Shown here: in pieces, positions 1 to 64,000 of the stretch | Numbering within the stretch: the first letter of the stretch is position 1 | Layout of the letters: every line of letters begins with the position of its first letter | NCBI RefSeq assembly: GCF_964188315.1 | Contig: NC_135667.1 | Location: forward strand, 11,532,001 to 11,596,000 | DNA length: 64,000 nucleotides | Direction: 5' to 3' | Source of the DNA: Podarcis muralis | Lineage: Eukaryota | The notes under the pieces: model-generated | Seen by the model: only the letters and a program-made list of their open reading frames with translations | Told to the model about the DNA's origin: nothing | Database searches by the model: none | Translations under genes and position numbers: made by a program

Positions 1-39
1 TGGGGAAGCCCAGCCAGGTGGGCGGGGTATAAATAATAA

Positions 40-83
<44 letters not shown>
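1..83 (+). mobile_element. 3' tail of an L2-type element with (TAT)n
   Basis: GGAAGCCCAGCCAGGTGGGCGGGGTATAAAT resembles the tail at about 61170-61190. Confidence 0.6.
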
Positions 84-170
84 GAAAAAGAGGGAAGCCA
101 GCAAGTCAGTACTGGAAGCCAAGATGGAGAAAATCTCCACAGACACCATGCATTTTCTTCTGGTGCTCAG
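84..170 (-). pseudogene. Remnant of E-type V2R exon-6 3' end downstream of gene A
   Basis: Aligns by eye to the [19 protein letters not shown] segment; cut on the left by an L2-type tail. Confidence 0.75.
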
Positions 171-379
171 ATATCATCCATAGTTTTTTCATACACATTA
201 TCCCAGTTCATTTACACCTCATATGCAACCATGCTGGATATCAAGAATATAAATGATAAGAGAATCTCTTCTGCTATTTTCATCATTTCAGGTAACTAGC
301 TTTCTTGAAAAACCACATGGAAATTACCATGCCAACAAGTCTAGAGCGTAAATATAGAAATGACAAACTATACTGTTAT

Positions 380-1281
380 TTACATCTTTCTCCGTATCAG
401 CTGCTCTCTGTTATTCAGCTCAGGCCTCACCACAATAATGTAGCATTTAGGGGAAAAGATGCAACCCAGCAGCCCAGCACTAGAAGCCAAGATGGAGAAG
501 ATCTCCACAGCCACCATGTATTTTCCTCTGGTGCTCAAGTATGTGGGAATAAAGGAGAACCAAACACTGCAGAAGACCAGCATGCTGAAGGTGATGAACT
601 TAGCTTCATTGAAGCTGTCTGGCAACTTCCTGGCTAAGAAGGCCACAGTGAAGCTGATAATGGCCAGGAAGCCCATGTAGCCTAAAACACCATAGAACAT
701 GAGAACTGACCCCTCATTACATAAGTATATAATTTCTTCACTGCTTGAGTGCATGTCCACATCTGGGAATGGGGCAGAGGTTGCCAGCCAGAAAACACAG
801 ATTCCCACTTGAAACACAGAGCAGGAAAGGACAATGGAATAAGCCAGTTTTTTGCCTACCCACTTCCTGATTGTGGAATCTGGCTTGGTAGCCATGAATG
901 CCAAAACCACTGATATAGTTTTGGCCAAGATGCTAGAGAGGGCCACAGAGAAGACAATGCCAAAAGCCGTTTGTCGGAGTGGGCAGGTTGCCTTATTAGG
1001 CATTCCAATGAACATCAAGGAGCACAGGAAACACAAGAGGAGGGAGATGAGGAGAATGTAAGTGAGGCTTCTGTTATTGGCTTTGACGATGGCAGTGTTC
1101 CGCTGCTTAATGAAAATGCCAAGTACCATAGCTGTGATCAGAGAGAATAAAAGTGCAGAGAAAGTTGAAATCATGGCCAAAGTTTCCCCAAAGCCTAGGA
1201 CATTTGGTTTCTTGGGAATGCACTCATTCTGCTCTTCATTTGGATATTGATCCGGAGGACATCTGGCACAGGTTTCCAACC
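380..1281 (-). CDS. V2R A exon 6 (end of Cys-rich domain and 7TM)
   Basis: 902 bp including stop, (G)LETCARCP...REQLIRRKM*. Confidence 0.95.
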
Positions 1282-4200
1282 CTGAAAAAAGGTTGCATGA
1301 CAATTGGATACAATCCAGAATATGCTTAAGAGTGTTTTTTTTTTTAAACTCAGGAGACCCCTTACCATAGTGTTTCCCAAAAAGGAAAAGTTTCAGAACG
1401 TCTAGTTCAAATGCTTGTGCCCTTGATGCTTTGAAAATAAAGTTATGCATGAAATCTTACATTTCATATATGGGGAAACTATTATTTTGGTGGTCCTCCT
1501 CCATTTTCTTAGAACCACAGATACTTCATGATGAAATCAGAGAAATATTACAGCTGAAATCTTGGAAGCAAGAGGGGTGATTTTTATCAGATTTTACCAC
1601 TGACCCCAAAGAGCCTGGGTCTCAGAGAAAAACTGCCACTTCTATTCCATCCTCCCTTCCCCAAAACTTTAGTGTTGTCTTCCAGGACAAAATGTATGTA
1701 CAGTGGTACCTCGGGTTAAGAATTTTTTTCATTCTGGAGGTCCATTCTTAACCTGAAACTGTTCTTAACCTGAGGCACCACTTTAGCTAATGGGGCCTCC
1801 CACTGCCTCCATGCTGCCGCCGCACGATTTCTGTTCTCATCCTGAAGCAAAGTTCTTAACCTGAGGTACTATTTTTGGGTTAGCAGAGTCTGTAACCTGA
1901 AGCGTCTGTAACCGAAGGTACCAACTGTATGAAATTTATGTCTTGTTGCATCAAAATGGACTTGAGGTGAAGCTACACTAGTGGTTTATAAAGTTAAAAT
2001 GCATTATTAAAATGTGACACCGCAGCAGTGAGCCACCAGCAATGGGAAACTGCATTAAAAATTATGGAACATTATATTTAATAACGTCTAAAAGATCAAT
2101 GTAGATACAGTGATGGAAAATCTTTACATTACAGATAAAGTCACATTCTGATGGTTTACTCCATAGAAGGTTAAGATAATTCCTTCATAGTGGCAGTTTT
2201 TACTGAGACTGAAGGGAAATTATTCTACTATTTTTAATAAACAATATAAATTGAGGCCATATAGAGCAAGCCCCATTGCCCAGTTGTTCAGAATTTACTA
2301 TAATAGCTTGTATATGGTAATATGGCATCTCTCACCCTTCTCATTTGAGAACATCCCACGAGGACATGGATCACAAGCATAACAACAGAACTTCTTCCCC
2401 TGCTTCTTTTTCTTCTCATAACCAGGACGGCAGTTGGCATTACATAAGGAAAAGGGTGGCACCTATCCAAAGGGACACAAAGGGATTAATATCTTTTTTA
2501 AAAAAATAAATAAATTATTGACTATTTTCACATAACAAATTATTCCAACAATTGTATTTCCCCCAATTTTCCCCTCCCCATCTCCCCCACATACCCCTCC
2601 CCCCTACAACATCCCTCTGCTCCCCTTTCTGATTTGTGAACACATATTATTCTCTGCATGTTATAAAAATTTAAAATTCTCTAAATTATCCATCTATTAT
2701 ATTAACAAATAAATTCGTGTATGTTTATTCAAAACCTGCCAAGGAGTTCAATTCATATTCTTGTTTCTTTAAGTACTTTGTAAAAGGTTTCCATTCTTCT
2801 TTGAAGTCAAAGTTGTACTTATTGCGCAGTTTCTGTGTCAACTTTGCCAGTTCCGCATAGTCCATCAATTTCTCTTGCTACTGTTCTTTTGTTGGGGTTT
2901 CTTCATTCTTCCATCCCTGTGCTATTAAGACACTTGCCGCCTTTGTAGCATACATAAATATGTTCTTCACTTTCCTTGGCAGGTGTTTCCCTACAATTCT
3001 TAAAATCTATAAATTTTAAATCAGTTTTCCACAATCTTTCCCAATCTTCAAGCAATATATTATGACCTATAACTTGTGCCCATTTGATCATGACTGATTT
3101 CACCTCCTCATCTTTTGTTTCCCATTCTAGCAGAATACTATATGCACCCTTAAGCAGCTTTACCATCCCTGCCACAACTTCCTTTTGAAATCTAGATATT
3201 GTATAACTAAATCCTTTCTTATTGTCTTCTTTGTATATCTCGTGTAGTTGCCAATAGTGTAACCAGGTCTGAAAATGGTCTTTTATTTCCCTGTAATCTC
3301 TTAATTTCCATTTTCCTTCTTGGTCCTTTAATAAATCAGCATACATGAGCCACTTTCCTTTTTTACCGAGTGGCTGGAGCAATAAAGCTTCATGTGGTGA
3401 AAGCCACCAAGGAGTCTTCTGTTCTAATAAGTCTTTATATCTTTTCCATACTCTCATTAGTGATTTCGTAATTATATTGTTATAAAAACCTTTATGTATT
3501 TTCCCTTTCCCATACTTTAAATATGTGTACCATCCAAATCTGTTGTCATGTCTTTCCAGATCTAATGCTTTTTGCTTTTCCAACTTTATCCAGTCCCTGA
3601 TCCATACCAGGCATGCAGCCTCATAGTATAATTTAAGGTACGGGAGGGCAATACCACCTCTTTCTTTTGTATCTGTTAGTATCTTATGTTTTATCCTTGG
3701 CCTTTTGTCCCTCCCCAATAAACTTGGAAATTTCCTTCTGCCATCTTTTAAAACATTCATCTTTCACAATTACTGGGACTGACTGGAAAAGGAATAGCAT
3801 TTTTGACAACACAAAAAAAGCTACAGTTCTAAGCATCATACAAACACAAGAAGATTACAATGTTCATACCTAGATTGACCAATGCTACAACCATCATCTG
3901 ATTCTACTAATTGTTATTTTTTTTTTTAATGGAAATACAGCTTTGTGCCCTTTGCTTCAGGGATTTCACTTGATTTCCCCTTAGTGAGCTTCAAGGAGTT
4001 GGGATCTGAAGGTAGTGAAATACTGTGGTTCTGCTCATATTTGGACAGTCCCTACCACTTATACCATTGGAATAAAGAGAGCCAACACTAGGGTCTCAAG
4101 CAGTAACAGGAAAACTCATGAAGATTACAATGTTCATTCACAAAGATACAGTTAGTGTAGCATTCTATTGAATGCCACTAAACAGAGAGCTGGGGACGTG

Positions 4201-7200
4201 GGTGGCGCTGTGGGTAAAAGCCTCAGTGCCTAGAACTTGCCGATCGAAAGGTCGGCGGTTCGAATCCCCGCGGCGGGGTGTGCTCCCGTTGCTCGGTCCC
4301 AGCGCTTGCCAACCTAGCAGTTCGAAAGCACCCCCGGGTGCAAGTAGATAAATAGGGACCGCTTACTGGTGGGAAGATAAACAGCGTTTCCGTGTGCTGC
4401 GCTGGCTTGCCAGATGCAGCTTTGTCACGCTGGCCACGTGACCCGGAAGTGTCTCCGGACAGCGCTGGCCCCCCGCCTCTTAAGTGAGATGGAGGCACAA
4501 CCCTAGAGTCTGTCAAGACTGGCCCATATGGGCAGGGGTACCTTTACCTTAAACAGAGAGCTGCCTTGTGGATTTCACAAACAAGCATGTAGGATGACAC
4601 TCTGATCGACAATGCTCTTTCTTAGTTTGACATGTCTTCTTTGCACACTGATCTTTTTTGTAAAAATGGTTCGTTTTATAATTACTAATAGAATTATTAG
4701 TGGCAGCATTATTAGTAGTGGCAGCAATAGTTGGGCAGCACTAGTCAAAACTAGACAAGCCACCCCTATGTGCATTGATGTCCTTACCTGAGTGAAGGCT
4801 CTGTGCCATTGAATTCTGTTCCCGTTAATGGTGAGCTCTTTTCCAGGAGGGGCCTGAGGATCCAGCCTTCCGACTTTGACCCTGACATAGGAATTATTTG
4901 GGAAAGTGACCAGGTTTGTAATATCAAATCCAGCTGCTAATTCTCCATGTTCATCGAATGTAATTTCATCGCCAGCACTGTTGTTGAATGAGAGCCTCTG
5001 CAGGAATGAGTGCAGCTAGGTGGAAAGAGAATCAAAAGTTCTATGTAGTCTTGTAATAGCCTTACTAAGACAATTCAATAGTTTTCATGGAAAAAATTAA
5101 GTTCTTTTCCTCCAGGAGTTCACCACTTCAGTTCCCAATGGAGGGGACCCAAATTTCAGCAGGGAAATCATGAATCAGTGTAAACTCAACAGTCAGGAGA
5201 TACGTTTCAGAGCAGCCTTTGTTAAGATTCAATATATAAAAGGAATTTGAGATGACGGGCACGAAAAGAGCCAGGAGCTCTTTTTGAGCAGTCTTGTGTG
5301 AGTATATGTTCCTGGGTAGTAGGGAATATTTAGGACACACAGTAGAGCAGTGTGCTATTGATCCCTCATATGGAAGTCCTCACCTCTAAAGCGAATATGT
5401 TCTAGGTGGACTTGTGAAGGGGCTCCCACAGCAATCAATGGCACATTGGCCACAACATTTGCCACACCTCAAGATGTACTGGACTCTTCCACTAGCCATT
5501 ACATATCCAGCACAAGTGAAGGGCATCAGCTCTTGGCTACAACATGTCACACCACTGTGCTCTACACAGGGCATAAGAAATGAGAGGGGCTTTATTGAAG
5601 ATATACAAAATGTCCCAAGAATTCATGTTCTGCTATAAGAAAGGCCGCCTGCCACTGAAAAATAATCTTTACTTTGATGGAAGTCAGGCAGGGTAAGTTC
5701 AAGCAAATATTTTCTAGAATCATAGGATCATATAATTATAGAGTTGGAAGGGATCACAATAAAATTAGTTAATATTCATTTTGTTGTATTAAGATTTATT
5801 ATTTTATTTATTATAAAGAAATCACAACCTATATTGTACATCAATGGAGTGCATAACACTGAGCAGGTTGTAAAGACTTTGTAAGAGTAAACACTACCTG
5901 CCAAGGCTCTACATTCTGAGGAAAGAGTCTGTTTCCGTCCATTGTCCTTTTGCAGATGGCTTCAGATGAGCACGTAATATGTAAGGCATGTGCCAGAGCA
6001 TAGACAGCATTATAGATACTGTAGCTGTGGCCGGTCATGCTCATTTCAAAAAATGGTGCAGGAAGGCTCTCCAGCATCTCCTCTCCAGTACATGTACCCA
6101 TAATGAGTGCTAATGCAGAGGACTTTGAAACTGAACAAAGAAATGATTGTTCCCAGAAATTCTTTATGAAACCATCTGCATCTTGTCCAGAAGGCTTTAC
6201 ATCCTGCAGAAAGTCTGAGAAGTCTTGAATCTCCTTGGAGTGAATTGTAATGGATATAGCACCTTGGAGCATTTGTATATTAGGGTCAATCAGTTTTCCT
6301 ACAATATTTGATATGAAATCTATTTGGGCTGCTGTAATCCATACTTTCCCTTCATGTTCGTTCCTCACAGATTGAGGAAGAATTAGCTGAATCATATTCC
6401 TTGCAATAAAAACAGACGTAAGCCATATAATAGATGTACTTTCTGCATATATAACAATCGCATTTGCTTTGCTTTTCATTAAAGTTTGTGAGAAAAGCTT
6501 TGATTGATCTGCTATATCAAATATTCTACCGCTGAATTGCAGATAGTATTCCGTTCTTTCTGTGAATGCTGAACAGATTGCATTCTTGAAGAGCATTGGT
6601 TCAATGGTCTTCAAGAATTGTTCTCCAGCTTCATTAGCTGGAGTGATGAGCCCAACCCATTTCCATCCGAAATGCAGAAGTAACTGGATAATTCCCTTGT
6701 ACTGAAGATCTTCATTGGGGACCATGCGATAAAAGGAAATGAATTTGATGTGATCATTTATGGCCGGTTCAAATGAACCATATGAAATCTGAAAAAGAAA
6801 AAAGCCAAACTTTTCCATGTGGAAACAAGAATCCACAACACACTCATTTATCTAATATAAATCCTATGGATTCCATCTTTTCTAATCTTAGAGAAAGGGC
6901 CACCCTCCCATTTACCTAGAAAAAACGCACAAAGCAAACAATCTTGCTCATTTGTTTATGTAGATACTGATTCCTATTATTGTGGAGTCATCACAGTACA
7001 CATGGATTGTGTCAAAGTCTGGAGAGCATTTATCCCTGCTTGTTTCCACATACGGCTTGGATAAATGAAAAAAAAAAAAACTTGATTGTGGAAATGGAGG
7101 GAGACAAACCATGGATCATGTTCTTTTGGTCTATAACCTTTAAAGCAGTTGTAGAGAGACTTTGATGGTTTATGTACTAAGAACTCTCATGGGAGTTCTC

Positions 7201-9858
7201 CTATAGGTTTCTTGAATATAATACATTTTATTCTTCTGTGATCAACAATAAACCATTACTGTACATATATTGAAAATAAAATGCCAGCAAAAATTAAGGC
7301 AACTAAAATGAAGTTCAGTAATGTAGCAGAACAACACAAAATTGGTACCACTATTTCTCTTTCTCCAAATGCTAGAAAAATAACAAGAAAAGTGCTTTTC
7401 ATTAGCCTCTGAAAGAGGACAGTGCTGAATAACATTACACTTCCACAAGGTGGGAATTTCATGATTCCTATGGAGAGGGCCACTCTTGTCTGTGCAAGCG
7501 ATTATTTATGCCTGTGCAAGCGATTATCAACAGCATGAATTGGGATTGGTACTTTTCAGACAGCTAGGACAATGCTTGCAGAATTGAAATAATGTGAGCC
7601 CAATCCTCCACTAAATATATTAAACACACATCTTTGGGAACATGGCTCTCTCATAAAAGTTGGTTTATGCACATACTAATGTCCTCAAATATATCAATAT
7701 ATTGCAACCATTTTCCTTTTTCGACTTGATACTTATGAATCAACAGCTTCCAGTAGAAGGAGTGTAGAGTGAACTACGGAATGACATATCTATTTTATGT
7801 ACCTGTGGAATCTTGTAAAGACCTAAGATATCTGCCATGGATGAGGAGGTGTGAGAGCTAAGTCCCCCAATGACTCCTACTACTTTTTTCTGAATTCCAC
7901 ATATGTAGTTGGGGACAAAATGATGTGATTTAAAGAGCAGATGCAGAGTGTTTTGGTAGGTCATCCTTGAATCAAAATAGGAATCATAGATGTGGAATCC
8001 AAGTGTGGCATTGGGCAAGATCTTGGGATTCCCATTGATCTCATCAACAGCAAACACCAAGGCGAGGATGTGTTGGTAGAACTTTCTCATCACCCTACAA
8101 ATAAAGTGTGTTACTATTTTATGGGGAATAAAGCAGTGCACAACATCGAGATGTGAGAGATTCAACTGCCCCTGTTAAATATTCTTGTAAATATTCAAAT
8201 TGCTTTGTGCTTTTAGAGTTAATATTTGGATTTCTCCTCCATCCAAGTCAGATTTTTATCACTAGAAAGAAGAACTGTGCCACATGGCTATGCTACAGTT
8301 ATTGAAATCAGTTCGATATCCCTTTGTCAGTACATAGCTGTCCCTAGCAATAGAAATGGTATGATATTAAAGAAAGGAATTGGCAGCTGCCATTTTGAAT
8401 ATGAAGAATGCCCAGTGATGAGCTAGCAGTGATGATGGTAAAAGGGCTTTCCTCCCATTATTACTGAGCACATTTAAAATGTATCCCTGAATGTTTGCAA
8501 TGTACTTTAGACATGCCTTCCATTTTGTACCATTCTTCACTAAAGCAGCGCAAGCTGGGCTTCATTGCTCTCCTCTCTCCCCTTGCATACTCACAAAAGT
8601 GCCTAAGTTGTAGGTGATGCAGAAAATGGAGATTTGAACCCAGAAGGTTGCCATGATATATTACTGTGGGGAGGAGGATCAATGGCTAGAGAGCAAGTGG
8701 TGGTGATATGAAACTGAATCAGCTCAAACACAGTTGAAGTTTCATATCTTCATCTTTACAAGCACTGCGTCCACAACCAGCTATCAGGAAGAGCTTTTCA
8801 GTGTTGAATATTCTTTTGTCATCTGGCCCAGACAGCATTTCTATTGTAACGTTAGCAGCCTGCTGCTATGTCTTTGGAAAAACTTTAGAGATGGAATCAG
8901 TCTCAGACAGAATTACATAACGCTATGTAGCCTGTCAAATGGTATGCAGTGCACACTTTGTTTCATTTTTGCTGGATCAGTTTTGATTATTGTGGCCAGA
9001 GGATGCAGTGAATGCACTTGAAGTTGTCAAACTGACCCCTTGACCCTTGCCTGTCTTGGCTTTTTAAATGGAGCTTTATAGGATTGACTGGCAGTGGCAG
9101 ACTTGGGTACTATGACACTTATTGCAAGGCTGAAAATTTGCACCCACGTAGACCTTGCATTGCCTTCCCTTAGGAAGGAGTCACAAGGCTCTGGCAGGGT
9201 CCTAGAATCCTTCCACTTAGTTCCCAAAGCTGAAAAATTGCTAATTAGGCTTTGTGAAGGAGGCAGGAGGAGTCCAGGACCTAGTCAGATACTCATGGTT
9301 CTCTACTCAAGCCCAGTGCCTGGCTTACCCGGCTTTGAGGCAGTGCTCCCATGGCTCTGTCTCCGATGTGTGTACACTGCTCGCACAACCCTAATTCTGC
9401 CTCTTTGACTGGGGAAGTTCAGTGAGTTTTCTATGCTTCATTGGAGAATGGAGAAATACCATCCAACTTGAAGCAGGTTATGGTGTGCCTCCTCTTTACT
9501 CTGAACCAAGAATAAAATATTCTTATGCCTTTTTTTTTTAAAAAAAATATTTTTTCATAGCATTTTTCCCAAAGCAAAAGTACTTTCTAGACAGATTCTA
9601 AATGTATAAAGCATAAAGGAAATAATCTTAAGGTCCATTTACTTACACTGGATTGTCAACAAAGTCGTGAGATGGGTGTTGATGGAAGGAAATGCTGGGG
9701 AATACGTAATACATATAAGACACTATCCCACCCATGATAAGGTCACCTGGTTCATACCACTCTTGTGGAATATGCACATGATTATTTCTGCTGCAAGCAA
9801 CAGTGTGAACTTGGGGCACCATATTGGGAAGCAGTAGGAGAAGCAGCAGCAACAACAT
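380..9858 (-). CDS. V2R gene A (vomeronasal type-2 receptor, class C GPCR), 6 exons, intact, 883 aa (892 aa if upstream in-frame ATG 9885 is used)
   Basis: Exons 9647-9858, 7803-8094, 5898-6788, 4788-5015, 2336-2462, 380-1281 (212/292/891/228/127/902 bp) with GT-AG ends and matching phases. Leu-rich signal peptide, VFT motifs (FAVDEIN, LGFHIYD, QISYG), nine-Cys domain, 7TM with [19 protein letters not shown]. Confidence 0.93.
1701..1927. mobile_element. Tc1/mariner-type MITE, gene A intron 5
   Basis: TA-flanked, TIR CAGTGGTACC...GGTACCA(A)CTG. Confidence 0.82.
2336..2462 (-). CDS. V2R A exon 5 (cysteine-rich domain)
   Basis: 127 bp, [42 protein letters not shown]. Confidence 0.92.
2490..3815 (-). 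mobile_element. 5'-truncated, internally deleted L1-type LINE (ORF2 C-terminal part, 3' UTR), gene A intron 4
   Basis: [47 protein letters not shown], ...[13 protein letters not shown]; G-rich 3' UTR and T/A tail; boundaries approximate. Confidence 0.85.
4193..4550 (+). mobile_element. Sauria SINE, full length
   Basis: tRNA-derived head with B box GGTTCGAATCC, ACCTTT tail, 13-14-bp TSD (T)AAACAGAGAGCTG. Confidence 0.9.
4788..5015 (-). CDS. V2R A exon 4
   Basis: 228 bp, hand-translated [40 protein letters not shown]...QWHRAFTQ, no stops. Confidence 0.92.
5898..6788 (-). CDS. V2R A exon 3
   Basis: 891 bp, ISYGSF...VEPWQ, AG/GT ends. Confidence 0.93.
7803..8094 (-). CDS. V2R A exon 2
   Basis: 292 bp, [20 protein letters not shown]...LYKIPQ, AG/GT ends. 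Confidence 0.93.
8760..9500 (+). mobile_element. Old degraded L2-like ORF2 relic in intron 1 (copies at about 23130-23840, 37290-37740, 52760-53500)
   Basis: Scattered L2-like peptides across copies: [50 protein letters not shown]; boundaries approximate. Confidence 0.5.
9647..9858 (-). CDS. V2R A exon 1 (signal peptide, VFT N-terminus)
   Basis: [17 protein letters not shown]...GDLIMGG...DNPV, ends at phase-2 donor GTAAGT; the ATG at 9858 is the one shared with B, C and D. Confidence 0.85.
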
Positions 9859-9885
9859 CCTCATCACAAATATCCTTCTACACAT

Positions 9886-10260
9886 GGACTCTCTACAATA
9901 TTGTTACTATCACCAGCCTGACTTGAACAGGATGTATTTGGTGAGAGCCGCCTTTGGCAGTTCTGTTCTTAAAGAAGCAGGATTCCACTTTCTTATTAAC
10001 TTTATCACTGTTACTAAAAAAAGGAATTGAATGCTAAATAATCTAGAGTGACTTGGAACCTGACCTATACAATGAAAGAGGAAAACTGATTGAAATAAGA
10101 GAGCCCGGCCTCCTCTCCCCTCCCTTACCACAGCTGTCAATGGAACACTAGGGTGCTTTTAATCATTTCTGATTTAGTTTTTGACTCTTTATTTTTCATT
10201 ATGTCTTCTGCTGCTTTGCCAGGTGCATTAATTATAGTAATTTTAACAATTACAGGTCAG
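9886..10260 (-). promoter_or_regulatory. Putative proximal promoter or 5' UTR block shared by genes A-D
   Basis: Conserved upstream of all four exon 1s (also about 24240-24620, 38140-38490, 53890-54275), including ATTATAGTAATTTTAA(T/C)AATTACAGG. Conservation could simply reflect recent duplication. Confidence 0.35.
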
Positions 10261-10969
10261 CTACCTTTTTTGTTTTGTTTTTGACTCTATGGTGCATCAG
10301 AAATTATTTCCGAAGTAAACATATCTGTCACATCACACAATCCTAGATTAGGAGGAGATTTCTAAGGTCATCAAGTATTATCCGCTTGCTAATGCAGGAC
10401 ATCCATAACTACAAACAAAAATAAAAACACCCCACTTGTAGGCAGGCATTCATCTTTTTCCAAAAAATTTCTCTATCAAAATGTGTTTAGAGGGGAGCCA
10501 ACTGCATCCTTTCCCCATTTGTCTAATTTCCTCCCGGCCCTTAATTTCGCTGTCATATGTAACATTTATTACATATCATGGGAACCATGATGGAAAAGGT
10601 CCAAACCATATCAGGATATAGAGACCCTGGAGAACACAGCCGAACTGCTTTTGAAAGAGCACATATATATATAGTTTGAACCAGAGTGGCATGCTAAGGA
10701 ACAACTGTGCCATCCATCTTTTACTCTTGTAAGAAGTAGTAATTCTGAAGACTAGGTGGTCTATCACTGTCAGGCAGTGATAGGCAGTATTTTCCCCTCC
10801 AGATGTTTCTGGATTAGAGCTTTCATCATCCATGATAATAATAGCCAATTGTAAGCTGATGTGAGCTGTAGTCCAGCAATATCTGGAGGGCCACAGATTG
10901 GGTACCCTTGGTGTGAGGAAGGTTTGGGCTGTTGAAAAAATGCCTCATGCTGAACTGTCAGGGCTTTGT

Positions 10970-11210
10970 TTGGATTTGGATTTGATATCCTGGTTTATCA
11001 CGGCCCGAAGGAGTCTTAAAGCAGCTAACATTCTCCTTTCCCTTCCTCCCCCACAACAAACACTCTGTCAGGTGAGTGGGGCTGAGAGACTTCAAAGAAG
11101 TTTGACTAGCCCAAGGTCACCCAGCAGCTGCATGTGGAGGAGCGGAGATGCGAACCCGGTTCACTAGATGATGAGTCTACCGCTCTTAACCACTACATCT
11201 CACTGGCTCT
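10970..11210 (-). mobile_element. Squam3-like tRNA/CORE SINE
   Basis: Minus-strand head GAGAGCCAGTGAGATGTAGTGGTTAAGAGCGGTAG...; CORE-like GGGTGACCTTGGGC; TSD CTTTGT; empty site at about 24960 and 54900. Confidence 0.82.
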
Positions 11211-12154
11211 CTTTGTCAAGTATTTGAGCCCTCTGAACCTGAAGCAGTGTCCATGGGAAGGTGAGTCACTTCCTGACTCCCTTTCCAGCCCCATGTCATT
11301 GCAGGTATCAGATTACAGAAGTGCAGAAGTCCCAGTTTATCCTTGGAGATTTGTTCTTTAAAGGAAACCGACTCTGCCTCACAGTGCTACTTATATATAC
11401 CTTATTTCTCCGCCTTTGTGCAAATAGTAGAGTTCTGTTTAGGTTCCCATTAGTTCAAATGATAGCTGACACTCTTTTGTATTTTCATCCAATGGTAGGA
11501 AGAGTTTCAAAGAAATAATAATTATGGAAATATATAAAAATGATGAGATGAGCAGAGAAAGGGAAGGTTGTAGGTCTCTATCATCTTAGATGGCACAAAG
11601 CTTTTACATTGTCTGGGGAAGACATACCTGAGGAGCAGATAGGTCTCAGACTACACACAATTTCCCCAGGCTAGTGCCTGCCTCCACTTCTTGCCTGATA
11701 TTCCTTCCCAACAGCCACAGATCATACAACCCAAACTGCCCAAATTCTTCCATAATTTGGAGGGAGACTTGCTTGAGTCTAGTGCATGGCCCTGATAGAT
11801 TGAGCATTGCTCTCGCACAACATAAGGCAGCTTACACTGTTCCCTTTCCCCTTTTCTCTATCTTCAGTTTCCAACGCACCCCAACATCTGCTCAGGAGTT
11901 TCAGAACCTATTGGGAAAGTGGATGCTGGAAAAGTAGAGTAAGGGATTTAGATTGTTGGATATGTTAGATTTGATCCATAGTTTCATTCATATACATAGT
12001 CCCAACTCATTTCCACGTCATATGTAACTTTGCTGGATCCCAAAAACATAAATGATAAGACAAGCTCTTCTGTTATTTTGACCCCCACATCTGACACTGG
12101 CCAGAAAGGTTATAGAGCCTAACTCCGAACATAAACTACAATCTCTTCTGTCAT

Positions 12155-12313
12155 TTATAAGTTGCTCCATATCAGCTGTTCTCTATTAATCAGTTCAGGC
12201 CTTATCATAATAATGTAGCATTAAGGGGAAAAGAGGCAAGCCAGCAAGCCAGTACTGGAAGCCAAGATGGAGAAAATCTCCACAGCCACCATGTATTTTC
12301 TTCTGGTGCTCAG
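12155..12313 (-). pseudogene. Remnant of E-type V2R exon-6 3' end downstream of gene B
   Basis: [51 protein letters not shown]; LLACLF is the E-type motif; followed by E-like 3' flank. Confidence 0.85.
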
Positions 12314-12522
12314 AGGTGCTACAGATATCATCCATAGTTTCCCCCCAGTTCATTTACATGTCATATGCAACTACACTGGATATCAAGAATATAAATGATA
12401 AGACAATCTCTTCTGTAATTTTCATCATTTCAGGTAACTTCCTTTCTTGAAAAAACCACAGGGAAAATACCATGCCAACAAGTCTAGAGTGTAAATACAG
12501 AAATGACAAACTATTCTGTTAT

Positions 12523-13424
12523 TTACATCTTTCTCCGTATCAGCTGCTCTCTGTTATTCAGCTCAGGCCTCACCACAATAATGTAGCATTTAGGGGAAAA
12601 GATGCAACCCAGCAGCCCAGCACTGGAAACCAAGATGGAGAAGATCTCCACAGCCACCATGTATTTTCCTCTGGTGCTCAAGTATGTGGGAATAAAGGAG
12701 AACCAAACACTGCAGAAGACCAGCATGCTGAAGGTGATGAACTTGGCTTCATTGAAGCTGTCAGGCAGCTTCCTGGCTAAGAAGGCCACAGTGAAGCTGA
12801 TAATGGCCAGGAAGCCCATGTAGCCTAAAACGCAATAGAACATGAGAACTGACCCCTCATTACATAAGAATATAATTTCTTCACTGCTTGAGTGCATGTC
12901 CACATCTGGGAATGGGGCAGAGGTTGCCAGCCAGAAGGCACAGATTCCTACTTGAATCACAGAGCAGGAAAGGACAATGGAGTAAGCCAGTTTTCTGCCT
13001 ACCCACTTCCTGATTGTGGAATCTGGCTTGGTAGCCATGAATGCCAAAACCACTGAAATAGTCTTGGCCAAGATGCTAGAGAGGGCCACAGAGAAGACAA
13101 TGCCAAAAGCCGTTTGTCGGAGTGGGCAGGTTGCCTTATTAGGCATTCCAATGAACATCAAGGAGCACAGGAAACACAAGAGGAGGGAGATGAGGAGAAT
13201 GTAAGTGAGGCTTCTGTTATTGGCTTTGACGATGGCAGTGTTCCGGTGCTTAATGAAAATGCCAAGTACCATAGCTGTGATCAGAGAGAATAAAAGTGCA
13301 GAAAAAGTTGAAATGATGGCCAAAGTTTCACCAAAGCCTAGCACGTTTGGTTTCTTGGGAATGCACTCATTCTGCTCTTCATTTGGATATTGATCCGGAG
13401 GACATCTGGCACAGGTTTCCAACT
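12523..13424 (-). CDS. V2R B exon 6 (7TM)
   Basis: 902 bp, (E)LETCARCP...IRRKM*. Confidence 0.95.
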
Positions 13425-16400
13425 CTGAAAAAAGGTTGCATGACAATTGGATACAATCCGGAATATGCTTAAGAGTGTGTTTTTTAAAACTCAGGAGACC
13501 CCTTACCATAGTGTTTCCCAAAAAGGAAAAGTTTCAAAACGTCTACTTCAAATGCTTGTGCCCTTGATGCTTTGAAAATAAAGTTATGCATGAAATCTTA
13601 CATTTCATATATGGAGAAACTATTATTTTGGTGGTCCACCTCCATTTTCTTAGAACCACAGATACTCAGAATGAAATCAGAGAAATATTATAGCTGAAAT
13701 CTTGGAAGCAAGACGGGTGGTTTTTATAGGATTTTAACACTGTCCCCAAAGAGCCTTGGTCTTAGAGAAAAAACCGCCACTTCTATTCCATCCTCCCTTC
13801 CCCAAAACTTTAGTGTTGTCTTCCAGGACAACATGTATGTACAGTGGTACCTCGGGTTAAGAACTTATTTCATTGTGGAGGTCCATTCTTAACCTGAAAC
13901 TGTTAACCTGAGGCACCACTCTAGCTAATGGGGCCCCCCACTGCCGCCACACCGCCACCATGTGATTTCTGTTCTCATCCTGAAGCAACATTCTTAATCC
14001 GAGGTACTATTTCTGAGTTAGCGGAGTCTGTAACCTGTAGTGTCTGTAACCTGAAGCGTCTGTAACCCAAGCTACCACTGTATGAAATTTATGTCGTTGC
14101 ATCAAAACAGACTTGAGGTGAAGCTACGCTAGTGGTTTATAAAGTTAAAATGCATTATTAAAATGTGACACCACAGCAGGGAGCCACCAGCAATGGGAAA
14201 CTGCATTAAACATTATGGAACATTATATTTAATAACATTTAAATGATCAATGTAGATACAGTGATGGAAAATCTTTATGTGACAGATAAAGTCACATTCT
14301 GATGGTTTACTCCATAGAAAGCTAAGATAATTTCTTCATAGTGGCAGTTTTTACTGAGACTGAAGGGAAATTAAGATACTATTTTTATTAAAGAATATAA
14401 ATTGAGTCCATACAGAGCAAACCCCATTGCCCATTTGTTCATAATTTACTAAAGTAACTTGTATATGCTAATATGGCACCTCTCACCCTTCTCATTTGAG
14501 AACATCCCATGAGGACATGGATCACAAGCATAACAACAGAACTTCTTCCCCTCCTTCTTTTTCTTCTCATAACCAGGAAGACAGTTGGCATTGCATAATG
14601 ATACGGGTGGCACCTATCCAAAGATATAGGAAGAGGTTAATATTAAGAAAATGTTTCAGGGATTCATCTATCATCAGGTGATCTATCATTAAATAGGAGG
14701 GCCAGAAATGTTAAATGTAGGATCCATACTCTCAATATATGCAAAAGAATCTCTTCATCCTTCATATAAAGGAAATGGGAATGGGATTTAGCAAATATGG
14801 GGTTAACAATCCTGACAGCAAAATGGATGTGGGCATTAAGACATTCCAAAAATGTTTATTAGTGTGAACCTGAAATATATTTTGCCTGCCTGCCCGCCTT
14901 CTATCTCTTGCAACTCCATCCACCAGCCTCTCTTTTCTTCCCTCCAAGCTAAGCTTTGCACTCTACTCACACTTACAACAGTGCCAACAGCTAACTAGGG
15001 ATGTGGAACTGCACCGCTGCTCTGATGGCCAACGCCAGTGGTGTCATGGGCCAGGAGTCGGCTTCACCTGCTGAGCAGCAGCCTAAAGGAGCAGAAGGCA
15101 AAGTGACTCCACCTGCTGCTGATCAGCCTTCTTGCTCCTGATGAGAACCAGCTGGCTCCAGTTTTTAAAGCAGGGTTTCCAGCCTCAGTCAGTTGCTGGA
15201 AACAACTTTTGTCATTCCTGAGCAGACCTTGCTGCTCATGGTCTTCTCGTGACCTTGCTTCTCGTGACCTTGGCCCCTTGACTTTCTTGATCCCCAGATT
15301 GTCTGACTATGTGAACTGTAATACTCCTGAGGTTAGGACTGGACTGAACTGTGTACAGTAATACCTCCTTGAACGTACACCCCGTTGAGCGTCCATTCTG
15401 CTGAATGTCTGCGGCAAAACCAGAATTACGGGAACGGGTTACCGCTTGCGAATGCGTGTGTGTGCAGAACAGCCCTTTGTCATGCATCCCTTTCACCGAG
15501 CATCTGGGACTCTGCCTCCAGTCCAGTACCCCCCTGAGATGTGGCTGGTTGGCTGGCTGCTCCCTCCTCTGAGGGAGCACAGGACCATGACAAACAGCTG
15601 GATTCCTTCCCTAGGCATGCCTTGCCCAGCAGCCCATGGAGTACTTGGATGGGCAGCCGGGTTTCAAGCCACTCTGAGCAAGGCATGATTTGGGGGGCTC
15701 CTCCTGGGTCTGTGGCAGGGGCCAACCTGACAAACACCTCCAAACACTCCTGCTTCTATCATTCCAGTTCAAAACTAGGGTCCCAAGTGGCATCTGAAAA
15801 ACTCATGAAGATTACAATGTTCATTCACAAAGATACAGCTAGCTTAGCATTCTATCTAATGCTACTAAGCAGAGAGCTGCCTTGAACAAACAAACATGTT
15901 GGACGACACTCTCTGATAGCCATTGGTCCTTCTTAGTTTGGCATGTCTTCCTTGAATGTTGCTCTTTTTGAAGAAATAGTTCATTTAACATTTACTAATA
16001 CAGTGTTACCTCAGGTTACAGACGCTTTAGGTTACCGACGCTTCAGGTTACAGACTCCACTAACCCAGAAATATTACCTTGGGTTAAAAACTTTGCTTCA
16101 GGATGAGAACAGAAATCGTGCAGCAGCAGCGGAGAGGCGGCAGCAGGAGGCCCCATTAGCTAAAGTGGTGCTTCAGGTTAAGAACAGTTTCAGGTTAAGA
16201 ATGGACCTCCAGAACAAAATAAGTTCTTAACCCGAGGTACCACTGTATAGTTCTTGAACTTAATATGTTAACCTTAGTTCTTGAACTTAACATGTTCCAG
16301 AAATCCGTTCGACTCCCAAAACTGTTTAAAAAACCAAGCTGTGGCTTCTGATTGGCTGTAGGAGCTTCCTGTACTCAAGTGGAAGCCGCGTCAGATGTTC

Positions 16401-19400
16401 GACATCCGAAAAACATTCGCAAACCGGAACACTGACTTCCAGGTTTGCGGAATTCGGGTGTCAATTTGTTCAGGAGCCAAGCCATTCGAGAACCAAGGTA
16501 CCACTGTGGAATTATTAGTAGCATTGTTATTTGTAGTGGGCAGTACTTCCCTTTTCACCTCAAGTGGCAAAACCAGACATGCCACCCCTATATGCATTGA
16601 TTTCCTTACCTGAGTGAAGACTCTGTGCCATTGGATTCCATCCCCATTAAGGGTGAGCTCTTTTCCAGGAGGGGCCTGAGGATCCAGCTTTCCGACTTTG
16701 ACCCTGACATAGGAATTATTTGGGAAAGTGACCAGGTTTGTAATATCAAATCCGCCTGCCAATTCTCCATGTTCATTTAATGTGATTTCATCGCCAACAC
16801 TGTTGTTGAATGAGATTCTGTGCAGAAATGAGTGCAGCTAGGTGGAAAGAGAATCAAAAGGTCCATGAAGTCTTGTAATAGCCTTACTAAGACAATTCAA
16901 TAGGTTTCCTGGGAGAATTTAAGTTCTTTTCCTCCAGGGGTCCCCCACTTCAGTTCCCAATGGAGGGGACCAAGATTTCAACAGCAGATCAAATAGAGAG
17001 GGAAATCATAAATCAGTGTAAACTCAACAGTCATGAGATAGAATAAATAGCAAGATGAAAGATTAAAATATTTTTTTATTAAAAGATGATCCAAAAATAA
17101 CTTCCTGAAGAGAAGCAGGTCTTTTTGTTTTAAGACAGTCTTTAAAAGAATCTCTCCCCCCACCCTTTTAAAATAATTCCAGTAGCACCATAAAGACCAA
17201 CTAAATATAAGCCTTTTAGGTATGAGCTTTCGTGTGCATACACACATCTTCAAATACTCTGAAGCTGAGGTCGCTACAACCTTATAACTGTTGATAACTG
17301 TTAATGATGGCAGTTGGTTCCACAGGGAAGGGCAAGGGATGTAAGGTGCTACTGGAATTATAAATATTTTTTTGGAAGTATTCTTTTAAAGACTGTCTTA
17401 AGAAAAAAAGACTCGATTCTCTTAAGGGAGTTCTTTTTGGATCATCTTTTAATAATTTTTTTAAAAAATCTTTCATCTTGTTATTTATTATGACTATGAC
17501 AGACCAACACGGCTACCTACCTGAATCTATAGTCATGAAATATGTATATAAAGGATGTAGACCTGTTTCCTTCAGAGCAGCCTTTGATAAGATTCAAGAT
17601 ATAGAAGGGATTTCAGATAATGGGCAGGAAAAGGGTCAGGTGCTCGTGTTCTTAAGACATTATATTAATGCAACATGGAAACATGTAGCTATAGCTCTCA
17701 TGTTAGGAGCTGGAGTTTCTTAGTTCAGGGCATCCATGCTTTCTGTATGTGTGTGGCTGTATGCTGCTCTGTATTAGTTACTGTGCCTTTAGTCAATGTA
17801 TGCCCTCTTCTGATAAGCAAGAAACCTCTTTTTGAGCAGTCTTGTGTGAGTATAGGTTCCTTGGTAATAGCGACTATTTAGGACACACAGTAGAGCAGTG
17901 TGCAATTGTTTCCCCATATGAAAGTCCTCACCTCTAAAGGGAATATGTTCTAGGTGGACATGTGAAGGGGCTCCCACAGCAATCAATGGCAGACTAGCTA
18001 CAACCTTTGCTACGCCTCTAGATGTACTGGACTCTTCCACTAGCCATCACATATCCAACACAAGTGGAGGGCATCAGCTCTTGGCTACTGTCACTGTGCT
18101 CTACACAGGACATTAGAAATGAGAGGGGCTTTATTGATGATATACAAAATGTCCCTAGAATTCATGTTCTGCTACAAGAAAGCAGCCTGCCACTGAAAAA
18201 AATCTTTGCTAATCTTGCTTAAATCATGGAAAGAAGAAGTAGGTAAACTGTTCCCAACCCAATCCCGACTAATACCCCTGTGTGGTGTTTGCCCTCCTAT
18301 GTGTGTGACATCATACTGGGTTCATAGGGAAACGGTTAACTAATTGTAAAATGACTAACGAATCGGAACCTAGGGGGCAGAGTTAACTGTGTATAAGGTT
18401 TAAGCACAGAGGTGGGGGTTTTTTGGAGAGAGAGTCAGAGTTGTGGAGAAGACAGTCTGGAGTTGGGGAGGCAGATAAGAAAAGTCTGTGGGTTGGGCTA
18501 GTCTGGTGGGAGAGAGTGAGAGAATTTGTTAAGAGGAGTCAGTCAAACAGTTGAGATAATCAGTCAGGAGGTATTAGGAAGGTATAAGCTGGTAAAGAAA
18601 CTGAAGTTAAGACACTGACAGGAATATTATCTGAGAAACCATAAACTTGTTAACGTTTGTAAAATAAACTTGTTTTTTTGGGTTCATTTTTAACAACTGA
18701 CTGGACTCAGTGTCTTATAGGCTGTGAGATTAACTCCACACAATGGATTAAAATGTGGTCTAAACCTCCCTTTAAAGCCATATCAACAAAAAGGAATTTC
18801 ACTCTGAAATTCACTTACAGATGGTACCTAACACCATGGAAACTAGTGCTAATACACCCAGGAATCTCACCAAGATACTCAAGAGGATGCAGCTCCACGG
18901 GCACATACCTCCATATATGGTGGGAATGTCCCCAAATCTAAACCTTCTGGACAGCAATCAAACAAGAAATATGCAAAATAACTAAGCAAGTATTAGAAGT
19001 CATCCCAGAACTGACCCTACTAAACATATTCCAAGATAATATTGCCCACTCACATGATAAGAAGCTTATAACCCACCTACTCTCAGCAGCCAGACACTGG
19101 AGAGACCTGTCATGAGTAAGCATGGACCAATGGTATCAAATAGTACGGGAAACAGCCTTATTAGAAAAATGAACCAATAAACTGAAACTGACATGGGGAC
19201 AAATAGAAGAAGACGCCTTCACCCCGTTATGGTTCCCCTTTATCACATACGTAGCCCGACAACACAATAACAAGAATCTGCCAACAGCATAGAAATCAAT
19301 CTGGCTAACCTGATTCAAAAATACCCCCCCCCCCACCTCACTACAGCTAACCAAAGACAAACAACCACACCCTCAACCACCCCCAACCTCACTCAACAAC

Positions 19401-22400
19401 AAGCAAATATAAGAAGTGTATAGTCAGAGAACCCATACAAGTAACGCTGACCCAAAATCCCACACATACACTAAGTAGAAGAATAGAGGAATAACCACCC
19501 GACCCATTCCCCCATCCCCTCTTTCCCCCTCTTTTCTTCCTAACAAAAAACCACTCTGTTCTATTCCCTTTGGTTCCCCTTTGTTTAAACCAATTCACGA
19601 ACCAAGGACTTATACATTGAGCACTAATAATGAACCATATGTTGTAGATATTACTCCACATTTATTATGCTATTTTTATGATATACAAAAGACATGAGAA
19701 AACTTGGTATACTTATTTGTATAATATTCTTGTTTATAAAATATTTGCTGAAAAAACATTTGCTTTGATGGAAGTCAGACAGGGCAAGTTCAAGCAAATA
19801 TTTTCTAGAATCATAGGATCATATAATTATAGAGTTGGAGGGGATCACAATAAAATTAGTTAATGTTCATTTTGATGTATTAAGATTTATTATTTTATTT
19901 ATTATAAATAAATCACAACCCATATTGTACATCAATGGATTGCAAAACACTGCACATGTTATAAAGACTTTATAACAGGAAACATTACCTGCCAGGGCTC
20001 TACATTCTGAAGAAAGAGTCTGTTTCCACCTTTTAACCTTTTGCAGATGGCTTCAGATGAGCACCTAATATGTAGGGCATGTGCCAGAGCACAGACAGCA
20101 TTATAGATACTGTAGCTGTGGCCAGTCATACTCATTTCAAAAACTGGCGCAGGAAGGCTCTCCAGCAACTCCTCACCAGTACATGTACCCAAAATGCCTG
20201 CCATTGCAGTGGCGTTTGAAAGTGTGCAAACAAATGCTTGTTGCCAGAAATCCTTGATAAAACCATCTGCATCTGCCCATGAAGGCTTTACACCCTGCAG
20301 AAAGTCTGAGAAGTCTTGAATCTCCTTGGAGTGAATTGTAATGGAGATAGCACCTTGGAGCACTTGTATATTAGGGTCCATCAGCTTTCTTGGAACATTT
20401 GATATGAAATCTATCTGGGCTGCTGTAATCCATACTTTCCCTTCAGGTTCTTTCCTCACAGATTGATGAAGAATTAGCTGAATCATATTCCTTGCAGTAA
20501 ACACAGCTGTAAGCCATATAATCGATGTACTTTCTCCATATATAACAACTGCATTTGCTTTGCTTTTTATGAAAGCTTGTGAGAAAAGCTTTGATTGATC
20601 CACCATATCAAATATTTTACCACTGAATTGCAGATAGTATTCTGTTCTTTCTGTGAATGCTGAACAGATTCCATTCTTGAAAAGCATTGGTTCAATGGTC
20701 TTCAAGAATTGTTCTCCAGCTTCATTAGCTGGAGTGATGAGCCCAACCCATTTCCATCTGAAATGCAGAAGTAACTGGATAATTCCCTTGTACTGAAGAT
20801 CTTCATTGGGGACCATGCGGTAAAAGGAAGCGAATTTGATGTGATCATTTATGGCCAGTTCAAATGAACCATATGAAATCTGAAGAAGAAAAAAGCCAAA
20901 CTTTTCCATGTGGAAACGAGAATTCACAACACACTCATTTATCTTATATAAATTATATGCATTCCATCTTTCAAATCCACCCTCCCCCCATTTGCATAGA
21001 AAAACACACAAAACAAACCATCTTGCTCATTTATTTATGTAGATATTAATTCCTATTATTGTGGAGTCATCACATGGATTGTGTCAAAGTCAGGAGAGCA
21101 TTTATCCATGCTCATTTCAACATACTACCTGGATAAATCAACAAAACTTGATTGTGGAAATGGAGGGAGACAAACCATTGATCATGTTCTTTTGGTCTAT
21201 AACCTTTAAAGCACTTGAAAAAACTTGGCTGGTTTTTATACTAAGAACTCTCATGGGAGTTCTCCTATAAGTTTCCTGAATATAATACGTTTTATTCTTC
21301 TGTGATCAACAATAAACCATATCCTATAAAATGTAAGTAAAATACCAGCAGAAATTAAGGCAATTAAAATGAAGTTCAGTAATGTAGTAGAACAACACAA
21401 AATTGGTACCACTATTTCTCTATCTCCAAATGCCAGAAAAATAACAAGAAAAGTGCTTTTCATTAGCCTCTGAAAGTGGACAGAGCTGAATAACATCACA
21501 CTTCCACAAGGTGGGAATTTCATGATTCCTAGGGAAGAAGAAGAAGAAGAATTTGGGTTTGATATCCCGCTTTATCACTACCCTAAGGAGTCTCAAAGAG
21601 GCTAATGTTCTCCTTTCCCTTCCTCCCCCAAAACAAACACTCTGTGAGGTGAGTGGGGCTGAGAGACTTCAAAGAAGTGTGACTAGCCCAAGGTCACCCA
21701 GCAGCTGCATGTGAAGGAGCTGAGATGCGAACCCGGTTCTCCAGATTACGAATCTACCGCTCTTAACCACTACACCCCCCTGGCTGGGAGAGAGCCATTC
21801 TTGTCCTGAGTTATTTATGCCTGTGCAAGCGATTATCAAAGCATGAATTGGGATTGGTGCTTTTCAGACATCTAGGACAATGCTTGAAGGATTGAAATAA
21901 TATGAGCCCAATCCTCCACTAAATATATTAAACACACATGTTTCAGAACATGACTCTCTCATAAAAGTTGGTTTATGCACTTACTAACCCCCACAAATAT
22001 ATCAATATATTGCAACCATTTTCATTTTTTGACTTGATACTTTTGAATCATCAGCTTCCTAATGGAAGGAGTGTAGAGTGAACTACGGTATGAAATATCT
22101 ATTTTTTGTACCTGTGGAATCTTGTAAAGACCTAAGACATCTGCCATGGATGAGGAGGTGTCAGAGCTAAGTCCCCCAATCACTCCTACTACTTTTTTCT
22201 GAATTCCACATATGTAGTTGGGGACAAAGTGATGTGATTTAAAGAGCAGATCCAGAGTGTTTTGGTAGGTCATCCTTGAATCAGAATAGGAATCATAGAT
22301 GTGGAATCCAAGCGTGGCATTGGGCAAGATCTTGGGATTCCCATTGATCTCATCAACAGCAAACACCAAGGCGAGGATGTGTTGGTAGAACTTTCTAATC

Positions 22401-24230
22401 ACCCTACAAATAAAGTGTGTTACTATTTTATGGGGAATAAAGCAGTGCACAACATCAAGATGTTAGAGATTAAACTGCCTCTGTTAACTATTCATGTCAA
22501 TATTGAAATTGCTTTGTGTGTTTAGAGTTAATGTTTGGATGTCTCCTCCATCCAAGTTAGATTTTTTAGTTGTCTGAAAACATAGGTTGAGAAGAGATCT
22601 TCACTTATGAAGCTTCTAGTTCTTTAACCATGTTGCTCTTTATCACTAGAAACAAGAACTGTGCCACATGGCTATGCTACAGTTATTGAAATCAGTTCGA
22701 TATCCCTTTGTCAGTACATAGCTGTCCCTAGCAATAGAAACAGTATGATATTAAACAAAGGAATTGGCAGCTGCCATTTTGATTATGAAGAATGCCCAGT
22801 GATGAGCTAGCAGTGATGATGGTAAAAGGGCTCTCCTCCCATTATTACTAAGCACATTTAAAATGTATCCCTGAATGTTTGCAATGTACTTTAGACATGC
22901 CTTCCATTTTGAACCATCCTTCACTAATGCAGCTCAAGCTGGGCTTCATAGTTCTCATCTCTCCGCTTGCCTCCCACAAAAGTGCCTAAGTTGTAGGTGA
23001 CACAGAAAATGGAGATTGGAACCCAGAAGGTTGCCATGATGTATTACTGTGGGCAGGAGGATGAATGGCTAGAGAACAAGTGGTGGTGATCTGAAACTGA
23101 ATCAGCTCAAACACAGTTGAAGTTTCATATCTTCATCTTTACCAGCACTGCGTCCACAACCAGCTATCTGGAAGAGCTTGAATATTCTTTTGTCATCTGG
23201 CCAAGACAGCATTTCTCTAATAAAGTTAGCAGCCTGCTGCTACGTCTTTGGAAATACTTTAGAGATGGAATCAGTTTCAGACGTCAAATGGTATGCTGTG
23301 CACTCTCTGTTCCATTTTTGCTGGAACAGTTTTGATTATTATGGCCAGAGGATGTAGTGAATGTGCTTGAAGAAATGAAGTTGTCAAACTGACCCCTTGA
23401 CCCTTGCCTGTCTTGGCTTTTTAAATGGAGCTTTATAGGATTGACTGGCAGTGGCAGACTTGGGTACTATGACACCTATTGCAAGGCTGAAAATTTGCAC
23501 CACGTAGACCTTGCATTGCCTTCCCTTAGGAAGGAGTCACAAGGCTCTGGCAGGGTCCTAGAATCCTTCCATCTAATTCTCAAAGCTGAAAAATTGCTAA
23601 CTAGGCTTTGTGAAGGAGGCAGGAGGACTCCAGAACCTTGTCAGATACTCATGGCTCTCTACTCAAGCCCAGTGCCTGGCTTACCTGGCTTTGAGGCAGT
23701 GCTCCCATGGCTCTGTCTCCAATGTGTGTACACTGCTCGCACAACCCTAATTCTGCCTCTTTGACTGGGGAAGTTCAGTGAGTTTTCTATGCTTCACTGG
23801 ATAATAGACACATACTGTCCAACTTGAAGCAGGTTATGGTGTGTCGCCTCTTTACTCTGAACCAAAAATGAAATATTCTTATAAATTCTTATGACTGTTT
23901 TTTAAAAAATTAATTTAAAATATTTTTTCATAGCATTTTTTCCAAAACAAAAGTACTTTCTAGGTGGATATAAATGTCTAAGGAATAAAAGAAATAATCT
24001 TAAGGTCCATTTACTTACACTGGATTGTCAATAAAGTCGTGTGATGGGTGTTGATGGAAGGAAATGCTGGGGAATACGTAATGGATATGAGACACTATCC
24101 CACCAATGATAAGGTCCCCTTGTTCATACCACTCATGGGGAATATGCACAGGGTTATTTCTGCTGCAAACAACAGTGTGCACTTTTGGAACCATATTGGG
24201 AAGCAGTAGGAGAAGCAGCAGCAACAACAT
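12523..24230 (-). CDS. V2R gene B, 6 exons, intact, 883 aa; mosaic of D-like 5' and C-like 3'
   Basis: Exons 24019-24230, 22112-22403, 19989-20879, 16610-16837, 14487-14613, 12523-13424; canonical splice sites, open frame. The ORF-track start 24239 is GTG; the real ATG is 24230. Confidence 0.93.
13842..14080. mobile_element. Tc1/mariner-type MITE, gene B intron 5
   Basis: Same family and site as the A copy, TA TSD. Confidence 0.82.
14487..14613 (-). CDS. V2R B exon 5
   Basis: 127 bp, [14 protein letters not shown]...[17 protein letters not shown]. Confidence 0.92.
15042..15732. mobile_element. Solo LTR-like element, gene B intron 4
   Basis: TGTCA...TGACA termini; no TSD visible; copies in C and D. 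Confidence 0.6.
16001..16506. mobile_element. Composite of two MITE families, gene B intron 4
   Basis: 16001-16245 is an inverted copy of the intron-5 family; 16248-16506 is a second family lacking its left TIR, ending AACCAAGGTACCACTG. Confidence 0.75.
16610..16837 (-). CDS. V2R B exon 4
   Basis: 228 bp, [17 protein letters not shown]...HRVFTQ. Confidence 0.92.
17041..17530. mobile_element. Penelope-like element relic with long inverted arms (gene B intron 3)
   Basis: PLE pseudo-LTR-type motifs (CCAGTAGCACC..AGACCAACT, TATGAGCTTTCGTGTGCA, CAGACCAACACGGCTACC); inverted arms 17043-17189 and 17345-17488; flanking direct repeat AGTCATGA(G/A)ATA; absent from A and D. Confidence 0.75.
17220..17257 (-). 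ncRNA. Minimal hammerhead ribozyme copy with core substitution (CUGAAGA to UUGAAGA) in gene B intron 3
   Basis: Identical to 31159-31196 except plus-strand A at 17253 instead of G. Confidence 0.72.
18211..19750 (+). mobile_element. 5'-truncated L1-type LINE, gene B intron 3, interrupted by an LTR-like segment
   Basis: RWYLTPWKL...[11 protein letters not shown] zinc-knuckle region of L1 ORF2; 3' UTR; paralogous to the C and D copies. Confidence 0.82.
18281..18726 (+). mobile_element. LTR-like segment inside the gene B L1
   Basis: Starts TGTGG, AATAAA near 18663; replaces about 340 bp of L1 present in D; 3' end not a clean CA. Confidence 0.55.
19989..20879 (-). CDS. V2R B exon 3
   Basis: 891 bp, ISYGSF...EPWQ. 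Confidence 0.93.
21536..21785 (-). mobile_element. Squam3-like SINE with (TTC)n tail, gene B intron 2
   Basis: Same family as 10970-11210; absent from A and D intron 2. Confidence 0.82.
22112..22403 (-). CDS. V2R B exon 2
   Basis: 292 bp, VIRKFYQ...KIPQ. Confidence 0.93.
24019..24230 (-). CDS. V2R B exon 1
   Basis: [17 protein letters not shown]...FIDNPV, donor GTAAGT. Confidence 0.87.
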
Positions 24231-25102
24231 CCTGATCACAAATATCCTTCTACCCTTCTACTCTCTACAATATTGTTACTATCACCAGCCTGACTTGAAC
24301 AGGATGTATTTGGTGACAGCCGACTTTGGCAATTCTGTTGCCAATTAAAGGGTCAGGAATCCACTTTCACTGTTACCAAAAAAAGGAATTGAATGCTAAA
24401 TAATCTAGAGTGATTTGAAACTTGACCTATACAATGAAAGAGGGAAACTGACTGAAATAACAGAGCCTGGCCTCCTCTCTCCTCCCTTACCATAGCTGTC
24501 AATGGAACACTGGGGTGCTTTTCATCTTTTCAGAATTAGTTTTTGATTCTTTATTTTTCATTATGCCTTCTGGTGCTTTGCCAGGTGATTTGATTATAGT
24601 AATTTTAATAATTACAGGGCAGATAACCTTTTGTGCTACTTTTGAAAGAACGCATATCTACTGTTTGAAGCAGAGTGGTATGCTTGGGAACAACTGTGCC
24701 ATCCGTCTTTTACACTAGTAATAAGTAGTAATTCCAAAGACTAGGTGGTCTATCACTGTCAGGCAGTGATAGGCAGTATTTTTCCCTCCAGATGGATTAC
24801 AGCTTTCATCATCCATGATAATAATAGCCAATTGTAAGCTGATGTGAGCTGTAGTCCAGCAACATCAGGAGGGCAACAGATTGGGTACCCTTGGTGTAAG
24901 GAAGGTTTGGGCTGTTGAAAAAATGCCTTGTGTCTGGTGTCATGCTGCACTGTCAGGGCTTTGTCAAGTATTTGAGCCCTCTGAGCCTGAAGCAGTGTTC
25001 ATGGGAAGGTGAGTCACTTCCTGACTCCCTTCCCAGCCCAATCTCAATGCAGGTATAAGATTACAGAAGCGTAGAAGTCCCAGTTTATCCTTGAAGTTTT
25101 AA

Positions 25103-25105
<3 letters not shown>

Positions 25106-25136
<31 letters not shown>
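25106..25136. repeat. (TG)15 microsatellite
   Basis: Read directly. Confidence 0.95.
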
Positions 25137-25138
<2 letters not shown>

Positions 25139-25688
25139 GGCAGCTATAGAAACATTGCCTGTGAACAGATCTTTGAAGAAAGAGTTTTATTTTGAAACAG
25201 CTGAATAGTTAGAGCAAAGAACAAACAAATATAACCCTTCCCACTTAACAGTGACTAGATTTGTTCTTTAAAGGAAACCGACTCTGCCTCACAGTGCTAC
25301 TTAGATATCCCTTATTTCTCAACTTTTTGGCAAATAGTAGAGTTCTGTTTAGGTTCCCATTAGTTCAAATTATAGCTGACCCTCTTTTGTATTTTTACCT
25401 AATGGTAGGAAAAGTTTCAAAGAAATAATAATTATAGAAATATAAAAAAATGATGAGATGAGCAGAGAAAGGGAGGGTCCTAGCTCAGTAACATCTTAGA
25501 TGGCGCAAGGCTTTTACATTCTCTGGGGAAGACATACCTGAGGAGCAGATAGGTCTCAGACTACACAAAATTTTCCCAGGCTAGTGCCTGCCTCCACTTC
25601 TTGCCTGATATTCCTTTCCAACAGCCACAGATCATACAACCCAAACTGCCCACATTCTAACATAATTTGGAGGGAGACTTGGTTGAGT

Positions 25689-25760
25689 TTCCTGCTTGGC
25701 AGGGGGTTGGACTCGATGGCCCTTGTGGTCTCTTCCAACTCTATGATTCTATGATTCTAT
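25689..25760 (+). mobile_element. CR1 LINE 3' tail (72 bp)
   Basis: GGGGTTGGACTCGATG...TTCCAACTCTATGATTCTATGATTCT; short TSD GAGT; absent at paralogous sites near 11775 and 55640. Confidence 0.8.
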
Positions 25761-26095
25761 GAGTCTCGTGCATGGCTCAGATATATTGAGCAATGCATTG
25801 ACTCAACATAAGGCAGCTTACAAGGTTCCCTTTCCCCTTTCCTCTATCTGCAGTTTCCAACGCACCCCAACATCTGCTCAGGAGTTTCAGAACCTATTGG
25901 GAAAGTGGATGCCAGAAAATTAGAGTAAGGGATTAGAGTAACCCAATTCATTTCCATATCATATGTAACTATGCTGGATCCCAAAAACATAAATGATAAG
26001 ACAAGCTCTTCTGTTATTTTGACCCCCACATCTGACACTGGCCAGAAAGGTTATAGAGCCTAACTCCCAACATAAACTACAATCTCTTCTGTCAT

Positions 26096-26254
26096 TTATA
26101 AGTTGCTCCATATCAGCTGTTCTCTATTAATCAGTTCAGGCCTTATCATAATAATGTAGCATTAAGGGGAAAAGAGGCAAGCCAGCAAGCCAGTACTGGA
26201 AGCCAAGATGGAGAAAATCTCCACAGCCACCATGTATTTTCTTCTGGTGCTCAG
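26096..26254 (-). pseudogene. Remnant of E-type V2R exon-6 3' end downstream of gene C
   Basis: Near-identical to 12155-12313. Confidence 0.85.
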
Positions 26255-26463
26255 AGGTGCTACAGATATCATCCATAGTTTTCCCCCAGTTCATTTACAC
26301 GTCATATGCAACTACACTGGATATCAAGAATATAAATGATAAGACAATCTCTTCTGTAATTTTCATCATTTCAGGTAACTTCCTTTCTTGAAAAAACCAC
26401 AGGGAAATTACCATGCCAACAAGTCTAGAGTGTAAATACAGAAATGACAAACTATTCTGTTAT

Positions 26464-27365
26464 TTACATCTTTCTCCGTATCAGCTGCTCTCTGTTATTC
26501 AGCTCAGGCCTCACCACAATAATGTAGCATTTAGGGGAAAAGATGCAACCCAGCAGCCCAGCACTGGAAGCCAAGATGGAGAAGATCTCCACAGCCACCA
26601 TGTATTTTCCTCTGGTGCTCAAGTATGTAGGAATAAAGGAGAACCAAACACTGCAGAAGACCAGCATGCTGAAGGTGATGAACTTAGCTTCATTGAAGCT
26701 GTCAGGCAGCTTCCTGGCTAAGAAGGCCACAGTGAAACTGATAATGGCCAGGAAGCCCATGTAGCCTAAAACGCTATAGAACATGAGAACTGACCCCTCA
26801 TTACATAAGAATATAATTTCTTCACTGCTTGAGTGCATGTCCACATCTGGGAATGGGGCAGAGGTTGCCAGCCAGAAGGCACAGATTCCTACTTGAATCA
26901 CAGAGCAGGAAAGGACAATGGAGTAAGCCAGTTTTCTGCCTACCCACTTCCTGATTGTGGAATCTGGCTTGGTAGCCATGAATGCCAAAACCACTGCAAT
27001 AGTCTTGGCCAAGATGCTAGAGAGGGCCACAGAGAAGACAATGCCAAAAGCCGTTTGTCGGAGTGGGCAGGTTGCCTTATTAGGCATTCCAACGAACATC
27101 AAGGAGCACAGGAAACACGAGAGGAGGGAGATGAGGAGAATGTAAGTGAGGCTTCTGTTATTGGCTTTGACGATGGCAGTGTTCCGGTGCTTAATGAAAA
27201 TGCCAAGTACCATAGCTGTGATCAGAGAGAATAAAAGTGCAGAAAAAGTTGAAATGATGGCCAAAGTTTCACCAAAGCCTAGCACGTTTGGTTTCTTGGG
27301 AATGCACTCATTCTGCTCTTCATTTGGATATTGATCCGGAGGACATCTGGCACAGGTTTCCAACT
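26464..27365 (-). CDS. V2R C exon 6 (7TM)
   Basis: 902 bp including stop. Confidence 0.95.
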
Positions 27366-30300
27366 CTGAAAAAAGGTTGCATGACAATTGGATACAATCC
27401 GGAATATGCTTAAGAGTGTGTTTTTTAAAACTCAGGAGACCCCTTACCATAGTGTTTCCCAAAAAGGAAAAGTTTCAAAACGTCTAGTTCAAATGCTTGT
27501 GCCCTTGATGCTTTGAAAATAAAGTTATGCATGAAATCTTACATTTCATATATGGAGAAACTATTATTTTGGTGGTCCTCCTCCATTTTCTTAGAACCAC
27601 AGATACTTCAGAATGAAATCAGAGAAATATTATAGCTGAAATCTTGGAAGCAAGACGGGTGGTTTTTATAGGATTTTAACACTGTCCCCAAAGAGCCTTG
27701 GTCTTAGAGAAAAAACCGCCACTTCTATTCCATCCTCCCTTCCCCAAAACTTTAGTGTTGTCTTCCAGGACAACATGTATGTACAGTGGTACCTCGGGTT
27801 AAGAACTTATTCCATTGTGGAGGTCCATTCTTAACCTGAAACTGTTAACCTGAGGCACCACTCTAGCTAATGGGGCCCCCCACTGCCGCCACACCGCCAC
27901 CATGTGATTTCTGTTCTCATCCTGAAGCAACATTCTTAACCCGAGGTACTATTTCTGAGTTAGCGGAGTCTGTAACCTGTAGTGTCTGTAACCTGAAGCG
28001 TCTGTAACCCAAGCTACCACTGTATGAAATTTATGTCGTTGCATCAAAACAGATTTGAGGTGAAGCTACGCTAGTGGTTTATAAAGTTAAAATGCATTAT
28101 TAAAATGTGACACCACAGCAGGGAGCCACCAGCAATGGGAAACTGCATTAAACATTATGGAACATTATATTTAATAACATTTAAATGATCAATGTAGATA
28201 CAGTGATGGAAAATCTTTATGTGACAGATAAAGTCACATTCTGATGGTTTACTCCATAGAAAGCTAAGATAATTTCTTCATAGTGGCAGTTTTTACTGAG
28301 ACTGAAGGGAAATTAAGATACTATTTTTATTAAAGAATATAAATTGGGTCCATACAGAGCAAACCCCATTGCCCATTTGTTCATAATTTACTAAAGTAAC
28401 TTGTATATGCTAATATGGCACCTCTCACCCTTCTCATTTGAGAACATCCCATGAGGACATGGATCACAAGCATAACAACAGAACTTCTTCCCCTCCTTCT
28501 TTTTCTTCTCATAACCAGGAAGACAGTTGGCATTGCATAATGATACGGGTGGCACCTATCCAAAGATATAGGAAGAGGTTAATATTAAGCAAATGTTTCA
28601 GGGATTCATCTAACATCAGGTGATCTATCATTAAATAGGAGGGCCAGAAATGTTAAATGTAGGATCCATACTCTCAATATATGCAAAAGAATCTCTTCAT
28701 CCTTCATATAAAGGAAATGGAAATGGGATCTAGCAAATATGGGGTTAACAATCCTGACAGCAAAATGGATGTGGGCATTAAGACATTCCAAAAATGTTTA
28801 TTAGTGTGAACCTGAAATATATTTTGCCTGCCTGCCCGCCTTCTGTCTCTTGCAACTCCATCCACCAGCCTCTCTTTTCTTCCCTCCAAGCTAAGCTTTG
28901 CACTCTACTTACACTTACAACAGTGCCAACAGCTAACTAGGGATGTGGAACTGCACCGCTGCTCTGATGGCCAACGCCAGTGGTGTCATGGGCCAGGAGT
29001 CGGCTTCACCTGCTGAACAGCAGCCTAAAGGAGCAGAAGGCAAAGTGACTCCACCTGCTGCTGATCAGCCTTCTTGCTCCTGATGAGAACCAGCTGGCTC
29101 CAGTTTTTAAAGCAGGGTTTCCAGCCTCAGTCAGTTGCTGGAAACAACTTTTGTCATTCCTGACCAGACCTTGCTGCTCATGGTCTTCTCGTGATCTTGC
29201 TTCTCGTGACCTTGGCCCCTTGACTTTCTTGATCCCCAGATTGTCTGACTATGTGAACTGTAATACTCCTGAGGTTAGGACTGGACTGAACTGTGTACAG
29301 TAATACCTCCTTGAACGTACACCCCGTTGAGCGTCCATTCTGCTGAATGTCTGCGGCAAAACCAGAATTACGGGAACGGGTTACCGCTTGCGAATGTGTG
29401 TGTGTGCAGAACAGCCCTTTGTCATGCATCCCTTTCACCGAGCATCTGGGACTCTGCCTCCAGTCCAGTACCCCCCTGAGATGTGGCTGGTTGGCTGGCT
29501 GCTCCCTCCTCTGAGGGAGCACAGGACCATGACAAACAGCTGGATTCCTTCCCTAGGCATGCCTTGCCCAGCAGCCCATGGAGTACTTGGATGGGCAGCC
29601 GGGTTTCAAGCCACTCTGAGCAAGGCATGATTTGGGGGGCTCCTCCTGGGTCTGTGGCAGGGGCCAACCTGACAAACACCTCCAAACACTCCTGCTTCTA
29701 TCATTCCAGTTCAAAACTAGGGTCCCAAGTGGCATCTGAAAAACTCATGAAGATTACAATGTTCATTCACAAAGATACAGCTAGCTTAGCATTCTATCTA
29801 ATGCTACTAAGTAGAGAGCTGCCTTGAACAAACAATCATGTTGGACGACACTCTCTGATAGCCATTGGTCCTTCTTAGTTTGGCATGTCTTCCTTGAATG
29901 TTGCTCTTTTTGAAGAAATAGTTCATTTCACATTTACTAATACAGTGTTACCTCAGGTTACAGACGCTTTAGGTTACCGACGCTTCAGGTTACAGACTCT
30001 GCTAACCCAGAAATATTACCTTGGGTTAAAAACTTTGCTTCAGGATGAGAACAGAAATCGTGCAGCAGCAGCGGAGAGGCGGCAGCAGGAGGCCCCATTA
30101 GCTAAAGTGGTGCTTCAGGTTAAGAACAGTTTCAGGTTAAGAATGGACCTCCAGAACAAAATAAGTTCTTAACCCGAGGTACCACTGTATAGTTCTTGAA
30201 CTTAATATGTTAACCTTAGTTCTTGAACTTAACATGTTCCAGAAATCCGTTCGACTCCCAAAACTGTTTAAAAAACCAAGCTGTGGCTTCTGATTGGCTG

Positions 30301-33300
30301 TAGTAGCTTCCTGTACTCAAGTGGAAGCCGCGTCAGATGTTCGACATCCGAAAAACATTCGCAAACCGGAACACTGACTTCCAGGTTTGCGGAATTCGGG
30401 TGTCAATTTGTTCAGGAGCCAAGCCATTCGAGAACCAAGGTACCACTGTGGAATTATTAGTAGCATTGTTATTTGTAGTGGGCAGTACTTCCCTTTTCAC
30501 CTCAAGTGGCAAAACCAGACATGCCACCCCTATATGCATTGATTTCCTTACCTGAGTGAAGACTCTGTGCCATTGGATTCCATCCCCATTAAGGGTGAGC
30601 TCTTTTCCAGGAGGGGCCTGAGGATCCAGCTTTCCGACTTTGACCCTGACATAGGAATTATTTGGGAAAGTGACCAGGTTTGTAATATCAAATCCGCCTG
30701 CCAATTCTCCATGTTCATTTAATGTGATTTCATCGCCAACACTGTTGTTGAATGAGATTCTGTGCAGAAATGAGTGCAGCTAGGTGGAAAGAGAATCAAA
30801 AGGTCCATGAAGTCTTGTAATAGCCTTACTAAGACAATTCAATAGGTTTCCTGGGAGAATTTAAGTTCTTTTCATCGAGGGGTCCCCCACTTCAGTTCCC
30901 AATGGAGAGCACCCAGATTTCAACAGCAGATCAAATAGAGAGGGAAATCATAAATCAGTGTAAACTCAACAGCCATGGGATAGAATAAATAGCAAGATGA
31001 AAGATTAAAATATTTTTTTATTAAAAGATGATCCAAAAATAACTTCCTGAAGAGAATCAAGTCTTTTTGTTTTAAGACAGTCTTTAAAAGAATCTCCCCC
31101 CCCCTTTTAAAATAATTCCAGTAGCACCATAAAGACCAACTAAATATAAGCCTTTTAGGTATGAGCTTTCGTGTGCATACACACATCTTCAGATACTCTG
31201 AAGCTGAGGTCGCTACAACCTTATAACTGTTGATAACTGTTAATGATGGCAGTTGGTTCCACAGGGAAGGGCAAGGGATGTAAGGTGCTACTGGAATTAT
31301 AAATATTTTTTTGGAAGTATTCTTTTAAAGACTGTCTTAAGAAAAAAAGACTCGATTCTCTTAAGGGAGTTCTTTTTGGATCATCTTTTAATAATTTTTT
31401 TAAAAAATCTTTCATCTTGTTATTTATTATGACTATGACAGACCAACACGGCTACCTACCTGAATCTATAGTCATGAAATATGTATATAAAGGATGTAGA
31501 CCTGTTTCCTTCAGAGCAGCCTTTGATAAGATTCAAGCTGTAGAAGGGATTTCAGATAATGGGCAGAAAAAGAGTCAGGTCTCATGTTCTCAAGACATTA
31601 TATTACTGCAACATGGAAACATGTAGCTGTAGCCCTCATGTTAGGAGCTTGAGTTTATTAGTTCAGGGTATCCATGATTTCTGTATGTGTGTAGTTGAAT
31701 GCTGCTCTGTATTAGTTACTGCACATTTAGTCAATGTATGCGCTCTTCTGATAACCAAGAAAACTCTTTTTGAGCAGTCTTGTGTGAGTATATGTTCCTT
31801 GGTAATAGGGACTACTTGGGACACACAGTAGAGCAGTGTGCAATTTTTCCCCATATGAAAGGCCTCACCTCTAAAGGGAATATGTTCTAGGTGGACATGT
31901 GAAGGGGCTCTCACAGCAATCAATGGCAGACTAGCTACAACCTTTGCTACGCCTCTAGATGTACTGGACTCTTCCACTAGCCATCACATATCCAACACAA
32001 GTGGAGGGCATCAGCTCTTGGCTACAGCATGTCACACCACTGTGCTCTACACTGGACATAAGATATGAGAGGGGCTGTATTGAAGATATACAAAATGTCC
32101 CTAGAATTCATGTTCTGCTATAAGAAAGCAGCCTGCCACTGAAAAAAATCTTTGCTAATCTTGCTTAAATCATGGAAAGAAGAAGTAGGTAAACTGCTCC
32201 CAACCCAATCCCGACTAATACCCCTGTGTGGCGTTTGCCCTCCTATGTGTGTGACATCATACTGGGTTCATAGGGAAAGGGTTAACTAATTGTAAAATGA
32301 CTAACGGATCGGAACCTAGGGGGCAGAGTTAACTGTGTATAAGGTTTAAGCACAGAGGTGGGGTTTTCTTGGAGAGAGAGTCAGAGTAGTGGAGAAGACA
32401 GTCTGGAGTTGGGGAGGCAGATAAGAAAAGTCTGTGGGTTGGGCTAGTCTGGTGGGAGAGAGTGAGAGAATTTGTTAAGAGGAGTCAGTCAAACAGTTGA
32501 GATAATCAGTCAGGAGGTATTAGGAAGGTATAAGCTGGTAAAGAAACTAAAGTTAAGACACTGACAGGAATATTATCTGAGAAACCATAAACTTGTTAAC
32601 GTTTGTAAAATAAACTTGTTTTTTTGGGTTCATTTTTAACAACTGACTGGACTCAGTGTCTTATAGGCTGTGAGATTAACGCCACACAATGGACTAAAAT
32701 GTGGTCTAAACCTCCCTTTAAAGCCATATCAACAAAAAGGAATTTCACTCTGAAATTCACTTACAGATGGTACCTAACACCATGGAAACTAGCGCTAATA
32801 CACCCAGGAATCTCACCAAGATACTCAAGAGGATGCACCTCCACGGGCACATACCTCCATATATGGTGGGAATGTCCCCAAATCCAAACCTTCTGGACAG
32901 CAATCAAACAAGAAATATGCAAAATAACTAAGCAAGTATTAGAAGTCATCCCAAAAGTAACCCCACTAAACCTATTCCAAGATAATATTGCCCACTCACA
33001 TGATAAGAAGCTTATAACCCACCTACTCTCAGCAGCCAGACACTGGAGAGACCTGTCATGAGTAAGCATGGACCAATGGTATCAAATAGTATGGGAAACA
33101 GTCTTATTAAAAAAACGAACCAATAAACTGAAACATGGGGACAAATAGAAGAAGACGCCTTAATCCGATATGGTTCCCCTTTATCACATGCATAGCTCGA
33201 CATCACAATAACAAGAATCTGCCAACAGCATAGAAATCAATCTGGCTAACCTGATTCAAAAATACATCCACCCTCCCCAACCCCCACCCCTACCTCACTA

Positions 33301-36300
33301 CAGTGAACCCAAAGCCACCCCCAACCTCTCTCAACACCAAGCAAATATAACAAGTGAATAGTCAGAGAACCCATATAAGTAATGCTGACCCAAAACCCCA
33401 CGCATACACAAAGTAGAAGAATAGAGGAATAACCACCAGACCCATTCCCCCATCCCCTCTTTCCCCCTCTTTTCTTCCTAACAAAAAACCACTCTGTTCT
33501 ATCCCCATTGTTTCTACTTTGTTTAAACCAATTCATGAACCAAGAACTTATACATTGACTAATGAAACATATGTTGCAGATATTACTGCACATTTATTAT
33601 TCTATTTTTGTGATATAGAAAAGACATGAGGAAACTTGGTATACTTATTAGTATAATATTATTCTTGTTTATAAAACCCAATAAAAAGTTATGTTTTTTA
33701 AAAAATCTTTGCTTTGATGGAAGTCAGACAAGGCATGTTCAAGCAAATATTTTCTAGAATCATAGGGTCATATAATTATAGAGTTGGAGGGGATCACAAT
33801 AAAATTAATGTTCATTTTGATGTATTAAGATTCATTATTTTATTTATTATAAATAAATCACAACCCATATTGTACATCAATGGATTGCAAAACACTGCAC
33901 ATGTTATAAAGTAAAGACTTTGTAACAGGAAACACTACCTGCCAGGGCTCTACATTCTGAAGAAAGAGTCTGTTTCCACCTTTTAACCTTTTGCAGATGA
34001 CTTCAGATGAGCACCTAATATGTAGGGCATGTGCCAGAGCATAGACAGCATTATAGATACTGTAGCTGTGGCCAGTCATGCTCATTTCAAAAAATGGTGC
34101 AGGGAGGCTCTCCAGCAACTCCTCTCCAGTACATGTACCGAAAATAGCTGCCATTGCAGTGGCGTTTGAAAGTGAACAACCAAATGCTTGTTGCCAGAAA
34201 TCCTTGATAAAACCATATGCATCTTGTCCAGAAGGCTTTACACTGTGCAGAAAGTCTGAGAAGTCTTGAATCTCCTTGGAGTGAATTGTAATGGAGATAG
34301 CACCTTGGAGCACTTGTATATTAGGGTCAATACCTTTTCTTGCAACATTTGATATGAAATCTATCTGGGCTGCTGTAATCCATACTTTCCCTTCAGGTTC
34401 TTTCCTCACAGATTGATGAAGAATTAGCTGAATCATATTCCTTGCAGTAAACACAGCTGTAAGCCATATAATCGATGTACTTTCTCCATATATAACAACT
34501 GCATTTGCTTTGCTTTTTATGAAAGCTTGTGAGAAAAGCTTTGATTGATCCACTATATCAAATATTTTACCACTGAATTGCAGATAGTATTCTGTTCTTT
34601 CTGTGAATGCTGAACAGATTCCATTCTTGAAAAGCATTGGTTCAATGGTCTTCAAGAATTGTTCTCCAGCTTCATTAGCTGGAGTGATGAGCCCAACCCA
34701 TTTCCATCTGAAATGCAGAAGTAACTGGATAATTCCCTTGTACTGAAGATCTTCATTGGGGACCATTCGATAAAAGGAAGCGAATTTGATGTGATCATTT
34801 ATGGCCAGTTCAAATGAACCATATGAAATCTGAAGAAGAAAAAAGCCAAACTTTTCCATGTGGAAACGAGAATTCACAACACACTCATTTATCTTATATA
34901 AATTCTATGCATTCCATCTTAAAAACCACCCTCCCATTTACATAGAAAAACACACAAAACAAACCATCTTGCTCATTTATTTATGTAGATATTAATTCCT
35001 ATTATTGTGGAGTCATCACATGGATTGTGTCAAAGTCAGGAGAGCATTTATCCCTGCTCGTTTCAACATACTACCTGGATAAATCAACAAAACTTGATTG
35101 TGGAAATGGAGGGAGACAAACCATTGTTCATGTTCTTTTGGTCTATAACCTTTAAAGCACTTGAAAAGACTTGGCTGGTTTTTATACTAAGAACTCTCAT
35201 GGGAGTTCTCCTATAGGTTTCCTGAATATAATATGTTTTATTCTTCTGTGATCAACAATAAACCATATCCTATAAAATGTAAGTAAAATACCAGCAGAAA
35301 TTAAGGCAACTAAAATGAAGTTCAGTAATGTAGTAGAACAACACAAAATTGGTACCACTATTTCTCTATCTCCAAATGCCAGAAAAATAACAAGAAAAGT
35401 GCTTTTCATTAGCCTATGAAAGAGGACAGTGCTGAATAACGTCACACTTCCACAAGGTCGGAATTTCATGATTCCTAGGGAAGAAGAAGAAGAAGAGTTT
35501 GGGTTTGATATCCCGCTTTATCACTACCCGAAGGAGTCTCAAAGAGGCTAATGTTCTCCTTTCCCTTCCTCCCCCAAAACAAACACTCTGTGAGGTGAGT
35601 GGGGCTGAGAGACTTCAAAGAAGTGTGACTAGCCCAAGGTCACCCAGCAGCTGCATGTGGAGGAGCTGAGACGCGAACGCGGTTCTCCAGATTATGATTC
35701 TACCGCTCGTAACCACTACACCACCCTGGCTGGGAGAGAGCCATTCTTGTCCTGAGTTATTTATGCCTGTGCAAGCGATTATCAACAGCATGAATTGGGA
35801 TTGGTGCTTTTCAGACATCTAGGACAATGCTTGCAGGGTTGAAATAATGTGAGCCCAATCCTCCACTAAATATATTAAACACACATGTTTCAGAACATGA
35901 CTCTCTCATAAAAGTTAATGCACTTACTAACCCCCACAAATATATCAATATATTGCAACCATTTTCCTTTTTCGACTTGATATTTTTGAATCATCAGCTT
36001 CCTAATGGAAGGAGTGTAGAGTGAACTACGGTTAGAAATATCTATTCTTTGTACCTGTGGAATCTTGTAAAGACCTAAGACATCTGCCATGGATGAGGAG
36101 GTGTCAGAGCTAAGTCCCCCAATGACTCCTACTACTTTTTTCTGAATTCCACATATGTAGTTGGGGACAAAGTGATGTGATTTAAAGAGCAGATCCAGTG
36201 TGTTTTTGTAGGTTATCCTTGAATCAGAATAGGAATCATAGATGTGGAATCCAAGCGTGACATTGGGCAAGATCTTGGGATTCCCATTGATCTCATCAAC

Positions 36301-38110
36301 AGCAAACACCAAGGCGAGGATGTGTTGGTAGAACTTTCTTATCACCCTACAAATAAAGTGTGTTACTATTTTATGGGGAATAAAGCAGTGCACAACATCG
36401 AGATGTGATAGATTTAACTGCCTGTGTTAAATATTCTTGTAAATATTCAAATTGCTTTGTCCTTTTAGAGTTAATTTTTGGATGTCTCCTCCATCCAAGT
36501 CAGAATTTTTATTTGTCTGAACACAAAGATTTAGAAGAGATCTTCACTTACTAAGCTTCAGGTTTTTTAACCATGTTGCTTTTTATTACTAGAAACATGC
36601 ACAATTATTGAAATCATTTCTACACTTCTTTGTCAGTTCTTGTCCCTAGGAAGATAAACTGGTATTAAATGAAAATAAAGGAATTGGCAGCTGCCATTTT
36701 GAATACGAAGAATGCCAAGTGACGATCTGGCAGTGAAGATGGTAAAATGGCTCTCATCCTATTATTACTAAGTGCATTTATGGCTTATCCCTGATTGCTT
36801 TCAATGTGCTTTAGACATAACTTCAATTTTATACCACCCTTCACTGAAGCATCTCAAGCTGGGTTTTACAGTTCTCCTCTCTCCCCTTGCATACTCAGGA
36901 AAGCTCCTAGGTTGTAGTTGGCCAAGTAAATGGAGATTTGAACCCAGATGTCCCCAATGCAAGTCTGCCATGCTACATTACTGTGGGCAGGAGAATCAGT
37001 AGCTAGAAAGCAAGTGGTAGTAATCTGAAACTGAATCAGCTCAAACATGGCTGAGGTTTCATTTCTGCACCTGGTACGTGGCAGGGAAGGGGCAGTGGTG
37101 ATGACAGCTTACTTCTTCACTACAATTGTGTCCACAACTAGGTGTCTGGGGGCCACATGACTTGGAAAAAATGTCTGAAGAAGTAGACAAATGCTGGCTC
37201 CATTGAAATGTAAAGCGAGATGAGCAACCCCAGAGTCGTTCGTGACTGGACTTAACTGTCAGGGGTCCTTTTACCTTTACCATGATTAAATCCAGTGAAA
37301 TGGTATGCAGTGCGCCCTCTGTTCCATCTTTGCTAGATCACTCTAAATTATTGTGGCCGGAGGATGTAGTGAACGCACTTGAAGAAATGAAGCTGCCAAA
37401 TTGATCCCTTGCCTGGCTTATGGAAGGAAAAGCAAGGTTCGGGTAGGGTCCTAGAGCTTCCCACCTGGTTCCCAAAGCTGGAAAAGTGCTAACTAGGCTT
37501 TGGGAAGGAGGGAGGAAGGCTCTAGGACCTTATCAGAGCCCATGCCTCTTTCTCAAAGCCCAGCGCCTTGCTTACCAGGTTTTGAGACAGCACTTCCATG
37601 GCTCTGGGCCCGATGTATGGCAACTTCTTGCAGAACCCTAACGCTGCCCTTGTGACTGGGGAGGTCTAGCGAGTGATAGATGATTCATTGGAGGATGGAG
37701 AGATCCCATGTATCTTGGAGCAGGTTATGGTGTATCCCCTCTTTCAGAGTACTGCTCTAAACTAAGAGTAGAAGAGTCTTATAAAAATCTTACTATTGGG
37801 TTTAATCTTACTTTGGCTTTCAAAGTGAACCAAGTGCTTTATAGTCAGATATAAATGTAGAAAGAATAAATGAAATTGTTTAAGAGCCATTTACTTACCT
37901 TGGGTTGTCAATAAAGAACTGAGAAGGGTGTTTATGGAAGGAAATGCTGGGGAATATGCAATGGAAATGGGACACTATCGCGCCAATGGTAAGGTCACCT
38001 TGCTCATACCATTCAGGTAGAATATGCACAGGATTATTTCTGCTGCAAACAACAGTATGCACTTGGGGCACCATACTGGGAAACAGTAGGAGCAGGAGCA
38101 GCAACAACAT
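26464..38110 (-). CDS. V2R gene C, 6 exons, intact, 883 aa (892 aa from ATG 38137)
   Basis: Exons 37899-38110, 36055-36346, 33939-34829, 30552-30779, 28429-28555, 26464-27365; canonical splice sites, open frame. Confidence 0.93.
27784..28022. mobile_element. Tc1/mariner-type MITE, gene C intron 5
   Basis: Near-identical to 13842-14080. Confidence 0.82.
28429..28555 (-). CDS. V2R C exon 5
   Basis: 127 bp, matches B exon 5. Confidence 0.92.
28984..29674. mobile_element. Solo LTR-like element, gene C intron 4
   Basis: Near-identical to 15042-15732. Confidence 0.6.
29943..30448. mobile_element. Composite MITE, gene C intron 4
   Basis: Paralog of 16001-16506. Confidence 0.75.
30552..30779 (-). 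CDS. V2R C exon 4
   Basis: 228 bp, identical to B exon 4 by eye. Confidence 0.92.
30983..31469. mobile_element. Penelope-like element relic with inverted arms (gene C intron 3)
   Basis: Paralogous copy of 17041-17530; arms 30985-31128 and 31284-31427. Confidence 0.75.
31159..31196 (-). ncRNA. Minimal type-I hammerhead ribozyme (Penelope-type), intact core, in gene C intron 3
   Basis: GUAU-CUGAAGA-U-GUGUG(UAUG)CACAC-GAAA-GCU-C-AUAC: full core, 4-bp stem I, 5-bp stem II, palindromic AGCU in place of stem III. Confidence 0.8.
32157..33700 (+). mobile_element. 5'-truncated L1-type LINE, gene C intron 3
   Basis: Same ORF2 C-terminus; AATAAA tail; 13-bp TSD AAAAATCTTTGCT; empty site in gene A. 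Confidence 0.85.
32227..32673 (+). mobile_element. LTR-like segment inside the gene C L1
   Basis: Paralog of 18281-18726. Confidence 0.55.
33939..34829 (-). CDS. V2R C exon 3
   Basis: 891 bp. Confidence 0.93.
35482..35731 (-). mobile_element. Squam3-like SINE, gene C intron 2
   Basis: Same insertion site as the B copy. Confidence 0.82.
36055..36346 (-). CDS. V2R C exon 2
   Basis: 292 bp. Confidence 0.93.
37150..37281 (+). mobile_element. Degenerate Sauria SINE 3' fragment
   Basis: ...CCCCAGAGTC...CAGGGGTCCTTTTACCTTTACC tail. Confidence 0.6.
37899..38110 (-). CDS. V2R C exon 1
   Basis: [17 protein letters not shown]...FIDNPR, donor GTAAGT. Confidence 0.86.
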
Positions 38111-38964
38111 CCTCATCACAAATATCCTTCTGCACATGGACTCTCCTTTACCTATCTACAATATTGTTACTATCATCAGTCTGACTTGAACAGGATGTAT
38201 TTGGTGACAGCTGATTCTGCCAATTCTGTACTTAAAGAGGCAGGTATCAACCTTCTCATTAACTTCAGCACTGTCACAAAGAATTAATTGAATGCTATCA
38301 TTTGAAATCCAACCAATACAATGAAAAGCAAAAGCTGGCCGCTCCTCTCCTCCCTTACCTTAGCTGTCTATGCAACACCACAGTACTTTTAATCATTTCA
38401 GAATTAATTTTTGATTCTTTATTTTTCATTATGCCTTCTGTTGCTTTGCCAGGTGAATTGATTATAGTAATTTTAATAATTACAGGTCAGATAACTTTTT
38501 GTGCAATGTTTTTTGACTCTTTGATGTGTCATCAGTAGAACTGCCAAAGTAAACATATTTGTCACAAGGCAGAATCAAAGGTTAGGAAGGGATTTCCAAG
38601 GTCATCCTGTGCAATTGCTTGGTAATGTAGGACATCCAGAACTACAACCAAACCAAGAAAAATAAAAACACCCCACCTGTAGGCAGGCATCCATCTTCTC
38701 CCTAAAAACTCCTCTACAAAATGTATTTAGAGGTGAGCCAACTGCATCCTTTTCCCACTTGTCTAATTTCCTACTGCTATTGGCCCTGACTCTCTCTGAC
38801 ATATGTAACATTGATTCCATTTGCTAGATCTTGGAAACAATGATGGAAATGGTTCAAACCATATCAGGATACAGAGACCCTGGATAATACAGTCCAGCTA
38901 CTTTTGAAAGAACATGTATATACCGTTTGAAGCAGAGTGACATGCTTGGGAACACCTAAGACAG

Positions 38965-39439
38965 TGTCAGGGCCTGGCTGGACAAGGAGAGTAGTGTCAG
39001 CCGGTGGCCCAGGAGGCACCTGAGGGGGAAGCAGACTTTGAACCAGGTTCAGACAGGTGGGACAGAGAGGAATCATCAGCAGAGACTGAACAGGAAAGGG
39101 AGAGGCTTGAGGGAGCCACAGAGGTGATAGAGAAGGAGTAGGGGTTTTGTCTTCTGCTCTGCCATACAGAATTGATTCGTCTCCTTCCCCTTCCCCTTCC
39201 CCATTCCCAGCACATGAAAAAAGAGTCAAGAAAAGGCTGGAACAATTAAGAATGGAGGTATTAATAGGGGATGAGAGGGAAAGGAATTTAACTTCTGCAA
39301 CTGACCTGCTTAGCTGATGGAAGTGCAGTGTGATATCTCCTTGGTTACTGCGCAATAAAGTTGATTACTATCAAGCCGTGCCTATTTCTGATTACAGCAT
39401 TGAGCCACAGATGAAAGGGCTTTTCATAAAAGCCTGACA
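38965..39439 (+). mobile_element. Solo LTR upstream of gene C
   Basis: TGTCAGG...CCTGACA 7-bp terminal inverted repeat, AATAAA at about 39354; absent from other upstream regions; no TSD seen. Confidence 0.68.
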
Positions 39440-40655
39440 GAGCTCCCTTGACCAACTACATTCTTTCAGGAGCCCAGTTATGTCACCCCTTGCCTGCAGA
39501 GCTGGCAGCACCCCACACTTTTTCAAACACCCTCCCTCATAGCATGTTCCCTCAGCCTCCTCTCCTCTCGTGTCTCCTTGGGAGACCTCTGGGCATCTGC
39601 TGCTGCCTTTCCTGGTCAGAGCTGCCCCCTTATCTCCTTCCCCCTAACACTTCCCCCTAACAGGGGCCTTGGAAGCACGCCCTGGCCAGCGCCGGAGGAA
39701 CCATTCACCTGGGGAGCTTAAAGCCAAGGCTGTACAAGCCTAAGGGAGGCCGAGTCACAAGAGGGCATCAGAGGAGGGAGCGAAGGAAAGAGGGACAGAG
39801 GCCAGTGTTGTGCTCTGCACCCCTGTCCATCATTCAAGGCACCCCAGGATGCCATGGCACACTGGTCGAAAACCACAGGTTCAAGACATCGCTCTCATAC
39901 TCTGGTAGGAAACAATACTTCAGAAAACTGTCAGGGTGGCACATCAGTGTAAGGTAGTAATAGGCACTGTTATGCCGTCCAGATGTTTAAGGACTCCAGC
40001 TTCCATTATCATTTATAATAATGGTTTGTTGTGAGCTGGTGGGAGCTGCCATTTAGCAACATCTGGAGGGCCACAGATTGACTACCGCTGGTGCAAATAA
40101 GAGTAGAGAGTAGAAAAAGGCTCCATCTCTAGGGTGATATTGATCTGCCAGGGGTATTTCAAGTATTAGAGACCTGACTCTAGAGCAGTTTCTACATATG
40201 GCAAGGTGGATCACTTCCTGTCTCCCTTCAAAGCCCCGTGTCAACTGAGGTATGAGATTCCAGAAGTGTAGAAATCCAAGTCTATCCTGGGAGTTCTGAA
40301 ATTGGTGTCTTTTTGTGCCTAGAATGGCTAGTGGAGTTCCCTTGTGATTTCTGGTTTGGAGCACTTTTAAATGTTCTGCTTCATCATATTATGAACAACA
40401 CAAATGAATATATACATAAATGTAGGGGCTTAAAAATGAATCACACAAAACATGATCCATGATTTAAGAGAACTACTGTCGCCATGAAATTGTCACTTTT
40501 CATTCATTTCTTAAAATAATCTGTACATGTATGGGGATGGTTGGTTTGGTAATTAGCACAGTGGCATTTCTTGATTGGCTTCCTTGAGGTGTGATGATGC
40601 AAGCTGCCCAAGGTATATATAGTCTAAATACAGAAATGACAAACTATGGTGTTAT

Positions 40656-41557
40656 TTACATCTTTCTCCGTATCAGCTGCTCTCTCTTATTCAGCTCAGG
40701 CCTCACCACAATAATGTAGCATTTAGGGGAAAAGATGCAACCCAGCAGCCCAGCACTAGAAGCCAAGATGGAGAAGATCTCCACAGCCACCATGTATTTT
40801 CCTCTGGTGCTCAAGTATGTGGGAATAAAGGAGAACCAAACACTGCAGAAGACCAGCATGCTGAAGGTGATGAACTTGGCTTCATTGAAGCTGTCAGGCA
40901 GCTTCCTGGCTAAGAAGGCCACAGTGAAGCTGATAATGGCCAGGAAGCCCATGTAGCCCAAAACACCATAGAACATGAGAGCTGACCCTTCATTACATAA
41001 GAATATAATTTCTTCACTCATTGAGTGCATGTCCACATCTGGGAATGGGGGAGTGGTTGCCAACCAGAAGGCACAGATTCCGACTTGAATCAAAGAGCAG
41101 GAAAGGACAATGGAGTAAGCCAGTTCTTTGCCTACCCACTTCCTGATTGTGGATCCTGGCTTGGTAGCCATGAATGCCAAAACCACTGAAATAGTCTTGG
41201 CCAAGATGCTAGAGAGGGCCACAGAGAAGACAATGCCAAAAGCCGTTTGTCGGAGTGGGCAGGTTGCCTTATTAGGCATTCCAATGAACATCAAGGAGCA
41301 CAGGAAACACAAGAGGAGGGAGATGAGGAGAATGTAAGTGAGGCTTCTGTTATTGGCTTTGACAATGGCAGTGTTCCAGTGCTTAATGAAAAGGCCAAGT
41401 ACCATAGCTGTGATCAGGGAGAATAAAAGTGCAGAGAAAGTTGAAATCATGGCCAAAGTTTCACCAAAGCCTAAGACGTTTGGTTTCTTGGGAATGCACT
41501 CATTCTGCTCTTGATTTGGATATTGATGCGGAGGACATCTGGCACAGGTTTCCAATC
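40656..41557 (-). CDS. V2R D exon 6 (7TM)
   Basis: 902 bp including stop. Confidence 0.95.
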
Positions 41558-44500
41558 CTGAAAAAAGGTTGCATGACAATTGGAAACAATCCAGAACATG
41601 CTGAAGAGTGGTTTTTTTTTTAAAATTCCCCTTAGCATGTACCAACTTTATGTCTTGTCGCATCAAAACAGACTTGGGGTGGTGCTACAGTAGTGGTTAA
41701 TAACAATAAAATGCATTATTAAAATGTGTACAACCCATAAAATGTGAAGAAGAGGAAGAAGAATATTTAAGTCCACAATGTGCCTTGTTCTTAGAGAAAA
41801 GACCACCACTTCTATTCCAGCCTCCCTTCTCCAAACCTTTAGTGTCTTCCAGGACAGTACAAATTTTATATTATTTATTAAAATGTGGCAGCACAGAAGT
41901 GATTCACTGGCAATAGGAGATTGCATTAAACATTATAAAGCGTTACATGCAATAATGTTGGAAAATCTTTACATTATGCATATAGTCACATTCTCATGTT
42001 ATACACCCTAGAAATAACTTGTATATGCTCTCACCCTTCTCATTTGAGAACATCCCATGCGGACATGGATCACAATCATAACAACAAAACTTCTTGCCCT
42101 CCTTCTTTTTCTTCTCATAACCAGGACGGCAGTTGGCATTACATAATGAAAGGGGTGGTACCTATCCAAAGAGACACAAAGAGGTGAATATTCAGAAAAT
42201 GTTTCAGGGATTCATCTAACATAAGGTGATCTATCAGTAAATAGGAGGGCCAGAAATGTTAAATGTAGGATCCACACTCTCAATATATTCAAATCTCTTC
42301 ATCCTTCATATAAAGGAATTGGGAATGGAATTTAGCAAATATTGGGTTAACAATCCTGAAAGGAATTGGCATTAAAACATTCCAAAAATGTTTATTAGTG
42401 TGAACTTGAAAGTCAATATTCCAATGGTACTTTACTTTATACAGAATTTATTTATTTATGTAGGCCGAAACTGGCACTCTTGGATATATAACAGAATTAA
42501 GGCAGATCCAATACATATATTTTAAAGTTGTAAATTAATAATTCCTTTATGGACAGAAGTACTGAAGAGTTCTCCTTCAGAAGTCAACTGTGGTTAAACT
42601 TTACCTAGTGCTCTTTTTCTTTACAATATATATTCTCAAAGTAGGAGCAATCATATGGCCACTTTTAGTTCTAGTAAAACTGAGATCTGCTTGTGAAGAT
42701 ATTGATGCCTTCTATGTGGAGGTGTACCGAGGCTTCCTTGTCCCCTTGGCATGGAGCTATTTTGGCATCCCCACCATCCCTTGCACTATTGGCAAGGAGA
42801 TATCAGTGCTTCCAAAGTCGGAAGAGACCATGGAACAGGAACTTCTAAAGTTTGCTTTTCATCACCTTTTGTGCTCCTCCTGGGCCATCAGGGTTGGGTC
42901 TGCTCTGCTCCTCCCCCTGCCTTCCTTTGTCTGCCTGCCTGCCTGCCTGCCTCCGTCGCTTTGCATACCACCTGCTCGCCTTATATCTATTACAACTCCA
43001 TCCACCAGCCTCTCTTCTCTTCCCTCCAAGCTAAGCTTTGCACTCTACTCACACTTACAACAGTGCCATCAGATAACTAGGATGTGGAACTGCACCGCTG
43101 CTCCGATGGCCAATGTGGTGTCATGGGCCAGGAGTCAGCTTCACCTACCAAGCAGTAGCCTGAAGGAGCAGAAGGCGAAGTGACTCCACCTGCTGCTGAT
43201 CAGCTTTCTTGCTCCTGATGAGAACCAGCTGGCTCCAGCTTTTTAAAGCAGGGTTTCCAGCCTCAGTCAGTCGCTGTAAACAACATTTGTCATCCCTGAT
43301 CAGACCTTGCTGCTTCTTGTTTCTCGTGACCTTTGACCCCTGGCTTTCTTGACCCCCAGATTGTCTGACTATATGAACTGAGATACTCCAGACCTTACGA
43401 CTGGACTGGAGCGTGTATATGGACTCTACCTCCAAGCAAGTACCCCTCTGAGATTTGGCTGGTTGACTGGCTTCTCCCTCTTGGAGCTCAGCCATGGCTG
43501 GCAACACACGACTATGACAAGCACCTGGATTCCTCCACCGAGGTACTGAGAGGAGCCTGAATCCTTTGTCCAGCAACCCATGGAGTACATGGCTGGGCAG
43601 CCGGGCTCCAAGCCACTCTGAGCAAGGCATGATTTGGGGGGCTCCTCCTTGGTCTGTGGCAGGGGCCAACCTGACAAACACTTCCATACACCCCTGCTTC
43701 TATCGTTCCAATTCAACACTAGAATCTTAAGCGGCATCAGTGTGAACCTGAAAGATTCCAGTGTTTATGCATAATGATATGGTTAGATTGGCATTCTGTC
43801 TAATGCCACTATGTAGAGAGCTGCCTTTAACAAACAAGCATTTTGTACAACACTCTCTGATAGTCATTGGTCCTTCTTGGTTTGATATGTCTTCTTTGCA
43901 TGTTGCTCTTTTTGGAGCAATGGTTCATTTTATTTTTTACAAAAGAACTATTAGTAGCAGCGTTATTAGTAGTGGCAGCACTTCCCTTTTCACCTCAAGT
44001 GGCAAAACATGTCTGTTGGATAGTTGCAATACCCAATATCTGGTTATGGGCCCAGCATTGAGTATATGACTGCCCATTTTTGGACTCTGAGAAAGGTTTG
44101 AAGTCTACTCCTCCTGTTGGTGTGGTACTGGAAGATTTCAAGGATGACTGACCATGTTACAGAAGCCAAGAAAGCTCTTACGTTTCCAGAGCTGACAAAT
44201 GAGAATTATAGTTCATGGTCGTTTGGTGTGGAGGCACTTTTGACCTCTCGTGATATGTGGCAGTATGTGACTGAGGACCCTGCTAACCCCATGAATGATC
44301 CTTGGGCGATAGGAGATGCAAAAGCCAGGGCAATAATTAATTTGGCTGTCAGATACCAACAAGTGGTTTACATAAGGAATAAGAAAACTGCCAAGCAAAC
44401 GTGGGAAGGTCTTGCAGCAGAACATCTTAGGAAGGAGTGTGTGTCTTATTAATGTTTTTCAAGCAGCTTTACCAGACAAAGCTGCAGCCTGGCGGTGACT

Positions 44501-47500
44501 TGGCGGCACACTTCAGGTGTTTGGAGGAAAAACGTGATGAATTGATTCGAAGGGACATGGTGATACCCGATATTCAGTATGAATTTATCGTTCTTTGTTC
44601 CCTTAATGAAGACTTTGATGGTCTAGCTGGCCAGATATCTACCATTCCACCAGCACAATTAACAGTGGAAGGGGTAACGGCAAGATTAATGGGCGAGTTA
44701 GACCGAAGGGAGGCTTGTGCGATAAGAACGGCTGGTTCCAGAAATAATGAGGATAGCCGTATGCGGACTTGCGGTGACACGACTGCATTAAAAGTTGCCA
44801 AGCGTTTTTCCTGCAATAAACAAGGACATTTTGCAAAGGATTGCAGATCCAAAAGAAACCACACAAGGTACTCCCAAATCTGCTTCAGCTCAACAATCAC
44901 AGTCGTCACCCCAGCAGCAGCCGCCATCATATTGTAAAGGCAGATACGAGCCACGAGCTTTTCACACAGGTGCCAAGTGGAATTTTTTTGGTTTTTGACT
45001 CTGGAGCTTTGAGGTATATTTGCAATGATCAGAGTTTTTGTTAATAGCTTTTGTTAATAGATGGATCACAACATGGACATTCTATTTATCATTTGGATAT
45101 AAAAACTGCATATTGGTTTGCAGATTTGCTTTTAAACCATGCAAAGATATTTTTGCATCTCTTCAGTGATTCCATCTGTGTGGTCTACTCTGCACGCACT
45201 CTGCAACAAGTTCCAAATGACCAATAATGCCACCCCTTTGTGCAGTGATGTCCTTACCCGAGTGAAGGCTCTGTGCCACTGGATTCCATCCTCATTAAGG
45301 GTGAGCTCTTTTCCAGGAGGGGCCTGAGGATCCAGCCTTCCGACTTTGACCTTGACATAGGAAGTATTTGGGAAAGTGACCAGGTTTGTAATATCAAATC
45401 CACCTGCTAATTCTCCATGTTCATTTAATGTGATTTCATCCCCAGCACCGTTGTTGAATGAGATTCTGTGCAGAAATGAGTGCAGCTAGGTGGAAAGAGA
45501 ATCAAAAGGTCTATGAAGTGTTGTGAAAGTCTTACTAAGATAATTCAATAGTTTTCCGGGAAGAATATAAGCTCTTTTCCTCCATGGGTTCCCCACTTCA
45601 GTTCCCAATGGAGAGCACCGAAATTTCGACAGCAGATCAAATAGAGAGGGAAATTGTGAATCAGTGTAAATTCAACAGTCATGGGATACACACATAAAGG
45701 CTGTAAATCTGTGTGTTTCAGAGCAGCCTTTGTTAAGATTCAAGCTGTAGAAGGGATTTGAGATGATGGGCAAGGACTTCCGGGTTAGCGCGGACAGCTA
45801 ATGGCGGATTCCCTCCGAGCTCCGGAGGGAATCGGCTCCGCTGGAGACGGGTCCTGCCGCGACGGCGACGCGGAGACCCTCAAAAACCGCAGGCGCGGAT
45901 GCCTGCGGACCTGGTGACTCGGTGGGCACCTTAAACGCCCCCTCTGACCCACGAAGAGCCTTTTTAAAGGCTTTGGAGAGGGTACGGAGAGCGGCGCGGT
46001 GCTGAGAGTAGACCGCTACCCCAGTGGAGCGAAGCCGCGTGCCATGGCTGAAGAGCGCTGACTTTTTTCCCTGAATTCGGCTGGAAAAGAAGCAACCCGT
46101 GAGTAAAGTGGAATTGGGACTTTAAAATATTTATTTCTGAATTCGGTACAACCGGGGTGTGTGTTAAAGGGAAGTCCGCACCCCCCCCCCCCATTGCAGA
46201 CGATCTAAAGCAACAATAGAAGAACTAAGCTGGAGAGCCTACCCTTTGCGGGGTGAGTTAAAAAAGACATTAACTTCCAAGATTTGGTAAAAAGAAATTT
46301 GAGCTGGAGTGAAAGAGTGGAATCTTAGAAGCTTTCTTTTTGTTGTGTACAACCCCCCTCCCGGGCCCGGGAGCGTCCTGTGTTTGAGCGTATGGAAGAG
46401 GAATACGGAGTTTGACAGCTGTCAAAAGCTGTCAAACGGACAATTTAAAGCTGAAAAAATTGTTATTTAAGATCCCTCTAGATTAAAATGAGTTACAATT
46501 GAACTAAAATCGTTGGAAACAAAGAAACAATAACGAGTCAGAGGTTTGTTGGAGAAAGATTATTAAGTAACCAGATTCCCTCTAGGGGGAATTCTGTGAT
46601 ATTACAATGGCTGCGGATGGAAAGGTACTAGCGGAAATCGAAAGAATGTTTTACTTGGTGGGAATCTTACAAGAGCAGAGTCTGGCTATGAATAAACAAC
46701 TCATGACCTTGACCTCTGGAATAAGCAGCTCTGCTGAATGTATTGAGGACTTGAATGAGAAAGAATCTGCAGCTGGATTAGAAATGATATCTCAAGAAGT
46801 GGAGGAGACTAAACAAGGAAAAGAGAAAGCAAAGATGGAAAGTACCAACCAGAAGTTTACACTAGTGGAGTACAAGCAAGGAGACTTTGGGATCACATTG
46901 ATTACAAATCTGCGAAAGATGCAAAAGACGAAGGAGGAGGCCCCTGGAGTATATGGAATACAGGTATTTAAAACAAAGAAGAAATTTGATTGGGGCCCCC
47001 ACTCTGACTCTGAAGATGCATGGCCTGTGGAACTTTTGCAGCAGTTGTTCCTAAATATCCTTGTGGGAAGAGAACCTGGTTTGATGGGGATAGAACTCCT
47101 TCGAGATTCGACGACCAACATAAAGGACTACCAACAAGACCGGCGGAGAGGGACTGAAAGAAACTTGAAAGCCTCGGACGTGAGGAATCCAGGCTAGAAT
47201 GGTTATTTTGGACACGTATTGGGGAAGGGACGAAAACCGGGGATGGGAGGGAGGGAAGAATAGAACTTTAAAAACATTTATGACTTTTGGGTTTAGTTAA
47301 TATGACTTTTATCTAATACAAAATGGGAAATCGATGGAAGGGAATTTGAGTCCAACTTAGGAAAAAAAACTTATTTTTTCATAAAAGATGTAATATTAAG
47401 ATGGTAAAGAGGAGAAATAATAATTTGCTGACACAATTATGGGAATTGGGATGCATGAAGGGGGGTGGGGGGAAGTCAAGGAACAAGGTTAAGAAAGTAG

Positions 47501-50500
47501 GATTTTTTGAAACTATATATGTTCTTGTCTTTGTCTTTTTTGTGTTGGAAAATTAATAAAAATTATTTTTTTTAAAAAAAAAGAGATGATGGGCAAGAAA
47601 AGGGTCAGGTGCTCGTGTTCTCAAGACATTATATTACTGCAACATGGAAACATGTAGCTGTAGCCCTTATGTTAGGCGCTTGAGTTTCTTAGTTCAGGGC
47701 ATCCATGATTTCTGTTTGTGTGTAGCTGTATGCTGCTCTGTATTAGTTACTGTGCATTTAGTCAATGTAAGCCCTCTTCTGATAACCAAGAAGCCTCTTT
47801 TTGAGCAGTCTTGTGTTAGTATATGTTCCTTGGTAATAGGGACTATTTAGGACACACAGTAGAGCAGTGTGCAATTTTCCCCCATATGAAAGTCCTCACC
47901 TCTAAAGGGAATATCTTCTAGGTGAACATGTGAAGGGGCTCTCACAGCAAACAATGGCAAACACACTACAACTTTTGCCATGCCTCTAGATGTACTGGAC
48001 TCTTCCACTAGACAAGACATATCCAACACAAGTGGAGGGCATCAGCTCTTGGCTACAGCATGTCACACCACTGTGCTCTACACAGGACATAAGAAATGAG
48101 AGGGGCTTTATTGAAGATAGACAAAATGTCCCCAGAATTCATGTTCTTCTATAAGAAAGTCAGCCTGCCACTGAAAAAGAATCTTTGCTGATCATGCTAA
48201 AAGCATGGAAAGAAGAAGTAGGTAAACTGTCCCCAACCCCATCCCTACTAATACCCCTGGCACACCACCCACTATTCCACCGTGCAGAACAAAATCTCTG
48301 GATAAAAACATGGCAAGCCAAAGGCTTATACAAAAACAGCAAACCCTTATCAACACAAGAAATACAAGACAAACTAGGGGCTACCCAGATGTCCTGGCTA
48401 TCCCATCACATGCCCTCCTAAACAACGCAGTAGTAAAATATTCAGCAACTAGGCCCTTGAAAACTTTCGAAAACCTCCTCCTAACATCAAAGGGACACAG
48501 CAAATGGATGGTACCCACAATATACAAAATACTGCTCCAAAATCTCATATCCCCCTTGTCATAATAAAAAAAAAATTGGGCGGATGCCATAAGACATTAG
48601 ATTAACACCACCCAATGGACTAAAATGTGGTCTAAACCTCCCTTTAAAGCCATATCAACAAAAAGGAAAGAACTCACTCTGACACTCACTTACAGATGGT
48701 ACCTAACACCATGGAAACTAGCGCTAATACACCCAGGAACCTCACCAAGATACTCAAGAGGATGCACCTCCACAGGCACATACCTCCATATATGGTGGGA
48801 ATGTCCCCAAATCCAACCCTTCTGGACAGCAATCATATAAGAAATACGCAAAATAACTAAGCAAGTATTAGAAGTCACCCCAGAACTGACCTCACTAAAC
48901 ATATTCCAAGATAATAAAGACCACTCACATGATAAAGAAATATCATAGCCAGACACTGGAGAGACCTGTCAGGAGTAAGCATGGACCAATGGTATCAAAT
49001 AGTATGGGAAACAGCCTTATTAGAAAAATGAACCAATAAACTGAAACTGACAAGGGGACAAATAGAAGAAGACGCCTTTACACCGATATGGTTCCCCGTT
49101 ATCACATACACAGCTCAACAACACAATAACAAGAATCTGCCGACAGCATACAAATCAATCTGGCTAAGCTGATTCAAAAATACACCCCCACCCTCCCCCA
49201 CCTCACTACAGCTAACCAAAGACAAACAACCACACCCTAAGCCACCCCAACCTCTCTCAACACCAAGCAAATATAACAAGTGAATAGTCGGAGAACCCAT
49301 ACAAGTAACGCTGACCCAAAACCCCAAACATACACTAAGTAGAAGAATAGAAGAATAACCACACGACCTATTCCCCCATCCCCTCTTTTCTTCCTAACAA
49401 GCCCCCTCTGTTCTATCCCCTTTGTTTCCCCTTTGTTTATACCAATTCATGAACCAAGAACTTATACATTGACCACTAATAATGAAACATACCGGTATGT
49501 TGCAGATATTACTCCACATTTATTATTCTTGTGATATACAAAAGACATGAGAAAACTTGGTATACCTATTTGTATAACTTTATCCTTGTTTATAAACCCC
49601 CCCCCAAGTTATTTTTTTAAAAAAATTGCTTTGATGTCAGACAGGGAAAGTTCAAGCAAATATTTTCTAGAATCATAGGATCATATAATTAGAGTTGGAG
49701 GGGAGCACAATAAAATTAGTTAATGTTAATTTTGATGTATTAAGATTTATGATTTTATTTAATATAAATAATTGACAACCCATATCGTACATCAATGGAG
49801 TGCACAACACTGAGCATGTTATATAGTAAAGACTTTGTAACAAGAAACGCTACCTGCCAAGGCTCTACATTCTGAGGAAAGAGTCTGTTTCTGTCCTTTG
49901 TCCTTTTGCAGATGGCTTCAGATGAGCACCTAATACGTAAGGCATGTGCCAGAGCATAGACAGCATTATAGATACTGTAGCTGTGGCCAGTCATGCTCAT
50001 TTCAAAATATGGTGTAGGGAGGTTCTCCAGCAATTCCTCTCCAGTACATGTACCCAAAATGCCTGCCATTGCAGTGGCGTTTGAAAGTGAACAACCAAAC
50101 GATTGTTCCCAGAAATGCTTGATAAAACCATCTTCGTCTTGTCCAGAAGGCTTTACATCCTGCAGAAAGTTTGAGAAGTCTTGAATCTCCTTGGAGTGAA
50201 TCGTAATGGAGATAGCACCTTGGAGCATTTGTATATTAATGTCAATAACTTTACTGAAAATTTGATTTGATATGAAATCTATTTGGGCTGTTGTAATCCA
50301 TACTTTCCAATCAGGTTCTTTCCCCGCAAATTGCTGAAGAATTAGCCGAATCATAATCTTTGGAATTATAACACCTGTAAGCCATATAATCGATGTACTT
50401 TCTCCATATATAACAACTGCATTTGCTTTGCTTGTAATGAAATTTTGCGAGAAAAGCTTTGATTGATCCACTATATGAAATATGTTACCACTGAAATGCA

Positions 50501-53500
50501 AATAGTAATCTGTTCTTTCTGTGAACGCTGAACATATTCCATTCTTGAAAAGCATTGGTTCAATGGTCTGCAAGAACTGATCTCCAGCTTCATTAGCTGG
50601 AGTCATGAGCCCAACCCATTTCCATCTGAAATGCAGAAGTAGCTGGATAATTCCCTTGTACTGAAGATCTTCATTGGGGACCATGCGATAAAAGGAAGCG
50701 AATTTGATGTGATCATTTATGGCCGGTTCAAAAGAACCATATGAAATCTGAGAAAGAAAAAAGCCAAACTTTTCCATGTGGAAACAAGAATTCACAACAC
50801 ACTCATTTATCTAATATAAATCCTATGCATTCCATCTTTTCTAATCTTAGAGAAAGGGCTACCCTCCGATTTACATAGAAAAACGCACAAAACAAACAAT
50901 CTTGCTCATTTATTTATGTAGATATTAATTTCTATTATTGTGGTGTCATCACAGTCGCATACATGTACACATGGATTGTGTCAAAATCAGGAGAGCATTT
51001 ATCCCTGCTCGTTTCCACATACTGCTTGGATACATCAACATAACTTGATTGTGGAAATGGAGGGAGACAAACCATTGATCATGTTCTTCTGGTCTATAAC
51101 CTTTAAAGCAATTGTAGAGAGACTTTGATGGTTTATGTACTAAGAACTTTCATGGGAGTTCTCCTGTAGATTTCCTGGACATAATACTTTTTATTCTTTT
51201 GTGAACAACAATAAACCATATCCTATATAATGAATCAAAATACTAGCAAAAATTAAGGCAATTAAAATGAAGTTCAGTAATGTAGCAGAGCAACACAAAA
51301 ATGGTACCACTATTTTTCTCACCCCAAGTGCCAGAAAAATAACAAGAAAAGTGCTTTTCATTAGCCTCTGAAAGAGGACAGTGCTGAATAACATCACACT
51401 TCCACAAGGCGGGAATTTCATGATTCCTAGGGAAACACCATTCTTGTCCTGAGTCATTTATGCCTCTGCAAGTGATTATTAGCAGCATGAATTGGGATTG
51501 GTACTTTTCAGACAGTTAGGACAATGCTTGCAGGATTGCCCAATCCTCCACTAAATATATTAAACACATCTTTGGGAACACGGCTCTCTCATAAAAGTTG
51601 GTTTATGCACATACTAACGTCCTCAAATATATCGATATATGGCAACCATTTTCCTTTTTTGACTTGATGCTTATGAATCAACAGCTTCCTAGTTGAAGGA
51701 GTGTAGAGTGAACTACAGAATGACATATCTATATTATGTACCTGTGGAATTTTGTAAAGACCTAAGACATCTGCCATGGATGAGGAGGTGTCAGAGCTAA
51801 GTCCCCCAATGACTCCTACTATTTTTTTCTGATTTCCGCATATGTAGTTGGGGACAAAGTGATGTGATTTAAAGAGAAGATCCAGAGTGTTTTGGTAGGT
51901 CATCCTTGAATCAGAACAGCTATCATAGATGTGGAATCCAAGCGTGGCATTGGGCAAGATCTTGGGATTCCCATTGATCTCATCAACAGCAAACACCAAG
52001 GCGAGGATGTGTTGGTAGAACTTTCTAATCACCCTACAAATAAAGTGTGTTACTATTTTATGGGGAATAAAGCAGTGCACAACATCGAGATGTCAGAGAT
52101 TAAACTGCCTCTGTTAAATATTCATGTAAATATTGAAATTGCTTTGTGTGTTTAGAGTTAATGTTTGGATGTCTCCTCCATCCAAGTTAGATTTTTTAGT
52201 TGTCTGAACACATAGGTTGAGAAGAGATCTTCACTTATGAAGCTTCAGGTTTTTTAACCATGTTGCTCTTTATCACTAGAAACAAGAACTGTGCCACATG
52301 GCTATGCTACAGTTATTGAAATCAGTTCGATATCCCTTTGTCAGTACATAGCTGTCCCTAGCAATAGAAATGGTATGATATTAAACAAAGGAATTGGCAG
52401 CTGCCATTTTGAATATGAAGAATGCCCAGTGATGAGCTAGCAGTGATGATAGTAAAAGGGCTCTCCTCCCATTATTACTAAGCGTATTTAAAATGTATCC
52501 CTGAATGTTTGCAATGTACTTTAGACATGCCTTCCATTTTGAACCATCCTTCACTAATGCAGCTCAAGCTGGGCTTCATAGTTCTCCTCTCTCCCCTTGT
52601 CTCCCACAAAAGTGCCTAAGTTGTAGGTGACCCAGAAAATGGAGATTTGAACCCAAAGGTTGCCATGATGTATTACTGTGGGCAGGAGGATCAATGGCTA
52701 GAGAGCAAGTGATGGTGATCTGAAACTGCACCAGCTCAAACACAGTTGAAGTTTCATATCTTCATCTTTACCAGCACTGCGTCCACAACCAGCTATCTGG
52801 AAGAGCTTGAATATTCTTTTGTCATCTGGCCAAGACAGCATTTCTCTAATAAAGTTAGCAGCCTGCTGCTATGTCTTTGGAAATACTTTAGAGATGGAAT
52901 CAGTTTCAGACAGAATTGCATGATACAATTGGATCTTGTCAAATGGTATGCAGTGCACTCTCTGTTCCATTTTTGCTGGAACAGTTTTGATTATTGTGGC
53001 CAGAGGATGTAGTGAATGTGCTTGAAGAAATGAAGTTGTCAAACTGACCCCTTGACCCTTGCCTGTCTTGGCTTTTTAAATGGAGCTTTATAGGATTGAC
53101 TGGCAGTGGCAGACTTGGGTACTATGACACCTATTGCAAGGCTGAAAATTTGCACCCACGTAGACCTTGCATTGCCTTCCCTTAGGAAGGAATCACAAGG
53201 CTCTGGCAGGGTCCTAGAATCCTTCCATCTAATTCTCAAAGCTGAAAAATTGCTAACTAGGCTTTGTGAAGGAGGCAGGAGGAGTCCAGAACCTAGTCAG
53301 ATACTCATGGTTCTCTACTCAAGCCCAGTGCCTGGCTTACCCGGCTTTGAGGCAGTGCTCCCATGGCTCTGTATCTGATGTGTGTACACTGCTCGCACAA
53401 CCCTAATTCTGCCTCTTTGACTGGGGAAGTTCAGTGAGTTTTCTATGCTTCACTGGATAATAGACACATACTGTCCAACTTGAAGCAGATTATGGTGTGT

Positions 53501-53882
53501 CTCCTCTTTCTCTGAACCAAAAATAAAATATTCTTATAAATTCTTATGACTTTTTTAAAAATAAATTAAAAATATTTTTTCATAGCATTTTTTCCAAAGC
53601 AAAAGTACTTTCTAGGTGGATATAAATGTCTAAGGAATAAAAGAAATAATCTTAAGGTCCATTTACTTACACTGGATTGTCAATAAAGTCGTGTGATGGG
53701 TGTTGATGGAAGGAAATGCTGGGGAATACGTAATGGATATGAGACACTATCCCACCAATGATAAGGTCCCCTTGTTCATACCACTCATGGGGAATATGCA
53801 CAGGGTTATTTCTGCTGCAAACAACAGTGTGCACTTGGGGAACCATATTGGGAAGCAGTAGGAGAAGCAGCAGCAACAACAT
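40656..53882 (-). CDS. V2R gene D, 6 exons, intact, 884 aa
   Basis: Exons 53671-53882, 51742-52033, 49854-50747, 45258-45485, 42035-42161, 40656-41557; canonical splice sites, open frame. Confidence 0.92.
42035..42161 (-). CDS. V2R D exon 5
   Basis: 127 bp, [14 protein letters not shown]...[17 protein letters not shown]. Confidence 0.92.
43119..43676. mobile_element. Solo LTR-like element, gene D intron 4 (shorter variant)
   Basis: Same termini, 558 bp versus 691 bp. Confidence 0.58.
44014..45226 (+). mobile_element. Internally deleted Ty1/Copia LTR retrotransposon relic (gene D intron 4)
   Basis: Starts TGTTGG, ends CCAATA, TSD ATGTC/ATGCC; PBS GGTTATGGGCCCAG at 44042-44055; gag ([18 protein letters not shown]), degenerate zinc knuckle [14 protein letters not shown], protease-like FDSGA, RT-like [10 protein letters not shown] scrap. 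Confidence 0.88.
44117..44937 (+). pseudogene. Frameshifted Copia gag
   Basis: Two overlapping ORFs (44117-44452 and 44437-44937) together give a Copia gag ending in the zinc knuckle. Confidence 0.8.
45258..45485 (-). CDS. V2R D exon 4
   Basis: 228 bp, hand-translated [17 protein letters not shown]...HRAFTR, no stops. Confidence 0.91.
45775..47582 (+). mobile_element. 1.8-kb non-autonomous poly(A) retroposon with CpG-rich 5' region and one ORF (L1-mobilised type)
   Basis: 15-bp TSD GAGATGATGGGCAAG (45760-45774 and 47583-47597); AATAAA plus A-rich tail; empty site in A, B, C; no RT or endonuclease motifs seen. Confidence 0.85.
46607..47197 (+). CDS. 196-aa ORF of the retroposon, function unknown (charged, possibly coiled-coil N-terminal half)
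   Basis: Uninterrupted ORF with strong Kozak context ACAATGG; no recognisable L1 ORF1 RRM motif. Confidence 0.5.
   Translation: MAADGKVLAEIERMFYLVGILQEQSLAMNKQLMTLTSGISSSAECIEDLNEKESAAGLEMISQEVEETKQGKEKAKMESTNQKFTLVEYKQGDFGITLITNLRKMQKTKEEAPGVYGIQVFKTKKKFDWGPHSDSEDAWPVELLQQLFLNILVGREPGLMGIELLRDSTTNIKDYQQDRRRGTERNLKASDVRNPG
48190..49620 (+). mobile_element. 5'-truncated L1-type LINE, gene D intron 3 (no LTR insert)
   Basis: ORF remnants 48185-48421 and 48625-48840 ([10 protein letters not shown]...HIWWECPQ). Confidence 0.83.
49854..50747 (-). CDS. V2R D exon 3
   Basis: 894 bp, one codon longer than A-C. Confidence 0.93.
51742..52033 (-). CDS. V2R D exon 2
   Basis: 292 bp. Confidence 0.93.
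53671..53882 (-). CDS. V2R D exon 1
   Basis: Same protein as B exon 1 except Q for K. Confidence 0.87.
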
Positions 53883-55045
53883 CCTGATCACAAATATCCT
53901 TCTACCCTTCTACTCTCTACAATATTGTTACTATCACCAGCCTGACTTGAACAGGATGTATTTGGTGACAGCCGACTTTGGCAATTCTGTTGCCAATTAA
54001 AGGGTCAGGAATCCACTTTCACTGTTACCAAAAAAAGGAATTGAATGCTAAATAATCTAGAGTGATTTGAAACTTGACCTATACAATGAAAGAGGGAAAC
54101 TGACTGAAATAACAGAGCCTGGCCTCCTCTCTCCTCCCTTACCATAGCTGTCAATGGAACACTGGGGTGCTTTTCATCTTTTCAGAATTAGTTTTTGATT
54201 CTTTATTTTTCATTATGCCTTCTGGTGCTTTGCCAGGTGATTTGATTATAGTAATTTTAATAATTACAGGGCAGATAACCTTTTGTGCTATGTCTTTGGA
54301 CTCTATGTTGCATCAGGAATGGGAAGATTTCCGAAGTAAACATATCGGTCACATCACAGAATCAGAGATGTCTAAGGTCATCAAGTCCAGTCTTCTTGCT
54401 AATGCAGGACATCCATAACTACAAACAAAAATAAAATTTGTCTCATTTCCTACTGTTATTGGCCCACACACTCTCTGACATCTGTAACATTTATTCCCCG
54501 TTGCTGGATCTTGGAAACAATGATGGAAAGGGTCCAAACCATATCAGGATATAGAGACCCTGGATATTACTGTCCTGATACATTTGAAAGAACGCATATC
54601 TACTGTTTGAAGCAGAGTGGTATGCTTGGGAACAACTGTGCCATCCGTCTTTTACACTAGTAAGAAGTAGTAATTCCAAAGACTAGGTGGTCTATCACTG
54701 TCAGGCAGTGATAGGCAGTATTTTTCCCTCCAGATGGATTACAGCTTTCATCATCCATGATAATAATAGCCAATTGTAAGCTGATGTGAGATGTAGTCCA
54801 GCAACATTAGGAGGGCAACAGATTGGGTACCCTTGGTGTAAGGAAGGTTTGGGCTGTTGAAAAAATGCCTTGTGTCTGGTGTCATGCTGCACTGTCAGGG
54901 CTTTGTCAAGTATTTGAGCCCTCTGAGCCTGAAGCAGTGTTCATGGGAAGGTGAGTCACTTCCTGACTCCCTTCCCAGCCCAATCTCAATGCAGGTATAA
55001 GATTACAGAAGCGTAGAAGTCCCAGTTTATCCTTGAAGTTTTAAG

Positions 55046-55049
<4 letters not shown>

Positions 55050-55092
<43 letters not shown>
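55050..55092. repeat. (TG)21 microsatellite, paralog of 25106-25136
   Basis: Read directly. Confidence 0.95.
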
Positions 55093-55094
<2 letters not shown>

Positions 55095-55975
55095 GGCAGG
55101 TATAGAAACATTGCCTGTGAAGAGATCTTTCAAGAAAGAATTTTATTTTGAAACAGTGGAATAGTTAGAGCAAAGAACAAACAAATAAAACCCTTCCCAC
55201 TTAACAGTGACTAGATTTGTTCTTTAAAGGAAACCGACTCTGCCTCACAGTCCTACTTAGATATCCCTTATTTCTCAACTTTTTGGCAAATAGTAGAGTT
55301 CTGTTTAGGTTCCCATTAGTTCAAATTATAGCTGACCCTCTTTTGTATTTTTACCCAATGGTAGGAAAAGTTTCAAAGAAATAATAATTATGCAAAAATC
55401 AAAAAATGATGAGATGAGCAGAGAAAGGGAGGGTCCTAGCTCAGTAACATCTTAGATGGCACAAGGCTTTTACATTCTCTGGGGAAGACATACCTGAGGA
55501 GCAGATAGGTCTCAGACTACACACAATTTTCCCAGGCTAGTGCCTGCCTCCACTTCTTGCCTGATATTCCTTTCCAACAGCCACAGATCATACAACCCAA
55601 ACTGCCCAAATTCTTCCATAATTTGGACGGAGACTTGGTTGAGTCTTGTGCATGGCTCGGATATATTGAGCAATGCTCTCACTCAACATAAGGCAGCTTA
55701 CACTGTTCCCTTTCCCCTTTTCTCTATCTGCAGTTTCCAACGCACCCCAACATCTGCTCAGGAGTTTCAGAACCTATTGGGAAAGTGGATGCCAGAAAAT
55801 TAGAGTAAGGGATTAGAGTAACCCAATTCATTTCCATATCATATGTAACTATGCTGGATCCCATGAACATAAATGATAAGATAAGCTCTTCTGTTATTTT
55901 GACCACCACATCTGACACTAGCCAGAAAGATTACAGAGCCTAACTCCCAACATAAATTACAATCTCTTCTGTCAT

Positions 55976-56877
55976 TTATGCTTTGCTCCGTATCAGCTGT
56001 TCTCTGTTATTCAGCTCAGGCCTCATCACAATAATGTAGCATTTAGGGAAAAAGAGGCAAGCCAGCAGCCCAGCACTGGAAGCCAAGATGGAGAAAATCT
56101 CCACAGCCACCATGTATTTTCCTTTGGTGCTCAGGTACGTTGGAATAAAGGAGAGCCAAACACTGCAGAAAACCAGCATGCTGAAGGTGATGAACTTGGC
56201 TTCATTGAAACTGTCAGGCAACTTCCTGGCTAAGAAGGCCACAGTGAAGCTGATAATGGCCAGGAAGCCCATGTAGCCCAAAACACAGTAGAACATCAAG
56301 ACTGACCCTTCGTTACATAATATTATAATTTCTTCATTCATTGAGTGCATGTCCAAATCTGGGAATGGGGGAGAGGTTGCCAGCCATAAGACACAGATTC
56401 CTACTTGAACAATGGAGCCAGAGAGGACAATGGTGTAAGCCAGCTTTTTGCCTACCCATCTCCTGATCCTGGACCCTGGCTTGGTAGCCATGAATGCCAA
56501 AACCACCGATACGGTTTTGGCCAAGATGCTGGAGAGGGCCACAGAGAAAATGATGCCAAAACTTGTTTGTCGGGGAAGACAGGTCACCCACCTTGGTTTT
56601 CCAATGAACATCAAAGTGCAGAGGAAACACAAGAGGAGGCAGAGTAGAAGAATATAGGTTAGGGTTCTATTGTTGGCTTTGACTATGGCAGTGTCCCTGT
56701 GCTTAACGAAGATGCCAAGCACAAGAATTGTGATCAGAGAGAATAAAAGTGCACAGAAAGTTGAAACGATGGCCAATGTTTCATCAAAGCCCAGGAAGTT
56801 TGCTGTCTTTGGAATGCATTGATCCTGGCCTTCATTTGGATACTGACCTGCAGGGCATCTGGCACATATTTCAATCT
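55976..56877 (-). CDS. V2R E exon 6 (7TM)
   Basis: 902 bp, (E)IEICARCP...IRSKA*. Confidence 0.94.
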
Positions 56878-58553
56878 CTGAAAATACAATGTACAATCAT
56901 TTTAAAGAACCATGATTATGCTAAAGAATGTTGTTATCTGAAGTACGGGAGATTTTATGCAGCCAAACAACTGTACATTATTGCTAGTAAGTAAGGGAAC
57001 TACAGAGCTGTAAATTTATAGAAAGGTCTCCGTGATATCACTTCTCCAAGAAGTGAGGAAGTATGGTTTGTTTTCTGATCCTCTCTCTCTCTCTTCTGTT
57101 TGAACCATGCAACTGACCACATGCATCACGCTGGAGCTCCTTAGCCCAGTTTCAGTGCTTGAAGATATGGATTCTATTTTGTAACAAAGAATACCTTGCC
57201 TGTATTTGCTTCTGCTGTAGCACTGATTGATGCCTGAGATTTGTGATTACTGCATGTAAAGCATTTAACTGACTAATGGTTGTTGACTATTCACTCCGAG
57301 AGGGGAGTGAATTGCATTGTAAGCACTAAATTTAAACACTATAATCAAATTCTGCTGGGTGCTGTTTTGGCTAAAGAGTGAGTCAAGCTCTGCACATTTT
57401 ATTGAATTTAGGCAGTTAGTCATGAATGCTTTTGCCCTAGATGCTTACAAAATCAACTCATGTAACAAATGTGGATAAGCTGTATGCTTTTAGTGGTGCT
57501 TTTCTGTTTTTCTCAGGACCACAGATATTGCATAGTTAAACAAGAGAAATATTGTTGCTGAAATATTGGCCACAGAAAGGTGTTTTTGACAGGACTTTTA
57601 TAGTCTCCCCCAAAAGCCTTGTTTCTAGAGAAGGGGCCACCACTTTTATTCCACTGTAAATTAGTCAATGTTGGTGGTAAATTCATCACCCACCTTTCTA
57701 AAATATATTCTTTTTAAAAAAGTGAAGATACAATCTTGAAGAATGTGTTCTAGAAGGATTATATTGATGTTATCTATAAACAATAAGGACAACACATCAA
57801 GCCATAATTTAAGACTTCCCTCCTCCAGAAATTAAACTCAACAAAATTGTCAAGGAGTGCAGTGCTTACTAAAATAAATTGTATTGTTTTGTATATATTT
57901 ACATGCTACCTCCCACATTTCTCATTTGAGAACATCTCATGTGGGCATGGATCTGCCCAGAATATACTAACATGAATTGTATAGTATATGCTAACACGGC
58001 ATCTCTCACCCTTGTCATTTGAGAACGTCTCATGTGGACATGGATCACAATCATAACAGCAAAACTTCTCCCCCTCCTTCTTTTTCTTCCCATAACCAGG
58101 ACGGCAATTGGCATTACATATTGAAAGTGGTGGTTCCTATCCGAAGATATGGGATAAGGTTAATATTAAGAAAATGTTTAAATTCATATAACATAAGGTG
58201 ATCTATCAGTAAATAGGAGGGCCAATATTGTGGAATATATAATCCATATGTACACAGGTGACTCATGAAGTGGAGTCTGGTGGGATGCTCTGTCACAAGA
58301 GACTAGGGCCCTGCGGGACTTGACATCTTTCCACAGGGCCTAAAAAACAGAGTTGTTCCACCAGGCCTTCTGTAAGCCTCATAGAACTCTAGCCCAATGG
58401 TTGCCATTAATTCGACTCTGAATTGATTTTAGAATGAATTGGTTTTAGAATGTATTTCAATTAATGGATTATGATTTTATGTAAACTGTGTTATTTTCAC
58501 TGTTGTTAGCCACCCTGAGCCCAGCTTCGGCTGGGGAGAGCGGGATATAAATA

Positions 58554-58587
<34 letters not shown>

Positions 58588-61500
58588 TAAAAAGTCCACT
58601 TACTATATTCATCTGATAGCAGTGGTTGTGGCCTGGCATGGCTGCAGAAAATCTGGGGTGGTGGATATCCCTCAGCAAGTGGTCAGCTGACGGCAGCAGT
58701 ATGACTGATGGCCATGTGGGAAGTTGTGAAAAGACCACAAAATTTGAATTTGTTCTGCCCAATAGCAAGCAAGTTTAGCAGGTGTGACTATGGGATTACT
58801 GCCATTTGATTCATGAATTTCACTAGGTGCTATTTTGATGTGACTCTAGATGGTGGGATTTGCATTAAAAAAACAAAACACCTTTCTACATACAGTGGTG
58901 CCTCGCAAGACGAAATTAATTCGTTCCGCGAGTTTTGTCGTCTTGCGATTTTTTTCGTCTTGCGAAGCACGGTGTCGGAAAAGTTTTGGAAAAGCTTCAA
59001 AAATCACCAAAGTCTTCAAAAACCTCAAAAAAGGCTACCACACCGCGTGCTATGAGTTGCTCCTTGAAGTCAAGTCGCAACTGTATTAACGGTGTTAAGA
59101 AAAAGGAAACAAACTTGCAAGACGTTTCCGTCTTGTGAAGCAAGCCCATAGGGAAAATCGTCTTGCGAAGCAGCTAAAAAAACAAAAAAAAAAAACCCTT
59201 TCGTCTTGCGAGTTTTCCGTCTTGCGAGGCATTCGTCTTGCGAGGTACCACTGTAGAATACAATAAAAAAGCAATCTACATAAAGGAAAAGGGGGGGGGG
59301 AGAGAAAGAAAAGAGAAAGAGAAAGAGAAATAGAAAGAGGAAGAGGAAGAGAAAGAGGAGGGGGATATAAAGCCCTCTCCCAAATGTAGATCTTAACCCT
59401 TGTCTCTCATAAAAGGGGGTGGACCTTTCCAGCTGTAACCTAGGAGCTTCCTTTTTTTCTCCCAGGCTCCCACCTTGGCAGATCTTCCATCCCGTGCCTC
59501 TCATACAATGTATTTCACCTGCATCTATCTCCTTCCTGGGTGTACCAGAGTAGAGAACATCCAAAACAACAAAAACAAACAAACAAACAAAACACAACCC
59601 ACAAGCAAATGCAAAGTATAGTGGTAGCTCAGGTTACATACGCTTCAGGTTACAGACTCTGCTAAGCCAGAAATAGTACCTCGTGTTAAGAACTTTGCTT
59701 CAGGATGAGAACAGAAATCGTGCTCCGGCAGCGCGGCAGCAGCGGGAGGCCCAATTAGCTAAAGTGGTGCTTCAGGTTAAGAACAGTTTCAGGTTAAGAA
59801 CGGACCTCCGGAATGAATTAAGCTCTTAACCCAAGGTACCACTGTAGATTAACCAAAAAAGGAAAAGAGAAAAGGCTGAACGGGGGAAAAAGATTTTTTT
59901 AAAAATAGAAAAGAGAGACATAGAAATTAAATAAATATTACTTCCAATTCTCTGTCTGTCAATTATATATTAAAAAGTTAATCAAAATATTCAAAGTGTT
60001 CACTCCAGGATGGTATATAGCTGTATTCCAGGGTAATATCCAGCTGTTCCTTGTTCTACTAGGTGATGTTTCCCCAGTCCTCAATCCCATGAGCCTCAAG
60101 TTCATTCATTATCTATGTTGAATTTTCAACGTAGATAAAATTTTCATCTTATTTTTGAAAACTTTCTTTTCTCCTCCAGTGTATAGCAAACTTAATTATG
60201 CATTAAGTGAAGACCTGCTTTCTTCCCTCCCTTACACCCCATCTTTATGGAAAACTATGAATGTTGCCATCTGAGAGCCTGTGCAGTTATTTTCTCACCT
60301 GAGTGAAGCCACTATGCCATTTGATTCTGTCTGCATTAATGGTGAGCTCTTTGCCAGGAGGGGCCTGAGGATCCAGCCTCCCCACTTTGACCCTGACATA
60401 TGATCCATTTCGGAAAGTGACCAAGTTTGTAATATCAAAGCCAGCTGCTAACTCTCCATATTCATTTAATGTGATTTCATCACCAGCACTGTTGTTGAAC
60501 GAGATTCTCTGCAGGAATGATTGGACCTATGTGAAAAGAGAACCACAAGGTCTACAAAGTCAGGGAATGGGCAGGTGTGGGGGACTCTCTGGTCTTGAAT
60601 GCAGTAACTGTGCCTCTAAAGGACCAGGTGTGCAGTCTGGGGGTCATTTTGGACTGACAGCTATCCATGGAGGCACAGGTTATCTCATGCTTGGACTATT
60701 GCATGTGGTGCTGCCTTTGAAGATGACTCGGAAACTACAATTAATCCAGAATGCGGCAGCTAGACTGGTGACTGGGAGTGGCTGCTGGGACCATATAACA
60801 CCGGTCCTAAAGGATCTTTATTGGCTCCCAGTGCATTTCCGAGCACAATTCAAAGTGTTGGTGCTGACCTTTAAAGCCCTAAATGGCCACGGCCCATTAT
60901 ACCTGAAGGAGCATCTCCACCCCCATTGTTCCTCCTTCAAGGGTCTTCTGCTGGTTCCCTCACTGCGAGAAGTGAAGTTACAGGGAACTAGGCAGAGGGA
61001 CTTCTTGGTAGTGGTGCCCTTCCTGTGGAACACCCTGCCTTCAGATATCAAGAAAATAAACAGCTAACTGACTTTTAGAAGACATCTGAAGGCAGCCCTG
61101 TATTGGAAAATTATTAATGTTTTATGTTCTAGTATGTTTTGATATATGCTGTGAGCCACCCAGAGTGGTTAGGGAAACCCAGCCAGATGTTGTGTTTTGT
61201 TGTTGTTGTTAATTGGAGGGTGTGTGTGGCTTTCATTTCCTTCATTTCTGGAATCTCTGAATTTTGCTAGATCTCTGTATCATGTGTGCTGGAATTACCA
61301 AGGAAACCAGAAATTTTCATGGACTCTCCACCAGATTTTGAGAAACTTCAGAAAGCTACAAGGGTCATTTCAGGCAGTTTGATTTGCACTCCACTTGGCT
61401 AATCTGTGCTGTTAACCGTAGGTAAGAGGAATGCCTATGTAATCTAAAGTCTTTTTATTATTATAAGAACTTTTCTAATTCCAATCTCTGATATAACAAA

Positions 61501-62823
61501 ATTATTTTTAGTTATCAAGGTTTCTTTCTTTACTTATAGTGCATTGCCAATTTATATAATATATCAAGGCAGTGCACAACACAGAATATTTTGTAAACTG
61601 TACACTTTGTAACAGGAAACCCTACCTGCCAAGGTTTCAAATTCTGATGAGAGAGTCTTTCTCTACTCTCTGTTCCTTTGTGGTTGGCTCCAGCCGGAAA
61701 CATGATCTGTAAGGCATGTGCCAAAGCATAGACAGCATTGTAGATGCTGTAGCTGTGGCCGGTCATGCTCATTTCAAAAAATGATGCAGGAAGGCTCTCC
61801 AGCATCTCCTCTCCAGTACATGTGACATAAAAGTATTTTGACGCAGTGGAGTTTGAAAGTGAACAACCAAATGCTTGTTCCCATAAATCTTTGATAAAAC
61901 CATCACCATCTTCCCAATAAGGATTTACATGCTGAATAAAGTCTTGGAAGCTGTGAGTCTCCTTGGAGTGGATAGCAAAGGATAGAGCACCATGGAACAT
62001 TTGTATGTTAATACCAGTATTTTTTTGAACTGTATGTAATGTGAAATCAATTTGAGCTGTTGTAATCCACACTTTTCCTTCAGGTAACTTAATATGTGGA
62101 TGATATATTAACAGAGTTACCATCATTGTCTTTGCAGCATTTAACAGCCATGCAATAGATTGACTTCCTCCATATATAACAACAGCATTGGCTTTGCTCA
62201 TTATGAAAGCTCGTGTGAAGAGCTTTGATCCACGTACCACATCATCTACCGTATCGAACATGTTACCAGTGACATGCAGATGGTACCAAATCTTTTCTGT
62301 GAATGCTGAACAGATCCGATTCTTGTAAAGCATTGGTTCAATGATCTGCAAGAAATGTTCTCCAGCTTCATTATCTGGAGTGAGGAGCCCGACCCATTTC
62401 CATCCAAAATACAAAAGTAACTGGATAATTCCTTGATACTGAAGTCCTTCATTGGGGACCATGCGGTAAAAGGAAGGGAATTTGATTTGTTCATTCATGA
62501 CTGATTCAAATGAACCATATGAAATCTGAAAAAAGAAAAACCAAACTGTCCAAGTGGAAACAAGAACTCCCAACACATTTATCTGAATATAAGTGTTGTA
62601 AGTGTTGTAAACATTCCAGTTACTTTCAGATAAGTATCTGTTTATTGGGAAGATTGTCACAATGTGCTTTAGCTTTTATTCCCCACAATTTGAGGCAAGC
62701 TATTAACAGTCATTCCTTGCTAGATATTTCACCTGCCACTCTCTCTATATAGTGGTTTTTATGTTGATCTTTTCTGTGAACTGCCCTGAGACCTCTGGGT
62801 ATATGGCAGTATATACATTCTAA

Positions 62824-62855
<32 letters not shown>

Positions 62856-63941
62856 ATAAATCCTATATACTCAAATGTACTCATTTTAGGGACATAGAAA
62901 AATGCAGACAATTTGTGCTCAATAATTTCTGAAGCTATTCATTCTTAATATTATTGAGTCATCACATTTGTCTCCAAGTATTTGGAGTAGTTTGCTCATT
63001 GTAATGTACTGCTTTGGGCACTGCTAAGCGTATGATTCAACAAAACTTTCATGTGGAGCTGGAGCAATAGAAACCACTGATCCTCTTCTTCTGTTCTGTA
63101 ACCCTTTTAGTGATTGTAGAGAGAAGTTGATGCTCCATCTACTATGAACTCTTCAGAGAGTTTATAAGTAAACCATTTTTATTTTAACAAATGCGAGGTC
63201 TTTTTCTATGTAGGGGGGAAAGGGGAATATTCTGAAACTCACAATGACATATTTTAAAGGTCTACATGCTTATATTTCTGTGCTTTACTGTGCAGCACGT
63301 TTTGTGGTTTTAAATCTCTGCTGGGATTCTCTCATCAAAGAGTACTTGCCCCAAACCTGGATTTTGCTTCCAAGGAAGTCTCGTTTCTATATTTCATCTT
63401 TCCATTGTCACCAATGCTTGGAAATTTTCAAGCAATTAGCATTATATGCATTAAACACACATTCTTTGGAACATTGCCCTTCTCACCCACGTTATACCTC
63501 TCTAATATATTTATATACTGCAGTCTCTTTTACTCTTCCTTTTTTACCTGTCCATATTCATGAATCAGCAGGTTTCTAGTGGAAGGAGAGGGGGAGAGTT
63601 TATTATTGTGTGAAATTCCATTATTATTATTTTAATTCCCATATTCTACCTGTGGAATCTTGTAAAGACCTAAGATGTCTGCCATGCACAAAGAAGTCTC
63701 AGAGCCAAATCCCCCAATGACTCCTACTACACTTTTCTGGATGCTACATATGTAGTTGGGGAGAAAGTAACGCGATTTAAAGAGCAGATCCAGAGTGGTT
63801 CGGTAGGTCATCTTTGAATCATAATAGCTATCATAGATGTGGAACCCCAGAGTGACATTGGGCAACATCCTGGGATTCTCGTTGATCTCATCAATGGCAA
63901 ACACCAAGGCCAGGATGTGTTGGTACAACTTTGTCATCACC
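55976..63941 (-). CDS. V2R gene E (more divergent paralog), exons 2-6; exon 1 outside window
   Basis: Exons 63650-63941, 61626-62525, 60299-60526, 58010-58136, 55976-56877; canonical splice sites, open frame; ends REQLIRSKA*. Confidence 0.91.
57917..57952 (-). other. 36-bp partial tandem duplicate of the 3' part of gene E exon 5 (pseudo-exon)
   Basis: AG|ATCCATGCCCACATGAGATGTTCTCAAATGAGAAAT|GT, encoding (D)[11 protein letters not shown], 57 nt downstream of the exon-5 donor. Confidence 0.8.
58010..58136 (-). CDS. V2R E exon 5
   Basis: 127 bp, [14 protein letters not shown]...[17 protein letters not shown]. Confidence 0.9.
58265..58587 (+). mobile_element. L2-type 3' fragment with (ATT)n tail
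   Basis: TTCCACAGGGCCTAAAAAACAGAGTTGTTCCACCAGGCC ([13 protein letters not shown]-like) and AGCCACCCTGAG...ATAAATAATTTATTATT tail. Confidence 0.65.
58893..59253. mobile_element. Tc1/mariner-type MITE (third family), gene E intron 4
   Basis: TA|CAGTGGTGCCTCGCAAGACG...CGTCTTGCGAGGTACCACTG|TA with internal CGTCTTGCGA repeats. Confidence 0.85.
59619..59844. mobile_element. Tc1/mariner-type MITE, gene E intron 4
   Basis: Same family as 1701-1927, TA-flanked. Confidence 0.82.
60299..60526 (-). CDS. V2R E exon 4
   Basis: 228 bp, hand-translated [17 protein letters not shown]...WHSGFTQ. Confidence 0.9.
60660..61210 (+). mobile_element. L2 LINE 3' fragment, gene E intron 3
   Basis: LDYC...[15 protein letters not shown]...[21 protein letters not shown], typical L2 RT C-terminus, plus GAGCCACCCAGAGTGG tail. 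Confidence 0.88.
61626..62525 (-). CDS. V2R E exon 3
   Basis: 900 bp, ISYGSF...KPWQ. Confidence 0.92.
62823..62855. repeat. (TAG)n microsatellite
   Basis: Read directly. Confidence 0.9.
63650..63941 (-). CDS. V2R E exon 2
   Basis: 292 bp, [23 protein letters not shown]...KIPQ. Confidence 0.92.
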
Positions 63942-64000
63942 CTGCAAACGAAGTGAGTTACTGTTTTATGGGAGAATTAAACAGAGCATAAAATCTAGAA

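What the first reader, a model, noticed from the sequence alone, without database searches (positions are those of the whole stretch)
31159..31196. Hammerhead ribozyme in the sense pre-mRNA of V2R gene C, core-mutated in its twin B
Seen: on the transcribed strand of intron 3, gene C reads GUAU CUGAAGA U GUGUG-UAUG-CACAC GAAA GCU C AUAC. This has both conserved hammerhead core boxes, a 4-bp stem I, a 5-bp stem II, a CUC cleavage triplet (cut between 31163 and 31162) and a palindromic AGCU instead of stem III. The gene B copy (17220-17257) differs at one base, the conserved C3 (UUGAAGA). Established: Penelope-like elements carry such minimal type-I hammerheads, which cleave poorly as monomers and better as dimers through the palindromic stem III. 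Inference: two near-identical receptor paralogs may differ in whether their nascent RNA can self-cleave about 380 nt upstream of exon 4, affecting splicing, output or truncated products. It may equally be a neutral passenger.
Basis: partly seen in the sequence, partly recalled or inferred. Interest (0 to 1): 0.8.

Follow-up and report, generated by a model that had tools for sequence, protein, structure and literature searches.

The report
Penelope-type minimal hammerhead, intronic repeat copy
The 38-base hammerhead-ribozyme motif is really there, but it is one ordinary copy of a very abundant Penelope-type retroelement repeat that landed in a vomeronasal receptor intron before the gene duplicated, and nothing suggests it cuts the receptor's RNA.

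Summary
On the minus strand, which is the sense strand of V2R gene C, 31196..31159 reads as a minimal type-I hammerhead. The gene B copy (17257..17220) differs only at C3 (17253).

It is not a chance look-alike and not a host invention. The motif sits in a 487-bp insertion (30983-31469) with a 12-bp target-site duplication. Two older paralogs in the window lack the insertion.

Reads and contigs laid at 80% likeness give depth several hundred to about 2000 times the unique flanks. This covers two parts of the insertion: the motif segment (31096-31203) and an AC-rich 3' end (31420-31491). Both species tested show it.

The motif meets the published marks of Penelope-like-element minimal hammerheads, except for a short helix II. 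Such motifs are reported not to cleave detectably as monomers.

Gene C carries one copy with no partner in the window. A competing 7-bp hairpin buries the CUGAAGA box. RNA reads show no ends at the predicted cut.

The B/C difference fits neutral drift. B is the derived state.

Verdict: already known kind, neutral passenger. Another agent of this scan reached the same reading on a different copy in this genome.

The parts
31159..31196 (-). Minimal type-I hammerhead motif, gene C copy, with the core intact. Predicted cut lies between 31163 and 31162.
   Evidence: Sequence read. It is the only descriptor hit in the window. It lies inside the high-copy segment.
17220..17257 (-). Gene B copy of the same motif, with C3 changed to U at 17253.
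   Evidence: Position 31192 does not appear among the listed family variants, so C is read as the family state and U as derived.
30983..31469 (.). The whole 487-bp retroelement insertion in intron 3 of gene C. Gene B has the same insertion at about 17041-17530.
   Evidence: The insertion is absent from the paralogs at about 45.65 kb and 5.2 kb. Empty-site contigs join 30982 to 31487.
30971..30982 (+). Left copy of the 12-bp target-site duplication (AGCCATGGGATA).
   Evidence: In gene B the two copies match at 11 of 12 positions.
31470..31481 (+). Right copy of the target-site duplication (AGTCATGAAATA).
31096..31203 (-). High-copy family segment holding the hammerhead. Family homology stops at 31196, the 5' end of helix I.
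   Evidence: Depth is 71,000-354,000 against about 150-300 in the unique flanks (X1). The second species (X18) shows the same pattern. Loose ends occur at 31196.
31420..31469 (+). High-copy AC-rich 3' end of the family element. It belongs to the 5'-truncated partial copy that lies on the plus strand and has no hammerhead.
   Evidence: depth 135,000-432,000 and family ends at 31462-31470. One search shows it occurs only in the B and C insertions within the window.
30984..31131 (.). Left arm of the inverted repeat. It is the long linker of the partial copy that carries the hammerhead.
   Evidence: (pairs I1-I3). Depth is low, about 150-1000.
31281..31428 (.). Right arm of the inverted repeat. 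It is the same linker in the opposite-strand partial copy.
31197..31280 (-). Leader upstream of the hammerhead, of moderate copy number. It supplies CUUCAGA, which pairs with the UCUGAAG of the core box.
   Evidence: Depth is about 2,300. The 7-bp hairpin 31203..31187 appears in the predicted folds.

Best explanation
The motif is the minimal hammerhead of a Penelope-like-element (PLE) derived short retroposon family that is present in very many copies in this squamate genome.

One RNA of a long-linker subfamily was reverse-transcribed into intron 3 of the ancestor of V2R genes B and C. This produced a 12-bp target-site duplication and a head-to-head pair of partial copies. One copy, on the plus strand, is 5'-truncated, keeps the AC-rich 3' end and has no hammerhead. 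The other, on the minus strand, keeps the hammerhead but lacks the 3' end. The overlap of the two copies forms the 148-nt inverted-repeat arms.

The gene then duplicated. Gene C kept the family-consensus core and gene B picked up a neutral C3-to-U change.

In the element's own life cycle the hammerhead is thought to process element RNA as a dimer or with the element's protein. As a lone copy in a V2R intron it is a passenger that is spliced out with the intron and does not cut the pre-mRNA to any meaningful extent.

Shown: the sequence, the insertion, the target-site duplication, the high copy number, the family consensus, the lack of a partner, and the lack of read ends.

Inferred: the insertion mechanism, the PLE affiliation of this particular family, and the inactivity.
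For: 1. Insertion status. B and C share the 487-bp block, while the paralogs at 45.65 kb and 5.2 kb have the empty site. Contigs with the empty site exist (joints 30982 to 31487 and 30982 to 31510). The 12-bp duplication matches 11 of 12 in gene B.

2. Repeat family. laid 1883 contigs from X1 and 1593 from X18. Depth is several hundred to about 2000 times the flank level over 31096-31203 and 31420-31491 only.

3. Canonical layout. Reads join 31116 and 31423 on opposite strands (36+55 RNA reads in X23). In ordinary family copies, therefore, the AC-rich end and the hammerhead segment lie on one strand about 140 nt apart. The window's copy is an inverted rearrangement of that layout.

4. Family consensus. 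Inside the motif the listed majority differences are only two. 31179 is in loop II, where U becomes C. 31185 is the extra base, where U becomes A. The core boxes match the window's gene C copy.

5. Published PLE minimal-hammerhead marks are present. These are helix I of 4-5 bp, a base between 9 and 10.1, G10.1-C11.1, and palindromic 15.2-16.2 (PMC4209133). That paper reports such motifs in turtles and snakes.

6. Comparison with Poseidon_Ac of Anolis. Its hammerhead has the same architecture, with an AUG at A9-U-G10.1, as in the window copy. PAc extends both DNA strands and initiates reverse transcription in an AC-rich stem-loop. This fits the inverted pair and the AC-rich end.

7. Inactivity:
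- Single PLE minimal hammerheads give no detectable cleavage, and dimers cleave weakly.
- The PAc hammerhead needs the element's protein, and no RNA-seq ends were found at its site.
- Here the HH-compatible fold has a predicted occupancy of 1e-5 to 1e-7 with 20-200 nt flanks.
- There is no second motif in the window.
- There is no pile-up of read ends in two RNA runs, each with 300-500 family reads over the motif (table 6).

8. Neutrality. There are 4 substitutions and one indel in the 487-bp insertion. The local rate is 2.1% over 3.5 kb, so 0.3-0.8 changes are expected in 38 nt.
Against: - Rfam hammerhead models give no hit even at E up to 10. However, I know of no Rfam model for hammerheads that lack helix III, so this is weak evidence.
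- Helix II is 5 bp, against the 6-8 bp typical of PLE minimal hammerheads.
- No reverse transcriptase / GIY-YIG ORF was examined, so the link of this family to an autonomous PLE rests on architecture and literature.
- The RNA runs are of unknown tissue, almost certainly not vomeronasal. Standard libraries also capture 5'-OH and cyclic-phosphate ends poorly, so the absence of ends is weak evidence.
- Ninety-five variant rows were not displayed, so minority variants at core positions cannot be excluded.
- Secondary-structure energies ignore tertiary contacts and co-transcriptional folding.
Confidence: 0.86

Rival explanations
1. The intact sense-strand hammerhead cleaves gene C's nascent pre-mRNA about 380 nt upstream of exon 4, alone, as a trans-dimer with other family RNAs, or helped by PLE protein. 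Gene B has lost this ability through C3-to-U, so the two paralogs differ in output or in truncated products.
For: The core is intact and sense to the gene. C3 is essential, since C3 and G8 mutations abolish PAc hammerhead cleavage. Thousands of family copies could in principle provide trans partners. Retrozymes are reported as depleted from introns in Xenopus, which hints that some hammerhead repeats are costly in genes.
Against: There is no cis partner. Monomers of this class are inactive in vitro. The competing hairpin and the long inverted repeat disfavour the active fold. There are no read ends at the site. The B/C difference is within the neutral expectation. Thousands of similar copies sit elsewhere in the genome, so nothing singles this one out.
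Confidence: 0.05
2. A chance resemblance: a sequence that happens to satisfy a loose hammerhead descriptor, with no relation to any ribozyme.
For: The chance rate of a loose descriptor is not negligible over a whole scan: 9e-8 per base, or thousands of hits in 32 Gb of searched strand. There is no Rfam hit. The fold z-scores are unremarkable. The CUGAAGA box is half of a local palindrome.
Against: The motif is the consensus of a very high-copy family in two species. It carries three features that my descriptor did not require: the G10.1-C11.1 pair, the palindromic AGCU, and family homology that starts exactly at helix I. It also has the same architecture and start-codon placement as the tested Anolis PLE hammerhead.
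Confidence: 0.03
3. A cut-and-paste MITE with terminal inverted repeats that merely carries the motif in its loop. This was my first impression.
For: There are 148-nt inverted arms, 85-92% complementary, around a 149-nt centre.
Against: The arms are low copy, while the centre and one flank are very high copy. The 45-nt AC-rich end lies outside the palindrome on one side only. The target duplication is 12 bp. Canonical family copies join the two high-copy parts directly on one strand (opposite-strand joints).
Confidence: 0.03
4. The relevant feature is not the hammerhead but the long intronic fold-back. This would form a roughly 148-bp imperfect dsRNA in the pre-mRNA of genes B and C and could feed editing or small-RNA pathways or slow splicing.
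For: Arms are 85-92% complementary, and folds in context are dominated by arm pairing (MFE -163 kcal/mol with 200-nt flanks).
Against: No RNA reads cover the arms, so nothing is known about editing or small RNAs. Such fold-backs are common by-products of PLE insertion.
Confidence: 0.03

Closest known systems
Minimal hammerheads (min-HHR) of Penelope-like elements (Cervera and de la Pena 2014, PMC4209133)
   Same: Both are type I with no real helix III and a palindromic 15.1-16.1 stretch (AGCU). Both have a 4-bp helix I, an unpaired base between A9 and G10.1, a G10.1-C11.1 pair and CUGANGA/GAAA boxes. Both occur as huge, mostly solitary copy sets spread through the genome, and reptiles are among the reported hosts.
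   Different: Helix II here is 5 bp with a tetraloop, against the usual 6-8 bp. This family's link to a coding PLE was not examined here.
Poseidon_Ac (PAc) hammerhead of Anolis carolinensis (PMC11167929)
   Same: Both have the same box order, an extra U after A9 giving an AUG at A9-U-G10.1, a 4-nt palindromic helix III substitute and a short helix I. The PAc element has an AC-rich reverse-transcription start region and primes on both DNA strands. That matches the AC-rich end and the inverted double copy here.
   Different: The sequence family is different, and no similarity is visible outside the core. In PAc the AUG opens an 846-aa RT/endonuclease ORF. Here it opens a meaningless 88-codon frame (30920-31186), and the family consensus has A instead of U at that base.
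Non-LTR retrozymes of animals (PMC7229834; bioRxiv 10.64898/2026.07.22.740005)
   Same: Both are short non-autonomous hammerhead-bearing repeats related to PLE pLTRs. Reptile consensus lengths average 176 bp. Monomer copies are dispersed, and many lie in introns.
   Different: Retrozymes are defined by tandem units that yield circular RNAs and mostly carry canonical hammerheads with loop-loop contacts. Here there is a single unit, no tandem, and a minimal core.
Conserved intronic hammerheads of amniotes (HH9, HH10; Rfam RF02275, RF02277)
   Same: Both are hammerheads lying sense within an intron.
   Different: HH9 and HH10 are single-copy, deeply conserved, stable monomeric ribozymes. Here there is no Rfam match, the motif is a young repeat copy, and one of the two paralogs is already mutated.

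Membership tests
PLE minimal hammerhead (min-HHR) | Catalytic boxes CUGANGA and GAAA, then U16.1 and H17, in type-I order | tested here: met
   One search shows this for gene C. The gene B copy fails at C3.
PLE minimal hammerhead (min-HHR) | Short helix I (4-5 bp) | tested here: met
   GUAU pairs with AUAC, 4 bp.
PLE minimal hammerhead (min-HHR) | Unpaired nucleotide between A9 and G10.1 | tested here: met
   It is U in the window copy and A in the family majority (31185 A>T on the plus strand).
PLE minimal hammerhead (min-HHR) | G10.1-C11.1 closing pair of helix II | tested here: met
PLE minimal hammerhead (min-HHR) | Palindromic 15.2-16.2 in place of helix III, which allows a dimer | tested here: met
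   AGCU. As a caveat, cofolding of two 38-mers prefers a 16-bp duplex through the palindromic helix II strands.
PLE minimal hammerhead (min-HHR) | Long helix II (6-8 bp) | tested here: not met
   Helix II is 5 bp plus a tetraloop. A sixth U-G pair would consume G12.
PLE minimal hammerhead (min-HHR) | Membership of a multi-copy consensus family in the genome | tested here: met
   depth is several hundred to about 2000 times the flanks, thousands of contigs were laid, and two species show it.
PLE minimal hammerhead (min-HHR) | Location in the pLTR of an element that encodes RT and GIY-YIG endonuclease | not tested
   The window holds no coding PLE next to the motif, and no eukaryotic genome search tool was available. 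Unchecked notes of this scan report Penelope ORFs with hammerheads elsewhere in this genome.
PLE minimal hammerhead (min-HHR) | Self-cleavage at the predicted site | not testable with these tools
   The only indirect evidence is that no read ends lie at 31162/31163 in two RNA runs.
Canonical type-I hammerhead (Rfam Hammerhead_1, HH9, HH10) | Score above threshold with the covariance model; stable helix III; loop 1-loop 2 contacts | tested here: not met
   There is no hammerhead hit at gathering score on the window, nor at E up to 10 on 601-nt stretches around both copies.
Non-LTR retrozyme | Tandem head-to-tail units, each with a hammerhead | tested here: not met
   There is one motif per insertion, and no other copy of the family segment in 64 kb.

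The most novel reading that the evidence does not exclude
In vomeronasal neurons that also express PLE protein or abundant family RNA, the intact sense-strand hammerhead of gene C could be driven into an active protein-assisted or trans-dimeric form. It would then cut some nascent transcripts in intron 3. Gene B, with U3, would escape. A transposon ribozyme would thereby contribute to unequal expression of two near-identical receptor paralogs.
Probability: 0.03. Interest if true: 0.55.

Novelty: already known. Interest (0 to 1): 0.1.

Why it matters
It matters little as a discovery. Minimal hammerheads carried by Penelope-like elements, scattered in thousands of mostly solitary copies through fish, amphibian and reptile genomes, were described in 2014. 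This is one such copy.

It is useful as a calibration point. A motif that looks like a striking paralog-specific ribozyme is explained by repeat membership plus neutral drift.

The one open general question it touches is whether lone sense-strand PLE hammerheads in introns ever cut host pre-mRNAs. That is better asked genome-wide, through the orientation and core integrity of intronic copies, than at this locus.

Tried and rejected
- **Rfam.** I searched the whole window at gathering score and both copies at E up to 10. No hammerhead family appeared, only noise hits. I do not count this against a helix-III-less variant.
- **MITE reading.** I first read the block as a MITE with terminal inverted repeats. 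I dropped this once the depth profile showed that the arms are low copy while the centre and one outer flank are high copy. The 12-bp target duplication also argued against it.
- **Public collections.** I tried to collect independent family copies for a covariation test. Exact-pattern scans of viral contigs and metagenome contigs with the motif found nothing. An 18-mer from the AC-rich end gave 17 metagenome loci, none containing the hammerhead segment, so these are chance matches in microbial contigs. No covariation test could be done.
- **Literature search by sequence strings** found nothing.
- **Paper supplement.** The supplement of PMC4209133 is not held as text, so I could not check whether this exact family is in its figures.
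- **RNA runs for the gene.** The search found contigs only in other species and no vomeronasal data for this species. The RNA reads laid therefore come from other family copies, not from gene C.

Full report
**1. The observation**

The minus strand of 31159-31196 reads GUAU, CUGAAGA, U, GUGUG-UAUG-CACAC, GAAA, GCU, C, AUAC. In hammerhead numbering this gives:
- helix I of 4 bp;
- the C3-A9 box;
- one extra base;
- helix II of 5 bp closed by G10.1-C11.1;
- G12-A14;
- A15.1-G-C-U16.1, the palindrome AGCU;
- C17 before a cut between 31163 and 31162.

The copy in gene B (17220-17257) is identical except at 17253, where C3 is U.

Gene C is a class-C GPCR on the minus strand. It has an ANF_receptor exon at 33858-34877 and a 7tm_3 exon at 26464-27462. 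The exon 4 acceptor lies near 30780.

A descriptor of my own finds only this site in the window. In 56 Mb of Markov sequence it hits at 9e-8 per base, or 0.011 per window. That is rare for one window but not for a scan of this size, so statistics alone do not decide the matter.

**2. The surroundings**

The motif lies in a block shared by genes B and C but missing from two older paralogs in the window, at about 45.65 kb and 5.2 kb. The alignment places the insertion at 30983-31469.

It is flanked by a 12-bp direct duplication of the target: 30971-30982 and 31470-31481. These match at 9 of 12 positions in gene C and 11 of 12 in gene B.

Inside the block, two arms of about 148 nt (30984-31131 and 31281-31428) are 85-92% complementary. 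They enclose a 149-nt centre that holds the motif. A 41-nt AC-rich stretch (31429-31469) lies outside the palindrome on one side only.

**3. Repeat membership**

I laid the contigs of one run of the same species (X1), the contigs of a run of a related species (X18), and two raw RNA-seq runs (X23, X24) on 30700-31750 at 80% likeness.

| Region | Depth in X1 |
|---|---|
| Unique flanks | about 150-300 |
| Palindrome arms | about 150-2,500 |
| 31096-31203 (holds the motif) | 71,000-354,000 |
| 31420-31491 | 135,000-432,000 |

X18 shows the same profile. The tool warns that summed contig depth is not a copy number. Even so, 1883 and 1593 contigs were laid, and 78-94 contigs carry the listed variants inside the motif.

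Family homology stops at 31196, the first base of helix I, and at 31462-31470 (loose ends). Reads join 31116 and 31423 on opposite strands (36+55 reads in X23). In ordinary family members, therefore, the AC-rich end and the hammerhead segment lie on one strand in a unit of roughly 140 nt.

The window's insertion is thus a head-to-head pair of partial copies of a long-linker variant:
- a plus-strand copy (31281-31469) that is 5'-truncated, without the hammerhead, and keeps the 3' end;
- a minus-strand copy (31196-30984, with a lower-copy leader at 31280-31197) that keeps the hammerhead and lacks the 3' end.

**4. The family consensus**

Within 31159-31196 the listed majority differences from the window copy are only two. 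At 31179, loop II U becomes C. At 31185, the extra base U becomes A.

Position 31192 (C3) is not among the listed variants. Gene C therefore carries the family state and gene B's U3 is derived. Ninety-five variant rows were not displayed, so minority variants at core positions cannot be excluded.

**5. Comparison with the literature**

Cervera and de la Pena (PMC4209133) defined minimal hammerheads in the terminal repeats of Penelope-like elements by these features:
- helix I of 4-5 bp;
- an unpaired base between 9 and 10.1;
- a conserved G10.1-C11.1 pair;
- palindromic 15.2-16.2;
- a long helix II.

They found them by the thousand, mostly as solitary copies, in fish, coelacanth, Xenopus, turtles and snakes. 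Single motifs showed no detectable self-cleavage. Dimers cleaved weakly and mostly at non-physiological Mg2+.

The present motif meets every feature except the long helix II.

The Anolis Poseidon element (PMC11167929) has the same architecture, with its start codon at A9-U-G10.1, as the window copy happens to have. Other findings reported for that element:
- its hammerhead needs the element's protein for cleavage in vitro;
- no RNA-seq reads begin or end at its cut site;
- the protein nicks and extends both DNA strands;
- reverse transcription starts in an AC-rich stem-loop.

The last two properties fit the inverted double copy, the long target duplication and the AC-rich end seen here. The link of this particular family to a coding PLE was not tested.

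**6. Would it cut the V2R pre-mRNA?**

Five lines of evidence bear on this:
- There is no second copy of the motif or of the family segment anywhere in the 64-kb window other than the gene B copy. Gene C's transcript therefore has no cis partner for a dimer.
- In context, the CUGAAGA box pairs with CUUCAGA immediately upstream, forming a 7-bp hairpin at 31203..31187.
- The ensemble weight of any fold that keeps helices I and II with an open core is 1e-5 to 1e-7 for flanks of 20 to 200 nt.
- Two 38-mers prefer a 16-bp duplex through the palindromic helix II strands.
- In the two RNA runs, 300-500 family reads cover the motif in each run, in both directions. No place shows a pile-up of molecule ends, and none of the loose-end places is at 31162/31163.

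The read evidence is weak. The tissue is unknown and these end chemistries are poorly captured. It does agree with the published negative result for Anolis.

**7. The B/C difference**

Genes B and C differ by 4 substitutions and one 3-nt indel in the 487-bp insertion. The local rate is 2.1% over the surrounding 3.5 kb. So 0.3-0.8 changes are expected in 38 nt.

About a third of the 38 positions are essential core. One hit on a core base is therefore unremarkable.

**8. Verdict**

The regulatory reading is not supported. This is a known kind of element behaving as a neutral intronic passenger.

This scan holds 213 notes mentioning hammerheads in the same genome. Another follow-up agent reached the same conclusion on a different copy. 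I treat those as leads, not as evidence.

Noticed in passing
window 30920-31186 (-): The U inserted after A9 creates an AUG at A9-U-G10.1, which opens an 88-codon frame through the linker. It has no Pfam match. The tested Anolis Poseidon element places its real start codon at the same spot in its hammerhead. The family majority here has A instead of U, so no AUG.
   Followed up: partly
window 30984-31131 and 31281-31428: The two partial element copies form a roughly 148-nt imperfect inverted repeat inside the pre-mRNAs of genes B and C. This is a potential long dsRNA. No RNA reads cover it in the runs laid.
   Followed up: no
window 30821-31139 (X18 record 12): A contig of the related species bridges the left insertion junction with 11 differences and 4 gaps. 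The insertion, or a paralogous copy of it, therefore predates the split of the two species. Both species also have empty-site paralog contigs.
   Followed up: no
window 31202 (loose ends in X23 and X24): 244 and 145 RNA reads continue beyond 31202 into one and the same foreign sequence, with agreement 0.93-0.94. One particular family copy therefore sits in an abundant transcript in those samples.
   Followed up: no
window 30700-30807: Contig depth is 10-20 times the unique level over the start of exon 4, as expected for a large V2R gene family with conserved exons.
   Followed up: no
window 26000-37072 against 12059-23138: Genes B and C align at 95.9% over 11.1 kb. Similarity drops to about 74% beyond 37.4 kb. 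This is in line with the scan's note that gene B is a chimera.
   Followed up: partly
window 32624-33061 (+): A 145-aa ORF in intron 3 looks to me like the C-terminal part of a LINE reverse-transcriptase protein. It gave no Pfam match at E up to 0.01.
   Followed up: partly

Follow-up and report, generated by a model that had tools for sequence, protein, structure and literature searches.

A young, protein-coding retroposon copy without reverse transcriptase in a lizard V2R intron, and its probably L1-mobilised family

Among protein-coding parasites of L1, we know of the HAL1 elements of mammals, whose protein is recognisable as ORF1p. As summarised in PMC5753468, with reference to Smit 1999 and Bao and Jurka 2010, HAL1 elements are L1 derivatives with ORF1p only, and mammals have given rise to them on several occasions. 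The retroposon described here resembles HAL1 in its size of about 2 kb, its non-autonomous and apparently L1-mobilised nature, its one ORF, the lack of ORF2 and the polyadenylated 3' end; in both cases the ORF sits after a leader, L1-like in HAL1 and presumably so here, and is kept open as the family propagates. It differs from HAL1 in its squamate host and in an ORF of about 200 aa in which no Transposase_22 RRM or CTD is detectable, and its descent from L1 is putative. HeT-A of Drosophila is a gag-only non-LTR element that uses the reverse transcriptase of another element. HeT-A has a structural protein of its own, lacks reverse transcriptase and depends on a partner element (PMC5537684); the lizard element likewise has its own protein and no reverse transcriptase, and probably depends on a partner. 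In contrast to the dispersed insertion and apparently orphan protein found here, HeT-A inserts at telomeres, and zinc knuckles can be recognised in its Gag.

Processed pseudogenes and retrogenes made by L1 have the same target-site duplication (TSD), poly(A) and intronless, mRNA-like unit and depend on L1 proteins in trans (PMC3747384, PMC2666806), as the lizard element presumably does. The element studied here, however, belongs to a multi-copy family that propagates itself, several subfamilies of which are transcribed and whose head is present in hundreds to thousands of copies. The SVA/LAVA composite retroposons of hominoids are Pol II-transcribed, non-autonomous, CpG-rich and L1-mobilised, with TSD and poly(A) (PMC3287187), features that the lizard element shares or probably shares, but SVA is non-coding and contains a VNTR, whereas the lizard element is protein-coding and without a tandem array. 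The insert is best explained as a young member of a multi-copy, non-autonomous, protein-coding, L1-mobilised poly(A) retroposon family of lacertid-type lizards, a reading to which we assign a probability of about 0.8. No description of such a squamate family was found in the part of the literature that was searched.

Structure of the insert and its target site

The window, i.e. the whole 64-kb stretch of Podarcis muralis DNA that was analysed, contains the retroposon as an insert of 1,808 bp on the + strand (45775-47582). The 15-mer GAGATGATGGGCAAG flanks it on both sides as a target-site duplication, the 5' copy (45760-45774) and the 3' copy (47583-47597) being identical at 15 of 15 positions, and depth in the DNA runs drops to the unique level at both insert ends. 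The 3' UTR with its tail (47198-47582, + strand) ends in AATAAA (47555-47560), T8 (47566-47573) and A9 (47574-47582), and this short poly(A) of only 9 nt directly abuts the 3' TSD. The nick site TTT/GAGA consists of a pyrimidine run and then a purine run, and is a loose match to TT/AAAA with A at two of four positions.

The insert lies antisense in an intron of the V2R gene D, whose 7tm_3 exon (40659-41666) and ANF_receptor exon (49758-50795) are on the - strand. A query made of the joined flanks aligned unbroken across the insertion point in three paralogous units of this V2R gene array, namely B (17531-18029) and C (31470-31966), where identity was about 90%, and A; the 15-mer is present once at each of these empty target sites (A, 5249-5263; B, 17614-17628; C, 31553-31567). 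Unit E is without this region and no second copy of the element was found in the 64-kb window. The best reading is that this copy arrived in gene D after the tandem duplication, and nothing indicates an effect of the insertion on the gene.

The perfect 15-bp TSD, the AATAAA/T-tract/A-tract tail and the site empty in A, B and C, all reported in an earlier note made from the letters of this DNA, were thus confirmed, and the TSD, the AATAAA with its A-tail and the empty paralogous sites support the L1-type target-primed insertion that it had proposed: the element entered by a staggered-cut, poly(A)-primed, L1-type insertion. By contrast, the resemblance that the same note saw between this tail and an L1 tail at about 2490 came down to A/T low complexity, with no significant match in blastn. 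No L1 coding remains were found near about 2490 and, since no ORF of at least 80 aa for reverse transcriptase, endonuclease or ORF1 occurs anywhere in the 64-kb window, nothing marks that tail as L1. When 55 more ORFs of at least 80 aa from the window were scanned with Pfam for L1, copia-type gag pieces were all that came up.

The 5' leader of 832 nt (45775-46606, + strand) opens with a CpG-rich head (45775-46175, + strand) with a GC content of 52-64% and a CpG observed/expected ratio of about 1.05, against 0.4-0.9 over the remaining leader and 0.24 over the whole window. A CpG-rich region of about 800 bp had been claimed, which holds for the first 400 bp or so and fails for the rest of the leader. 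A candidate internal promoter element, ACTTCCGG (45776-45783, + strand), starts at the element's second base and is presumably an ETS/GABP-type motif; the ACTTCCGGGTTG start recurs among relatives, in the loose-end consensus from runs X15 and X23. The head also contains a conserved hairpin or palindrome with a 14-bp stem (45804-45836, + strand; inverted repeat I1, 93% complementary), the first 186 nt have a predicted fold with z = -4.5, and the depth peak falls at 45800-45838, where reads and contigs of relatives match this copy and diverge on both sides.

Loose-end consensus sequences built from RNA reads of relatives are colinear with the leader, which carries five short upstream ORFs; of their five ATGs one is in strong context (46044, a 5-codon uORF). 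As the RNA reads of relatives run about 50 nt or more upstream of the first base of this copy, it may be slightly 5'-truncated; its 5' completeness is probable, and the insert is best read as a full-length or nearly full-length family member. The poly(A) of 9 nt, the loose TTT/GAGA target and the five upstream ATGs were counted as points against the preferred explanation.

The reading frame and the origin of its protein

The element carries an intact ORF of 196 aa (46607-47197, + strand), which starts in the context ACAATGG with A at -3 and G at +4. Its protein has a predicted long N-terminal helix, a variable middle and a conserved basic C-terminus, the latter ending in RASDVRNPG in the family consensus and KASDVRNPG in this copy. 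No other ORF of at least 80 aa was found on the + strand of the element and the 196-aa ORF returned no Pfam match at E up to 10. The single ORF in strong Kozak context and the lack of reverse transcriptase and endonuclease motifs, as first noticed in the earlier note, are in agreement with the present data, and the element encodes neither enzyme. AlphaFold2, run on a 15-sequence alignment, was confident only for residues 3-50, which form a long helix (overall pLDDT 47); since the model is poor beyond this N-terminal helix, RNA binding and oligomerisation of the protein are unsupported by it.

About 20 full-length relatives of the ORF, of 171-215 aa and 28-72% identity, were retrieved from protein databases, and the eight word-search matches and ten representative clusters all fell within 129-215 aa. 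Conservation in the alignment was 0.66 at the N-terminus, 0.79 at the C-terminus and 0.37-0.55 in the middle. Integrity of the ORF across copies, suggested earlier as a check, is borne out by full length and conserved termini over this range of identity; judging from these sequences, a single ORF of about 200 aa stays open with conserved ends across deep divergence, database ORFs being ascertained for being open. Among the relatives, at least eight near-identical annotated copies of Podarcis lilfordi lie on at least six chromosomes, and since these copies are dispersed, the truncated or frameshifted state of some of them is expected. In one such protein (P0008) the tail is frameshifted and matches, in translation, the beginning of this copy's 3' UTR.

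The strongest competitor of the preferred explanation is a true half-L1, namely a lizard L1 minus ORF2, whose ORF would be a shrunken ORF1 without the RRM, in which the coiled-coil start and the far end of the C-terminus had been kept. The two explanations have their mechanism in common and differ solely in the origin of the protein. The architecture fits such a descent, with a long CpG-rich leader, an ORF and a short 3' UTR with poly(A), as does the predicted N-terminal helix, which is like a coiled-coil start; the 5' head, 15-100 times as deep in the DNA runs as the remaining element, is far commoner, as if common to another repeat. An LLRD motif near the C-terminal end of the ORF also resembles the MLRDF that we take to stand near the end of mammalian ORF1p.

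The database searches stand against this descent. No Transposase_22, trimer or CTD match was found in Pfam at E up to 1-10 in the ORF, in its N- and C-terminal pieces or in 15 family members, and among PDB chains the family profile did not detect L1 ORF1p at E up to 10, sequence matches there being at chance level. A profile search of 1.84 billion representative proteins with no length limit returned family members only at E up to 0.001, and a word search up to 343 aa brought up no further protein with an E-value of 10 or less; a weak local similarity to ORF1p under about 40 bits could escape these searches. ESM Atlas matches were fungal hypothetical proteins at 0.79-0.88, below the meaningful level, and were rejected. 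Transposase_22 is the usual means of recognising vertebrate L1 ORF1p (PMC5203782), and its absence counts against a half-L1. The lack of an L1-ORF1 RRM motif, stated in the earlier note, is in line with these results, and a truncated ORF1 of an internally deleted L1, the case which that note had set against its own reading, finds no support in the Pfam, PDB and profile searches. We consider a half-L1 less probable than not, and still a serious alternative. The term HAL1-like holds for the architecture only, descent of the ORF from ORF1 not being detected in the same three kinds of search.

Copies and transcripts of the family

Two DNA runs of this species (two individuals, two studies) gave a contig depth over the element of about 10-80 times that of the unique flank; over the first 100-250 nt the factor rose to hundreds or thousands, summed contig depth not being an exact copy number. 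By word depth, runs X1 and X4 gave about 8-18 for the unique flank, 70-780 for the element interior and 2,600-29,400 for the first 250 nt. The 1,110 pieces from X1 comprised 173 at 99% identity or above, 294 at 95-99% and 643 at 90-95%, and contigs of 443-448 nt with 0-1 differences had 5 times the unique depth, indicating that copies arose in a recent burst. DNA depth also peaks at both ends of the ORF, the same two ends at which the protein is conserved. The depth over the flank and the range of identities, from 90% to over 99%, demonstrate a family rather than a one-off, as had been supposed, and this family consists of many copies of mixed ages in this species.

Relatives of the element are transcribed. 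Run X23 yielded 198 raw RNA reads, mostly 90-95% alike, whose loose ends match the leader and the ORF start of this copy in colinear order, while run X15 gave near-identical contigs over 45909-47469 with the immediate flanks at zero depth. The loose ends of transcribed subfamilies encode MAVEGKLL and KIQAELDRMF, against MAADGKVL in this copy.

These data bear on the possibility that the insert is a processed retrocopy whose parent is an ordinary, lineage-specific gene of the host, an mRNA copied by L1 and, in this copy, dead on arrival. The mRNA-like layout with its Kozak ATG and AATAAA is what such a retrocopy would have, and the contigs bearing homologues, of about 1-1.9 kb, look like transcripts. 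Members of three Logan clusters differ at 3-5 sites only, in all combinations, and these few biallelic sites could reflect, in other species, allelic variation at one locus; this variation and the upstream-reaching RNA reads were also counted against the preferred explanation. A retrocopy is nevertheless very improbable given the tens of copies at 90% identity or above, with a spread of ages and several of them near-identical, the several diverged open-ORF subfamilies transcribed in the same species, the dispersed copies of P. lilfordi and a 5' head present hundreds to thousands of times.

Still harder to credit is a service to the host, in which this copy or the family protein would, for example, be domesticated or act as an L1 inhibitor and would not promote the element's own spread. 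ORF conservation at deep divergence would suit such a role and, in human cells, truncated forms of the ORF1 protein are able to suppress L1 in trans (PMC5605252). However, this copy is a new antisense intronic insertion missing from the paralogues, it departs from the family majority letter at several places including ORF codons 7, 121 and 186, and dispersal with recent multiplication is typical of a mobile element. As to other classes, a SINE was rejected for want of a Pol III head (ARAGORN none; Rfam none at the gathering threshold or at E up to 1) and for a coding length of 1.8 kb, an SVA-like composite does not fit, TRF detecting no tandem array in the element and only a 2-copy 10-mer (46417-46436), and an LTR or DNA element does not fit the absence of terminal repeats other than the TSD.

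Proposed life cycle and its meaning

The suggestion that the insert is the complete unit of a non-autonomous family with its own protein is upheld by the multiple copies, the transcribed relatives and the conserved ORF, with 5' completeness probable only. Under the preferred explanation, RNA polymerase II would transcribe the element from an internal CpG-rich promoter in the 5' head, parts of which may be the ETS-type ACTTCCGG at +2 and the conserved hairpin. With a promoter placed internally, the element would bring it to every new site. The polyadenylated RNA would then be converted into DNA in trans by the ORF2 protein of an autonomous L1, as the insertion hallmarks suggest. We tentatively propose, at somewhat less than even odds, that the element's own protein binds its own RNA in cis and fills the role of ORF1p, and such cis action would explain the conservation of the ORF. 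A cell assay in which Pol II transcripts acted as processed pseudogenes do showed a need for ORF1p besides ORF2p (PMC2666806). Such a need would give an L1 parasite a rationale for keeping a protein of its own.

For the locus itself the practical meaning is small, as this is one more young intronic insertion that sets gene D apart from its tandem paralogues, and the insertion could be used to date or genotype the V2R array. It is doubtful, though worth stating, that the family's protein is no remnant of ORF1p, and that a parasite of L1 acquired it independently, as an orphan or by capture, and kept it under selection across squamates as a cis-acting factor that packages RNA or recruits ORF2p. 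If this were true, the family would represent a second, unrelated solution to the job of ORF1p, and a tractable natural system for the minimal needs of a Pol II transcript that hijacks L1 ORF2p.

A squamate family with HAL1 architecture would extend HAL1-type parasitism, in that the strategy would have arisen outside mammals. The lizard family is transcribed and recently inserted, with a conserved protein that is not recognisable as ORF1p, and would thus offer a natural test of the requirements for ORF1-type function.

Insertion site and anatomy of the element

Five tandem units of about 12-15 kb each (A-E) make up the window, and in every one of them a V2R-type receptor gene is encoded by the minus strand. 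The retroposon insert (1,808 bp, 45775-47582, plus strand) lies in unit D between the 7tm_3 exon (40659-41666, minus strand) and the ANF_receptor exon (49758-50795, minus strand), antisense to V2R gene D. It is bounded by a target-site duplication, the 15-mer GAGATGATGGGCAAG (45760-45774 and 47583-47597), with 0 mismatches between the two copies, and the target sequence reads TTT/GAGATGATGGGCAAG/AAAAG. When the two flanks were joined into one query, it aligned unbroken past the insertion point in unit A and, with about 90% identity, in units B and C, demonstrating that the paralogous site is empty in these three units. Unit E lacks the insertion-site region; the match of its segment 60560-61100 to the left flank of D stops after that flank's first 145 nt, and the target region is thus absent or replaced there. 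Contigs from the DNA runs X1 and X4 skipping from 45772 to about 47795 were rejected as an empty allele because 16-18 other letters stand between the joined ends; these contigs represent the paralogous empty units, and the contigs of both runs over the insert gave no sign of insertion polymorphism.

The insert begins with GACTTCCGGGTT and contains the octamer ACTTCCGG (45776-45783, plus strand), which we take to be an ETS/GABP core. An inverted-repeat search returned a hairpin with a 14-bp stem (45804-45836), and folding of the first 186 nt is far stronger than that of shuffled sequences (z = -4.5). The CpG observed/expected ratio of the first 400 bp is about 1.05, compared with 0.24 in the window as a whole, and in the rest of the 832-nt leader it is lower, yet still raised. 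Five upstream ATGs occur in the leader, followed by the 196-aa ORF (46607-47197, plus strand) with A at -3 and G at +4. The 3' UTR of 385 nt ends with AATAAA (47555-47560), T8 and A9. The A-run/T-run/A-run tail motif is present twice in this UTR (47363-47386 and 47555-47578, 192 nt apart, 79% identity), a doubling that may reflect either an earlier internal poly(A)-like end or simple low complexity. The insert contains no second sizeable sense-strand ORF, tRNA-like or Rfam RNA, or tandem array, no Pfam domain was found in the ORF or either of its halves, and the window holds no reverse transcriptase (RT), endonuclease or ORF1 ORFs of at least 80 aa. The earlier note had described the perfect duplication, the AATAAA/T-tract/A-tract tail, the intact ORF in strong Kozak context, the lack of RT and endonuclease motifs and the empty sites in A, B and C, all of which were recovered here, while the CpG-rich region of about 800 bp that it proposed holds at full strength for the first 400 bp or so and in weaker form for the remaining leader.

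Several other features were recorded in the window. Copia-type gag ORFs (Retrotran_gag_2, gag_3, DUF4219) with a CCHC zinc knuckle (43761-44934, plus strand) represent an LTR retrotransposon fragment that shares the unit D intron with the insert and lies some 0.8 kb upstream of it. About 0.6 kb downstream, at 48125-48800, DNA contig depth climbs to 450-13,800 (unique sequence: about 10), marking another high-copy repeat that is also seen in RNA reads. Units B (17041-17530) and C (30983-31469) carry, just upstream of the empty paralogous site, some 490 bp of additional sequence that is missing from D and A and includes a hammerhead motif (31159-31196). In unit A, a 285-aa ORF with an ATG start (2903-3760, minus strand) has no Pfam match. 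The stretch 1700-1925, beginning ACAGTGGTACCTCGGGTTAAGAA, may be a squamate SINE.

Copy number, age and transcription of the family

Contigs from two DNA runs of this species, produced in two separate studies, were placed on 44600-48800. Word-depth was about 8-18 on the unique flank beside the insert, 70-780 in the element body and 2,600-29,400 in the first two bins (45728-46009); as summed depth does not equal copy number, these depths were taken as orders of magnitude only, giving tens of copies of the body at 90% identity or more and hundreds to thousands of the CpG-rich head. Such an excess would be expected if the head were common to a much commoner element, e.g. L1. The 1,110 pieces placed from X1 (173 at least 99% alike, 294 at 95-99% and 643 at 90-95%) indicate copies of varied age, while ORF-covering contigs of 443-448 nt, with 0-1 differences at about five times the unique depth, point to several almost identical copies and hence to a recent burst. 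An X4 contig (45485-45802, one difference) crosses the 5' junction with 28 nt inside the element, just short of the 31 nt set as the bridging rule. Both ends of the ORF (residues 1-36 and 178-196) are local peaks of DNA depth, which fits many more-diverged copies still matching there. The insert is therefore part of a repeat family rather than a single retrocopy, and the multiple copies of graded age bear out the earlier suggestion of a family.

The bulk RNA-seq run X23, sampled as raw reads to about 12%, yielded 198 placed reads, 174 of them only 90-95% alike, and 92% of the reads continue into unlike sequence. Their loose ends are colinear with the leader of this copy (about 45838, 46153, 46285 and 46564) and with the ORF start, which in one relative reads MAVEGKLL, different from this copy; a contig of X15, a run flagged as probable RNA only, encodes KIQAELDRMF. 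Expression in this species thus extends to further subfamilies that share this layout and keep the ORF in frame. The subfamily of this copy is sparse in X23 (14 reads at 99% or more). X15 contains near-identical contigs over 45909-47469 and zero on the immediate flanks, and its head-to-body depth ratio of 2-4 times, far flatter than in DNA, agrees with unit-length transcripts. Finally, 23 X23 reads extend upstream of 45800 (median 74 nt) with GATGG preceding GACTTCCGGG, so that either this copy is about 50 nt short at the family 5' end or the reads derive from read-through at one expressed locus.

The encoded protein and its relatives

A word-index protein search returned eight relatives (129-201 aa, 50-72% identity). 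A profile search of 1.84 billion representatives of any length, with an E-value cutoff of 0.001, gave 10 clusters, all of 129-215 aa, and nothing further. In another word search (E up to 10), the family profile added only one 154-aa fragment. The named relatives come from Podarcis lilfordi, where they are annotated as 'hypothetical predicted proteins' (at least 8 entries on at least 6 chromosome-sized records), and are nearly identical to one another and in some cases N-truncated, shortened or frameshifted. The frameshifted tail of one of them, P0008, aligns with the translated 3' UTR start of this copy, showing that homology reaches past the ORF. The remaining relatives derive from Logan contigs whose length, 0.9-1.9 kb, is close to that of the element. 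Members of three Logan clusters differ at 3-5 sites only, in all combinations, and may represent either alleles of a single locus or several copies assembled into chimeras, so that in some other species the copy number of the homologue may be low.

In a 15-sequence alignment (171-215 aa, 72% down to 28% identity to this copy) start and stop stay aligned, and conservation is 0.66 for residues 1-36, 0.79 for residues 178-196 and 0.37-0.55 in the middle. An ORF of about 200 codons kept open across such divergence would imply selection, an argument weakened by the fact that the database contains only called ORFs. The AlphaFold2 model is confident for a predicted long N-terminal helix only (residues 3-50).

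Vertebrate L1 ORF1p is of the Pfam Transposase_22 type, with coiled coil, RRM and CTD (PMC5203782). ORF1 models matched none of the 15 family members and neither half of this ORF, the family profile, with E-values up to 10, retrieved no ORF1p chain from the PDB, and the profile search of 1.84 billion representatives yielded no longer protein with either conserved end, the reach of these searches ending at about 40 bits, with weaker similarity below their sensitivity. An ORF encoding ORF1p, the defining feature of half-L1 (HAL1) elements, was thus not detected at the sensitivities used, and the truncated ORF1 of a deleted L1, named beforehand as the outcome that would overturn the proposal, finds no support in Pfam, PDB or the large profile search. 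LLRD near the C-terminal end of the ORF recalls the MLRDF near the end of mammalian ORF1p, a resemblance that serves as a lead only. A true half-L1 carrying an ORF1 remnant, which would share the mechanism of mobilization and differ in origin, is kept as a tentative alternative; the sequence comparisons side with a protein that is an orphan as far as sequence similarity can be detected.

Mobilization and class of the element

The element entered through a staggered cut of 15 bp and ends in poly(A), and enzyme genes are absent from it. We infer that an internal CpG-rich promoter, travelling with the element, would drive Pol II transcription, that L1 ORF2p, acting in trans, would reverse-transcribe the RNA at the target, and that the element's own protein may act in cis in an ORF1p-like role. 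This last step is plausible because Pol II transcripts required ORF1p besides ORF2p in a cell assay (PMC2666806). A simple processed pseudogene derived from a host gene is very improbable in view of the copy number, the transcription of several subfamilies and the occurrence of dispersed young copies in two species, and a protein serving the host is less probable still.

No description of the family was found in the searchable literature, a scope outside which Repbase and Dfam lie. The original observation stands with small corrections, and its interpretation as a non-autonomous, L1-mobilised element with its own protein is supported by the multiplication of the family, the transcribed relatives, the conserved ORF and the lack of enzyme genes. 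The insert is an ordinary young member of an interesting family, falling in the class of L1-dependent, protein-coding, non-autonomous retroposons.
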